Made by a program: the position numbers and the translations under genes. Of a stretch of DNA of 39,849 bases, positions 1-39,849 are shown in pieces (positions within the stretch are counted from its first letter, which is position 1; each line of letters opens with the position of its first letter). The DNA is taken from positions 1-39,849 of the IMG/VR virus record IMGVR_UViG_3300027852_000090. One strand, given 5' to 3'. The notes beneath the pieces are model-generated. The model was not told the origin of the DNA and did no database searches. It saw nothing but the letters and a program-made list of their open reading frames with translations. Origin of the DNA: a virus.

Positions 1-127
1 CAAGTAACAGTAATTGCCGAAAATATGGTAACTGGAGAAACTGGGATTGGAATTAAATTTGAAACATACGAAAATATTGGGAGGAAAGGAAAATATCCAA
101 ACACTTTTGTTGTCGAGAAAGCATTAA
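1..127. repeat. Terminal direct repeat, copy 1 (identical to 39723..39849)
   Basis: Read directly: caagtaacagtaattgccgaaaatatgg...gttgtcgagaaagcattaa occurs at both window ends, 127/127 identical. Confidence 0.95.
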
Positions 128-504
128 GTAAGGCAGAACGAAACGCCAAAAGAAAATTAATTCCTGAGAAAGCAGCAGTTGAAATGATTAAAATGTTTGT
201 TAAGCAAGGGAATATTCAAACAATTAAACAACCAACTTATAATAATTATAAAAAACCAATACTATCTACACCTACGACTGAAGTCAATCATTTAAGTTCG
301 CTTATTAAATATCTTGCCACTGCGACAGAGATAATTATTAAAGACGGAACACCAACCAAAATGCAAATTGAAAAAATGATAGATCTTTATAATAACTACA
401 CAGGCGAACAAATCAAATCGCTTAGAGTAGGACAACCAAGAGCAAAAGTAATGCTCCATAATTTATTAAGTAGTCCAATGATGACTAAAACTAACACAAA
501 ATAA
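1..504 (+). CDS. C-terminal part of junction-spanning ORF (N-terminal part at 39342..39849); putative single-strand annealing recombinase (RecT-like motif)
   Basis: Position 1 is in frame with ATG 39342 through the 127-nt overlap (QVTVIAENMVTGE read at both ends). The motif KALSKAERNAKRKLIP resembles the RecT segment AKKTAIRRLFKYLP. It sits directly upstream of a PD-(D/E)XK nuclease, the usual SSAP/exonuclease pairing. Confidence 0.45.
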   Translation, partial: QVTVIAENMVTGETGIGIKFETYENIGRKGKYPNTFVVEKALSKAERNAKRKLIPEKAAVEMIKMFVKQGNIQTIKQPTYNNYKKPILSTPTTEVNHLSSLIKYLATATEIIIKDGTPTKMQIEKMIDLYNNYTGEQIKSLRVGQPRAKVMLHNLLSSPMMTKTNTK

Positions 505-505
505 T

Positions 506-1300
506 ATGACAAAAACAATAACAGAAGAATTAAAATTATATAACGGAAAAATATCATTGATATTTTATCCTAATAGCCATATATTTAAAGTAGGAGATCA
601 AAAAATAATATCAGTAACACAAGCAACAAAACATTTAGATAAAAGCCAAATTTTAATGAATTGGGCAACAAAACTTGCTAAAGAACATTTAATAGAAATA
701 ATTGAGAAAGGACAATCAATAATAACTCCTGACATAATACAAGCTTGTGGATTACATAGAGCGCGAAAACAGGATGCAGCAGATAAAGGAAACTTGGTAC
801 ACAATTATTGTGAGCAACATATTAAGTTTATTTTAAAACAAGTTAATGAAAAACCAAAAATGCCTGAAGATGATCAAGTCGCAAATGGAGTGATTGCATT
901 TCTTAAATGGGAGAAAGAAAATGAAGTAGAATGGATTTCAAGTGAAAAAAAGATTTATAGTTTAAAACATGAATATTGCGGAATTGTAGATGCTAAAGCA
1001 AAAGTGAGAGGAAATAAAAAACTATATACAACAATAGATTTTAAAACTGGAAATGGAGTTTATAACGACCAAAGATATCAAGTCTCAGCATATGAGAAAG
1101 CTGATCAAGAAGAAACAGGAGATAAATATACAGATTACAGATTATTATTAAGATTTGATAAAAATACTGCTGAATTTGAGGAGCATGAACTTGATAATTG
1201 CGATAAAGATTTTGAAGCATTCCTTGGTGGCCTGGCCATAGAAAAGAGAGAGAGAGAATTAAAAAATCAACTTAAGAAAAAAATTGAATTAAAGTATTAA
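506..1300 (+). CDS. PD-(D/E)XK (RecB/Cas4-like) nuclease, probable recombination exonuclease
   Basis: 264-aa ORF with nuclease-like motifs GIVDAKAKV, TIDFKTG (D-x-K) and QRYQVSAY (QxxxY). It starts 1 nt after the upstream stop. Confidence 0.6.
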   Translation: MTKTITEELKLYNGKISLIFYPNSHIFKVGDQKIISVTQATKHLDKSQILMNWATKLAKEHLIEIIEKGQSIITPDIIQACGLHRARKQDAADKGNLVHNYCEQHIKFILKQVNEKPKMPEDDQVANGVIAFLKWEKENEVEWISSEKKIYSLKHEYCGIVDAKAKVRGNKKLYTTIDFKTGNGVYNDQRYQVSAYEKADQEETGDKYTDYRLLLRFDKNTAEFEEHELDNCDKDFEAFLGGLAIEKRERELKNQLKKKIELKY

Positions 1301-1301
1301 A

Positions 1302-1457
1302 ATGATTTATTATTGCCAGCATTATAAAGATAAAATAACAACAGGAAAAGCAATGCATTATTGTTTAAAACAAAATTGTTGGGCATTAAAAATTTTTAAA
1401 AATCATAAAATGTTTAAAACATATCACAATAAATTGAAAGGGGGTGAAAAAAAGTGA
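1302..1457 (+). CDS. Small Cys/His-rich hypothetical protein (51 aa)
   Basis: ATG 1302; translation MIYYCQHYKDKITTGKAMHYCLKQNCWALKIF.... Its TGA overlaps the GTG start of the next ORF (GTGA at 1454..1457), suggesting coupling. It is below the ORF-track size cutoff. Confidence 0.35.
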   Translation: MIYYCQHYKDKITTGKAMHYCLKQNCWALKIFKNHKMFKTYHNKLKGGEKK

Positions 1458-1696
1458 CAGAATCAATAAAAAATAAAATGGATGAAATAAAAATATTAAT
1501 TAATGACTTACCTGCCGATGTTAAAACATACATTTTATTAAAAACTTTAAAAGAAGAATTAAATCCAATTCACGATGAATTACTTATGAATGATGATACT
1601 CAATCAATTATGGTAAGAAAACAAATTAAATTAATAACTAATATTTGTTCTGCGGTCATTGAATTATTAGATGTCCGTAAAGCAAACATAAAATAA
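1454..1696 (+). CDS. Hypothetical protein (80 aa)
   Basis: GTG start preceded by GGGGGTGA, one of only two clear SD-like sequences in the genome. Packed tightly in the operon. Confidence 0.55.
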   Translation: MTESIKNKMDEIKILINDLPADVKTYILLKTLKEELNPIHDELLMNDDTQSIMVRKQIKLITNICSAVIELLDVRKANIK

Positions 1697-1698
1697 TT

Positions 1699-2442
1699 AT
1701 GAAAACTGCGGAAAGAAGCACAAAATTAACAGAGATCAATAACGATGTTGTTAAATTTGTTCAAAAAAGAAATGATATTATTATTAAAAATAATAATGAT
1801 ATGCAAAGTGCGACTGAATATTTAGCAAATATAGTCGCGCGTAAAAAGAGAATTGAAGAAATAAGATTAAGTTATACAAGACCGATAAATGAAACTCTTA
1901 AAAACATAAATGCTGATTTTAAAAAAGCACTATTGCCATTATTTGAAACCGAAAAACTTGTTAAATCCAAAATGATAGATTATAGAAATAAGGAAGCAAT
2001 CAGAATAGACAAAGAAAGAATTAAAGAAGAGGAAAGACTTCAAAAAATCCACGATAGAGAAATGGAAAGACAAAGAAAAAAAGCTGAAAAAGAGGCTGAA
2101 AAAGAAAGAAAAAGACTAGAAAAGGAGAATTTAAGCAATAAAGCTAAACAGGATAAGTTAGATCAAATAGAAGACGAGAAAAAAGCCAAAGAAGAAGAGA
2201 TAGATCAAGCCAAAGAAGAATATCAACCTGAAACCAATATCCAGCAGGAAAAGACAGTACACAGCGAAAGTGGAGCAATTAGAGCGCGGAAAGTATGGAA
2301 ATTTAAGATTATAGAAGAAACTAAAGTGCCAAAAAAATATTTAAAGGTGGATGAAGTAAAAATTAGACAAGCATTGCGAAACGGAGAAAGAGATATTGCT
2401 GGAATAGAAATATATGAAGAAGAACAAATAGGAGTTTACTAA
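1699..2442 (+). CDS. Coiled-coil K/E-rich hypothetical protein of the recombination module
   Basis: 247-aa ORF with a charged central coiled coil (ERQRKKAEKEAEKERKRLEKE) and a C-terminal segment VWKFKIIEETKVPKKYLKVDEVKIRQAL..IAGIEIYEE. Function not identifiable by eye. Confidence 0.6.
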   Translation: MKTAERSTKLTEINNDVVKFVQKRNDIIIKNNNDMQSATEYLANIVARKKRIEEIRLSYTRPINETLKNINADFKKALLPLFETEKLVKSKMIDYRNKEAIRIDKERIKEEERLQKIHDREMERQRKKAEKEAEKERKRLEKENLSNKAKQDKLDQIEDEKKAKEEEIDQAKEEYQPETNIQQEKTVHSESGAIRARKVWKFKIIEETKVPKKYLKVDEVKIRQALRNGERDIAGIEIYEEEQIGVY

Positions 2443-2487
2443 TTTATATAATTATTAATTAACTGCGAGTGCAACGCAAATAAAAAA

Positions 2488-2820
2488 ATGGATAAAGAAA
2501 TAAACAAATTTGGTAATATTGGAATATTGCCAAAAAATACTAGTCAACTTGCTGACTGGCAATTTAAAGAAATTATTGTCGAAAAAATGAATGAACTAAT
2601 TTTAAAGATGAATGAAGTCGGAATATCATTGTCATCTGAAGAAGAAAATGATCAAAAAGAAAACGATCAAAAAGAAACTAAAAAAGAAAAATCAAAATAT
2701 AAAGTTCTTTATGGATTAGAACATCCAAAAGGAATTATTCGTGAGATTGACGAAATTATTGAATTAACAAAAGAAGAAGCTGATGGTTTTACTGATGAAG
2801 TAATTGAAAAAATCCAATAA
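2488..2820 (+). CDS. Acidic hypothetical protein (110 aa)
   Basis: ORF with a tandem ENDQK-ENDQK (15-bp duplication near 2641..2670) and an acidic C-terminus. Confidence 0.55.
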   Translation: MDKEINKFGNIGILPKNTSQLADWQFKEIIVEKMNELILKMNEVGISLSSEEENDQKENDQKETKKEKSKYKVLYGLEHPKGIIREIDEIIELTKEEADGFTDEVIEKIQ

Positions 2821-2821
2821 T

Positions 2822-3088
2822 ATGGTAACTGATTGCACTCAATGTTTTTGGTGTGGAATTACAGGCTGGGCGAGAGGGCTGGAAGAACATCATCTATGGC
2901 GTGGAAGTCAAAGACAATTCAGTCCCTCCGTCTACCTCTGTCATGAGTGCCATTACAAAGCAACTTTTAATAAAGAATTTGAAATAAAATTACAAAATAT
3001 TTATTTATATCAATATGACAAACATACCTTTGAATCAAACACAATCGCAGGCTATGGAGTTGATAAATACAATCCTAAAAACTACTAA
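2822..3088 (+). CDS. Small HNH/zinc-finger-like protein
   Basis: CTQCFWCG...EEHHLWRG...LCHECHYK gives CxxC...HH...CxxCH spacing typical of HNH nucleases. I prefer ATG 2822 (context caataatATG, 1 nt after the upstream stop) over the track start 2804. Confidence 0.5.
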   Translation: MVTDCTQCFWCGITGWARGLEEHHLWRGSQRQFSPSVYLCHECHYKATFNKEFEIKLQNIYLYQYDKHTFESNTIAGYGVDKYNPKNY

Positions 3089-3416
3089 TGAGATTGTAGA
3101 AACTCCTGCCGATATGGTAACTCCAATGCAAGCTAAAAATTGGCTTAATTTGTTAAGTAGTAATTTATGTAGATTAGGAGTTTTAGAAGCAGAATTTGAA
3201 AGTTATTATTTTAGAGTAATGTCAAAATTAAGAGAAAACTCTAAAAGCAATGTTGATGCAGAAACGAACGCTAAAGCGACATCTGAATATTTAGTTTATA
3301 GAAAAGTAAAGAATTTTAGAGTTGACTTGTATGAAAAAATACAATCAATAAAAAGACTAATAATGGAAGCACCTGATAAGCCAAAAATAGAACGAAACAA
3401 TCAATACGGAAAGTAA
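3015..3416 (+). CDS. Hypothetical protein; start uncertain (3015, 3054 or 3114)
   Basis: 133-aa ORF that overlaps the previous ORF by 74 nt if 3015 is used. In-frame ATG 3114 would remove the overlap. Confidence 0.5.
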   Translation: MTNIPLNQTQSQAMELINTILKTTNEIVETPADMVTPMQAKNWLNLLSSNLCRLGVLEAEFESYYFRVMSKLRENSKSNVDAETNAKATSEYLVYRKVKNFRVDLYEKIQSIKRLIMEAPDKPKIERNNQYGK

Positions 3417-3437
3417 TTTGACAAGTTTCAAAAAAAC

Positions 3438-3465
3438 TTGACAAATAATTAATTTATGGTATTAT
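3438..3465 (+). promoter_or_regulatory. Sigma70-type promoter: TTGACA, 16-nt spacer, extended -10 TGgTATTAT
   Basis: TTGACA at 3438..3443, TG at 3457..3458, TATTAT at 3460..3465 (TATAAT also at 3463..3468). A second TTGACA lies at 3418..3423. It sits in the 211-nt gap before the replication gene. Confidence 0.6.
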
Positions 3466-3494
3466 AATAATAGTTATTAACAAACTTAAATTTT

Positions 3495-3587
3495 ATGCAA
3501 CAAAAAACTACGACCAAACTTAAAAATAAAAAAGCCTCAACTATTAAAAAAGGCGTTGCATTTGGTCGTGTTGCCTTTGTAAGATAG
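3495..3587 (+). CDS. 30-codon basic leader-like ORF (MQQKTTTKLKNKKASTIKKGVAFGRVAFVR), or part of a small RNA
   Basis: ATG 3495; the TAG at 3585..3587 lies inside the 3' arm of the terminator hairpin. No SD. Coding status is uncertain. Confidence 0.3.
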   Translation: MQQKTTTKLKNKKASTIKKGVAFGRVAFVR

Positions 3588-3600
3588 TTGAGGATTTTTT
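3535..3600 (+). terminator. Intrinsic terminator-like hairpin with U-tract
   Basis: CCTCAACTAT (3535..3544) pairs perfectly with ATAGTTGAGG (3584..3593). The T-tract TTTTTT (3595..3600) follows after one unpaired A (3594). An inner stem is AAAGGC (3549..3554) with GCCTTT (3573..3578). Confidence 0.6.
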
Positions 3601-3627
3601 GTGTTTAATTAAAATTAATAAAAAAAT

Positions 3628-4665
3628 ATGCCAAATCATAGAATGTTTAGCTATCGCATAGCTAATTCCGCTAAATTTTTACAGATGCCAGTAGAGGCTC
3701 AATTGTTATATTTTCACATGATATTAAGAGCTGATGACGATGGAGTAGTTGAAACATATCCTTTAATAAAATTATTAGGAACACCGAATGATAATGTTAA
3801 AATTTTAATTGTAAAAAAATTTATTAAACTATTAAATGAAGATCAAGTGATGGTTATTATGGACTGGACAGAACATAATAAAATTAGAGCAGATAGAAAA
3901 GTGAATAGCATTTATAAAAACCTTTTAGACAAAAAAAACATAAAAACATTAACACCAAAACCTCGTTCTGATGTAGTTGGTGGAGCAAGACACACTGCAA
4001 TTAAAAAAGAAACGAGTGGTTTGCCATATAGTTTTTCTTATAAAATAAGAAAAATATTTATTGGAAAAAAATGTCCTTTATGCGGAAAAATTATGGGAGA
4101 TACGAATAAAAATGATACTCCATCTATTCAACATAATATTCCATTATCAAAAGGAGGAAAACACGAATTAGGAAATATATCAATAATTTGCACTTATTGT
4201 AATATAACAAAAAAAGATATCGAAACAGATAAATTAAACGCAAAAGAAGTAGCAAATATATGGAAAAAAATGAATATGGACGGACAATGGACGGACAATG
4301 GACGGCATAAGTTAAGTAAAGATAAGTTAAGTAAAGATAAGTTAAGTAAAGATAAGTTAAGTAAAGATGAAAAAATAAATATTCTTTCTAAAGAATATTT
4401 ATTGTCAAAATTATTATTAACTCTTATTTTACAAAACACTCCAACCTTTAAAAAACCTAATTTAGAAAAATGGGCAAAAGAAATAGATTTAATGGTTCGC
4501 ATAGATAAACGAACGCACGAACAAATAGAATTTACAATTAAATGGTGTCAACAAAATGATTTTTGGAAAGCGAACATTTTATCTACTAAAAAATTAAGAA
4601 AACAATTTGACACATTGGTATCACAAATTAAACGAGATAATAAAAATAAAACAATTATATGTTAG
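3628..4665 (+). CDS. Replisome organizer / replication initiator with an embedded HNH nuclease domain
   Basis: The N-terminus MFSYRIANSAKFLQMPVEAQLLYFHMILRADDDGVVE matches the phage replisome-organizer N-domain pattern. The middle CPLCGK...IQHNIPLSKGGKHELGNISIICTYCNITK is a canonical HNH motif. The C-terminus reads WCQQNDFWKANILSTKKLRKQFDTLVSQI. Confidence 0.65.
   Translation: MPNHRMFSYRIANSAKFLQMPVEAQLLYFHMILRADDDGVVETYPLIKLLGTPNDNVKILIVKKFIKLLNEDQVMVIMDWTEHNKIRADRKVNSIYKNLLDKKNIKTLTPKPRSDVVGGARHTAIKKETSGLPYSFSYKIRKIFIGKKCPLCGKIMGDTNKNDTPSIQHNIPLSKGGKHELGNISIICTYCNITKKDIETDKLNAKEVANIWKKMNMDGQWTDNGRHKLSKDKLSKDKLSKDKLSKDEKINILSKEYLLSKLLLTLILQNTPTFKKPNLEKWAKEIDLMVRIDKRTHEQIEFTIKWCQQNDFWKANILSTKKLRKQFDTLVSQIKRDNKNKTIIC
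4276..4403 (+). repeat. Iteron-like repeat cluster plus AT-rich palindrome (candidate replication origin) inside the initiator gene
   Basis: Three elements: ATGGACGGACA x2.9 (11-bp period, 4276..4307); ATAAGTTAAGTAAAG x4 (15-bp period, 4307..4366); and a perfect 14-bp inverted repeat AATAAATATTCTTT-ct-AAAGAATATTTATT (4374..4403). Confidence 0.5.
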
Positions 4666-5138
4666 AAACAAATTATATTCTAAAATTTACAACAGGAGGA
4701 CAAATAGAAATAACAGAAAAAGAATATCAAACAATTTTTAATGCTGATGACAATGCGACTATTGGTATTAAACGAATTGGAATTATGATACAAAAAAGAA
4801 TGGTGCAAATATTCCCTAAAAAACTTCTCAATGAAATTGAAAATAGAAAAAATCAGCAAATAGGAATATTACACGATGGAACAAATGTTAAAAAACATTT
4901 TGGAGTTTGGGTTGTTAATGGAAACGAAATGCCAGATGACAAAGGTAATTGCTCTCCTGTTAAATTAGATTTAGATTATTATCCTGAAATTAAACTAGAT
5001 AGAGTCGCAACACCAAAGGAATATTTAAAAATTAAAAAGGAGAACTTAAATTATTATGAAACATTGGAAATTACAAGTGATATAATTAAAAGACTTAATA
5101 ATAAAAAATTTACTGGAATAAAAGATTTATTAAAATAA
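4659..5138 (+). CDS. Hypothetical protein (159 aa)
   Basis: ORF overlapping the upstream stop (ATGTTAG); no recognisable motif. Confidence 0.55.
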   Translation: MLETNYILKFTTGGQIEITEKEYQTIFNADDNATIGIKRIGIMIQKRMVQIFPKKLLNEIENRKNQQIGILHDGTNVKKHFGVWVVNGNEMPDDKGNCSPVKLDLDYYPEIKLDRVATPKEYLKIKKENLNYYETLEITSDIIKRLNNKKFTGIKDLLK

Positions 5139-5149
5139 ATAAAAAAATT

Positions 5150-5326
5150 ATGAAAAATAGATTAAATTTCTTATTAATATTATTAAGTTTTATAATATAT
5201 TTTGTAGTAATTAAAAATTATATTGATTCCATAGAATATAAAATAGAAACTCAAATAGCATTGAAAGAGATAGAAATATATCAATCAATATCAAATAATG
5301 CTAATTTAATAAAAAATAATAAATAA
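5150..5326 (+). CDS. Small membrane protein (58 aa)
   Basis: ATG 5150 in aaattATG context. N-terminal hydrophobic helix FLLILLSFIIYFVVI. It fills an otherwise empty 195-nt gap. Confidence 0.35.
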   Translation: MKNRLNFLLILLSFIIYFVVIKNYIDSIEYKIETQIALKEIEIYQSISNNANLIKNNK

Positions 5327-5333
5327 AAACAAT

Positions 5334-5639
5334 ATGAATAAAGAAAAATTAAAAAATTTAAAAAATACAGCAAGGTTAGTTTATACAACTGATTGTAATC
5401 AAGTTAAAATTGAATTAGGAGAAGATAAAAATTATACAATAAAATATAAAAATAAAGAAATTTTTAAATGTGTAACAAATAAAATAAGTGCTATTTATTT
5501 TGCTGAAGGATTTTCTTTATGTCTAGAAATGGAAGATGAAATGCAACAAGATATTAATTCAATTTTATCAATGCTTGAAGGAACTGTTGAAAGAATTAGA
5601 ATAATTAATTTTATAAAAAAATATTTAGTAAAAAAATAA
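5334..5639 (+). CDS. Hypothetical protein (101 aa)
   Basis: ORF with aacaatATG context; no motif recognised. Confidence 0.5.
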   Translation: MNKEKLKNLKNTARLVYTTDCNQVKIELGEDKNYTIKYKNKEIFKCVTNKISAIYFAEGFSLCLEMEDEMQQDINSILSMLEGTVERIRIINFIKKYLVKK

Positions 5640-5649
5640 ATAAAAAAAT

Positions 5650-5913
5650 ATGAAAATTACAAACAATGAAAAAATTAAAATGTTAGGTGAAATGTTATAT
5701 GATTTTAAAAAGAAAATTGTAGATATTAATTTTACAATTCGCTTTAATGAGGGAAAAAAAATTAAAAATCCTAATTTAGCACTACAAATAGATAAAATCA
5801 GAATTAAACTTGATGCAGATAAAAGACATGCAATAAGATTAGCAGAAAAATTACAAAAAGATTTAAATGAATTAAAATTAAAACCTCTTGAAGAGGATTT
5901 AAAACAAAAATAA
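5650..5913 (+). CDS. Hypothetical coiled-coil protein (87 aa)
   Basis: ORF abutting the next gene (TAAATG). Confidence 0.5.
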   Translation: MKITNNEKIKMLGEMLYDFKKKIVDINFTIRFNEGKKIKNPNLALQIDKIRIKLDADKRHAIRLAEKLQKDLNELKLKPLEEDLKQK

Positions 5914-7014
5914 ATGAAAAAATTAAAAATATTCGGTTATGCTTGGCATACTGCACATCAATATAGTTTAATGAAAGCACTCCCTGATTGTAATTTTTAT
6001 TATATCAGGAATAGATTGAGAATTTGGGCAAAAGAATCAAGACCAGAGCCTAAAAATTTATATTATGTTGATCATTACGAAGCAGGAAAATACGACTTGG
6101 CTATTTTACATTTAGATCAGCAGTGCTTATTTGACGAAAAAAAGGGAATACCATATAACATAACAAATAAACAAATAAAAGATATTCCTAAAATAGTAAT
6201 AAATCACGGAACTCCTCATTATGCGGATAAAATATCATCTGATATGGTAGATGCAATGAGAGAAAAGATAGGGGATAATTTTATGATTGTTAATAGTAAA
6301 CAAGCATGGAAAGAATGGAAAGCTGATAAATATATAATTCACGGAATAAGTGGATCAGAATTTAAGTCGTCAAAAGATAAAAAAAATAGAATAATAACAA
6401 CATTAAATCCTTCATATTATGCAAAACCAATGGATGGATGGTTTGATTATTATAATAGACAATTTTTAGCAGATGTAAAAAAGAAAATTAAAATAATTCA
6501 TATAGGTCATGATATTAAATTTAATAGTTTTGAAAAATATAGAAAATATATATCTGAAAGTTTAATTTATTTTAATTCAACAGTGCATAGTCCAATGCCT
6601 AGATCAAGAACTGAAGCAATGCTATCCGGATGTTGTGTTGTAAGCACAGGCAATCACGACTGGGATAAATATATTCAGAATGGAGTTAATGGATTTATAA
6701 TTAATGATCAAGATATTAATGCTTCTGTTAAATTATTAAAATATCTTAAAAAAAATCCTGCAAAAGCAAAAAAAATAGGAATAGCTGGAAGAAAAACAGC
6801 ATTGGAATTTTTTAAAACAGAAAAATATAGTAAAGATTGGAAAATGACAATCAACGAAGTATTAAATAATTTTATAATTGGGGAGGAAGTAAGAAAATTG
6901 AAAAAAGATTTAGAGGATTTATTATTTGTTTGCACAGGGAAAAGAGATCAACATCAATTTAATTTATTAAAAAATCTTTTACAAAATTATAGTAAAAAAA
7001 TAATAAAAGTATGA
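5914..7014 (+). CDS. Glycosyltransferase, GT-B fold (group 1/GT4-like)
   Basis: The C-terminal segment PMPRSRTEAMLSGCCVVSTGNHDWDKYIQNGVNGFII matches the GT1/GT4 pattern E-A-m-a-G-x-P-V-v...G-x-n-G-f-l. Confidence 0.65.
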   Translation: MKKLKIFGYAWHTAHQYSLMKALPDCNFYYIRNRLRIWAKESRPEPKNLYYVDHYEAGKYDLAILHLDQQCLFDEKKGIPYNITNKQIKDIPKIVINHGTPHYADKISSDMVDAMREKIGDNFMIVNSKQAWKEWKADKYIIHGISGSEFKSSKDKKNRIITTLNPSYYAKPMDGWFDYYNRQFLADVKKKIKIIHIGHDIKFNSFEKYRKYISESLIYFNSTVHSPMPRSRTEAMLSGCCVVSTGNHDWDKYIQNGVNGFIINDQDINASVKLLKYLKKNPAKAKKIGIAGRKTALEFFKTEKYSKDWKMTINEVLNNFIIGEEVRKLKKDLEDLLFVCTGKRDQHQFNLLKNLLQNYSKKIIKV

Positions 7015-8024
7015 AATATTTTTCAACATTTACTGGAGTTGGAGCATTTGAAGTCGCTGTAAAACAATTAAAATTAAATTGGAAGTCAGTTGGATATTCA
7101 GAAATAGATAAATTCGCATTGCAAGTATATCAAAAACATTTCCCAAATCATAAGAATTTTGGAGATATAACGAAAATAGATATTCCAAATTTGCCTGATT
7201 TTGATTTATTAGTTGGTGGAGCGCCTTGTCAAGATTTATCAATTGCTAAAAAAAATAGAAAAGGATTAGCTGGAAGTAGAAGTGGTTTATTTTTTAAATT
7301 TTTAGAAATATTAAAAGTAAAAAAACCTAAATATTTTTTATTAGAAAATGTCGCTTCAATGTCAAAGGAGAATAAAGATAAAATAAGTAAATTAGTTGGA
7401 GTAGAGCCTGTTATGATAAATGCCTCCCTTGTAAGTGCGCAACAAAGAAAACGATTATTTTGGTGCAATTGGAAAGTTGAACAGCCAAAAGATAAAAAAA
7501 TATATTTAAAAGATATAATAGAAAGCGGAGAAGCGGTAAAAGAAAAAGCATATTGTTTGACTACTAATCAAAAAGATTTCATTAATGATTTTATAAAAAG
7601 ACATCAAGGTAATTATGTATTTAAAAATAAGCCAATAAGAATAGCAAAAATAGGCAAAGGAGGGCAAGGAGATAGAATTTATAGTATTCACGGAAAAAGT
7701 GTTTGTCTATCAGCTAATGGTGGAGGACGAGGTGCTAAAACTGGATTATATTTAATAGTAGGAGGAGCAAAAAGAACTAGGCCTGGTAAAGGAAAACAAT
7801 TAGAAATAAGAAAAGACGGAAAATCTAATTGTTTAACAAGTGCGCAAACCGATAGCTTGGTGGTAATTAAGGATTATTTTAGAGCATTAACTCCTTTAGA
7901 ATGTGAAAGATTGCAATGCTTCCCTGATAATTGGACTGATATTTGTAGTAATACGCAAAGAAAAAAACAAATGGGAAATGCTTTTAATATAGAAGTAATA
8001 AAACATATAATTAAAAATTTATAA
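7011..8024 (+). CDS. DNA (cytosine-5)-methyltransferase
   Basis: Ordered C5-MTase motifs: FTGVGAFE (I), GGAPCQDLS (IV, PCQ), LLENV (VI), QQRKRLF (VIII), LTPLECERLQCFP (IX), GNAF (X). Its start overlaps the upstream stop (ATGA). Confidence 0.9.
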   Translation: MKYFSTFTGVGAFEVAVKQLKLNWKSVGYSEIDKFALQVYQKHFPNHKNFGDITKIDIPNLPDFDLLVGGAPCQDLSIAKKNRKGLAGSRSGLFFKFLEILKVKKPKYFLLENVASMSKENKDKISKLVGVEPVMINASLVSAQQRKRLFWCNWKVEQPKDKKIYLKDIIESGEAVKEKAYCLTTNQKDFINDFIKRHQGNYVFKNKPIRIAKIGKGGQGDRIYSIHGKSVCLSANGGGRGAKTGLYLIVGGAKRTRPGKGKQLEIRKDGKSNCLTSAQTDSLVVIKDYFRALTPLECERLQCFPDNWTDICSNTQRKKQMGNAFNIEVIKHIIKNL

Positions 8025-8173
8025 TTTAATAAATAAATATGAAAAGCAAAAATTTGTTTGATGTATATATAATAATATATATATTTATTACAAATATATC
8101 AATAATTATAATTGCATTTTTTAATATTTTAGAATTAAAATAATTAAAATAATAATTAATTAAAAATAACAAT

Positions 8174-8737
8174 ATGAAAAAAAACAAAATTATCAAATGT
8201 GTAATAATATCAATGATATTATTTAGTGCATTATTAGGAGCAGTCAACATTAATGCTTGTGGAACTAATCAGGCATTAATTAATATTTGGAATAAAAGAC
8301 AAGATTTACAAAAAGCATTCCCCGGAAATGCAGAATGTAATTCAAAATTAACAGAATGGGCTAAAAAATATGGATGGAAAGAATCGCCAACTTTAGTAGA
8401 TTATAGTCCATATGCAGAAATATTTAATTCTTTTTCATTAAGAATACAACAATTAGAAAAAAAGATTAAAACATTATCCGTTCCGACAGAACAAAAAACA
8501 ATAATTCAAAAAGATGAATTATTATTAAAGAGAGTGGAAAATTTAGAAAAAGAAATAAAAAAATTATCAACTCCTAAAATTGGAAAATGGAGAAAGTGCG
8601 TAGCTTGGACAAGCGGAAAAATTGTATGTGATGATTGCGCTCAAAATTTATCCAACGAGGGAATTGGATGGCATTATGAATTTTATATATTAAGCAAGGA
8701 CTATAAACAATTTATGCCTCGTGAATGTAGAAATTAA
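8174..8737 (+). CDS. Secreted or lipoprotein-like hypothetical protein
   Basis: N-terminal signal-like MKKNKIIKCVIISMILFSALLGAVNINAC. Internal duplicated coiled-coil segments (QQLEKKIKTLSVPTEQ and VENLEKEIKKLSTPKIG) and a Cys-rich C-terminus. Confidence 0.55.
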   Translation: MKKNKIIKCVIISMILFSALLGAVNINACGTNQALINIWNKRQDLQKAFPGNAECNSKLTEWAKKYGWKESPTLVDYSPYAEIFNSFSLRIQQLEKKIKTLSVPTEQKTIIQKDELLLKRVENLEKEIKKLSTPKIGKWRKCVAWTSGKIVCDDCAQNLSNEGIGWHYEFYILSKDYKQFMPRECRN

Positions 8738-8741
8738 TTTT

Positions 8742-9473
8742 ATGAAAATAAACTATATAATTACAACTCATAATAGAGTGAATACAATTTTAATACACAT
8801 TATGTGTGTATTGATTGACAATCCACTTAAAGATATAGAAATAATAATAGCAGATGACGGATCTACGGATGATACAGAAAAAGAGATAAAAAGATTAATG
8901 GAATTAGAAAAGTATAATATTAAATATGCAAATACAAAAAGCTATAACGAGGCAACACCATCTAAAGCACGAAATATGGGGATTGAATTAGCAACTGGCG
9001 ATTTATTAATATTTGCTGATGATGATTGTCTTCCGCATGAAAATCTTGTAAGTCATTATTTAGAATTATTAAAAAAGGGATATGTCGGAGTAGGATATAA
9101 ACGGAGCAATAAGGAAATATTAAAATTAAATTCAGATAACAGAAAAGAAATTATTGATAGTATGGAGGGAATGAGCCATACTTTATATTTTGAAAGATAT
9201 TTGAAAGGACTAATGAGTGGTGGACATTTTACAACTGGAAGTTTTGCTTTGTGGCGTGAGGATTTAGGCAATACAAGATTTGACGAGGATTTTGTGGGAT
9301 ATGGAATAGAAGATAAGCACTTTGGATATTTATTAGATCAAAAAGGATTAAAGTTTGATTATATTATACAAGCTATGAGTTATCATTGCCAAAATAATTA
9401 TAATAGATCAAGAGAACAAAAAAATAAAGAAACAATAATAAATAGAAAATTATATGAACAAAAAATTAAATAA
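8742..9473 (+). CDS. Glycosyltransferase family 2
   Basis: IIIADDGSTDDT, then ARNMGIELATGDLLIFADDDCLP (DxD), are classic GT2 signatures. I prefer ATG 8742 (MKINYIITTHNR) because track start 8721 overlaps the upstream gene. Confidence 0.8.
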   Translation: MKINYIITTHNRVNTILIHIMCVLIDNPLKDIEIIIADDGSTDDTEKEIKRLMELEKYNIKYANTKSYNEATPSKARNMGIELATGDLLIFADDDCLPHENLVSHYLELLKKGYVGVGYKRSNKEILKLNSDNRKEIIDSMEGMSHTLYFERYLKGLMSGGHFTTGSFALWREDLGNTRFDEDFVGYGIEDKHFGYLLDQKGLKFDYIIQAMSYHCQNNYNRSREQKNKETIINRKLYEQKIK

Positions 9474-10389
9474 AAAAATAATATTTATTCCATTTTATGC
9501 ACAATGTCCAGAGCATAGACAATCAGCAAGTGCGCGAATAAGAGCTGAATGGGTAGCAAAATATTTGCCTGCTGATATTATTAATGAAAAAACAAAAAGT
9601 ATAGAATTAGCAGATTATGATTTTGTTATTTTTCAAAAATGTTTTAGTAGAAAATTTATAGAGATAGCAAAAGCAATTAAGCAAAAAAATGAAAATACAA
9701 AAATAGGTTTAGATTTATGCGATCCAGTATGGAAGCAAAGAGAAAGAGAAGAGGAAGTTAAAGAGATGATTGATGTAGTTGATTTTATTACCGTGCCAAC
9801 ATTTAAATTAGAAGAAGAAATTTATAAAATTTTTAATATTCTTTCTTTTATAATCCCTGATGGTCATGATTTAGAATATTATAAAGCAGATCAAAGAAAA
9901 ATCCACGATAAAAAAATAGGAATAAAATATGTTTGGTATGGAAATAGCGGAACGATAAAAAGCCTGCAAGCAATAATGCAATATTTAGAAGATGTGAGCA
10001 TTAAAAATGATAGTTTAACAATAATAGCTGATCCGCTCGCAAGAGATATAATAAAATCAAAAAAATTAAAAATAATATTTAAAGAATGGAAAGTAGATAC
10101 TGTCAATGATATAGTCGCTGATTGTGATATTTCATTAAATCCAAAATTAAACACAAAAGAATATTTTTTTAAAAGCAACAATAAAACAGTAATGAGTTAT
10201 ATTTTATGTGTTCCTTGTATTGATAAGAATGTAAAAGATGAAAAAGAATGGAAAAATATACTTATCCACTTAAAAAATTTTACAAATAGACAAAATGATG
10301 TTAAAATTAAAAGAGATGTGTTAATAAAGAATTATAGAATAGAAACTATTGTGAGTATATGGAAAAATTTTATTAATTTATATAATTAA
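9454..10389 (+). CDS. Putative glycosyltransferase-like protein (GT-B-like), weak call
   Basis: KIIFIPFY...ASARIRAEWVAKYL N-terminus, VWYGNSGTIKSL, and FFKSNNKTVMSYILCVPCI resemble GT-B sugar-transferase C-terminal patterns. It also sits next to the GT2 gene. Confidence 0.35.
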   Translation: MNKKLNKKIIFIPFYAQCPEHRQSASARIRAEWVAKYLPADIINEKTKSIELADYDFVIFQKCFSRKFIEIAKAIKQKNENTKIGLDLCDPVWKQREREEEVKEMIDVVDFITVPTFKLEEEIYKIFNILSFIIPDGHDLEYYKADQRKIHDKKIGIKYVWYGNSGTIKSLQAIMQYLEDVSIKNDSLTIIADPLARDIIKSKKLKIIFKEWKVDTVNDIVADCDISLNPKLNTKEYFFKSNNKTVMSYILCVPCIDKNVKDEKEWKNILIHLKNFTNRQNDVKIKRDVLIKNYRIETIVSIWKNFINLYN

Positions 10390-10393
10390 AAAT

Positions 10394-11677
10394 ATGTCAG
10401 AAAAAATAAATTGGATAAATGAAAAAAGAAAAGTAGTCGATTTAATGCCAGCAGATTATAATCCACGAAAAATAAGCGAAACAAAAAAAGATGAATTGCT
10501 TAAAAGTTTGGAAAAATTAGGAATGATAATGCCGATTATAATTAATAGAGATAATAAAATTATAGGAGGACATCAAAGGATTGCTTTAATGCGCGATTTG
10601 AATATAGAAGAAGTTGATGTAAGAATTCCTGACAGGCAATTAACAGAGCAAGAAGAAAAAGAGGCAAACTTAACTACTAACATAAGCAAAGGCGAATGGG
10701 ACTGGTCAAAATTAATAGATAACTTTGATTTTGATTTAATGAGTGGTGCTGGATTTGGCGAAAAAGAAATAAGTGATCAAATGGATTTAATAAATGTGTT
10801 AGAAGACGATAAAGAAGAATTTGATATAGAAAAAGAACTTGAAAAAGCAGATGAAACATTAATTAACAAAGGCGATATTTTTAGTATAGGAAAACATAGA
10901 TTGATGTGTGGAGATAGCACGAGTATTGACGATGCGACAAAATTAATGGGGGGTGGCTTGGCAGATATGGTATTCACAGATCCTCCGTATAATTTTAATT
11001 ATAAAGGACGAGGAGATAATACTAAGGATGGAATAAAAAATGATAACATGAGTGCGGAAGATTTTAATGATTTTATAACTGGAGTATTTAAAGCAATGAT
11101 AACTACTATGCGTAATGGAGCAACTTATTATATTTGTTCTGGAATTAAAAGTTATTCTATTTTTGTTAATATTATAAATGAATTTGATTTAAAATTTTCT
11201 AATTGTATAGTTTGGATTAAAAATATAGCCTCTATGGGATGGAATGATTATAGATATAGGCACGAATTTATAGGTAAAGGAAAAAATTTTAAAAAGAAAG
11301 GAACTCCAATTTTTTATGGATATAAAGAGGGAAAACATTATTTTAGAGATACGAGAGATGAAACTGATATATGGGAAATGCCAAGAAAACAAGTTAATAA
11401 ATATGTTCATCCAACTGAAAAACCTGAATGGTTAATAATGAGAGCAATAAAGAATTCAAGTATTGTAAATCAAACAATCCTTGATTTATTCGGTGGTAGC
11501 GGAAGCACGATGATGGCCTGCGAAAAAACAAACAGAATAAATATGACAATGGAGCTAGATCCTAAATTTTGTCATGTAATTCTTGAAAGATTATCTAAAT
11601 ATTTAAAAATAGACCCAATCCGTGAAGACGGAAAAAAGTGGTCAGAAATTAAAAATGCAACAAACATTACCGATTAA
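10394..11677 (+). CDS. ParB-like nuclease domain fused to an N6-adenine/N4-cytosine DNA methyltransferase (beta class)
   Basis: N-terminal ParB-like segment (DLMPADYNPRKIS...IINRDNKIIGGHQRIALM). Then VFTDPPYN (motif IV), HPTEKPEWL, and ILDLFGGSGST (motif I). Confidence 0.85.
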   Translation: MSEKINWINEKRKVVDLMPADYNPRKISETKKDELLKSLEKLGMIMPIIINRDNKIIGGHQRIALMRDLNIEEVDVRIPDRQLTEQEEKEANLTTNISKGEWDWSKLIDNFDFDLMSGAGFGEKEISDQMDLINVLEDDKEEFDIEKELEKADETLINKGDIFSIGKHRLMCGDSTSIDDATKLMGGGLADMVFTDPPYNFNYKGRGDNTKDGIKNDNMSAEDFNDFITGVFKAMITTMRNGATYYICSGIKSYSIFVNIINEFDLKFSNCIVWIKNIASMGWNDYRYRHEFIGKGKNFKKKGTPIFYGYKEGKHYFRDTRDETDIWEMPRKQVNKYVHPTEKPEWLIMRAIKNSSIVNQTILDLFGGSGSTMMACEKTNRINMTMELDPKFCHVILERLSKYLKIDPIREDGKKWSEIKNATNITD

Positions 11678-11767
11678 ATTTATAAGAACAAATTCACAAG
11701 GCGAAAATATTGAATGGATATTTGAATTAATTGATAAGTGTGAAAATAAATTTAAATAAAAAATTAA

Positions 11768-11839
11768 TACAGGGTGGAGCAGTGGCAGCTCGATGGTTTC
11801 ATAAGCCATAGGTCGTGGGTTCGATTCCCATCCCTGTTA
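11768..11839 (+). tRNA. tRNA with CAT anticodon (Met; initiator-like features)
   Basis: Hand-folded cloverleaf. Acceptor TACAGGG/CCCTGTT with a T1:T72 mismatch; D arm GAGC-AGTGGCA-GCTC; anticodon arm ATGGT-TTCATAA-GCCAT (CAT at 11800..11802); variable AGGTC; T arm GTGGG-TTCGATT-CCCAT; discriminator A. Confidence 0.85.
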
Positions 11840-11848
11840 CATAAAAAT

Positions 11849-12238
11849 ATGAATAAAATAATTAAAGCACCACTTTTTATTATACTTCCTAGAAAAACGA
11901 AAGCAGACAGAAAGATGATAATTAATTTAAATAATTATAGAAACTGGCATTATATAATTAATAATCAAGTAAAGGATTATTATAAAGAAGCAATGCGTGA
12001 GCAATTACAGGGATTAAAGTTTAATAAAAAAATAATATTACATTTTTTATTATATAGGGGAAGTAATAGAATAACCGACAGATCAAATGTTTTGTCAATT
12101 CATGAGAAATTTTTCTGCGATGCTTTAACATTTTATAAATGTATTCCTGATGATAACGATGAATATATAGAAGAAACAAGATATCGGACAGGAGGACTTG
12201 ACCGAGAAAATCCAAGAGTAGAAATAACAATAATTTAA
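11849..12238 (+). CDS. rusA: RusA-like Holliday junction resolvase
   Basis: ITDRSNVLSIHEKFFCDALTFYKCIPDDNDEYI resembles the RusA pattern D-x-D/S-N...K...DAL...g...DD..I. Start set to ATG 11849 because the track ORF start (11774) runs through the tRNA. Confidence 0.55.
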   Translation: MNKIIKAPLFIILPRKTKADRKMIINLNNYRNWHYIINNQVKDYYKEAMREQLQGLKFNKKIILHFLLYRGSNRITDRSNVLSIHEKFFCDALTFYKCIPDDNDEYIEETRYRTGGLDRENPRVEITII

Positions 12239-12259
12239 AAATATTTAAAGAAATATTAT

Positions 12260-12490
12260 ATGAGTGACATAAAAAACGAAAAATTTATAATTAAAGTAAT
12301 TCGTAAACGAATAACAGAAATTCCAGCACATCAAGATAGTGCATCCAAAATTCCAAAAATAGAAGAAAAAGTAGACCAAATCTATGAGCAAGAATTTGAT
12401 AATTTAGATATAGGAGAACTTGCTATGAAATTAAACAGAAAAGAAAAAAAAGACGGACAAGAAAAAGATGAAAAATCAATAAAAATATAA
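12260..12490 (+). CDS. Hypothetical protein (76 aa)
   Basis: ORF in operon context only. Confidence 0.45.
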   Translation: MSDIKNEKFIIKVIRKRITEIPAHQDSASKIPKIEEKVDQIYEQEFDNLDIGELAMKLNRKEKKDGQEKDEKSIKI

Positions 12491-12491
12491 T

Positions 12492-12782
12492 ATGAAAATT
12501 ATAATATTAATAATACTAAGTTATATAATTATTAATTTTATGTTTATTAAATCAAATAAAATAGATGATCACGGTCATACTATAAAAATTAGAGAAAAAT
12601 TAAAACTAAAAACCAAAATAAAAGAATTTATTTCAAACATAACATGGAAAATATTCCTATGGTCAATTGAAATGACAGATCAGGAATATTGGCATGAATG
12701 CTATAAAGCAGAAAGAAATCAAAAATGTATAGATAATTATTCCAATGAAAAAATAAAAAAAGAAATAAATTATAAATTATGA
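12492..12782 (+). CDS. Hypothetical membrane protein (96 aa)
   Basis: N-terminal hydrophobic helix MKIIILIILSYIIINFMFI; ATGA overlap with the next ORF. Confidence 0.45.
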   Translation: MKIIILIILSYIIINFMFIKSNKIDDHGHTIKIREKLKLKTKIKEFISNITWKIFLWSIEMTDQEYWHECYKAERNQKCIDNYSNEKIKKEINYKL

Positions 12783-13081
12783 AAATATTTATTAAAAAAA
12801 TAATAGATTGGTTCTTATATGGTTTGTTAGGTAAAAATAAATTAAGTCTACATGAAAAAGAAACTATAAAAAGAATAAAAGCTAAAGAAGAAAAACCTGA
12901 AACATTTTTTACTAAATTTAAATTTAGAGAATTAAGTTGGAGAGAAATAAAAATAAGTAAAAAATGTAAACTTCCTAAAAAATATTGGATAAAAGGTAAA
13001 AGTAAATTTTTACATATTCGTTTAAGAAAAGAACATAAAAATAATATTAATCAATTAAAAATAAATAAAAACTATGTTTAA
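12779..13081 (+). CDS. Basic hypothetical protein (100 aa)
   Basis: Lys-rich ORF, coupled on both sides. Confidence 0.4.
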   Translation: MKIFIKKIIDWFLYGLLGKNKLSLHEKETIKRIKAKEEKPETFFTKFKFRELSWREIKISKKCKLPKKYWIKGKSKFLHIRLRKEHKNNINQLKINKNYV

Positions 13082-13295
13082 AATTAAAAGACACAATAAA
13101 ATACAATTTATATTCACAATTGATAAAATGATACAATACGGAAATACTGGAATAGGATGGAATAAGTTTATAATTGGTATTATAAAAATAAAGAGTATCC
13201 CTGATGATGGAGGAATGATAATGCCTGAAAATTATAAAGGATTTTTATTTAGTTTTAATTATTGGTTACCATTTTGTGATATTAGATTTAAGTAA
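13074..13295 (+). CDS. Hypothetical protein (73 aa)
   Basis: ORF only. Confidence 0.4.
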   Translation: MFKIKRHNKIQFIFTIDKMIQYGNTGIGWNKFIIGIIKIKSIPDDGGMIMPENYKGFLFSFNYWLPFCDIRFK

Positions 13296-13511
13296 AAAAT
13301 TAAGCACCATAAGAACATATAGAATGATTTGTATAGCTATATAGATTGAAATATACATCAAAGAGTGTTCATTTAGTCTTAAAAAAATGATTATAAAAAG
13401 AAGCGAAAAAATAGGAAATGTGTAAGGTTAGTGGAAATTGGAGAAATTATATTCAAATATAAAAACATTAGAAAGCATTTTGAAATTTCAAATTGTTTAA
13501 TAAATAAAAAT

Positions 13512-14015
13512 ATGCCAGCATATTCAAAAGAAAAACAAGAAGAACAAATAGCAAGAATAAGACAGATTTTAGTTTTGAAACCTAGCTCATCAGTAATGAC
13601 AGTTAAAGAATTGTTAGCAGAGCAAGGGGAAAAATTAGATCGTAGATATATAACTAAATTAAAAAAGAAAATAGAAAAAGAAAGAGCTAACAGATATAAT
13701 GCAAGAACAAAAGAAATGGTCTTATCTCAATTTGAAGATTTAGTTAATGTTATGAGCGATGTTCTTAAAAAAATAGCATTAAGCAAAACTGATTCAACTC
13801 AATTAGATAAGACGACAGCAATCAGCCAATTAATAAAACAAAATAAATTAGTTATTGAAATGATGATGGATATGGGATTGCTTGAAAGATATATAGGAAA
13901 AATGACTCATGATGTTGAAACATCTGAGATTTTAAAATTAATAGAAGATGCCAAACATAATAACAAGGATGACAAAGAAAAAGAAAACAGAGATAGTGCT
14001 AAAATCAATAAATAA
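13512..14015 (+). CDS. Putative terminase small subunit
   Basis: Lies immediately upstream of, and overlapping, the large terminase gene. ~167 aa with an HTH-like N-terminus (SVMTVKELLAEQGEKLDRRYITKLKKK) and a coiled coil. I prefer ATG 13512 (aaaaatATG context) over GTG 13431. Confidence 0.45.
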   Translation: MPAYSKEKQEEQIARIRQILVLKPSSSVMTVKELLAEQGEKLDRRYITKLKKKIEKERANRYNARTKEMVLSQFEDLVNVMSDVLKKIALSKTDSTQLDKTTAISQLIKQNKLVIEMMMDMGLLERYIGKMTHDVETSEILKLIEDAKHNNKDDKEKENRDSAKINK

Positions 14016-15465
14016 TTTTCAATATTTCTTGTTTAATATTTTTTCAAAATCATTCCCAAAATTTAAAGGTGGGAGATATATAAATGACCTTGCGGAATGG
14101 ATGCAAGGTCGTTCTTGGTTTATGAGAGTATCCGCCAGAGATCATTTCAAATCAACATCTTTGTATGCTGATTTTATGTGGCAACTATTAAATAATTTTG
14201 CACTGAATAGAGAGTATCATTATTTTAGCTATCAAGACTCTATGGCCAGTTATCATATTTCAAAGATTAAAGACTTCATGAAGAATAATCCATTTTATGA
14301 AAGTTGTATAGATTTAAAACCTACAGCTGAAAGTGTAATGAGATATTGTTGGGATTATAATATGACAGAGGATAAAAGAAAAGCACATTATACAACAATG
14401 CATGCACACGGATTAATGTCATTTAAGCGTGGTATCCATTGCCACGGAGTATATGTTGATGATCCGTTCCAAGATCCTGATAATAAATTATTATTAACAA
14501 AAGTTTATAAGATTAATGAAATAATTAAAACTCAAATATTGGATATGCCTATGGATGACGGTTTTTGTAAGATTGTAGGAACACCACAAACAAATGATGA
14601 CTTCTTTTTTAATGATGACTTATTAGAAAAATTTTCACTAAAAGTTCAACCAGCAGAGGTGGACAGTAAAAAAGAAATTGCATTGTGGCCAGAACATATG
14701 AATTGGCAAGAACTACAGGTAAGAAAAAAGATAAGAGGCAAGAAAATATTTAATCAGGAATATAATTGTATGCCGACATACAGCGAAGAAAGTTTTTTCA
14801 CAGAAGAAGATATTTTGAAAGTCACTAACGATAACTTGTTGAATAAGTCAATTAATGATATAATAAAATCACCTGAAAGAATAGAGCGTGTAGGAGGCTG
14901 GGATTTAGGAAAAAAACGACATCCAGCTCATATGGCAGCCTTTGAAGTAAGATATATAAAAGAGATTAAAAAATTTAAAGCAATTCAAATACATCAGAAA
15001 TTTATGGATGGTTGGGACTACACAGGAAAAGAGGGAAAAGACTTTGATCCTGAAAATCCAAATCAAATAGCCTACGCAAAACAAATGATAGAAAATTTTA
15101 AATTAGATTATTTATTTTGCGATAATACGAGAGGAGAATTAACTACACTTGAAGAGCAAGGAAAACTTCCAAAAGAATTAGAGTTAGTTATATTCACAAG
15201 CAAGGAGAAATATGCGATAGCTACAGAATTTGAAAAAGCAGTAACATCGGATACAGTGGAATTATTAAATAGCCAAAGAATGAGGCGACAAATAATTTGC
15301 GTAACGAATGATTTAAAAGCAATAGAAAGTCCTGAGGGTCATGGCGATTCGTTCTGGTCGATAGCATTATGCTTTAAAGGAATAAATTTGCGACAAGAAA
15401 GCCTTGATGAATATATGAATGAAGATGATTATAAAGATAGTAATATTTATCAAAAAACCTTTTAA
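13948..15465 (+). CDS. Terminase large subunit
   Basis: 505 aa. N-terminal ATPase-like region (RVSARDHFKSTS, GVYVDDPFQD). C-terminal RNaseH-like nuclease motifs (VGGWDLGKKRHPAHMAAFE, FCDNTRGE, GHGDSFWSIAL). The exact start is uncertain (13948 or 13969). Confidence 0.75.
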   Translation: MPNIITRMTKKKKTEIVLKSINNFQYFLFNIFSKSFPKFKGGRYINDLAEWMQGRSWFMRVSARDHFKSTSLYADFMWQLLNNFALNREYHYFSYQDSMASYHISKIKDFMKNNPFYESCIDLKPTAESVMRYCWDYNMTEDKRKAHYTTMHAHGLMSFKRGIHCHGVYVDDPFQDPDNKLLLTKVYKINEIIKTQILDMPMDDGFCKIVGTPQTNDDFFFNDDLLEKFSLKVQPAEVDSKKEIALWPEHMNWQELQVRKKIRGKKIFNQEYNCMPTYSEESFFTEEDILKVTNDNLLNKSINDIIKSPERIERVGGWDLGKKRHPAHMAAFEVRYIKEIKKFKAIQIHQKFMDGWDYTGKEGKDFDPENPNQIAYAKQMIENFKLDYLFCDNTRGELTTLEEQGKLPKELELVIFTSKEKYAIATEFEKAVTSDTVELLNSQRMRRQIICVTNDLKAIESPEGHGDSFWSIALCFKGINLRQESLDEYMNEDDYKDSNIYQKTF

Positions 15466-15475
15466 ATAAAATAAT

Positions 15476-18436
15476 ATGCAATTAAAAAACTTATTAAACA
15501 TTTTTAAAGAAAAACCTGTAAATAGTCCTAGGCTTGAAGATGAGATGGGAGAAAGCGGAACTACAATGTATAATGGATTTATATCAGGCGAAGAATATAA
15601 CAGTGATTTAACTGGCACTACAAAATTTACAATATACGATAAAATGCGTAAAGGCGATGCTTCAGTTGCAACGGCACTAAAAGTGGTAAAGCTTCCATTA
15701 AGATCAGCAAATTGGTATGTAGAGCCAGCGAGTGAAGAGAAAGAAGATGTTGAGATTGCTAAATTTATAGAACACAATTTAAAAAAAGAAATGAGTATCA
15801 CTTGGGATGATTTTCTACGACAAGCACTTTTAATGTTAGATTATGGTGTTTTTATTTTTGAGAAAGTATTCACTTATGTAGAATATGAGGGGAAACAATA
15901 TATTGGTTGGAAAAAATTTGCACCAAGACATCCTCGGACAGTGCTTAAATGGGCAATTAAAGAAAATAACGATGGAATAGTCCAGCAAAAAATAGGCGGA
16001 GGCGAGGCAAATATTCCTATGGAAAAATTGCTTGTTTTTGTAAATGATAAAGAGGGAGATAATTGGGAGGGAATATCATTATTGCGTACAGCATATAAGC
16101 ATTGGTTTTTTAAAGATATTTTTGAACAAATAGATGCTATGGCTTTTGAGAGGCAAGGATTAGGTGTGCCATATTGCAAAGTTCCGAAAGGAGCGAATGC
16201 AAAAGACAAAGGTAATGCAAAAACATTAGTCAAAAATTTAAGAGCTAACGAAAAAGCTCATGTAGTTTATCCTGATGGTTGGGAAGTTGGCTTTTTAGAT
16301 ATGAATTCAAAAAGCACGCGCGATCCTGAGAAAAGTATAATGCATCATCAGAGATCAATCGTTTTAAATGTTTTGGCTCAATTTTTAATGCTGGGATCAT
16401 CTGATGGAAGTGGAAGTAGAGCATTAAGCGAAGATCATAGTGCATTATTTTTTGACAGCTTACAAGCAGTAGCAAAACAGATATTGGATGTAATAAATAA
16501 ATATGCGATTAAGCAATTAGTCGATATTAACTTCCCTGAGCTAAAAAGATATCCATTATTAAAAGTTGATGATATCGGAAGTATTGATAAAAAAGCATTT
16601 AGCGATATGATGGAAACATTGGTAGGCGAAGAACTAATCAAAAGCGATGATGAATTGGAAAATTATATCAGAAAAGAATTAGATCTCCCTGATGTACAGG
16701 AAAAAGATGAAGAAGATGAAGAAATAGAAAAATTAGATTTAGAATTAGATATGCTACAAATAGATATAGCTGGAGAGGGAATGGAAACTGAAGAATTTGA
16801 AGAAGAAGACGAGGAAGAATTAAAAGAAATGACGGAAGAAATAATTATAGATGAAGAATTAATGTTTGGAGTTAAAGGTAAACCATTAAGTGAAGAAACA
16901 AAGAAAAAAATAAGTGAAGCATTAAGAAAAAAACATGGAAGTAAAATAAAAGAAGAAAGAGGCAAAGTTGGTCAAGCTGAGGGAAATATTGCAGACGCGC
17001 GTAGAAGAATTAATGAATTAAAACAAGTTTTAAGTAATTATAAAGATAAATCTAAAGCAATTAAAGATAAGAGTTTAAAAAGAGAATTTAATAAAAAAGT
17101 AAAAGATAAAATTGAGGAAATAAAAAATCTTATAAAATCAGGGCGTACAGGAATAAAAGTTGAAAGGCAAAGAATAAGAGAAAGTAAAAAACAAATAAGA
17201 GAAGAAAAATCACAATTAAGAAAAGAGAGAAAAGAAAGAAAAATAAACAGACAAATTGACAGAGATAATGAACGGATTAAAAAATTAGAAAAATCATTGA
17301 GTAAAAAGGATTCAGACAAAGCTGATAAAATAAAAGAAAGAATAGAGAAAATAAAAGATAGAATAACTGATAATAACGAAAGACTTGAAGAATTTGAAAT
17401 GAATGAGGATGAAATAAAAAAAAAAAATTTATTAAATTTTGAAGAAGATTTTAAGCCAAGAAGAAAATTGACTTATGCTGAAAAAAAAGTAAATTTTAAT
17501 AAATTAAAAAAAGAATTTGAAAAATCCGAAAGAGAATTAGAAAAAATATTGAATAAAGCATTTAATGATCAGAAAGATGAAATTTTAGCAAATTTTCAAA
17601 AAGCAGTAAAAACAAAAGATTATAAATTAATAGAAAAAATTTCATTATCCGCACCAAAGGAATATAAAAAAGAATTACTCGCTGAAATGAAAGGATTGTA
17701 TAATTTTGGAAAAAATACAGCTTCGGCAGAAATGAAAATAATAACACCATCAACTCCAATAGAAGAAGTTGACAGATTAAAAGCAAGTGCAGAAATAATA
17801 ACAAGCGATCACGAAAATAAAATAATGACTTCCAGTAAGATAGAGGCAATCAATGATATATCCAAAGGAAAAAGCACATCAGAAACAATGAAATTGGTAA
17901 AGGCGACAATGATAACAAAGGCTAATGAGCTAGCAAAACAAACAGGCTCAATTATTGCTGGAGGAATGATAAATGACGGCCGTAGATTAGCACAACAAAC
18001 AAATAAGGCAAAACTTTATGCATTACAACGCTCCGAGCTATTAGATGATAGAACCTGTAATTTTTGTGAGAGTATGGATGGTAGAGTGATTAAAGTAAGT
18101 GATCCATGGGGGCAAGAGGGCTCGTTCCATAGCCGTTGTCGTGGAGTATGGGTTGAAATAATGAATACAGAACCTGAAAAACCATCAATAAGCGGAGTGC
18201 CAAAATCAATAGCTGAAAGATATAATAAACCTAATGACTTTAAACAATTAAAAAGTCCAGTAGTAAATAAAAATAGTTTAGCGGCTGATGAGATAAAAAA
18301 GCAATATGCAAAAGATATAAAAACAAGACAATCAAAAATAGATAAATATGAAAAAGATGGAAAATATCCAAACAGAGTATCTGCACATAAAAAAGAAATT
18401 GAGAGAATGGAAAAAGTATTAAATAAATTAAAATAA
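15476..18436 (+). CDS. Portal protein (Mu gp29/DUF935-like) fused through a long K/E-rich coiled coil to a MuF/SPP1 gp7-like head morphogenesis domain
   Basis: The N-terminus FTIYDKMRKGDASVATALKVVKLPLRSANWYVEPAS resembles the Mu-type portal signature. The C-terminus LLDDRTCNFCESMDGRVIKVSDPW...FHSRCRGVWVEI is the Phage_Mu_F motif. About 300 aa of charged low complexity lies between them (about 16660..17640). Confidence 0.7.
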   Translation: MQLKNLLNIFKEKPVNSPRLEDEMGESGTTMYNGFISGEEYNSDLTGTTKFTIYDKMRKGDASVATALKVVKLPLRSANWYVEPASEEKEDVEIAKFIEHNLKKEMSITWDDFLRQALLMLDYGVFIFEKVFTYVEYEGKQYIGWKKFAPRHPRTVLKWAIKENNDGIVQQKIGGGEANIPMEKLLVFVNDKEGDNWEGISLLRTAYKHWFFKDIFEQIDAMAFERQGLGVPYCKVPKGANAKDKGNAKTLVKNLRANEKAHVVYPDGWEVGFLDMNSKSTRDPEKSIMHHQRSIVLNVLAQFLMLGSSDGSGSRALSEDHSALFFDSLQAVAKQILDVINKYAIKQLVDINFPELKRYPLLKVDDIGSIDKKAFSDMMETLVGEELIKSDDELENYIRKELDLPDVQEKDEEDEEIEKLDLELDMLQIDIAGEGMETEEFEEEDEEELKEMTEEIIIDEELMFGVKGKPLSEETKKKISEALRKKHGSKIKEERGKVGQAEGNIADARRRINELKQVLSNYKDKSKAIKDKSLKREFNKKVKDKIEEIKNLIKSGRTGIKVERQRIRESKKQIREEKSQLRKERKERKINRQIDRDNERIKKLEKSLSKKDSDKADKIKERIEKIKDRITDNNERLEEFEMNEDEIKKKNLLNFEEDFKPRRKLTYAEKKVNFNKLKKEFEKSERELEKILNKAFNDQKDEILANFQKAVKTKDYKLIEKISLSAPKEYKKELLAEMKGLYNFGKNTASAEMKIITPSTPIEEVDRLKASAEIITSDHENKIMTSSKIEAINDISKGKSTSETMKLVKATMITKANELAKQTGSIIAGGMINDGRRLAQQTNKAKLYALQRSELLDDRTCNFCESMDGRVIKVSDPWGQEGSFHSRCRGVWVEIMNTEPEKPSISGVPKSIAERYNKPNDFKQLKSPVVNKNSLAADEIKKQYAKDIKTRQSKIDKYEKDGKYPNRVSAHKKEIERMEKVLNKLK

Positions 18437-18440
18437 TTGT

Positions 18441-18818
18441 ATGTCATTTTTAAGCAGAAAAATAAGAAACAAATTGAATAATTTAATAAATCCTGCCACG
18501 GAAGATAAACAAGACGATATAATAGAAGCAGTAAGTAATAGAGTTGATTTAGAGGGATTAGGAAATTTGTCTGTTGGTATTACTCAAACAGAGATAGTTA
18601 TTACTGGCGAGCCTCATTCAATAAGAATTAGAGCAGCTACAACAAATACAGGAATAATTTTTATAGGGGAAGATGGTATATTATCAGACGGCAGTAATGA
18701 TTTTGTAAGGTTAGAAAGTGGAGATGAGATTGTTATTAATTATAATGATACTACTAATGCTTTGTATGCCATTTCTGATACAGCAGATCAAAAAATTAAT
18801 ATAGGAATTTTATTATGA
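18441..18818 (+). CDS. Hypothetical virion-module protein (125 aa)
   Basis: ORF coupled (ATGA) to the next gene. Confidence 0.5.
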   Translation: MSFLSRKIRNKLNNLINPATEDKQDDIIEAVSNRVDLEGLGNLSVGITQTEIVITGEPHSIRIRAATTNTGIIFIGEDGILSDGSNDFVRLESGDEIVINYNDTTNALYAISDTADQKINIGILL

Positions 18819-19582
18819 TGAATATTAAAAGAGCAATTAGATTAAATAGAGGAACTGCACAAGGGCAATTGTGTTTTTGGGATGATACTATTAAAAAATG
18901 GACTCCTATTGAAATCTCAGAATTATTTTGGGATGATGTTAATAAAAGAATTGGTATTGGAACAAATTCCCCTGATACAAAATTTCAAGTTGTCGGAGAT
19001 TCTAAATTTGGAGATGATAACACAAATTATATCTACCTTGCCAGCAATGGAGAACTTCAATTAAAAGGAACAGCAAGAGTAAAAAAATGTTTTTATATAG
19101 ATGCAGACGGAATAAAAGCAGTAGGAACTAAGCCAGCAAGTTTTGTTTTAAGTGGTCTGAGCGGTAGCTGGGAATTTGGCGATGAAGTTGAAGCAAATCA
19201 AGAAACAATAAGTGGAAATGTTAAGATACCTTGTGATGCAGATATTACAGTTGTTCCTGTTTTAAATATAGGACTTTATGCTAATGGAATAAGTCCGGGA
19301 GATACTAAATTTCAATTAGAATATTTATATATAGGACAGAATGAAGATATGACAGGTGTCGCACAAGAAACATTAACAGCGACAGCGACACTTTCCGCAA
19401 CCTCTAACGGTTTGACAATATTACAATTCACTGGCATTGACTTACCAATTTCAACAGATATGGCATTGATTTGGAAGATAACAAGATTAAGTGCAGATGT
19501 AGAAGATACAGTATCAGCACCAATATTTTTAAAGGGTATGTTTTTTGGATACACTGCTAATAAATTAGGCACAGGACTATAA
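18815..19582 (+). CDS. Fiber-like structural protein
   Basis: FWDDVNKRIGIGTNSPDTKFQVVGD resembles the vGIGTxxPxxxLxVxG motif common in phage fiber and spike proteins. The C-terminal half looks beta-rich. Confidence 0.4.
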   Translation: MMNIKRAIRLNRGTAQGQLCFWDDTIKKWTPIEISELFWDDVNKRIGIGTNSPDTKFQVVGDSKFGDDNTNYIYLASNGELQLKGTARVKKCFYIDADGIKAVGTKPASFVLSGLSGSWEFGDEVEANQETISGNVKIPCDADITVVPVLNIGLYANGISPGDTKFQLEYLYIGQNEDMTGVAQETLTATATLSATSNGLTILQFTGIDLPISTDMALIWKITRLSADVEDTVSAPIFLKGMFFGYTANKLGTGL

Positions 19583-19599
19583 ATAATTAAATATAAATT

Positions 19600-19815
19600 A
19601 TGTCAGAAAGAGTAAAAATTCAACAATGGATGATTAATCTCGCAATTGTCTTAATAATCGGTGCTTATGGTTTTATTTTTAGTTCTGTATTAGACAGAAT
19701 AACAAAAAATGAAAATAAGATAGAAAGTTTTAATCCTGTATTATTGCAAATACAAACTGATTTAGCAGAAATTAAAACCAATACAGCTTGGTTAATGAAA
19801 AGTGTCAAAGAATAA
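19600..19815 (+). CDS. Small membrane protein (71 aa)
   Basis: One TM helix (WMINLAIVLIIGAYGFIFSSV) followed by a coiled coil. Confidence 0.45.
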   Translation: MSERVKIQQWMINLAIVLIIGAYGFIFSSVLDRITKNENKIESFNPVLLQIQTDLAEIKTNTAWLMKSVKE

Positions 19816-19860
19816 ATATAAATCTGTTCTTTTAAAACAATAAAAACAAGGAGGGTTACA

Positions 19861-20064
19861 ATGATAAACGAAAAGGAAAGAAAAGTAACTAAAAAATGGT
19901 TAGAGAATGTTGGCAAACACATTATCAGAGAAGAAATTAATTTTAGGCATACTATTTGCCCAACTTGTCATCTCCCATTAAGCGGAGATGAAAAAATGTT
20001 GCAATGTTCTAATTGCCGAACAAAAATAATTAATACTGCCTTTGACGGAATTGGCATTGCATAA
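19861..20064 (+). CDS. Zinc-ribbon protein (67 aa)
   Basis: CPTCHLP...CSNCRT (CxxC-x14-CxxC). Preceded by AAGGAGGG, a clear SD. Confidence 0.5.
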   Translation: MINEKERKVTKKWLENVGKHIIREEINFRHTICPTCHLPLSGDEKMLQCSNCRTKIINTAFDGIGIA

Positions 20065-20097
20065 ACAACAACAACAAGGGGTTAGAATATTAATCCC

Positions 20098-20125
20098 TTG
20101 TAAATTAAAACAAATATGATATAAT
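20098..20125 (+). promoter_or_regulatory. Candidate promoter: TTGTAA, 16-nt spacer, extended -10 TGaTATAAT
   Basis: TTGTAA at 20098..20103, TG at 20117..20118, TATAAT at 20120..20125. It lies within the 229-nt gap upstream of the protease/scaffold and capsid genes. Confidence 0.45.
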
Positions 20126-20154
20126 ATTAATAATTAAAATTTTATTGGGAATTA

Positions 20155-20270
20155 AAATTATTGCGGTTATTTTCTGGGCAACCTATAGGGTTCAGAAAGT
20201 AAAACTTTCCGCAGGGTTTTATTCTTCTACCCTTTGACTCAAAAGCCTCTGCATCCCAACAGGGGCTTTA
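20155..20270 (+). promoter_or_regulatory. GC-enriched structured 5' leader or ncRNA (several hairpins)
   Basis: Hairpins read by eye: GAAAGT-aaa-ACTTTC (20195..20209), flanked by TGCG (20162..20165) pairing with CGCA (20210..20213); AGGGT (20213..20217) with ACCCT (20229..20233); and AAAGCCTCTG (20242..20251) with CAGGGGCTTT (20260..20269), one G-U pair. The composition is clearly less AT-rich than the neighbouring intergenic DNA. Confidence 0.4.
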
Positions 20271-20293
20271 AATTTATAATAATTTTATATAAT

Positions 20294-21445
20294 ATGAAAA
20301 AACAAGCAATAACAATGTTGATGTCATTAGATAATATGAAATTTAATGATGACAATAAAAGTGAAATTCAAGTAATGAAAAAAGGAGAATGGGATCATCC
20401 AGCATATGGCAGAGTAGAAATAGACGATAAGATTATGAAAGAAATGGTAAGTAATTTTAGTAAAAACATTCGTGCGCATTCTAAAAAAGAGGGATTACCA
20501 GTAGATGAAGAACATTTTTCTTCAAAGGGCGCAGTTGGATGGATTAAAAAATTAATTAACCGAGGAAGTGAGGGACTCTTCGCTTTAGTGGAGTGGAATA
20601 GTAAAGGTCGTCAGGCCATAGAAGACAAAATTTATAAATTCTTCTCGCCTGAATTTTACTTCCAATATGAAGACCCGGAAACTCGGAGAATGCACAATAA
20701 TGTGCTAATCGGTGGTGCGCTGACTAATAGACCTTATTTTAAAGGTTTAAAGCCAGTTGTATTATCCGAGGATATTATTATTAACAATACAATCAATATG
20801 AAATTAAGTGAATTAATCAAAAAAGATTTGTCTTCACTAAATGACGAAGAAAAAAAATTCATCACTTCCAAATTTAGCGAATTAGAAGACGAAAATAAGA
20901 AAAAATTTGACGAATTAAAACCTGAAGAAGAAAAAAAACCTGAAGAAAAAAAAGATGAGAAAAAAGAAGATGACAACAATGAAAAACCAGCAGGTGGCGT
21001 AGAAGCTAATGAGGGTAAAATTGCAATGAATGAAAATGAAGTCAAAAAATTAAAAGAAGATGCACAAAAAGGCGTGCAAGCAAGTGAAGATTTAAGAAAA
21101 ATGAAAATAGAGAGTAAAGTCAAAGAATTTACATTTAGCGAATCAAATAAAGATGGCAGGTTGCCAGCCACAGCTAACACAGACAACAAAGTCGTAGATT
21201 TTGTTATGTCGTTGACTGAGGAAATGGCTACCAAATTTTATGAAATCATCGGCAGTCTTCCAAGTCCTAAAATCTTCGGAGAATTAGGAGAAACAAGCTT
21301 TGGAGAAAATGTTGATGATAAAAAGCCAGCTGGAGTAAGTGAGGAATCACATAAGCTAGATATAAAAGCTCGTGAGTTAATGAAGTCTGACGACAAAATG
21401 ACTTATGAGGAAGCATTAGCTAAAGCTGAGAAAGAGCTTGCTTAA
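20294..21445 (+). CDS. Mu gpI-like head maturation protease / scaffold
   Basis: KKGEWDHPAYGRVEIDDKIMKEMVSNF...PVDEEH...GAVGWIKKL..EGLFALVEWNSKGRQAIEDKIYKFFSPEF follows the Mu I-protein pattern. The C-terminal half is an acidic coiled coil, as expected of a scaffold. Start moved to ATG 20294; the track used TTG 20234. Confidence 0.65.
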   Translation: MKKQAITMLMSLDNMKFNDDNKSEIQVMKKGEWDHPAYGRVEIDDKIMKEMVSNFSKNIRAHSKKEGLPVDEEHFSSKGAVGWIKKLINRGSEGLFALVEWNSKGRQAIEDKIYKFFSPEFYFQYEDPETRRMHNNVLIGGALTNRPYFKGLKPVVLSEDIIINNTINMKLSELIKKDLSSLNDEEKKFITSKFSELEDENKKKFDELKPEEEKKPEEKKDEKKEDDNNEKPAGGVEANEGKIAMNENEVKKLKEDAQKGVQASEDLRKMKIESKVKEFTFSESNKDGRLPATANTDNKVVDFVMSLTEEMATKFYEIIGSLPSPKIFGELGETSFGENVDDKKPAGVSEESHKLDIKARELMKSDDKMTYEEALAKAEKELA

Positions 21446-21480
21446 TGTTTATTTATTAATTTAATTTTAACAAAAACAAT

Positions 21481-21888
21481 ATGGCTCATGAAATAAGCTT
21501 ATTAGATTATCCTTTTATAGCTGAGAACGCAATGGCAGAGAAATATGTTGTTGTAGAACTTGGAACTAGTGCAGGAGAAGTCGATTTGCCTGATGGCAAT
21601 AACGATGCACCTGTAGGAGTAACTCAAGCTACAGCAGTTGCTGATGGCGCTGTTAATGTAAGACTTGCTGGAGTTTCCAAAGTAGTAGCCAATGCGGCTA
21701 TTTCTAAAGGTGACTATCTAGTAGCAGTTATTACAACTGGTCGAGTTGCTACTGCACCAACTATTACATCAACATGGACAGGCACAGCAGCATCCACGGA
21801 ACATGTCATTGGCTTGGCTTTAGAAGCGGCAGGAGCGGCAGGAGATATTATCTCAATGCTAATCCGTCCAATGATAATTACTCATTAA
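21481..21888 (+). CDS. Small Ala/Gly-rich head protein (DUF2190-like; candidate decoration or cement protein)
   Basis: 135 aa, located between the protease and the major capsid gene. PVGVTQATAVADGAVNVRLAGVSKVVANAAISKGDYL resembles the DUF2190 pattern. Confidence 0.45.
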   Translation: MAHEISLLDYPFIAENAMAEKYVVVELGTSAGEVDLPDGNNDAPVGVTQATAVADGAVNVRLAGVSKVVANAAISKGDYLVAVITTGRVATAPTITSTWTGTAASTEHVIGLALEAAGAAGDIISMLIRPMIITH

Positions 21889-21926
21889 TTATCATTATTA
21901 TTTATTATTTATTAATTTAAACAAGT

Positions 21927-22895
21927 ATGCCAAAAGTAAACGAAGTACACATAGATGCGGCGTTATCCAATGTATCACTTGGATATCATCCAAAGGGCAT
22001 GATTGCTGAGGAAATATTCCCTATTATTCCTATTAAAAAGGAAAGTGACAAATATTATATTTGGAACAAAGGGGAAGCATTCCGAGTACCTGATACTACA
22101 TTGAGAGCAGATGGTACACGATCAAAAACAATCGGATTTAGTTTAACAAATTCTACCTATACGGCAGAAGAATACGCATTAAATACCGAAGTTACTGATC
22201 GTCAAAAAGCAAATGCTGACAGTGTCATTAATTTGAGATCTGCAAAGACTCGTAGAGTTAAAGACATTTTAATGCTGGATCAAGAGATTAGAGTAGCAAG
22301 TTTATTGACTACTCAAGCAAATTGGGCTAGCACAAATCGTGTTCAATTATCAGGAACTGATCAGTGGAATAACGCAAGTTATGATTCTGATGCAGTAGAT
22401 GGATCAATTGAATATAGAATTGATACAGGTAAAGAAGCAATAAGAACACAAACAGGAGGACACGAGCCGAATAAAATCGTTATTCCATCAGCTGTAGCAA
22501 AAGTTATAAAAAGAGATGCTACTATTAGATCAATGATCAAATATACTCATGCTGATTTATTGGTAGACGGAGATTTGCCTCCTAAATTATGGGGAATGAA
22601 AGTTATTATTCCTAAAGCAAGTAAAAACACCAATGTAGAGGGAAATTCTACTCAAACATTAACAGATGTTTGGGGAAAGCATGTATTATTAATGTATGTG
22701 CCTGAAACACCTCAAATTGATGAATTATCTTGTGGATATATCTTCCGTGTAAATAACTCAGCTCATACACCATGGGGAGTTAGAACATGGAGAGAGGAAG
22801 CAGAAAAGAAAGAAGTTATTGAAAACGAAGTTTGTCAAGATGAAAAACTTGTAAGTAATGTAGCTGGATATTTTATTGAAGATGTAATTGCTTAA
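21927..22895 (+). CDS. Major capsid protein
   Basis: 322 aa, located downstream of the protease/scaffold and followed by a strong hairpin. The N-terminus ALSNVSLGYHPKGMIAEEIFPIIPIKKESDKYYIW resembles major capsid families. Confidence 0.7.
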   Translation: MPKVNEVHIDAALSNVSLGYHPKGMIAEEIFPIIPIKKESDKYYIWNKGEAFRVPDTTLRADGTRSKTIGFSLTNSTYTAEEYALNTEVTDRQKANADSVINLRSAKTRRVKDILMLDQEIRVASLLTTQANWASTNRVQLSGTDQWNNASYDSDAVDGSIEYRIDTGKEAIRTQTGGHEPNKIVIPSAVAKVIKRDATIRSMIKYTHADLLVDGDLPPKLWGMKVIIPKASKNTNVEGNSTQTLTDVWGKHVLLMYVPETPQIDELSCGYIFRVNNSAHTPWGVRTWREEAEKKEVIENEVCQDEKLVSNVAGYFIEDVIA

Positions 22896-22901
22896 CTAAT
22901 T

Positions 22902-22925
22902 GAGAGGCAGTTAATTCTGCCTCTC
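22902..22925 (+). terminator. Hairpin terminator after the capsid gene
   Basis: GAGAGGCAG-ttaatt-CTGCCTCTC is a perfect 9-bp GC-rich stem. The downstream tract ttaatcttatt is T-rich but not a clean U-run. Confidence 0.55.
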
Positions 22926-22956
22926 TTAATCTTATTAATCTTAAAATCATATTTAT

Positions 22957-23172
22957 ATGGCAGATGAAAAAAATCCAATAGAGTTAGTTGCAGAGGCTAC
23001 GGCCGTGAAAGCGCAATTATTGAATTCAAAAGCCGAATATGAAGTGATTGCCGAAAGTGGATTATTCAAGAATGGAGAAACCTACGAAAAAGGTAAAATC
23101 ATAACGCTTGATAAATTCACAGGAGGAAATTACGAGAGGGCAAAAGCCTTAAAATTTATTAAAGATAAATAA
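22957..23172 (+). CDS. Hypothetical protein (71 aa)
   Basis: ORF only. Confidence 0.5.
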   Translation: MADEKNPIELVAEATAVKAQLLNSKAEYEVIAESGLFKNGETYEKGKIITLDKFTGGNYERAKALKFIKDK

Positions 23173-23179
23173 AAAAATT

Positions 23180-23650
23180 ATGCAAAATAAATTAAAAGAC
23201 AATGTCGCTCGTAAAGGTAAACTTCATATTAAGTTATTTGATAAAGACGGAAATTTAAAAGAAGAAAGAGAAATAAAAAATTTAGTTGTTTCTGTTGGCG
23301 AGGCGCATATTGCAGACCAATTAGCTTCAACACCCGGAGAAACAGCAATGGGCTATATGGCAATCGGTACAGGAACTACTGCAGCAGCAGCAGGAGATAC
23401 AACATTAGAAACAGAGCTTGATCGTAATGCATTAACATCGAGAACACAAGGAGCAGGTGGAGATGATAATGATGTTATCTATGTAGGCGATTGGGCGGCA
23501 GGAGATGGCACAGGAGCTATCACTGAGGCAGGTATTCTAAATGCAGCGGCGGCAGGCGTTCTATTAGCTAGATCCGTTTTTACAGTAATTAATAAAGGAG
23601 CAAGCGACACTCTACAAATTACTTGGACAATAACAATAGGTTCATCCTAA
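23180..23650 (+). CDS. Ala/Gly/Thr-rich putative structural protein (156 aa)
   Basis: MAIGTGTTAAAAGDTTLETELDRNAL...ITEAGILNAAAAGVLLARSVF. Composition and position suggest a virion protein; family not identified. Confidence 0.5.
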   Translation: MQNKLKDNVARKGKLHIKLFDKDGNLKEEREIKNLVVSVGEAHIADQLASTPGETAMGYMAIGTGTTAAAAGDTTLETELDRNALTSRTQGAGGDDNDVIYVGDWAAGDGTGAITEAGILNAAAAGVLLARSVFTVINKGASDTLQITWTITIGSS

Positions 23651-23665
23651 AGTCTAGTAGTTTAA

Positions 23666-23690
23666 CTTTGCTCATTAATCGTGGGCAAAG
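23666..23690 (+). terminator. Hairpin (weak terminator candidate)
   Basis: CTTTGCTCA-ttaatcg-TGGGCAAAG, a 9-bp stem with one G-U pair and no clear U-tract. Confidence 0.3.
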
Positions 23691-23761
23691 ATTAGATTAT
23701 TAATATCCATCTTATGCGGAATAGAACTTTTAATATATATGCATAAATCAAATTAATATAA

Positions 23762-26700
23762 ATGCTAAATAAATTTGCAAAATTAAAAGATAAAGAATAT
23801 ATCAAAAATATTAGAAAAATTGATAGTGTTCTTGTTGACGGAGATTTTGTAAAAAAATATACAGCAAAAACTAAACTTCTTAAAATATATAGTAAGAATA
23901 AAAGTATTGAGATTGAATTATTATCTCCTTATAACCAAAAACTTGGAGTAGGGAAAGAAACTTTGATTGCAGAATTAAAATTAAAAGATTGGAATAATAA
24001 AAATAATTTATTTGATGAATTAGAATTTTTTGATAGAGAAAATTTCAAGAAAAAAAACAAACGATTTATTTTTAAATATTGTGAAGAAAAAACTATTACA
24101 ATGAAACTACCAGCAGACTTTCCAACACAAGCAAAAGATAATAAAATGTTTGAAAAAGTTGTAGGGGATTGGGATAATGCTACTGAATTTACAAAATTAG
24201 ATGAATTACCTCATAAAAATATAAGAATAGGAATTTTTACAGAAACTATTTTAGGAGAAAAAATGGAATGGTTGCCGACTATTGATGGTTTTAATATACA
24301 TGAATGGGCGGCTTATGACATAACACAACTGAAGAGTTTAGAGCATGACACAGATCAAGGAAATTACAACTCGCTAGTAATGATAGACAGCACTCATTTT
24401 ATATTGGCTTATACAGGGAAAGACAATGACGGTTTTATTAAAACTTTTAGTATAGATGGAAGTTATGATATTACTGAAATAGATAGCTTGGAACACGATA
24501 CAAGTAATGCGAACGGTTACAACTCGCTAGTAATGATAAATACTACTCATTTTATTTTAGCACATAAAGGAAACGGCGATGACGGCTATATAAAAACATT
24601 CTCAATAGACGGAAGTTATGACAATATAACACAAATAGATAGCTTAGAACATGATACAATACTAAATAATTACAATTCTCTAGCAATGATAAATACTACT
24701 CATTTTATGTTAGCTTATTTTGGAAGTGGAGGAGATGGCTATATTAAAACTTTTAGTATAGATGGGAGCTATGATAACATAACACAAATAGATGTTTTAG
24801 AACATGACACAGTTCAAGGAGAACATAACTCTTTAGTAATAATAGATAGCACTCACGCTATATTGGCATATAGCGGAAGCGGTGCTGATGGTTTTATTAA
24901 AACATTTTCTATAGATGGGAGCTATGATAACATAACACAAATAGATAGCTTAGAACATGATACATTAAGCAATGTTTACAACTCGCTAGTAATGATAGAC
25001 AGCACTCATTTTATATTGGCATATACAGGGAGTAGCGATTACGGATATATTAAAACATTCAGTATAGATGGAAGTTATGATATTACTCAAGTTGATAGTT
25101 TAACTCACAACACTGCTTATACAGGTTATAATTCTTTAGTAAAAATAGATAGCACTCATTTTATGTTGGCATATAGCGGAAGCGGTGCTGATGGTTTTAT
25201 TAAAACATTTTCTATAGATGGGAGTTATAATAATATTACTGAAATAGATGTTTTAGAACATGACACAGTTGAAGGAGTTTACAATTCTTTAGTAATAATA
25301 GATAGCACTCACGCTATATTGGCTTATAGAGGAAGCGGTAGTGATGGATACATTAAAACTTTTAGTATTGAGCCATCAGTTTCAATTCCAACAGTTACTA
25401 CACAAGCAGCAACTTCTATTCAACAAACAACTTGCACAGGAAATGGAAATATAACAGCTACAGGTGGAGCAAATGCCACTCGCAGAGGTTTTTGTTATAT
25501 GACAGGAACTTCAGGAGATCCAACAACAGCAAATAGTGTAGCTTATGATGATGGAGATTATGGGACAGGAGCTTATACAAAAGGAATAACAGGACTAACT
25601 GCAGGAACTGGATATAGAGTTAGGGCTTATGCTGTTAATTCAGCTGGAACTGGATATGGAACAACTGTTCAGGTTACGACAGCTAATGCGTTTACAAAAA
25701 ATCTGTCAGAAACAATAAATTTAAATGATAATATAAGTAATGGAGTTGAAAAATTATTATCCGATAATCCGTCTTTATCCGATGCAATAAAAAATGCACC
25801 TGTAAAAATATTAAGTGATAATCCTGCAATAACTGATTCAATACAAAATAATTCAGCAAAATACTTAATAGATAATCCAAGTATATCAGATAACTTCAAT
25901 GCCTATTCAGTATATATTAGAAATTTAAGCGATAACATTTCCTTAGCAGACGCGCTAGTTAAAACAGTAAATATAAATATAGCAGAAATTTTAAATATAA
26001 CTGATGGCGGATTAATAATTTCTACCAAAAAAAATTTGGCTGATAATTTATCATTAGATGATTTGATTAGTCCATTATTAATATTGAATAAAATTATTCA
26101 GAATAATATAAATTTAGCGGATGATATTAAAAAAGATAATGCAAAAAATTTAACTGAAACAATAAACTTGTCAGATATCTTGTCAAGTATATCAACATAT
26201 TTAAAAAGCATAAGCAATATAATAACAATAGATGATTTATCTATTAAAACAATAAATAAAAATTTAATAAATTCAATTACACTCTCAGATCAATTAGGAG
26301 GAGATAAAACTAAATCTTTATTGGATAGTTTATCAATTAGCGATGAAAAAATAATCGGAATATATAAAAATTTAAGTGAAAATCCTACAATTAGTGATGA
26401 TATTAAAAAAACGATTGATAAAAATTTAAGCGAGAATTTAACTTTGTCAGATGATATTCAAGTAATAAAATCAATTTATCACGAAATAATTAATGTTGTA
26501 AGTATTAGCGATTTGTTGTATAATTCAATTAACAAGAATATAGCAGATGCATTATTAATTATTGATACTTTACAAAAGCAAACAGGAAAAAATCTTGAAG
26601 ATAATTTTTTAGTAATAGAAAGTGTAGATAAAAATATAGGCAAAAGGATAAGCGATACTACAGATTTATCAGACGACATAAAATTTGATACAAAAATATC

Positions 26701-26911
26701 AATACAAGACAGTATTTCAATCGCTGAAATTTTAGTGAAAGGATATGATAAAACATTAATTGAAGCACTATCAATAGCAGATAGTTTAGAAAAATCAATT
26801 GAACAAAGATTATATAAAAAAACAATTATATTGAATGATAGAAGAGATAAAATATTATTAATTTCTAATAATAGAAAAGATAAAATAATTTTAAATTCTA
26901 ATCCGCAATAA
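23762..26911 (+). CDS. Large modular repeat protein (1049 aa): 7 x ~50-aa repeats, an Fn3-like domain, and ~20 x ~17-aa repeats; candidate fiber or receptor-binding protein
   Basis: Single uninterrupted ORF. The repeat units were read directly from the translation (see the repeat features). The Fn3-like segment is TCTGNGNITATGGANATRRGFCYM...GITGLTAGTGYRVRAYAVNSAGTGYG. Confidence 0.8.
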   Translation: MLNKFAKLKDKEYIKNIRKIDSVLVDGDFVKKYTAKTKLLKIYSKNKSIEIELLSPYNQKLGVGKETLIAELKLKDWNNKNNLFDELEFFDRENFKKKNKRFIFKYCEEKTITMKLPADFPTQAKDNKMFEKVVGDWDNATEFTKLDELPHKNIRIGIFTETILGEKMEWLPTIDGFNIHEWAAYDITQLKSLEHDTDQGNYNSLVMIDSTHFILAYTGKDNDGFIKTFSIDGSYDITEIDSLEHDTSNANGYNSLVMINTTHFILAHKGNGDDGYIKTFSIDGSYDNITQIDSLEHDTILNNYNSLAMINTTHFMLAYFGSGGDGYIKTFSIDGSYDNITQIDVLEHDTVQGEHNSLVIIDSTHAILAYSGSGADGFIKTFSIDGSYDNITQIDSLEHDTLSNVYNSLVMIDSTHFILAYTGSSDYGYIKTFSIDGSYDITQVDSLTHNTAYTGYNSLVKIDSTHFMLAYSGSGADGFIKTFSIDGSYNNITEIDVLEHDTVEGVYNSLVIIDSTHAILAYRGSGSDGYIKTFSIEPSVSIPTVTTQAATSIQQTTCTGNGNITATGGANATRRGFCYMTGTSGDPTTANSVAYDDGDYGTGAYTKGITGLTAGTGYRVRAYAVNSAGTGYGTTVQVTTANAFTKNLSETINLNDNISNGVEKLLSDNPSLSDAIKNAPVKILSDNPAITDSIQNNSAKYLIDNPSISDNFNAYSVYIRNLSDNISLADALVKTVNINIAEILNITDGGLIISTKKNLADNLSLDDLISPLLILNKIIQNNINLADDIKKDNAKNLTETINLSDILSSISTYLKSISNIITIDDLSIKTINKNLINSITLSDQLGGDKTKSLLDSLSISDEKIIGIYKNLSENPTISDDIKKTIDKNLSENLTLSDDIQVIKSIYHEIINVVSISDLLYNSINKNIADALLIIDTLQKQTGKNLEDNFLVIESVDKNIGKRISDTTDLSDDIKFDTKISIQDSISIAEILVKGYDKTLIEALSIADSLEKSIEQRLYKKTIILNDRRDKILLISNNRKDKIILNSNPQ
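24317..25372 (+). repeat. Seven tandem ~150-bp intragenic repeats
   Basis: Consensus D(N)ITQIDSLEHDTxxxxYNSLVMIDSTHFILAYxGSGxDGYIKTFSIDGSY. Some copies share long identical DNA: gcatatagcggaagcggtgctgatggttttattaaaacattttctatagatggga occurs at about 24866 and again at about 25169. Confidence 0.9.
25700..26805 (+). repeat. About 20 degenerate tandem ~17-aa (~51-bp) repeats
   Basis: Recurrent K-N-L-S-E/D-N-x-x-L/I-S-D-x-I units, for example NLSETINLNDNI, LLSDNPSLSDAIK, ILSDNPAITDSIQ, NLSENPTISDDIKK, NLSENLTLSDDIQ. Confidence 0.8.
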
Positions 26912-26912
26912 T

Positions 26913-27878
26913 ATGTCTGTAATTTTAATAATACCAAATGACGATGTTAATAGAGGAGAAAAAACAAAAGTAGCAACAACACAAAGTGTCGTGAGTGATA
27001 CTCTTATTGTTGAAAATACAGAGGGATTATCTGTCGATGATTTTATTTGTATAGGTAGAGAGAATATGGAAACAGCGGAATTAATGCAGATTAAAAGTAT
27101 AGCTTCCGATCAAAAAACAATAACTCTAACAGTAGCGACTAAATTTATTCACAAACAATATGAGGAAGTGACTAAATTTTATTATAATCAAAGAAAAATA
27201 TATAGAAAATTATCTACTGAAAGCGCGTATACAATATTAGGAACTGAAACAATAGAAGTTGATAGACCTGATGGAACTTTATATCAAGACACATCAGGAG
27301 TAGCTACAGCATTATATAAAGCTACTTATTACAATAGCACCACAATAATAGAAACAAGCCTCACAGACGCTAAAGCAAGTTATGGGGGCGGTGGCACACA
27401 TTTTGCCGATTTAAGCGACATAAGGGAAGAAGCAGGCTTTGACAATAATGATGATATAACTGATCAGCGTTTATTTAGGCATAGAGAAAGAGCGGAGGGA
27501 GAAATTAGTGCAAGTCTCATTGCTAGATATTCAATGCCTATAACAGATAATTCATATTGGAGTAATAGTGCGGCACAAGAATTAATCAGACAAATAGTAA
27601 TGTTATTAGGTGCAGGATGGTTATTGTGGCAGGAATATCCTGATGAGAGAGGATCAGGAACAAGTAATGATGGACTTGCAAAAATAAAAGAAGCAAGAAG
27701 TATGCTAAAAGATATCAGAAATGGAAATTTGATGCTTTTAGGAAGCGATAATAATCCATTAAGTCAATTAGATACACAAAGCATAGAGGGATATCCTGAC
27801 AACAGTTTTTCTACAATACCTGACGAAAATCACGATGATGACGATAATTATATATTTCAATTAGGTAAAAGTTGGTAA
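26913..27878 (+). CDS. Putative head-tail connector/adaptor (Mu gp36/DUF1320-like C-terminal region)
   Basis: ITDQRLFRHRERAEGEISASLIARYSMPI resembles the DUF1320 signature. Located between the head and tail genes. Confidence 0.35.
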   Translation: MSVILIIPNDDVNRGEKTKVATTQSVVSDTLIVENTEGLSVDDFICIGRENMETAELMQIKSIASDQKTITLTVATKFIHKQYEEVTKFYYNQRKIYRKLSTESAYTILGTETIEVDRPDGTLYQDTSGVATALYKATYYNSTTIIETSLTDAKASYGGGGTHFADLSDIREEAGFDNNDDITDQRLFRHRERAEGEISASLIARYSMPITDNSYWSNSAAQELIRQIVMLLGAGWLLWQEYPDERGSGTSNDGLAKIKEARSMLKDIRNGNLMLLGSDNNPLSQLDTQSIEGYPDNSFSTIPDENHDDDDNYIFQLGKSW

Positions 27879-27882
27879 AAAT

Positions 27883-28302
27883 ATGAATTTAACATTTTCA
27901 ATTGAGGGAGAAGTCCAACTCGATAGAAGAATTAAAGGCCTGGCCAATGATATTAAGAATTGGAGCAAAACATTTAAAAGCACTGGAAATTATTTGAAGA
28001 AATTTTTTTCAACCGAAGTATTTCAAACAGAGGGTTCAATTATTGGCGAAAAATGGAAAACAGGAAAATATTATAATGGATTAGTTAGAACTGGAAAAAT
28101 GAGGGATAGTTTTACTAGAAAATTTGGCAAAGATTATGTATTGATAACTAACACCGCACCATATTTTAAATATCATCAAAGCAAACTTCCGAGAAAGAAA
28201 CTTCCAAGAAGAATAATGATGAAATTAGACGAAAAGAGAAGACAAAAAATAGTTAAATTATTTCAAGCAGAATTAATTAATAAAGCAAATAAAAAAATAT
28301 GA
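27883..28302 (+). CDS. Putative virion morphogenesis / tail completion protein (Mu gpG-like)
   Basis: GKMRDSFTRKFGKDYVLITNTAPYFKYHQ resembles the gpG-family pattern (...vgtn..YA..Hq.G); position supports it. Confidence 0.35.
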   Translation: MNLTFSIEGEVQLDRRIKGLANDIKNWSKTFKSTGNYLKKFFSTEVFQTEGSIIGEKWKTGKYYNGLVRTGKMRDSFTRKFGKDYVLITNTAPYFKYHQSKLPRKKLPRRIMMKLDEKRRQKIVKLFQAELINKANKKI

Positions 28303-28772
28303 ATCTTATAGCAGATGAAATTTTAAGAAGATTAAAACAATACGGAGATAAGCGAATTAAAAGATATTTTTATGGCGATCCCATTTTAATAAATACTTCT
28401 AGCTTACCAGCTGTAGTTATTGAAAATGCAAATCAAGAGATAACACAAAAAGCTACAGGACAGGATGAAATAACAAACACTTATAATATAAGAGTAATAA
28501 TGAATAAAAAAAGTGAAGTAGGAAAAAATCCTGAAGAAATGACAACTTCAAGGACAATGGCACAATTTATAGCAGGCAGGGATAGTAATGGCAATTATAA
28601 TGCAACATCAATAGTCGGAATATTAAGAACATATTTCACACTTGGAGATTTAATAAATGATCAACAAATCGCAATAGATTATTCAACAGGAGAAAGAGGC
28701 GACATAATAACAGCAGAGGCAGACATCGTTTTAAGTATTAAAGATAATATTAATTTAGCCAATAGGCAATAA
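28299..28772 (+). CDS. Putative head-tail joining / tail terminator protein
   Basis: Called from position only (ATGA-coupled, upstream of the major tail gene). Confidence 0.3.
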   Translation: MNLIADEILRRLKQYGDKRIKRYFYGDPILINTSSLPAVVIENANQEITQKATGQDEITNTYNIRVIMNKKSEVGKNPEEMTTSRTMAQFIAGRDSNGNYNATSIVGILRTYFTLGDLINDQQIAIDYSTGERGDIITAEADIVLSIKDNINLANRQ

Positions 28773-28787
28773 TAATTTAAAAAAAAT

Positions 28788-30017
28788 ATGACAGACTTTA
28801 CAAAAAAAGACCGATTAGCAAATATAGGATATTTAGCTATCGGCAAAGAAACAACAAAAGGCACACCAGTAACGCCGGATATCTTCATACCTTTGTATGA
28901 TGAGAGTTTAACAACAAATCCAAACTTGGACATGGATAATCCAATTATGGGTAATAGATTTGCTCGTTATTTTAATTTTCAAGGACAACGAGATCATCAA
29001 GGAGTATTAACAGTAATGGGCGAACCAAAAACACTTCCTCATTTCCTTAATATGATTTTGAAAAAAGGATCAACAAGCGGAAGCGGAGTTTATACACATC
29101 CATATACTCTTGATGATAGTAATCCAGTTGAAGCTTCTTATACAATAGAAATAGTTAAAGGTGGCGTAACATTTAGATATTACGGAGTAGAAATAAGTAA
29201 AATTAGTCCAATTTTTGAAAATAATACTTTAAGATTAAGTTTAAATGTATCAGCATTAGGACAATTTAGTATAGCACCAATTAGCTCAGCTTCAGGATCT
29301 GCGGCTGATAATATAACATTAGCCACTGATTATGATAGCGAGCCAAGTAAAGGCGTTGTAGTGGGCGATGTTTTAGTATTAACTAAAGTAACAAGCGGAA
29401 GCAGTGATACATATGAAGAAGTAACAGTGAGTGCCGTAAATGCAGACGGAACTAAAATAAGTGTAGGAACAATAACAGGAACATATACAAGTGGAGATTA
29501 TTTATATATTAAAAAACAATCAGCGAGTTATTCATTAGGAGAGCCATTAAAATGGTCTGGTGCTGAATTTAGATTCGGTGATACAGCTTTAGCTGCTTTA
29601 TCAGCAACACAAACAAGAGTAGAGTCTGGTAGCACTTTTAATTTATTGAATAATTTTGAAGATGACGCTGGAGCAAAAAGAAGTGGAGATTTAGATCCTG
29701 CAGCTTTAATAAGAACTACTGGAGATATTGAAATCACAGTCAAAAAAACATTTGAAGACTTTAAAGAATACGAAAGATTTATATCAATAAGAAAAAGAGC
29801 ATTAGTAATTAGATTATTTGGAGCAGTAATATCAGGAACGGATAAAAACGAATTAAGAATCACAATAAATAATCTTAAAATTAAAAATTCTCCAACACCA
29901 TTAAAAACAGGAGAAATCATATATTTAGAGCAAGAATATTCCGCACAATATGATTCAAGCGATGCACAAGGAATGGATGTCAAAGTAATTAATGATGATG
30001 ACGGAAGTAATTATTAA
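28788..30017 (+). CDS. Putative major tail (tube) protein, unusually large (409 aa)
   Basis: Lies immediately upstream of the chaperone/frameshift/tape-measure trio. No separate sheath and tube pair is present, so a non-contractile tail is inferred. Confidence 0.45.
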   Translation: MTDFTKKDRLANIGYLAIGKETTKGTPVTPDIFIPLYDESLTTNPNLDMDNPIMGNRFARYFNFQGQRDHQGVLTVMGEPKTLPHFLNMILKKGSTSGSGVYTHPYTLDDSNPVEASYTIEIVKGGVTFRYYGVEISKISPIFENNTLRLSLNVSALGQFSIAPISSASGSAADNITLATDYDSEPSKGVVVGDVLVLTKVTSGSSDTYEEVTVSAVNADGTKISVGTITGTYTSGDYLYIKKQSASYSLGEPLKWSGAEFRFGDTALAALSATQTRVESGSTFNLLNNFEDDAGAKRSGDLDPAALIRTTGDIEITVKKTFEDFKEYERFISIRKRALVIRLFGAVISGTDKNELRITINNLKIKNSPTPLKTGEIIYLEQEYSAQYDSSDAQGMDVKVINDDDGSNY

Positions 30018-30037
30018 TAATTAATTTAAATATTTAT

Positions 30038-30340
30038 ATGACTATATTAAAATGTGAAACAATAGAGATTGAATTGCCTTATAGCAAGGCAAAAATAAAA
30101 ATAAAAAAACGATTTACTTATGGTGCTATTTTAGATTTTAGAGAAAATACTGCCGAAGATAAGAAAGATAGCAACATAGAATTAGCGAGAACATTAATTT
30201 ATGATTGGAATTTTACTGACGAAGCAGGAAAGAAACTTCCAATAACAAAAGAAAATATTAAAAAACTTGATAACGAAGATGGTAATTTTTTGTTGGCAAA
30301 AGTTAATGAAACAATCACGGAAAAAAAAACTTCGAATTAG
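30038..30340 (+). CDS. Tail assembly chaperone (G-like, zero-frame product)
   Basis: 100-aa acidic ORF directly before the tape measure gene. It ends 9 nt after an A9 run. Confidence 0.65.
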   Translation: MTILKCETIEIELPYSKAKIKIKKRFTYGAILDFRENTAEDKKDSNIELARTLIYDWNFTDEAGKKLPITKENIKKLDNEDGNFLLAKVNETITEKKTSN

Positions 30341-30540
30341 ATATTTTCAATGCTGTAAGGGGGGATAATGAAAAAGAAGTACCAAGAGAATATATCATGT
30401 ATAGATTGAGCGAAAAATTTGGATGGACAGAAAAACAAATTTTAGAAACATCCTATGATTATATTCGTTCAATTCTTAAAATAATAAGAATAGAACATGA
30501 TTATAATAAATGGTTAAAGGAACAAAAAAATGGCATTTAA
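30038..30540 (+). CDS. Tail assembly chaperone, -1 frameshift fusion product (GT-like)
   Basis: A -1 slip in the A-run opens a frame reading ...KKNFELDIFNAVRGDNEKEVPREYIMYRLSEKFGWTEKQILETSYDYIRSILKIIRIEHDYNKWLKEQKNGI, ending at TAA 30538..30540. That stop overlaps the tape-measure start. Confidence 0.6.
30321..30329 (+). other. Slippery heptamer region (G GAA AAA AAA C) for a -1 programmed frameshift
   Basis: Nine consecutive A residues at 30321..30329 within the codons gaa-aaa-aaa-act. The -1 frame stays open for about 70 further codons. Confidence 0.6.
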
Positions 30541-32137
30541 TAACATAAAAGATTCAACATTGAATATAGTAATAAGAGCCAAGGATCATGCAAGTAGAAC
30601 CTTGAATGATTTTAATAAACAAGCAGGTAAATCTATTAGCGCAGGAAAAGCCACTGCAATGGCCGTACAAGGAATAGGAATAGCAGCAAGTGGATTAGTT
30701 GTTAAAATGGGAGTAGATGCCGTGCAGGGAGCTATACAATTTGAATCAAAGATGGCAGAGGTAAGAAAAACTACAGGATTTACAGCAGACGAAACTAAAA
30801 GAATGGGAAAAGAATTATTGGAAATGAGTAAATCATTACCTGTAGCAACTGATGATTTAGCAGATATTGCTGCGGTAGCTGGACAATTAGGAATAACAGG
30901 TTCAAAAAATATAACAGATTTTACGGAAGTTATAGCAAAGGCCACTGTAGCATTGCCAGAGTTTGCAGGTGGCGCTGAGGAAATAGCATTAGTATCAGCA
31001 AAAGCGACCAATGTTTTTAAATTAGAAATAGTAGAAGCAGAAAATTTGTTGTCAACATTTAATGAATTAGCTAATAATACAGCGGCTAATGCTTCTGAAA
31101 TAGCAAAGTTTGTTCAAAATGCTGGTGGCGCAGTCGCTCAAATGGGAATGACAGCTCATGCAGCTTCAGCATTAGGCGCAACATTGGTATCACTTGGCGA
31201 AGATGGGCAAGATGCAGGAACGAGAGTAAGATCAGCGACATTATTCATGATGAAGCATTTAAAAGATGCCGCGAAAGTAGCAGGAGTAACAACTGCTGAA
31301 TTCAAGAAAAAATTAGATGAGAATGCAATGGCAGCAATTCAAGATGTTATAAAAGGATTAGAAAAAATACCATCATCTACTGATAGAAGCGTAAAATCGG
31401 CACAAATATTTGGACAGATTGGTGGAAAAGTAATGAGTAAATTGACTGGTAATCTTGATATGCTTAATAAAAATCTTGATATGAGTGCTGAGGCTTGGGA
31501 ATTAAATATTTCATTACAGAAAGAATTTGATGTTGCATCAGAAACTACCGCAAAACAAATGCAATCATTTCGTAATAATGTAGATGTAATATTAATAACA
31601 CTCGGAGAAAAAGTTTTGCCAAAAATTAATGATGGACTTAAAGGAATGATTGAATTATTAAATGCAGTTAATGTAACAAAAATAAGTGATTCAATAGGAA
31701 AAATTGATGAATCTACAAAAAAATTAATTGAACTAAGAGAGGAAAGAAAAAAAGCAGGAAAAGATGTAGAAAATTTAAATAAACAAATTACAGAGGGCAT
31801 GGAAATGCAAAAAGAAATGAGCAAGGATTTAACAAAATCAAGTGCAATAAAAAATATAGATGATACATTAAAAACAGTAAATAAAATAAATCCGTTAACT
31901 TATTTAAATCCATTAAAATTATTTGGTTATGCTGATGGAGGAATAGTTCCCGGGCCAAAAGGCGATCCAACATTAGCGGTTGTACATGGAGGCGAAACAA
32001 TAACTCCACCTGATAAACAAGGAGGAAATACAGTTATATTTGATTTGCGTGGAGCTACAATGACAGATAAAGATTTAATAAATAGAGTAAAAGATAATTT
32101 AAATAAATCATTTAATATAGCAAAATTTGCTAACTAA
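30530..32137 (+). CDS. Tail tape measure protein
   Basis: 535 aa. AEVRKTTGFTADETKRMGKELLEMSKSLPVATDDLADIAAVAGQLGI matches the TP901-type tape-measure core; Ala-rich helical composition and the expected position. Confidence 0.8.
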   Translation: MAFNNIKDSTLNIVIRAKDHASRTLNDFNKQAGKSISAGKATAMAVQGIGIAASGLVVKMGVDAVQGAIQFESKMAEVRKTTGFTADETKRMGKELLEMSKSLPVATDDLADIAAVAGQLGITGSKNITDFTEVIAKATVALPEFAGGAEEIALVSAKATNVFKLEIVEAENLLSTFNELANNTAANASEIAKFVQNAGGAVAQMGMTAHAASALGATLVSLGEDGQDAGTRVRSATLFMMKHLKDAAKVAGVTTAEFKKKLDENAMAAIQDVIKGLEKIPSSTDRSVKSAQIFGQIGGKVMSKLTGNLDMLNKNLDMSAEAWELNISLQKEFDVASETTAKQMQSFRNNVDVILITLGEKVLPKINDGLKGMIELLNAVNVTKISDSIGKIDESTKKLIELREERKKAGKDVENLNKQITEGMEMQKEMSKDLTKSSAIKNIDDTLKTVNKINPLTYLNPLKLFGYADGGIVPGPKGDPTLAVVHGGETITPPDKQGGNTVIFDLRGATMTDKDLINRVKDNLNKSFNIAKFAN

Positions 32138-32138
32138 T

Positions 32139-33488
32139 ATGAGTAGTATAAAATATGATAGCGTGGAATTAGTGAATGCAACATATATTCCAAGATACGC
32201 TAAACACGAAACTGCACCTGAAAGAATAATTAATTCAATGAAACTGGCCAGACAAGATGGCGAGGTTATTATTGATGATACATTTGGAGTTAAGTATGTA
32301 GATATTCATGGAACACTTAAAGGATCAAGTCAAAGCGATTTAGAAAGTAAAATAGATGATTTTAAAGAATTAATAAATAGAAAAGATAAAAATTTGGATA
32401 TAGTATGGGCAGGTGGAACGAGAAGATATGTTTGTAGATCTATAAGCCATGATTTTAATCGTGATTTTTTTCATTTATTGCACTGTCCTTATAATATAAG
32501 ATTTTTAGTATTTGAGGGAATAGGAAAAGATATCACATCAACTACAGCATTAAATGATACAGGAATTACTGTTGCTTCAACTCAAAATGTTGTTAATTTT
32601 TCTGGAAGCTATAAATCAAAAGCAAAACATAAAATTACTATTACAACGAGAGGTAATGCTGATGTTTTAAAAATAGAAAATGAAGATAGTGATGAGTATA
32701 TGGAAGTCAATTTAGACGGATTTTCTAATGGAGATTATGTGGAAATAGATGAAGAAAATTTGACAGTTAAAAAAAATGGATCTACCGACATTGATTATTA
32801 TGGTAAATTTCCATCTGTTGAATTAGGAAATAATAATTTAAAACTAACTATTAGTGGCAATGGTTATACTTTAGATCAAAACTATGAGGATGGTATAATT
32901 TTGGGTAAAATTTATGATAATACTGGAACTAGTAAATTCCCAACAGATGCACAAAGTTTTATTCCAACCAAAAGCGGAAGAATAGGAAAAATTGCAACGC
33001 AAGTAGCAAAAGTTGATGGAGGAAGTTTAGCTGGTAATTTAGATTGGTATATACACCATGATGACAATAATAAACCTAGCACTGTTATTGTCGGAGGCTA
33101 TAGATACCAAATATTACAAGCAGATGTTCCTGCAAGTCCAAATGCTGCTTTTATTGATGCAGATTATACTGGTGCTCACGGAGATGCGCCATTTTTAGTA
33201 AAAGATACTAGATATTGGGTTAAATTACTTGAAACATCTATTAATACATCTGATGCAAGTAACTATTATAGCTGGGTATATGGCACTGCTTCTCCATATA
33301 CTGATGGGAAATCTATGGCGAGAGGTAACAGTAGCGAAAATTGGGAAGATGGTTCTTCTGAAGCTGATGAATCAAGTGGTATTTCACAAGGTAATTTTGA
33401 TAAAAATTTTAAAATATATATAGGCGATGGAAATTCTCCTAGTTGGTCTGTTATTTGGAATATTACTTATATCAAAAAATATTTATAA
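32139..33488 (+). CDS. Putative distal tail protein (Dit-like) with a C-terminal extension
   Basis: First gene after the tape measure. I prefer ATG 32139 (MSSIKYDS) to TTG 32127. Confidence 0.4.
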   Translation: MSSIKYDSVELVNATYIPRYAKHETAPERIINSMKLARQDGEVIIDDTFGVKYVDIHGTLKGSSQSDLESKIDDFKELINRKDKNLDIVWAGGTRRYVCRSISHDFNRDFFHLLHCPYNIRFLVFEGIGKDITSTTALNDTGITVASTQNVVNFSGSYKSKAKHKITITTRGNADVLKIENEDSDEYMEVNLDGFSNGDYVEIDEENLTVKKNGSTDIDYYGKFPSVELGNNNLKLTISGNGYTLDQNYEDGIILGKIYDNTGTSKFPTDAQSFIPTKSGRIGKIATQVAKVDGGSLAGNLDWYIHHDDNNKPSTVIVGGYRYQILQADVPASPNAAFIDADYTGAHGDAPFLVKDTRYWVKLLETSINTSDASNYYSWVYGTASPYTDGKSMARGNSSENWEDGSSEADESSGISQGNFDKNFKIYIGDGNSPSWSVIWNITYIKKYL

Positions 33489-33490
33489 TT

Positions 33491-34678
33491 ATGTCTAAAC
33501 AAATACAAATAAAATCGTTTAATACAAGTGGTGTATTTGTTAAAAATATAACAGATGCAACATTTGAAGAAATAACAAAAGTAATTAATGGAGGTATTGG
33601 AAATCTTAGCATTAAAATAGCAAGAAAAATTGATGAATTTGATACTGACGGAGATTTAACATTGGGAAATAAAATTGAAATATGGATCTATGATGAGGAT
33701 AGTGGTAATGACGGAGTAAATATATATAAAGGATGGATAGAGCAACAGAATCCATATATTGATGGAGGAATAGAATATGTTGATATATTGTGTGCGAGTT
33801 TAATCTCTAAAATGAAAAATGATATATTAAAAAATTCAACACAAACTACATTATTTACTATTGCAACAGCAGGATTAACTACTACTTCAGCAAGTATTAC
33901 TGCTGCCGAAATAGCTGATGTAGTAAAAGCTACAATAGATTTGTTTAAAGAAAATAATAGTAATATTGATATAAATTATAATCCAGCAGGAACTGATTTA
34001 ATTGAAGATACAACAAAAGAAATGCAATATACTTTTGAGGCAATGACATACTTTGATGTAATAGAAAAATGCAGACAAATAGCTCCAGAAAATACATATT
34101 GGAAAATTACTGCAAATGGAAATATATATTTTACTATTCCGTCAAATGAAGCAGATCATGTTTTTACAATTGGAAAAAATATAAAAAAAATAGAAGCAAG
34201 TAAAAGTTTAGATAGCGTTAAAAATATTATTCTAATTTGGGATGGTCAACATTTAGGACTTTATACAAAATACGAAGATGCTACATCAGTTAGTAGTTAT
34301 GGCAGGAGAGTTAAGCAATTAATTGATAGTAATATAAAAGATCAAGACACAATGGATAATATAGGGAATGCTTTTATTGAAGAAAATAAAAATCCAAAAG
34401 TAAGAATCACTATTGAAATAATTGATAATAATGAAAATGATAAAGGATATGACATTGAAAGCATAGAAGCAGGGGATACATGCAGAATTGTAGGAATTGC
34501 TGACGACAATGATATTTTTGGAAACAATATGATAATTAAAGAAGTTATATGGAAATTAGATAAAGCAATATTAATAATTGAAACAGAAAAAGATTTTAAT
34601 ATTGATAGATATATATTAAATATTGAAAAAGATTTAATACAAGAAAAAAAATTTGGTATACCTGAAACTTATTCTTAA
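33491..34678 (+). CDS. Putative tail-associated / baseplate hub protein (Tal-like)
   Basis: Second gene after the tape measure. I prefer ATG 33491 (MSKQIQIKSF); the track start 33443 overlaps the upstream gene. Confidence 0.35.
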   Translation: MSKQIQIKSFNTSGVFVKNITDATFEEITKVINGGIGNLSIKIARKIDEFDTDGDLTLGNKIEIWIYDEDSGNDGVNIYKGWIEQQNPYIDGGIEYVDILCASLISKMKNDILKNSTQTTLFTIATAGLTTTSASITAAEIADVVKATIDLFKENNSNIDINYNPAGTDLIEDTTKEMQYTFEAMTYFDVIEKCRQIAPENTYWKITANGNIYFTIPSNEADHVFTIGKNIKKIEASKSLDSVKNIILIWDGQHLGLYTKYEDATSVSSYGRRVKQLIDSNIKDQDTMDNIGNAFIEENKNPKVRITIEIIDNNENDKGYDIESIEAGDTCRIVGIADDNDIFGNNMIIKEVIWKLDKAILIIETEKDFNIDRYILNIEKDLIQEKKFGIPETYS

Positions 34679-34690
34679 TTTTTAAATATT

Positions 34691-34882
34691 ATGGAAATTT
34701 TAAAATCAGCGTCAAAAATTATTTTATTAATGCTTAGCACTGTGTTATCCATTGCTTATTTATATTCAGTAATTACTGGAAAAGTGGCAATCGGCGATAC
34801 TTTTGATAAAGCTATAATGTTAGTATTTGGATTTTATTTTGCCTACAAAGGAAAAGAAGACAAAAATTATTTAGGAAAATAA
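34691..34882 (+). CDS. Holin candidate (63 aa, two hydrophobic helices)
   Basis: IILLMLSTVLSIAYLYSVI and AIMLVFGFYFAY with a charged C-terminus. Located after the tail genes and before the peptidase-like gene. Confidence 0.4.
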   Translation: MEILKSASKIILLMLSTVLSIAYLYSVITGKVAIGDTFDKAIMLVFGFYFAYKGKEDKNYLGK

Positions 34883-34886
34883 TCAA

Positions 34887-34988
34887 ATGAAATTTATTTT
34901 AAAAATACTTTTGTTAATTATTCGCTTATTGGCTTATTTTTCTTTAGGTTTTATATCGAGTATTTTAATTGAATATTATTTTTTATAA
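34887..34988 (+). CDS. 33-aa hydrophobic peptide ending IEYYFL (paralog of 38022..38123)
   Basis: MKFILKILLLIIRLLAYFSLGFISSILIEYYFL. The 3' end gaatattattttttataaa is repeated verbatim at 38105..38123. Confidence 0.35.
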   Translation: MKFILKILLLIIRLLAYFSLGFISSILIEYYFL

Positions 34989-34994
34989 AAATAT

Positions 34995-35942
34995 ATGCAA
35001 AATTATAATGGAATAAAAATAGGAAAACAAATAACTGATTTTACTGCAGGTGCTAATTCTCCATTGAATAATATTAATATTAATTTATCAGGTGATTGGG
35101 ATTTAAATAGACCAGAGCATGAATTACAAAATAAAGGATTTGAAACATTCGCTTGCTTATTATTCTCAGGATTTGATTGTGTGGAAACTTTATTTATGTA
35201 TTATTTAAAACATAATTTGATATCATCAAATAATGTTAGTTGGTTAGGAGAGAATGGATATTTTGATAAAGGATTTATTAATTTTAGCGATAGATTCGCC
35301 GCACAATTTGCAGAAATAGAAATAGGGAAAGGAACTTATAGTTATAAGGCAAATAATGCAATCAGAAAATATTTAATTCCTGAGAGCATGCTACCTTATA
35401 CTACAAAAAATTATTACGATAAAAATGCTATTACTGAAGAGATGATAGAAATGGCGAAAGAATTTAATAAACGATTTATAATAAATTGGCAATGGGAAGA
35501 AATTCCAACAAATGGATTAAAAAAATCTCCATTGCAAGCCATCGTTAGATATGCGACAGGAAATGAAATATTGCAACCTACAGGGAAACTTAATCATGGA
35601 ATAGAAGTTTACAAAGAAGATCAAGAAAGTTATTATATAGATGATAGCTATTTGCAAAGAGATAAAAGATATAATAAAAATTATGTTTTTTATTTTGTTA
35701 GTTATACTTTAACAATTATTAATAATAAAATTATGGACACAAAAAAATTTATAGAAAAAAATGATTTAAAATTTATCAGAAATCAAAACACAGGAGCATT
35801 CGGAAGAATATTGAATAATAAATTAAGAATAGCAGAAACTAAAGACAGGGGAGTTTTAATGTTATTAGATAAAGCACATAGAGAGAACGGAATAACAATA
35901 GCAGATAATGAATGGAAACAATTACCAGCAGATAAATTTTAA
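34995..35942 (+). CDS. Putative papain-like cysteine peptidase (endolysin candidate)
   Basis: ELQNKGFETFACLLFSGFDCVE shows Gln...Cys spacing like an oxyanion Gln plus nucleophile Cys, with a later LNHGIEVY (His). It is the last gene of the late operon, after two small membrane proteins. Confidence 0.35.
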   Translation: MQNYNGIKIGKQITDFTAGANSPLNNININLSGDWDLNRPEHELQNKGFETFACLLFSGFDCVETLFMYYLKHNLISSNNVSWLGENGYFDKGFINFSDRFAAQFAEIEIGKGTYSYKANNAIRKYLIPESMLPYTTKNYYDKNAITEEMIEMAKEFNKRFIINWQWEEIPTNGLKKSPLQAIVRYATGNEILQPTGKLNHGIEVYKEDQESYYIDDSYLQRDKRYNKNYVFYFVSYTLTIINNKIMDTKKFIEKNDLKFIRNQNTGAFGRILNNKLRIAETKDRGVLMLLDKAHRENGITIADNEWKQLPADKF

Positions 35943-35980
35943 AAGTTATCCACTGTTAACAATAAAAATAAATAAAAAAT

Positions 35981-36021
35981 AAAAAAACCGTTTAAGCTAT
36001 TTATAGCAAAAACGGTTTTTT
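35981..36021 (+). terminator. Strong intrinsic terminator closing the late operon
   Basis: AAAAAAACCGTTT (35981..35993) pairs with AAACGGTTTTTTT (36009..36021), with a 15-nt loop. The A-tract and T-tract flanks give it a bidirectional form. Confidence 0.75.
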
Positions 36022-36051
36022 TGCCAATATTAAACAAAATAAAAGCATTTA

Positions 36052-36096
36052 ATACCTTGCTAAAACACTTGACAAAATACTTGTATAGAGTATACT
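36052..36096 (+). promoter_or_regulatory. Sigma70-type promoter (TTGACA, 16-nt spacer, TATACT) embedded in three 12-13-bp direct repeats
   Basis: TTGACA at 36069..36074 and TATACT at 36091..36096. The repeats are ATACCTTGCTAAA, ACACTTGACAAA and ATACTTGTATAG. Confidence 0.6.
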
Positions 36097-36130
36097 TAGA
36101 ATATAAGATTAATAAATTAAAAACAAATTT

Positions 36131-36280
36131 ATGAAAACATTAAAACAAATTGCTAAACAAAATGACGAAAGAGGTAGGCAAGCAAAAGAGATTCTTAATG
36201 AAATGAAAGAACAAGAAATAAATGATAAAAAATTAAATAATAATTATATAGCAACTCCATGCTCATTACATTATTTGTAA
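36131..36280 (+). CDS. Small hypothetical protein (49 aa)
   Basis: First ORF after the promoter: MKTLKQIAKQNDERGRQAKEILNEMKEQE.... Below the track cutoff. Confidence 0.35.
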   Translation: MKTLKQIAKQNDERGRQAKEILNEMKEQEINDKKLNNNYIATPCSLHYL

Positions 36281-36284
36281 ATAT

Positions 36285-36482
36285 ATGATAGATGTAAAAG
36301 AATTAAAACCAAAATCAATTATTGGGAAAAAAATAAAAATTGAAATGATTAAACAAAAATTAAATGAAAAAATTATTGATCAGGATAAACATTATTTTGA
36401 AAAAGAATTATATAAATTAACTAACGAAGTAAACAACCAGCCTAGACTTTTAAATCCAAGACTTAGCTGGACACATAATTAA
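36285..36482 (+). CDS. Hypothetical protein (65 aa)
   Basis: ORF only. Confidence 0.4.
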   Translation: MIDVKELKPKSIIGKKIKIEMIKQKLNEKIIDQDKHYFEKELYKLTNEVNNQPRLLNPRLSWTHN

Positions 36483-36483
36483 T

Positions 36484-36654
36484 ATGGCAAAAACAAGTGA
36501 AATAATATCAAAACTTCAAGAATTAGTAGATAAAAACGGAGATCAAGAGATTACTATATATAAATCATTTGACAAGACTACTACAAAAATTAAAGTTGAA
36601 GAAATTTTTTTTGACGATAACTTAAAAGATATTTATATAGCAATTTATAATTAA
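36484..36654 (+). CDS. Small hypothetical protein (56 aa)
   Basis: MAKTSEIISKLQELVDKNGDQEITIYKSF...; starts 1 nt after the upstream stop in aatATG context. Confidence 0.35.
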   Translation: MAKTSEIISKLQELVDKNGDQEITIYKSFDKTTTKIKVEEIFFDDNLKDIYIAIYN

Positions 36655-36660
36655 AAAAAT

Positions 36661-36783
36661 ATGAACAAATACAAAATAAGTTGGAAACAACACAAAATTA
36701 ATAATTTAAAAATAATCTTTATTTATTTGGCTGGCGGTATTATACCGAATGCTTGTCAGATGCAATATAAAGATTATTACTAA
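36661..36783 (+). CDS. Small hypothetical protein (40 aa)
   Basis: MNKYKISWKQHKINNLKIIFIYLAGGIIPNACQMQYKDYY in aaatATG context. Confidence 0.25.
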   Translation: MNKYKISWKQHKINNLKIIFIYLAGGIIPNACQMQYKDYY

Positions 36784-36859
36784 TTGTTGATATAAGAGAA
36801 AGTAGGAGTGTATTGGTTTATACTGATTATCTCCTACAATTCTCTATTAAAATAAAATT

Positions 36860-37360
36860 ATGATAAAAGATATACCAAATTTCAAAAATACAAAAATAGA
36901 TTGGGGAAGAAGTCAATCTGATATTATTAAATTACTTGAAAAAAGAGGGATAGTAGAAACTCGTTTTACTAATATATCATATGAAACAGCAATTAAAGCA
37001 GGTATGAAAATGATGGAAAATACATCAGCTATTATGCTTGAATTTATGAAACCAATAACACAACAAGATGGAACGAATGGAATATTGCCAATTAAAATGA
37101 TTATTCCGAATATTCCAATAGATGAAAAATTAAGACGACAAGCATACCGAATATTTTGGCATTATCTAAAAAATAAATTCATTGGTATTGATAGTGGATT
37201 AATTGAATTTGAGCAAGAATTTATGCCACATATTGCAATAGGTAAAGGAGATGCTACTGGAACAATGTGGAATGTTTTTGAGAAGAAAATGTTACCTAAA
37301 ATTATATCAGGTGAAAGTTCAAATATAAACTTATTAGAACCACCTAAAAATAATAATTAA
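36860..37360 (+). CDS. Hypothetical protein (166 aa)
   Basis: ORF preceded by the hairpin GTAGGAG (36802..36808) / CTCCTAC (36831..36837); no motif recognised. Confidence 0.55.
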   Translation: MIKDIPNFKNTKIDWGRSQSDIIKLLEKRGIVETRFTNISYETAIKAGMKMMENTSAIMLEFMKPITQQDGTNGILPIKMIIPNIPIDEKLRRQAYRIFWHYLKNKFIGIDSGLIEFEQEFMPHIAIGKGDATGTMWNVFEKKMLPKIISGESSNINLLEPPKNNN

Positions 37361-37368
37361 ATAAATAT

Positions 37369-38013
37369 ATGAAAATACCAAAAATTATTCATCAAATTTG
37401 GGTAGGAGATGAGGACAAAAAACCTTCTAAATTAATGCGAGGATGGAAAGAAAAACATCCTGATTATACATTTTTTGAATGGAACAATAAAACTGTAGCA
37501 GAATATGATTTTATATTAAGAGATCAGATTAATCAAATGTTTAATATAGGGAGATATCACGGAGTGGCTGATCTAGTTAGATATGAAGTATTATATAATT
37601 ATGGAGGATTTGTAGCACCAGCAGATTCAGAATGTTTAAATGCCATAGATGATTTATTGGATTTAGGTTTTTTTGCTTGCTATGAAAATGAGGAATATAC
37701 TAAAGATTTGGTATCACCGCATATAGGAACTTATCCTAAAAATCCATTTATAGGAAAAATAATTGATGAATTAATATTAAAAGGAAATGTATTAACTAAA
37801 GAACCATGGCGCGAAACTGGTAATTTATTTTTAACAGAGATGCTAAAAAAACATAAAAATACAGAAATTATGATATTGCCAAGTTATACTTTTATCCCGG
37901 AACATCGGACAGGAATAATTTATACAGGAAATGGAAAAGTATATGCTAAACATTATTGGGGAACTACTAAAAATATATATAATAAATTAAGTGAAGATAA
38001 TAAAATAATATAA
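37369..38013 (+). CDS. Glycosyltransferase with DXD-type sugar-binding region (GT32 / Gly_transf_sug-like)
   Basis: IPKIIHQIWVGDEDKKPS...W...HPDYTFFEW...ADLVRYEVLYNYGGFVAPADSE follows the Och1/TcdA-like GT32 N-terminal signature. Confidence 0.7.
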   Translation: MKIPKIIHQIWVGDEDKKPSKLMRGWKEKHPDYTFFEWNNKTVAEYDFILRDQINQMFNIGRYHGVADLVRYEVLYNYGGFVAPADSECLNAIDDLLDLGFFACYENEEYTKDLVSPHIGTYPKNPFIGKIIDELILKGNVLTKEPWRETGNLFLTEMLKKHKNTEIMILPSYTFIPEHRTGIIYTGNGKVYAKHYWGTTKNIYNKLSEDNKII

Positions 38014-38021
38014 AAAATAAT

Positions 38022-38123
38022 ATGATTATAATAAGCACAATTTTATTAATTATTTCAACTATTTTATTAATTATTTCAATTTTAATGTTAATTTATACTT
38101 ATATAGAATATTATTTTTTATAA
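38022..38123 (+). CDS. 33-aa hydrophobic peptide ending IEYYFL (paralog of 34887..34988)
   Basis: MIIISTILLIISTILLIISILMLIYTYIEYYFL. Contains an internal 21-bp duplication (STILLII x2). Confidence 0.3.
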   Translation: MIIISTILLIISTILLIISILMLIYTYIEYYFL

Positions 38124-38135
38124 ATATATATAAAA

Positions 38136-38441
38136 ATGAAAGATACAATAAAAAATTTAGATAAGATTAAAATTAAAAGCAAGGTTGTTACAGCTGAACA
38201 ATTTTTGAGAGTATTAAATAAGTTTAATTCTCCAAAACCAAACATTAAAGATATAAAAAAATTAAAGAGAGGAACTTTTTTGGCCAGAATAATAAATCCC
38301 GAAAAATCAACAATTACTGATTATTTTTTTACTGATATATATATAAGAAGTTTTAATTTTCCATATAGCTGTAATCATAATATAAAAAAAGGCAAAGAAT
38401 TATTAATTAGTAATATGCCATTACCTCCAGTAAAATTTTAA
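38136..38441 (+). CDS. Hypothetical protein (101 aa)
   Basis: ORF only. Confidence 0.5.
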   Translation: MKDTIKNLDKIKIKSKVVTAEQFLRVLNKFNSPKPNIKDIKKLKRGTFLARIINPEKSTITDYFFTDIYIRSFNFPYSCNHNIKKGKELLISNMPLPPVKF

Positions 38442-38457
38442 AATTAAATATAAATAT

Positions 38458-39021
38458 ATGAAAAAAGATATTCACCAAGAGCGATATATTGGACATCAAA
38501 ATAAAAAGAAAAAACAATTAATTGAAATATTAGAGAATAGAGTAAGTCAAAGAATTTTTAATAATGAGCCAATAACAGAGCAGGAAATTAAAAAAATAAC
38601 TCATTATATGGCACAAGTTCCTAACTCTTGTAGCAGGCAAGCAATTTACTCTACCATAATTGATGATCGAGTAAGCAAAGAATTATTAGGAGGAATACTT
38701 GTTGGAGGAGTAGGTTGGATACATAGATCTGATAAAATTATATTATTATTTGCTAATAATTTAGCTTATAAATCTGAAAATGAAATAACTTTTATGCCAT
38801 ATCTTGATGCTGGTGCGGTATTAATGGCTGGTTATTTAATATGCGAGGAAATGAATATAGGTGTATGTTTTGTAAATCCAAATATTCGAAAAGAATTTAA
38901 AAAATATTTTATAGAAAATTTTAATAAAGGAGAGTTGATATTCTGTGGAGCATTAGCGATTGGGAAATATGATAAAAAAGCAAAAAAAACAATTAAAAAA
39001 AATAATATATTAATTCAATAA
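38458..39021 (+). CDS. Nitroreductase-family protein
   Basis: LENRVSQRIFNNEPITEQEIKKITHYMAQVPNSCSRQAIY fits the nitroreductase N-terminal pattern (R-x-S-x-R-x-F...i..e.l..il.....aPS..n.Q). 187 aa. Confidence 0.6.
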   Translation: MKKDIHQERYIGHQNKKKKQLIEILENRVSQRIFNNEPITEQEIKKITHYMAQVPNSCSRQAIYSTIIDDRVSKELLGGILVGGVGWIHRSDKIILLFANNLAYKSENEITFMPYLDAGAVLMAGYLICEEMNIGVCFVNPNIRKEFKKYFIENFNKGELIFCGALAIGKYDKKAKKTIKKNNILIQ

Positions 39022-39025
39022 CAAT

Positions 39026-39262
39026 ATGAATAAAACACATTTGCCAATAACAAAAAAAGAAGAAGAAATTTTGTCTTATATTTATGGATATATTGACGAC
39101 AATAAATATTCTCCAACAAGACAGGAAATTGCTGATTATATTAATAACACCAACAAAACAAAAATAACACCTCAAGGAGTTAATTATTTTGTTAATCAAT
39201 TAGTAGCCAAAAATAAAATAAAATTAATACAAAAAAAGACAAGAAATCTTAAAATAGTATAG
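39026..39262 (+). CDS. Winged-helix DNA-binding protein resembling the LexA N-terminal DNA-binding domain (no protease domain)
   Basis: LPITKKEEEILSYIYGYIDDNKYSPTRQEIADYINN..KITPQGVNYFVNQLVAKNKI follows the LexA-DBD pattern (LT.rq.eil.fi....g.pPt.rEia......s...v..hl..L..kG.i). Confidence 0.55.
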   Translation: MNKTHLPITKKEEEILSYIYGYIDDNKYSPTRQEIADYINNTNKTKITPQGVNYFVNQLVAKNKIKLIQKKTRNLKIV

Positions 39263-39270
39263 TTTTAAAA

Positions 39271-39303
39271 ATACTTGCTAAAATACTTGTTATATGATAA
39301 AAT
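39271..39303 (+). promoter_or_regulatory. Sigma70-type promoter (TTGCTA, 17-nt spacer, extended -10 TGaTAAAAT) overlapping two 12-bp direct repeats
   Basis: TTGCTA at 39275..39280, TG at 39295..39296, TAAAAT at 39298..39303. The repeats are ATACTTGCTAAA and ATACTTGTTATA, closely matching those at 36052..36088. Confidence 0.55.
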
Positions 39304-39341
39304 AATAATAATAATAATAATTTAACTAACTGTGGAAAACT

Positions 39342-39849
39342 ATGTTAAAAACAAAAAAAGCTGTCAAGAAAAAGACAGCTACAACAAAAAAATCAATTGG
39401 GAAAAAGAAAAAAAGGTCGATTAAAAAAAATAATAATTTAATGCTCGTTCATAATCCAACGAACAAAGATCAAGAATTTTTTGTCGCTAGTGAATTAGCT
39501 GATGATGCCGCAATAGAGGCGGAATTATTAGGGCAAGCAATGGAACATTATATCTACCAATTTTCTAGTAAAGGAAATATTGTAACAGGATTGAGTGTAG
39601 CTGGAGTTAATGAAATATCTCGCAAAATGACAAAAAATCCTAAATCAGGAACTAAAATAAGAATTATACCTGAAAGTGTTAAAGTAGAAAGAGATATTGT
39701 TATGAACGAACAAAAAGGAATGCAAGTAACAGTAATTGCCGAAAATATGGTAACTGGAGAAACTGGGATTGGAATTAAATTTGAAACATACGAAAATATT
39801 GGGAGGAAAGGAAAATATCCAAACACTTTTGTTGTCGAGAAAGCATTAA
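39342..39849 (+). CDS. N-terminal part of the junction-spanning ORF (continues at 1..504); putative SSAP-like recombinase
   Basis: ATG 39342 opens a frame with no stop to the window end (MLKTKKAVKKKTATTKKSIGKKKKRS...). The ORF track missed it because it is open-ended. The minus-strand ORF 39554..39826 is its shadow. Confidence 0.6.
   Translation, partial: MLKTKKAVKKKTATTKKSIGKKKKRSIKKNNNLMLVHNPTNKDQEFFVASELADDAAIEAELLGQAMEHYIYQFSSKGNIVTGLSVAGVNEISRKMTKNPKSGTKIRIIPESVKVERDIVMNEQKGMQVTVIAENMVTGETGIGIKFETYENIGRKGKYPNTFVVEKAL
39723..39849. repeat. Terminal direct repeat, copy 2 (identical to 1..127)
   Basis: See copy 1. Confidence 0.95.

Follow-up and report, generated by a model that had tools for sequence, protein, structure and literature searches.

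Sugar transferases in a small circular phage genome

We asked why a phage genome with no integrase should carry several sugar transferases, and on which acceptor these enzymes are likely to act. The window (39,849 nucleotides, the whole stretch of DNA that was analyzed) assembles as a circle whose ends overlap by 127 bp, which gives a true genome of 39,722 bp. The first-pass annotation had described an island of six genes, three of them for transferases; all six ORFs exist on the plus strand at the coordinates it gave, and the names given to them were mostly correct (Table 1). As it had also reported an absence of lysogeny genes, PHROG and Pfam revealed no integrase among the ORFs. A fourth, GT32-like transferase had been placed at a distance from the island; this gene is real but, because the window is circular, its distance upstream from the island, counted through the joined ends, is only ~8.3 kb. 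Profile and structure searches matched all four proteins to glycosyltransferase families or folds, and the sugar transferases are a real, selected feature of this genome rather than chance ORFs.

Table 1. Features of the transferase region and of the GT32-like module (window coordinates)
Feature	Coordinates	Strand	Basis and remarks
Coiled-coil-like protein, 87 aa	5650..5913	+	Directly 5' of GT4-like gene; conserved in subclade
GT4-like GT-B glycosyltransferase, 366 aa, soluble	5914..7014	+	First member of conserved pair
Orphan C5-cytosine DNA methyltransferase	7011..8024	+	Full-length DNA_methylase, E 2.7e-52 (Pfam)
N-terminal signal/anchor protein, 187 aa	8174..8737	+	Lipobox-like INAC; central coiled coil; Cys-rich C-terminus
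GT2 (GT-A) glycosyltransferase, 243 aa, soluble	8742..9473	+	Glycos_transf_2, E 6.9e-23 (Pfam)
Cryptic GT-B glycosyltransferase (predicted), 311 aa	9454..10389	+	Second pair member; AlphaFold2 and Foldseek
ParB_N / N6-or-N4 DNA methyltransferase fusion	10394..11677	+	N6_N4_Mtase E 7e-29, ParB_N (Pfam); phrog_498 E 1e-109
tRNA-Met (CAU)	11768..11840	+	Downstream island boundary; ARAGORN; blastn matches to phage tRNA-Met genes
GT32-like/toxin-like GT-A glycosyltransferase, 214 aa	37369..38013	+	Gly_transf_sug, E 2.5e-8 (Pfam)
Nitroreductase-family protein, 187 aa	38458..39021	+	Nitroreductase, E 4.5e-10 (Pfam); partner of GT32-like gene

The island has a G+C content of 0.24-0.30 which, like its GC3, is close to that of the remainder of the genome, and thus the region was not recently inserted from a foreign source. 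The transferase genes are not set apart from their neighbors on either side by any promoter or terminator signal. Upstream, homologues of the coiled-coil-like gene lie directly 5' of the GT4-like gene in L004, L022 and L005 (47%, 43% and 39% identity, tblastn); downstream, a mechanically called ORF (11774-12238) overlaps the tRNA-Met gene, and the true start of the RusA gene is near 11849. The transferase genes occupy a nin-like region, upstream of terminase and outside the structural operon, a placement that speaks against a virion acceptor.

A conserved GT4-like/GT-B pair with variable cargo

The GT4-like protein matched Glycos_transf_1 at 37 bits (cut-off 26.4), and its C-terminal half matched Glycos_transf_1, Glyco_trans_1_4 and Glyco_trans_1_2 in Pfam. 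Its AlphaFold2 model (pLDDT 91) gave as best Foldseek matches the GT4 retaining enzymes BshA, MshA, PglA and GlgM, and many of its fold matches in BFVD were giant-virus GT1 proteins. The 311-aa protein, in contrast, had no match in Pfam, PHROG or NCBIfam. Its model (pLDDT 94) matched the GT-B enzymes BshA, MshA, PimA, PglA, SdgB and T4 alpha-glucosyltransferase, with E values down to 5e-9 and TM scores of ~0.7; the earlier label of GT-B-like was therefore correct, and on its predicted structure this protein is a GT-B glycosyltransferase. The family has invariant D87, D90 and D136 and a K240-S-N-N-K-T245 motif. The fold matches to BshA, MshA, PglA and PimA do not discriminate among acceptor classes.

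Both families are large, with 1366 matches for the GT4-like protein, many on 35-47 kb contigs, and 5373 cluster representatives at E<=1e-3 in a profile search with the 311-aa protein. We found both genes, with the 311-like gene downstream of the GT4-like gene, at 73 of 78 IMG/VR phage loci, in 52 of these with a gap of <=400 nt, and the same arrangement at ~25 loci from MAGs and metagenomes, typically just 5' of the packaging genes. Neither protein matched any of 50,697 GenBank phage records (tblastn for the GT4-like protein); the pair recurs across hundreds of uncultured phages and in none of the sequenced cultured ones. We conclude that the GT4-like and GT-B genes form an ancient module that has been conserved.

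Only in L001, L004, L005 and L008 do 2.4-3.8 kb separate the two genes, and the gap in this subclade is a variable cargo slot, filled here by the C5 DNA methylase, the membrane/secreted protein and the GT2 gene. Thus, what had been taken as one functional island is a composite of a conserved pair and variable cargo, and in relatives the pair is conserved while the C5 methylase is near it at only 4 of 78 IMG/VR loci.

Among the cargo, the GT2 gene stands apart. Its DDGS and DDD motifs are intact, and it has an alternative GTG start at 8721. L004, L005 and L008 likewise have a GT2 gene directly 5' of the 311-like gene. Since the two genes share 20 nt here, and GT2 and 311-like sequences are joined in an 839-aa fusion protein (P0312), GT2 is translationally linked to the second pair member. 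The glycan-building genes are those encoding the GT4-like enzyme, the cryptic GT-B enzyme and GT2.

The two methylases look like ordinary anti-restriction enzymes that are independent of the sugar transferases. The C5 enzyme (TIGR00675 dcm, E 1.6e-54) is not between the pair genes in the closest relatives, L004 and L005, and the ParB-N6/N4 fusion is a common type of phage orphan methylase, with homologues after the pair at 24 of the 78 loci. Of the island proteins, the signal/anchor protein alone has a hydrophobic segment (a single window, aa 4-30), and it had no family match in Pfam, PHROG or NCBIfam. It had been proposed to work together with the transferases, a suggestion that did not hold up: its sole detected homologue near a pair (L049, 35% identity) adjoins lysis-like genes (one for DPBB_1, the other homologous to window ORF 34995-35942) and not transferases. 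This protein is lineage-specific cargo, outside the glycosylation core.

The GT32-like gene belongs to a different unit. Together with the nitroreductase-like gene it is found in the same arrangement in an unrelated 42.7-kb phage (L131), with no transferase pair within 10 kb, and the two genes are a separable module. The GT32-like protein has PADSE where a canonical DXD would be expected, and the best PDB matches of its family profile were SetA (2.7e-14), YeGT, PaTox, Och1 (3e-11) and TcdA/B.

Gene neighborhoods of the pair in other phages

We examined the 150 ORFs flanking the pair at 25 dereplicated phage loci. The most frequent assignments included GT2 (22), GT1 (18), Methyltransf_11 (9) and portal (8), followed by UDP-Glc dehydrogenase (3), GDP-Man dehydratase (2) and C5 methylase (only 2); Tet_JBP and thymidylate synthase were absent among the 25 most frequent of the 56 families matched. 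These neighbors point to glycan building. Three or four transferases had been thought exceptional for a genome of this size, but relatives have as many or more, together with sugar methyltransferases, epimerases and dehydrogenases. In L006, a GT2-methyltransferase-GT2 array lies directly 3' of the capsid gene.

Four chromosomal Bacteroidota loci (L021, L023, L025 and L032) link the pair to peptide-export genes, a link of gene neighborhood only. A C39-peptidase ABC exporter lies beside the pair in L021, L025 and L032, HlyD-like similarity was seen in L021, L023 and L032, and LanC-like similarity in L021, L025 and L032; no precursor peptide was found at these loci. Two of them also carry a GT32-like gene, directly 5' of the pair (L021) or ~6 kb from it (L025).

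The acceptor of the transferases

We tentatively favor cytoplasmic protein glycosylation, and infer that its target is probably virion proteins. A cytoplasmic site is suggested because none of the four transferases has a TM segment and Pfam and PHROG searches of the genome yielded no flippase, Wzm/Wzt, Wzy or ligase. A protein acceptor is favored by the tie of the Bacteroidota pair loci to peptide-export genes, by the GT32-like family, whose nearest relatives of solved structure are protein-glycosylating toxins (SetA, YeGT, PaTox, TcdA/B), and by the position of the L006 array next to the capsid gene. Moreover, capsid and tail-tube proteins of mycobacteriophages are glycosylated by transferases that these phages encode (Freeman et al. 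2023, summarized in PMC12363180 and PMC12619734). The soluble enzymes would draw on host nucleotide sugars in the cytoplasm and might assemble, stepwise, a short hetero-oligosaccharide (three sugars or more) on a protein. This acceptor would most probably be one virion protein or several, modified no later than particle assembly. The outcome would be a glycan coat on the particle, as in mycobacteriophages and giant viruses, and the GT32-like enzyme may be a protein-directed transferase of the same pathway or of a separate one. A specific structural acceptor is not obvious, since the pair is common to phages of differing portal and capsid types; the Ser/Thr-rich C-terminal tail of the glycosylated mycobacteriophage proteins is missing from the major capsid protein here.

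We considered that the soluble transferases might instead modify undecaprenyl-phosphate-linked intermediates (of O-antigen, capsule or teichoic-acid-type polymers) at the cytoplasmic face, which is the main rival and a possible one. Host machinery would then export the altered glycan and the surface of the infected cell would change, so that, for example, superinfection is blocked or progeny are kept from adsorbing to debris. Such phage genes are usually taken as surface-glycan auxiliary genes in the metagenomic literature (PMC12911398), and a remote homologue of the GT4-like protein (29% identity) is the C-terminal domain of a 1603-aa O-antigen synthase of Pseudoxanthomonas sacheonensis, encoded directly 3' of Wzm/Wzt. 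The position of this cellular homologue suggests a lipid-linked acceptor, against a protein one. Its order (Methyltransf_24, GT1, GT2, GT4-like) matches the one commonly seen in phages, where a GT1-GT2 fusion precedes a GT4-like gene, the sugar methyltransferases and nucleotide-sugar enzymes that accompany the pair in relatives recall O-antigen clusters, and GT2 matched lipid-linked-glycan enzymes (EpsD, PglI, TuaG-type), all below cut-offs. However, Pfam and PHROG revealed no initiating phosphoglycosyltransferase, flippase, ABC exporter, polymerase or ligase in the phage, GT2 lacks the membrane anchors of GtrB, and the homologues in which the pair is retained (33-39% identity) adjoin peptide exporters rather than polysaccharide exporters. 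The secreted protein is unlinked to the transferases in relatives, and long-term seroconversion is unlikely given that there is no integrase.

Two further acceptors have less in their favor. Glycosylation of a non-virion protein or peptide, which we regard as unlikely, could be a toxin-like takeover of host proteins by the GT32-like and nitroreductase-like gene products, or maturation of a small phage glycopeptide analogous to the products of the Bacteroidota LanC/C39-exporter clusters. The toxin relatives of the GT32-like family, the location of its gene among small early-type ORFs and the retention of the duo in an unrelated phage fit the former, and the exporter and LanC-like genes fit the latter; a radical-SAM/SPASM gene that adjoins the transferases in L009 also speaks for a non-virion acceptor; yet the first Asp of the DXD is replaced, making activity uncertain, Och1, which has a glycan acceptor, scores nearly as high as the toxins, and neither a candidate precursor peptide nor an exporter was found in the phage, nor a precursor at the Bacteroidota loci. 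DNA glycosylation is unlikely, and we consider hypermodification in which a hidden oxidase turns 5mC made by the C5 methylase into 5hmC and the transferases add sugars as anti-restriction (compare MT/5mYOX/GT) quite improbable. No base-hydroxymethylating enzyme had been visible on first inspection, and we found no thymidylate-synthase-like hydroxymethylase, hydroxylase or TET/JBP protein in any ORF with Pfam or PHROG, and no HxD...H triad in any unannotated ORF, which weakens the DNA option much further, although the TET/JBP model of Pfam misses certain phage 5mYOX enzymes (PMC13229309). An ATGA overlap of start and stop codons couples translation of the C5 methylase to that of the GT4-like gene, but the methylase is missing near the pair at 74 of 78 loci and in the closest relatives. 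Known DNA glycosyltransferases were recruited from LPS/teichoic-acid-type GT-A and GT-B enzymes and often lie near ParB, methylase, epimerase and terminase genes (bioRxiv 10.1101/2023.12.21.572611), and T4 alpha-glucosyltransferase is the rank 15 fold match of the 311-aa protein; Pyle et al., in contrast, regard contigs with transferases and without 5mYOX or ThyS as unlikely DNA pathways. Furthermore, ACGT is absent from the genome (0 observed, 27 expected) and GTAC, TCGA and CCGG are under-represented, which argues that the DNA is exposed to restriction at cytosine-containing sites and that its cytosines are probably not bulk-protected.

Comparison with known systems

The mycobacteriophages Che8, Corndog and Myrna offer the closest parallel to the favored reading of protein glycosylation, in that their descriptions (Freeman et al. 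2023, cited in PMC12363180 and PMC12619734) report soluble, phage-encoded transferases in genomes of siphovirus size and a proposed cytoplasmic decoration of capsid and tail proteins from host nucleotide sugars. Weak homologues of the GT32-like protein (28% identity), annotated as glycosyltransferase, occur in Phrappuccino and Settecandela. In contrast, the pair proteins are unmatched in the GenBank phage set, sequenced mycobacteriophages included, the capsid tails differ as described above, and glycosylation here is predicted. Phage DNA hypermodification (T4 alpha/beta-GT; MT/5mYOX/GT, Burke 2021, Pyle 2023/2024; ThyA-homologue/5hoC arabinosylation, Lee 2026) likewise places GT-A and GT-B enzymes of LPS/teichoic-acid ancestry beside a C5 methylase, a ParB-domain protein and the terminase region, but here the enzyme that would form the hydroxylated base is absent, the methylase is not conserved with the transferases, and the strong avoidance of ACGT argues against bulk cytosine protection.

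ABC-transporter-dependent O-antigen synthases (WbdA/WbbB-type, with methyltransferase terminators) share the order GT1, GT2, GT4-like with accompanying methyltransferases, and the soluble, cytoplasmic, stepwise building of a glycan; identity is only 25-30%, however, the cellular homologues have no 311-like partner, and the phage has no exporter, initiating enzyme or Wzt-type terminator system. From the Gtr cassettes by which temperate phages such as P22 and SfV seroconvert the O-antigen, the window phage differs in having no GtrA flippase, no GtrC membrane transferase, no membrane anchor on GT2 and no integrase, and its transferase genes lie upstream of terminase rather than beside an attachment site, although GT2 and GtrB share the N-terminal nucleotide-binding half (31% over 124 aa; phrog_841, E 1.4e-9). 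Mimivirus and the Megavirinae have clade-specific glycosylation clusters and fibril glycans. The phages considered here are small and tailed, and the window phage encodes no nucleotide-sugar enzymes, but its relatives resemble these giant viruses in their variable transferases, sugar methyltransferases, epimerases/dehydratases and UDP-Glc dehydrogenase.

Gene content and assembly of the genome

The genome is siphovirus-like (28% G+C) with practically every gene on the + strand. Besides the island region, we recognised a module for recombination and replication, RusA, terminase, a fusion of portal and MuF, a protease, a scaffold, an HK97-type capsid protein, a tape-measure protein and tail genes. 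The same 127 bp stand in direct orientation at both ends of the window, an exact repeat that marks the assembly overlap of a genome that is circular or terminally redundant; thus the assembly is circular and its true length is 39,722 bp. A 39,833-bp ENA contig is the same genome in another permutation; the source samples have the accessions ERZ27237542 and SRR5248754. Since a 294-aa gene crosses the window junction, the ORF at 25-504 is merely its C-terminal part. Likewise, the mechanical ORF 11774-12238 crosses the tRNA-Met gene, and the true RusA-like start lies near 11849. Nucleotide searches against GenBank phages found nothing beyond short methylase and tRNA similarities.

We noted two composite proteins outside the island. 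A DnaD-like helicase-loader/replication-initiator protein has an HNH endonuclease domain inserted mid-protein (aa ~130-250), separating its N- and C-terminal DnaD/O-like parts, and a 986-aa protein is a portal (aa 35-444) fused to a minor-head/MuF-like domain (aa 856-976).

Scanning 4500-14500 gave promoter-like sites at chance level (79 vs 78.7), and the island itself holds no terminator on the + strand; these signals do not indicate when the genes are expressed.

Coordinates of features in the window and in compared loci
Locus	Feature	Coordinates	Remark
Window	Direct terminal repeat	1-127 and 39723-39849
Window	294-aa gene	39342 to 504	ERF position in relatives
Window	DnaD-like protein	3628-4665	HNH insertion
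Window	GT4-like enzyme	5914-7014	first gene of the pair
Window	C5 DNA methylase	7011-8024
Window	187-aa signal-peptide protein	8174-8737
Window	GT2 enzyme	8742-9473
Window	Cryptic GT-B enzyme, 311 aa	9454-10389	second gene of the pair
Window	ParB-N6/N4 methylase	10394-11677
Window	tRNA-Met (CAU)	11768-11840	between ParB-methylase and RusA
Window	Portal-MuF fusion, 986 aa	15476-18436
Window	1049-aa repeat protein	23762-26911	after head genes
Window	ORF with a homologue in L049	34995-35942
Window	GT32-like transferase	37369-38013
Window	GT32-like and nitroreductase duo	37369-39021
L131	GT32-like and nitroreductase duo	10001-11357	unrelated 42.7-kb phage
L009, L010, L008	Tailoring enzymes in distant pair-bearing phages	8527-9264; 12766-13743; 19399-19977
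L021	Bacteroidota cluster	1367-11879	300-kb Bacteroidales contig
L025	Bacteroidota cluster	5751-17515
L032	Bacteroidota cluster	9980-18848	263-kb Niastella contig
L023	Bacteroidota cluster

Identity of the transferases

The six ORFs of the island are present as the first-pass annotation described them, and Pfam shows that its gene naming was largely correct. The GT4-like protein matched Pfam Glycos_transf_1 (37 bits vs a cut-off of 26.4); in its E-x7-E motif the second Glu is invariant (E234, in RTEAM), and the residue eight upstream is not Glu. Its AlphaFold2 model (pLDDT 91) has a GT-B fold, with GT4 retaining enzymes as top Foldseek matches. The 311-aa protein had no match in Pfam, PHROGs or NCBIfam, and its AlphaFold2 model (pLDDT 94, built from 32 homologues) resembles the GT-B enzymes BshA, MshA, PimA, PglA, SdgB, SenB and T4 alpha-glucosyltransferase. 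Both models matched BshA, MshA, PimA and PglA with Foldseek probability 1.0 (TM 0.6-0.72), and both proteins are predicted to have two Rossmann-like domains with an interdomain cleft; the structural check suggested in the first-pass annotation therefore returned GT-B for each. These Foldseek searches, against PDB and BFVD, confirmed the folds and did not discriminate acceptor type. A PDB sequence search found no matches for the 311 family and marginal ones for the GT4-like protein, and NCBIfam gave generic matches below cut-off.

The third island transferase belongs to the GT2/GT-A inverting enzymes, based on its Glycos_transf_2 domain (81.8 bits vs a cut-off of 23.3) and DXD motif (DDGS and FADDDC). 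The position of a GT2 gene directly before the 311-like gene is conserved, the two genes overlap, and an 839-aa GT2-311 fusion protein is known from another sequence. Transmembrane segments are absent from all four transferases.

The fourth, GT32-like transferase matched Pfam Gly_transf_sug (34.9 bits vs a cut-off of 23), and a profile of its family matched SetA, YeGT, PaTox, Och1 and TcdA/B. Among solved structures, the family is thus nearest to toxins that glycosylate proteins (SetA, YeGT, PaTox and TcdA/B), with Och1 close behind. It lacks the canonical DXD: in GGFVAPADSE the first Asp is replaced by Pro, as in most close relatives, and only the second Asp (D86) is invariant; a shifted D-S-E might take the place of DXD. 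Counted across the window ends, the gene is ~8.3 kb upstream of the island, and a nitroreductase-family gene follows it. Since the same duo occurs in an unrelated phage with no GT4/GT-B pair within 10 kb of it, the GT32-like gene is a separable module.

A widespread pair in a sugar-tailoring cassette

We gathered genomic contexts from several sources and used tblastn to place window-protein homologues in them. We counted 1366 homologues of the GT4-like protein, many from 35-47 kb contigs, and at least 167 IMG/VR contigs carry it; an IMG/VR scan with the single GT4-like protein found nothing, and an alignment query was required. The 311 family comprises 5373 cluster representatives at E<=1e-3. 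Among the 78 IMG/VR loci with enough room for the partner gene, a homologue of the 311-aa gene lies downstream of the GT4-like gene in 73, with a gap of <=400 nt in 52, and the same order is found in ~25 metagenome or MAG loci. A search for fusions of the GT4-like and 311 proteins gave none; the long members of the 311 family are either GT2-311 fusions or have unknown domains. By tblastn, neither pair protein had any match among 50,697 GenBank phage records. The pair is thus widespread in uncultured phages, uncharacterised, and unrepresented among sequenced cultured phages.

We surveyed 150 ORFs around the pair in 25 dereplicated phage loci. The most frequent flanking families were GT2 (22), GT1 (18, mostly a ~530-aa GT1-GT2 fusion), Methyltransf_11 (9), portal (8), ParB (4), N6/N4 methylase (3), UDP-glucose dehydrogenase (3), C5 methylase (2) and GDP-mannose dehydratase (2). 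From these counts, the usual arrangement is a multi-GT, sugar-tailoring cassette, located directly upstream of the packaging genes. A split pair, with 2.4-3.8 kb in between, is confined to the subclade of the window (L001, L004, L005 and L008). The slot between the pair genes holds a GT2, a small-molecule SAM methyltransferase and a second GT2 in the closest relatives; in the window it holds the C5 methylase, the 187-aa protein and one GT2. Thus, the window carries a reduced version of the cassette together with DNA-methylase and membrane-protein cargo.

In distant pair-bearing phages, radical-SAM/SPASM, SAM synthetase and PIG-L deacetylase genes lie beside the transferases, and the tailoring chemistry there is more elaborate than that of the window.

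Methylases and the secreted protein as inserted cargo

Both methylases qualify as orphans, because their domains are full length (DNA_methylase profile positions 1-321/324 in the C5 enzyme; N6_N4_Mtase positions 2-219/221 in the other, with ParB_N in front) and they have no cognate endonuclease: Pfam and PHROG searches found no endonuclease family in adjacent ORFs. A C5 methylase homologue lies near the pair in only 4 of the 78 IMG/VR loci, and in the close relative L005 it is elsewhere in the genome. The ATGA overlap of its start with the GT4 stop reflects gene packing. The other methylase, ParB-N6/N4, represents a type that is very common in phages (phrog_498), and in 24 of the 78 loci it comes after the pair. 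The 187-aa protein is the sole one with an N-terminal hydrophobic signal, in contrast to the four transferases, and has a lipobox-like INAC. Its only homologue detected near the pair, in L049, adjoins a DPBB_1 gene and a homologue of another window ORF, not transferases. Neither the methylases nor the secreted protein belong to the sugar system; they are inserted anti-restriction and membrane cargo unrelated to the glycan cassette. The first-pass annotation was largely right in its gene calls, and its interpretation needs restructuring: in place of one unified transferase and methylase island, there is a conserved, lineage-typical glycan-building cassette with unrelated cargo.

Candidate acceptors

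Since the enzymes are soluble and the window genome encodes no flippase, exporter, polymerase, ligase or initiating phosphoglycosyltransferase, any acceptor has to be accessible in the cytoplasm; it could be a protein, a host-supplied lipid-linked intermediate, or DNA. Sugar hypermodification of DNA, proposed in the first-pass annotation, is very unlikely. Known routes to DNA glycosylation depend on an enzyme that puts an acceptor hydroxyl group on the base, and three kinds have been described: a thymidylate-synthase homologue yielding 5hmC or 5hmU, a thymidylate-synthase (ThyA) homologue yielding 5hoC (PMC13326640), and a TET/JBP 5mYOX following a C5 methylase (PMC8256090; bioRxiv 10.1101/2023.12.21.572611). 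Pfam and PHROG searches found no family of dCMP/dUMP hydroxymethylase, 5hoC-forming ThyA homologue or TET/JBP 5mYOX in any ORF, an HxD...H triad is absent from all unannotated ORFs, and Tet_JBP and Thymidylat_synt are not within the 25 most frequent families shown among the 150 pair neighbours. Nor are the transferases conserved jointly with base-modifying enzymes, as the sparse occurrence of the C5 methylase indicates. Pyle et al. regard the 65% of GT contigs that have neither 5mYOX nor ThyS as less likely DNA pathways (bioRxiv 10.1101/2023.12.21.572611). Furthermore, the ACGT palindrome is wholly absent from the window (0 observed vs 27 expected), which argues that cytosines are not bulk-protected. 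GTAC (12 vs 41), TCGA (18 vs 51) and CCGG (8 vs 20) are depleted, and GATC, GCGC and AGCT are not; this strong restriction-avoidance signature fits classical anti-restriction by avoidance and site-specific methylation. We keep a slim chance for DNA because some phage 5mYOX enzymes evade the Pfam model (PMC13229309).

We tentatively favor cytoplasmic protein glycosylation, most probably of virion proteins. Candidate phage proteins are the major capsid protein (21927-22895), a 71-aa protein (22957-23172), a 156-aa protein (23180-23650), the 1049-aa protein and the tail tube (28788-30017). In L006, a relative, a GT2-methyltransferase-GT2 run lies straight after the capsid gene, and virion glycosylation has a precedent in mycobacteriophages, as cited in PMC12363180 and PMC12619734. 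Remodelling of host lipid-linked glycans is somewhat less likely, and cellular homologues bear on both readings. Remote ones, at 25-30% identity, lack the partner gene; one of them, in Pseudoxanthomonas sacheonensis, forms the last domain of a 1603-aa protein encoded directly after Wzm/Wzt. This protein is a classic ABC-transporter-dependent O-antigen synthase, and its domain order (Methyltransf_24, GT1, GT2, GT4-like) parallels that of the phage genes. Most cellular homologues of the pair come from Bacteroidota, and the nearer ones (33-39% identity), which retain the pair, lie in four Bacteroidota loci (L021, L023, L025 and L032). Beside the pair are a C39-peptidase ABC exporter (L021, L025, L032), LanC-like similarity (the same three loci) and an HlyD-like gene (L021, L023; a shorter similarity in L032), and a GT32-like gene is present in L025 and, directly upstream of the pair, in L021. 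These neighbors point to a peptide or protein export context, and the clusters may be glycosylated RiPP or bacteriocin clusters; a search for precursor peptides in these loci gave nothing convincing. That the window enzymes act on other, non-virion proteins or peptides is quite improbable. A broader reading, which we hold as speculative and somewhat doubtful, is that the pair is an uncharacterised protein- or peptide-glycosylation system common to hundreds of uncultured 35-47 kb tailed phages and to Bacteroidota LanC/C39-exporter clusters.

The Bacteroidota clusters also include an epimerase, and L032 adds a TOD1/MUCI70-like transferase.

We set aside the 1049-aa protein as a Ser/Thr-rich acceptor: Ser+Thr make up only 18%, and nothing points either way. 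It has seven tandem 51-aa, beta-propeller-like repeats (IKTFSI anchors, aa 226-531), an FN3-like Ser/Thr/Gly-rich segment (aa 540-645) and C-terminal NLSDN-type short repeats, and it is highly variable among close relatives (35-47% identity over ~410-420 aa, vs 75-90% for the capsid protein).

Should a virion protein prove to be the acceptor, a glycan coat would be a common feature of environmental phage particles, with effects on adsorption, stability and grazing; if it is a host surface glycan, envelope remodelling would be a widespread function of apparently non-temperate phages. If the pair is a protein- or peptide-glycosylation system, glycosylation of virions or phage peptides would be common and lineage-defining in environmental siphoviruses and missing from cultured collections. 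For annotation, a methylase beside a transferase need not mean a DNA-hypermodification cluster, and such transferases should not be automatically labelled host-surface auxiliary genes.

Host and lifestyle

The two closest relatives were binned with Parcubacteria and Patescibacteria MAGs, and several further relatives with Saccharibacteria, Peribacteria and Magasanikbacteria. Pair-bearing phage-size contigs were repeatedly binned in Patescibacteria (CPR) MAGs (L016/L005, JBAZUU010000008.1; L022, L018, L020, L026, L027); one of them, of 39,865 bp, is collinear with the window throughout the stretch that was compared (recombination genes to portal-gene start). Binning of phage-size contigs is weak evidence, and these cases hint at a CPR host or a binning artefact.

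We found no integrase in the window, in agreement with the first-pass annotation. In L005 and L049, homologues of a small HTH protein are annotated as LexA_DNA_bind, and the ERF-position gene and an exonuclease are present. A non-temperate phage is plausible.

Comparison with known phage glycosylation systems

Phages are known to encode glycosylation in three settings: hypermodification of DNA, seroconversion by temperate phages and, as found recently, glycosylation of mycobacteriophage virions. The Gtr seroconversion cassette consists of the GtrA flippase, a membrane-anchored GtrB and the membrane transferase GtrC in a temperate phage; in contrast, the window genome has no GtrA or GtrC family and no integrase, and no transferase is membrane-spanning. 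The mycobacteriophage Che8 gp110/Corndog gp38 group gave no match to either pair protein (tblastn, 50,697 GenBank phage records), and other mycobacteriophage transferases are matched only by the GT32-like protein, at 28% identity. By their defining features, the cassette matches none of the three settings: it is phage-encoded glycosylation built around a pair that is uncharacterised yet very widespread.

Follow-up and report, generated by a model that had tools for sequence, protein, structure and literature searches.

A fused gene located between the capsid and connector genes of an uncultured phage: a candidate modular fibre with a predicted seven-bladed propeller head

The window analysed here is the whole stretch of 39,849 nucleotides of IMG/VR virus record IMGVR_UViG_3300027852_000090, and among its head genes it carries an open reading frame for a protein of 1049 residues (Table 1). 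Both this reading frame and the seven tandem units of 50 or 51 residues that an initial annotation had described in it are indeed present. The protein can be divided into five parts: a beta domain, a predicted seven-bladed propeller, an Fn3-like sandwich, a shaft of 18-residue repeats and a short tail (AlphaFold2, run on residues 1-650, gave a mean pLDDT of 88.8). As the annotation had it, the gene lies between the capsid and connector genes, with the capsid gene upstream and an adaptor-like gene and a Neck1 gene (27883-28302) downstream; a cement-protein gene (PF09956) is a further neighbour in the head module. The tape-measure gene starts at 30530, with the fibre gene 3.6 kb upstream of it, and the Tal-like gene (33443-34678) has, again as first noticed, no tail-fibre gene behind it, being followed only by genes for a 63-residue membrane protein and a 315-residue protein of unknown function and by small genes. 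The fibre gene thus does not lie 3' of the tape-measure, Dit and Tal genes, the position by which a siphovirus receptor-binding protein is recognised. A scan for promoters and terminators around the gene gave nothing better than shuffled sequence, with the sole exception of a hairpin 3' of the capsid gene.

Table 1. Features of the fibre locus (positions in the window; aa, residues of the encoded protein)
Feature	Position	Strand	Basis or remark
Major capsid protein gene (upstream landmark)	21927..22895	+	phrog_1005, E 4e-71
156-aa small protein, partner gene of the fibre	23180..23650	+	phrog_5417, E 2e-30
Whole reading frame, 1049 aa	23762..26911, including stop codon	+	confirmed in the sequence
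All-beta N-terminal domain, aa 1-185	23762..24316	+	AlphaFold2 strands, pLDDT mostly 78-96
Seven blades, aa 186-540	24317..25381	+	four strands per unit, pLDDT 97-98; Foldseek TM about 0.7
Blades 1-4, aa 186-235, 236-286, 287-337, 338-388	24317-24466, 24467-24619, 24620-24772, 24773-24925	+	
Blades 5-7, aa 389-439, 440-489, 490-540	24926-25078, 25079-25228, 25229-25381	+	
59-nt identical tract, copy at 25166-25224	24863..24921	+	encodes LAYSGSGADGFIKTFSIDGS, blades 4 and 6
Fn3-like beta sandwich, aa 541-645	25382..25696	+	AlphaFold2; Pfam fn3 below threshold; swap boundary at its N-terminal edge
Shaft, about 20 units of 18 aa, aa 646-1013	25697..26800	+	unit HMM, reading frame; phrog_12240
C-terminal tail, aa 1014-1049	26801..26908	+	33-nt tandem repeat; best-conserved end of the protein
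321-aa protein directly 3' of the fibre gene	26913..27878	+	Mu Gp36-like head-tail adaptor, aa 179-282; first 178 aa unassigned

Neither the protein nor one of its shaft relatives (P0121) found a match by tblastn in 50,697 deposited phage genomes, and searches of the PDB by sequence and by profile, run with the whole protein and with profiles of the propeller and of the N-terminal domain, gave no usable match. Species genomes scanned with the protein sequence gave no match; a scan of species genomes with a degenerate DNA pattern picked out five. The N-terminal domain, for which no match was found in the PDB or Pfam, is common to 12 of the 120 best matches and directly precedes the propeller in each of them.

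The repeat block is described by Tandem Repeats Finder as 6.6 copies of a 153-nt period (or 3.3 copies of a 306-nt one). The blade consensus that we derived, ..ITqidsLeHdT....yNSLv.IdsTHfiLAy.Gsg.dG.IKTFSIdgSy, agrees with the one first proposed, but the units cannot be called near-identical, since the blades share only 61-78% of their residues and 66-83% of their nucleotides. The accompanying guess of a seven-bladed propeller fared well: AlphaFold2 places 28 strands in residues 188-535, four in every one of the seven units, and folds the repeats with high confidence into a predicted seven-bladed beta-propeller. As far as the model goes, its likeness is to generic propellers only (Foldseek superposes it on Seh1, Sec12, the EPTP of LGI1 and PLL4 at target-normalised TM 0.69-0.74, with an rmsd of about 4-5 Å). 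The repeat had been thought to stand outside WD40, Kelch, YVTN and FG-GAP, and profile searches do place it in no named family: no propeller family reached E <= 1 in Pfam and none matched in NCBIfam (WD40, Kelch, YVTN/Lactonase, FG-GAP, RCC1 and BNR/Asp-box were covered). Some homologues give a marginal summed match to PF10282 Lactonase (28.3 bits) without any single matching stretch. In a motif scan the propeller contained no Asp-box, WD or FRIP motif; its 355 residues include one Arg and no Trp. Related repeats are carried by about 1,600 protein clusters (1,593), comprising proteins of Patescibacteria and Omnitrophota and of several phage lineages, and the family is also found within large multi-domain cellular proteins.

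When blades are compared with each other, dS runs from 0.8 to above 2 and is largely saturated (dN 0.14-0.33), so that the recent intragenic duplication suggested at first is mostly wrong; conversion is suggested only for a few pairs of blades and for some short tracts. Two pairs of copies had been credited with more than 50 identical nucleotides, and this is true of the pair at 24863/25166 (59 nt), whereas the pair at about 24786/25242 shares only 29 nt. Further exact tracts between blades measure 45 nt (24364/24976) and 38 nt (24830/25286). We read the 59-nt tract as a gene-conversion tract, and the blades, to judge by their substitutions, are old, with patchy gene conversion among them. No positional orthology with the blades of homologues, which we considered for dating the duplication, was found.

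The Fn3-like module reported to follow the repeats is seen in the AlphaFold2 model as a seven-stranded sandwich within residues 544-639 (strands 544-551, 557-565, 574-581, 593-596, 603-610, 617-626 and 629-639, pLDDT 60-92). With the Pfam fn3 profile (PF00041) our protein scores 15.4 bits, short of the threshold of 25, the same domain passes the threshold in the homologue P0002 with 29.2 bits, and P0084 reaches 53 bits. In the shaft, the period is 18 residues instead of the 17 originally given (self-identity is 23.5% at lag 18 versus about 5-13% at other lags), with the consensus K-N-L-S-D-N-[ILP]-S/T-L-S-D-x-I-x-K-x-I-x. The phrog_12240 profile matches residues 814-941 (E 5.7e-13), and it matches every shaft relative too. 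A monomer model of residues 642-1049, built by AlphaFold2 from a four-sequence alignment, was kept out of the fold search because of its pLDDT of 31.5; the hydrophobic period of 3.54 residues is more in keeping with helices than with a beta-helix. The tail is made of three short repeats (KTIILNDRRD / KILLISNNRKD / KIILNSNPQ), the last 48 residues are 61-88% identical to those of the sister phage, and comparable short tails occur on other propeller and shaft proteins.

Comparison with other phages shows that the gene unites two genes which elsewhere are adjacent but separate. In L001, L013, L016 and L020 propeller and shaft are separate proteins, the shaft coming second and matching residues 601-1009 or 632-973 of our protein, and the start of P0122 coincides exactly with the start of our shaft; a second pair of this kind is formed by P0021 (fused) and the genes for 359 and 1019 residues of L018. 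Among close relatives, the regions N-terminal of the shaft differ completely. The sister phage (L032/L034), whose capsid protein is 90% identical, has an unrelated gene for 428 residues and a separate shaft gene for 544 residues, to which our shaft is 54% identical; the closest relative (L114, capsid protein 93% identical) has an unrelated region of 395 residues fused to the same Fn3-like domain (79% identity to residues 539-580 of our protein); and L035 and L037 have yet other combinations. Shaft identity to the sister phage is 33-42% over the first 200 residues and 57-88% over the last 200, with neighbouring genes at 74-90%. The pattern of a conserved, putatively proximal part and an exchangeable, putatively distal one is found with reversed polarity, the C-terminus being conserved and the N-terminus exchanged. 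Intragenic recombination had been put forward as a route to variation; the real route is that close relatives exchange the N-terminal head at this locus as a whole, which was not visible to the initial annotation.

The 156-residue protein encoded just upstream is 82-92% identical in sister phages, and its gene adjoins genes of the shaft or fibre type in L001, L003, L013 and L018 as well as in 35 of the 80 IMG/VR loci. Searched alone, the protein matched only designed armadillo repeats, a match that we treated as spurious. This conserved partner and the fusion had both been missed before. The shaft gene is the last sizeable reading frame before the adaptor-like gene in eight of the nine loci that have one; in L001-type phages the fibre module lies upstream of the terminase gene, away from the capsid-adaptor interval. 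On the evidence of gene order and profile matches, the phrog_5417 gene and the phrog_12240 shaft are the conserved core of what is probably a fibre module, encoded in the capsid-adaptor interval. Shaft, tail and 156-residue gene are found conserved throughout a wide group of uncultured, siphovirus-like phages whose heads are of the Mu type. The function and structure of these two PHROGs are undescribed, and it is only here that their linkage and their place ahead of the adaptor gene are documented.

We lean towards the view that the gene encodes a modular fibre, an adhesin of the phage particle, with the shaft as mount, the propeller as head and a specificity that can be swapped. Since the shaft is conserved and the N-terminal part swapped, the shaft is probably the virion-proximal part, which together with the tail and the 156-residue protein would be built into the particle, and the propeller is probably an exchangeable head, which would comprise the N-terminal domain, the propeller proper and the Fn3-like module. 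The site of attachment is probably the head or neck, because the fibre genes sit between capsid and adaptor; the order of capsid, fibre and connector genes is found in the window, its clade, L008 and L009. The head fibre or "misplaced" binding protein that had been envisaged stays plausible, the same N-terminal domain and propeller being encoded directly after the capsid gene in L009 and directly before the head-tail adaptor gene in L008. Selection seems to hold all seven blades close to one consensus, and for this reason the propeller probably offers several equivalent sites. Its ligand would probably be a repetitive one, for example a surface polysaccharide, bound at low affinity and high avidity. 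A binding role also fits the places where the propeller family turns up in other settings, namely the tail-fibre or tail-tip loci of L015 and L019 and the large multi-domain cellular proteins. We think that it is probably an exchangeable glycan-binding head, fused in frame here and encoded by a separate gene elsewhere; the phage would in this way make its first, reversible contact with the envelope of the host or with whatever surface the host lives on, and a swap of the head cassette would change specificity.

Several known systems can be set beside this proposal. The head fibre gp8.5 of phi29 (PDB 3QC7, 6QYY) is similarly encoded beside the capsid gene and has a stem of short repeats, but there is no sequence similarity, and gp8.5 is anchored by an N-terminal beta-barrel base and ends in a small C-terminal tip, whereas our protein is conserved at its C-terminal end and has a propeller head. 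Gp8.5 is dispensable, and particles that have it interact more regularly with the cell walls of the host (PMC6542822, PMC7602432). Hoc of T4 and pb10 of T5 have exposed Ig-like decoration domains whose role is thought to be adhesion to glycans or cells and not stability (PMC7602432). Our protein would share with them an exposed Ig/Fn3-type domain; however, they are small monomers on hexamer centres, without shaft or propeller, and no homology was detected. Ligand-binding propellers of the virion are known in phi11 Gp45 (5EFV, five blades), PRD1 P2 (1N7U) and phiKZ gp131C (4GBF, seven blades) (PMC6115969). These three have no sequence relation to our protein, are absent from its best 50 Foldseek matches, and are tail or baseplate proteins, whereas our gene is in the head module. 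To our knowledge, their blades are not near-consensus repeats. In the PLL family, repetitive blades provide several sugar sites, and the Photorhabdus PLL lectins (PLL4, e.g. 8Q82) have the same number of blades and a similar overall fold (TM 0.72, with our structure predicted); at 8% identity there is no relation at sequence level, and the modelled likeness would be one of fold only. Our shaft and the 156-residue protein are, by profile score, members of phrog_12240 and phrog_5417, and the polarity of our protein, variable at the N-terminus and conserved at the C-terminus, is the reverse of that of classical tail fibres.

The alternative that deserves most attention, although we consider it unlikely, is that the protein is the main receptor-binding protein, located on the tail tip or baseplate and encoded away from the tail genes. 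This would account for a complete 39.7-kb genome in which no fibre or spike gene follows the Dit and Tal-like genes, and members of the propeller family do occur after distal tail genes (L019) and amid tail-fibre-like genes (L015), so that gene position does not fix the attachment site. The 156-residue protein points the same way, with a weak match to phrog_4176 ("tail fiber protein") and, as the one weak match of its family profile, the HFTV1 baseplate hub domain (E 0.13); in other phages, moreover, the gene following it often starts with a tail-fibre-type N-terminus. Against this reading, the module recurs between the genes for capsid and adaptor in distant lineages, its shaft immediately ahead of the latter, and the Dit protein, with 453 residues, may be long enough to have a binding domain of its own. 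It seems to us improbable that the propeller acts as an enzyme, a sialidase- or glycosidase-type depolymerase of polysaccharides, and not as a lectin-like binder: depolymerases are common on phage fibres, and sialidases and one pseudaminidase are among the Foldseek matches, but with an rmsd of 13-18 Å, and the missing Asp-box and FRIP motifs, the single Arg, the lack of Trp and the lack of any glycosidase match in Pfam all speak against it, as does the difficulty of reconciling one central active site with seven equally conserved blades. We give still less credit to a capsid decoration protein that stabilises or disperses particles without a specific ligand, since, for all its place in the head module beside the cement-protein gene, such a role would explain neither the shaft of 400 residues nor the wholesale exchange of heads between phages with 90-93% identical capsid proteins. 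Finally, it is unlikely that the seven copies are an assembly artefact, and for the repeat block or the fusion we find such an origin hardly credible: two related contigs that are 99.6-99.96% identical outside the block have 6 (L013) and 2 (L020) blades, yet L013 contains a 145-nt exact repeat that could collapse in assembly (for which reason we did not accept the difference as a real polymorphism), whereas the longest exact repeat in our window is 59 nt, the contig ends overlap by 127 nt and close it on itself (suggesting k = 127 as the assembler setting), the reading frame is uninterrupted throughout, most homologues have seven blades as well, and L114 has the same kind of junction between head and Fn3.

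To return to the modular fibre that we favour, its cellular counterparts lead to a further idea, about the host. The beta domain and propeller are 57-62% identical to proteins on Patescibacteria contigs, one of which, the cellular homologue P0008, overlaps a prepilin-type gene. PilX2 of the Saccharibacteria strain TM7x is a seven-bladed propeller on a surface appendage of this member of the Patescibacteria and is required for host binding (PMC11623550); it has RCC1 repeats, for which our protein has no match, and the link is one of analogy only. A terminase search for a host label met with inconsistent MAG names and gave no host call. We would suggest, as a distinctly doubtful proposition, that the host belongs to the Patescibacteria (CPR) or to similar ultra-small cells, and that the phage took over a surface- or pilus-associated adhesin module of its host's lineage and shows it on a head or neck fibre.

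In kind, all this is familiar, modular fibres with exchangeable binding heads being the usual way in which phages change attachment. What is new is a propeller repeat family, as yet without a name and about 1,600 clusters in size, common to phages and to proteins encoded by candidate phyla; the union of PHROGs 5417 and 12240, of unknown function, in a linked putative fibre module of many uncultured phages, variable at its N-terminus and conserved at its C-terminus; and a natural series of head swaps among phages with 75-93% identical capsid proteins, in which the exact points of fusion can be read off for use in engineered display or in the retargeting of fibres. A phage clade without a cultured member also gains a clue to its host, one that is weak though testable. 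Were the doubtful proposition about the host and its adhesin module to hold, the particle would stick to the same surfaces as its host cell, the repeat would mark out a new propeller family of lectin-like kind in which the seven sites are equivalent, and phrog_5417 and phrog_12240 would represent an undescribed and widespread fibre system mounted by its C-terminus.

The 1049-aa fibre-type protein consists of successive parts whose limits are collected in the table. The seven tandem units of about 50 residues described in the initial annotation are indeed present, and Tandem Repeats Finder returns a period of 153 nt with 6.6 copies over this region; "near-identical" was, however, too strong a term for units that are merely similar, with identities of 61-78% in protein and 66-83% in DNA. 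The period of the C-terminal array, given there as 17 residues, is 18, since self-identity of the shaft reaches 23.5% at lag 18 versus roughly 5-13% at other lags (unit consensus K-N-L-S-D-N-[ILP]-S/T-L-S-D-x-I-x-K-x-I-x). With these corrections the original observation stands, and the interpretation placed on it was right in part. Many propeller or shaft proteins (P0002, P0003, P0005, P0012, P0121) carry at their C-termini two or three short strands in tandem (IKSINGVAIAD/IKSINGVVIGD/IKQFNGVSNVS in the split propeller proteins), which may be docking strands.

Coordinates of the fibre-type protein, its parts and other features (in the window unless another contig is named)
Feature	Position (nt)	Residues or length	Strand	Remark
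Fibre-type ORF	23762-26911	1049 aa	+	
N-terminal domain		first 185		all-beta in AlphaFold2 model
Seven tandem units	24317-25381	aa 186-540		50 or 51 residues each
Thr/Gly-rich segment (Fn3-like)		aa 541-645		
Shaft array		aa 646-1013		368 aa, about 20 units; unit HMM and reading frame
Tail	26801-26908	last 36		three short repeats: KTIILNDRRD, KILLISNNRKD, KIILNSNPQ
Adaptor-like gene	26913-27878	321 aa		
Terminal direct repeat	1-127 and 39723-39849	127 nt		
tRNA-Met gene	11768-11840			one; anticodon CAT
Portal gene	15476-18436	986 aa		
Terminator-like hairpin	22902-22925			strong (9 pairs, 6 G-C), right after capsid gene
Glycosyltransferase gene	37369-38013			DXD type
Nitroreductase-family gene	38458-39021			
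Compared stretch, L013	8001-9548			L013 and L020 differ only in blade number
Compared stretch, L020	8001-8951			
Region with P0008 gene, L010	148-2956			
Region with propeller gene, L011	9304-12715	propeller protein 904 aa		

The earlier suggestion that the repeats make a seven-bladed propeller agrees with the AlphaFold2 model of the first 650 residues (alignment of 60 sequences; mean pLDDT 88.8, and 97-98 over the repeats), in which four strands per unit give 28 strands and seven blades. In the same model residues 544-639 form a beta sandwich, and it is for this reason, together with a Pfam Fn3 match that falls below threshold in the target itself and scores above it in the homologues' copies, that we retain the label of Fn3-like for the module following the propeller. 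Foldseek against the PDB found generic seven-bladed propellers (Seh1, Sec12, LGI1 EPTP, Photorhabdus lectin PLL4) at TM about 0.7 and 8-13% identity, with a few sialidases (rmsd 13-18 A); against predicted viral structures it found many uncharacterised phage and giant-virus propeller proteins (9-15% identity). At the sequence level the repeat, which the initial annotation did not recognise as WD40, Kelch, YVTN or FG-GAP, also fits no named propeller family: none was matched in Pfam (E <= 1) or NCBIfam, and searches with the whole protein and with profiles of its propeller and N-terminal domain matched no PDB chain. Asp-box, FRIP and WD motifs are absent from the propeller, which has a single Arg.

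Searched exhaustively with HMMER, 1.84 billion cluster representatives yielded 1,593 proteins with the repeat at E <= 0.001 (361 at E <= 1e-30), some of them with several propellers. Cellular carriers include one MAG each of Candidatus Paceibacterota, Falkowbacteria, Omnitrophota and Peptococcaceae, and some also have a type IX secretion sorting domain, which marks these proteins as exported. The combination of N-terminal domain and propeller recurs in two cellular proteins (57-62% identity). P0017 is encoded on a Patescibacteria contig together with HSP70 and histidine-kinase genes. P0008 (57% over 566 aa) shares its contig with DnaB, RNase Y and ribosomal protein L21, and its gene overlaps a prepilin-type N-methylation gene, a hint of a pilus-linked adhesin. 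None of 50,697 deposited phage genomes matches the target, and the window's capsid protein reaches at most 28-31% identity among them.

The blades are old and individually constrained: dS between them is mostly saturated (0.8 to above 2, with 0.37-0.55 in the pairs 1/5, 4/6, 4/7 and 6/7 only) and dN is 0.14-0.33. Gene conversion is the best reading of a 59-nt identical tract (24863 versus 25166), which gives blades 4 and 6 the same 20 residues. Comparison with the blades of homologues reveals no positional orthology, all being about equally close to each other, so that selection holds each blade near one consensus; we infer from this that every blade would carry an equivalent putative site, after the manner of propeller lectins with multivalent binding. 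Variability is highest in the 4-5 residues behind the conserved HDT.

We consider the window's blade block to be sound and not an assembly artefact, because its longest exact repeat (59 nt) is well below the 127-nt overlap of the contig ends, which presumably reflects the assembler's k, and because seven blades is the usual number among homologues. The contig, which the window covers in full, is self-closing, and this overlap indicates a circular, complete genome of about 39.7 kb (G+C 28.5%). Blade number does differ between contigs L013 and L020, which are 99.6-99.96% identical outside the repeat block and have six and two blades, respectively, joined in register; this may be a real deletion, or it may be an assembly collapse, for which a 145-nt exact internal repeat in L013 leaves room.

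On the 57-kb phage contig L001, the homologue P0005 has seven blades between its N-terminal domain and Fn3, and the next gene encodes a distinct 992-aa protein, the middle of which aligns with the target's shaft (aa 632-973); L013, L016 and L020 likewise have a propeller gene and then a separate shaft gene. The start of P0122, a 468-aa shaft protein with a Neck1 gene downstream of it, coincides exactly with the target's shaft start, and all shaft proteins match phrog_12240. In a second, independent fused/split pair, P0021 (1435 aa, L008) joins a propeller to a C-terminal region homologous to a 1019-aa gene of L018, itself behind a stand-alone propeller gene. To judge from these comparisons, the target gene is a fusion, of which the shaft is the conserved part. 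The upstream 156-aa gene (phrog_5417), with a product 82-92% identical in relatives, adjoins shaft or propeller genes in L001, L003, L013 and L018. Its protein has 178 IMG/VR relatives; a shaft-like ORF is found in 40 of the 80 loci fetched (in 35, at most four ORFs away), and it is the last sizeable ORF before the adaptor-like gene in eight of the nine loci having one. Otherwise the gene directly behind the 156-aa gene varies greatly and often has an N-terminus of the tail-fibre-protein kind. In two deposited phages the 156-aa gene, which one record names a tail fibre protein, lies upstream of large proteins. The 156-aa profile has no more than a weak match to a domain of the HFTV1 baseplate hub (E 0.13; PMC12494034).

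An AlphaFold2 monomer model of the shaft gave no usable fold. A single peak, at 3.54 residues, dominates the hydrophobicity spectrum of the shaft (power 183; shuffles reached at most 108), and the signal for a beta period near 2.0 is weak. This would fit helices that repeat as 18/5, or a helix-turn repeat like that of the phi29 fibre stem (PMC6542822). One continuous helix is disfavoured, because Pro occupies unit position 7 in four units.

A terminase search led to a clade of 37-41 kb relatives in which the order cement, capsid, 71-aa, 156-aa, variable part, adaptor-like, Neck1, 157-aa, tail tube is kept in L034, L035 and L037 (in the last, the final fetched ORF is unmatched); in L032 and L036 it is kept as far as the contig reaches. 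This locus is a swap site, whose variable part is the fused 1049-aa gene in the window, an unrelated Gly-rich 428-aa gene plus a 544-aa shaft gene in the sister phage (L032/L034, capsid 90% identical to the window's), a 241-aa gene plus a 1027-aa shaft gene in L035 (capsid 75%), and an 838-aa shaft-containing gene plus three small genes in L037 (capsid 79%). Genes around the target are 74-90% identical in the sister phage, whose shaft, longer by about four units, is 33-42% identical to the target's in the first 200 aa and 57-88% in the last 200 aa, tail included. In the closest relative, L114 (93% identity to the window in both terminase and capsid protein), some 395 aa of unrelated sequence lead into the same Fn3-like domain (79% to aa 539-580) before the contig ends, and this junction places the exchange boundary just N-terminal of that domain. 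Portal and MuF-like minor head domain form a single protein in the window; L114 encodes the two parts separately (780 and 294 aa) and has a methyltransferase gene inserted ahead of its portal gene.

We favour a head- or neck-mounted fibre, with the gene positions of phi29 gp8.5 (PMC6542822) and T4 wac as analogues. In three lineages with different capsid families (window, L008, L009), the gene for the N-terminal domain and propeller comes either after the capsid gene or immediately ahead of the adaptor gene, and on the T4-like contig L011 the propeller gene directly follows a gp15-like neck/tail-completion gene, a TnsA-like endonuclease gene coming next. Alternatively, the fibre may be mounted on the tail: the same propeller occurs behind distal tail genes (L019) and among tail-fibre-like genes (L015). 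In phages of the L001 type the module is found upstream of the terminase gene. Behind the Tal-like gene the complete genome encodes no fibre, and the initial annotation had likewise seen no other obvious receptor-binding protein there. In the product of the adaptor-like gene, the N-terminal 178 aa, with no match to anything, could be an extra exposed neck domain; the Mu Gp36 adaptor match of this protein is confined to aa 179-282. The hairpin behind the capsid gene may mean lower expression of the fibre module, which lies downstream of it. A Shine-Dalgarno-like sequence is absent before the target (23700-23761) and before the next gene (26895-26912), the only two examined.

As a fibre protein the target is of a familiar general type, assembled from undescribed parts. 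Its chief value lies in the natural series of head swaps to which it belongs, and in joining two PHROG families of unknown function (5417 and 12240) into one module.
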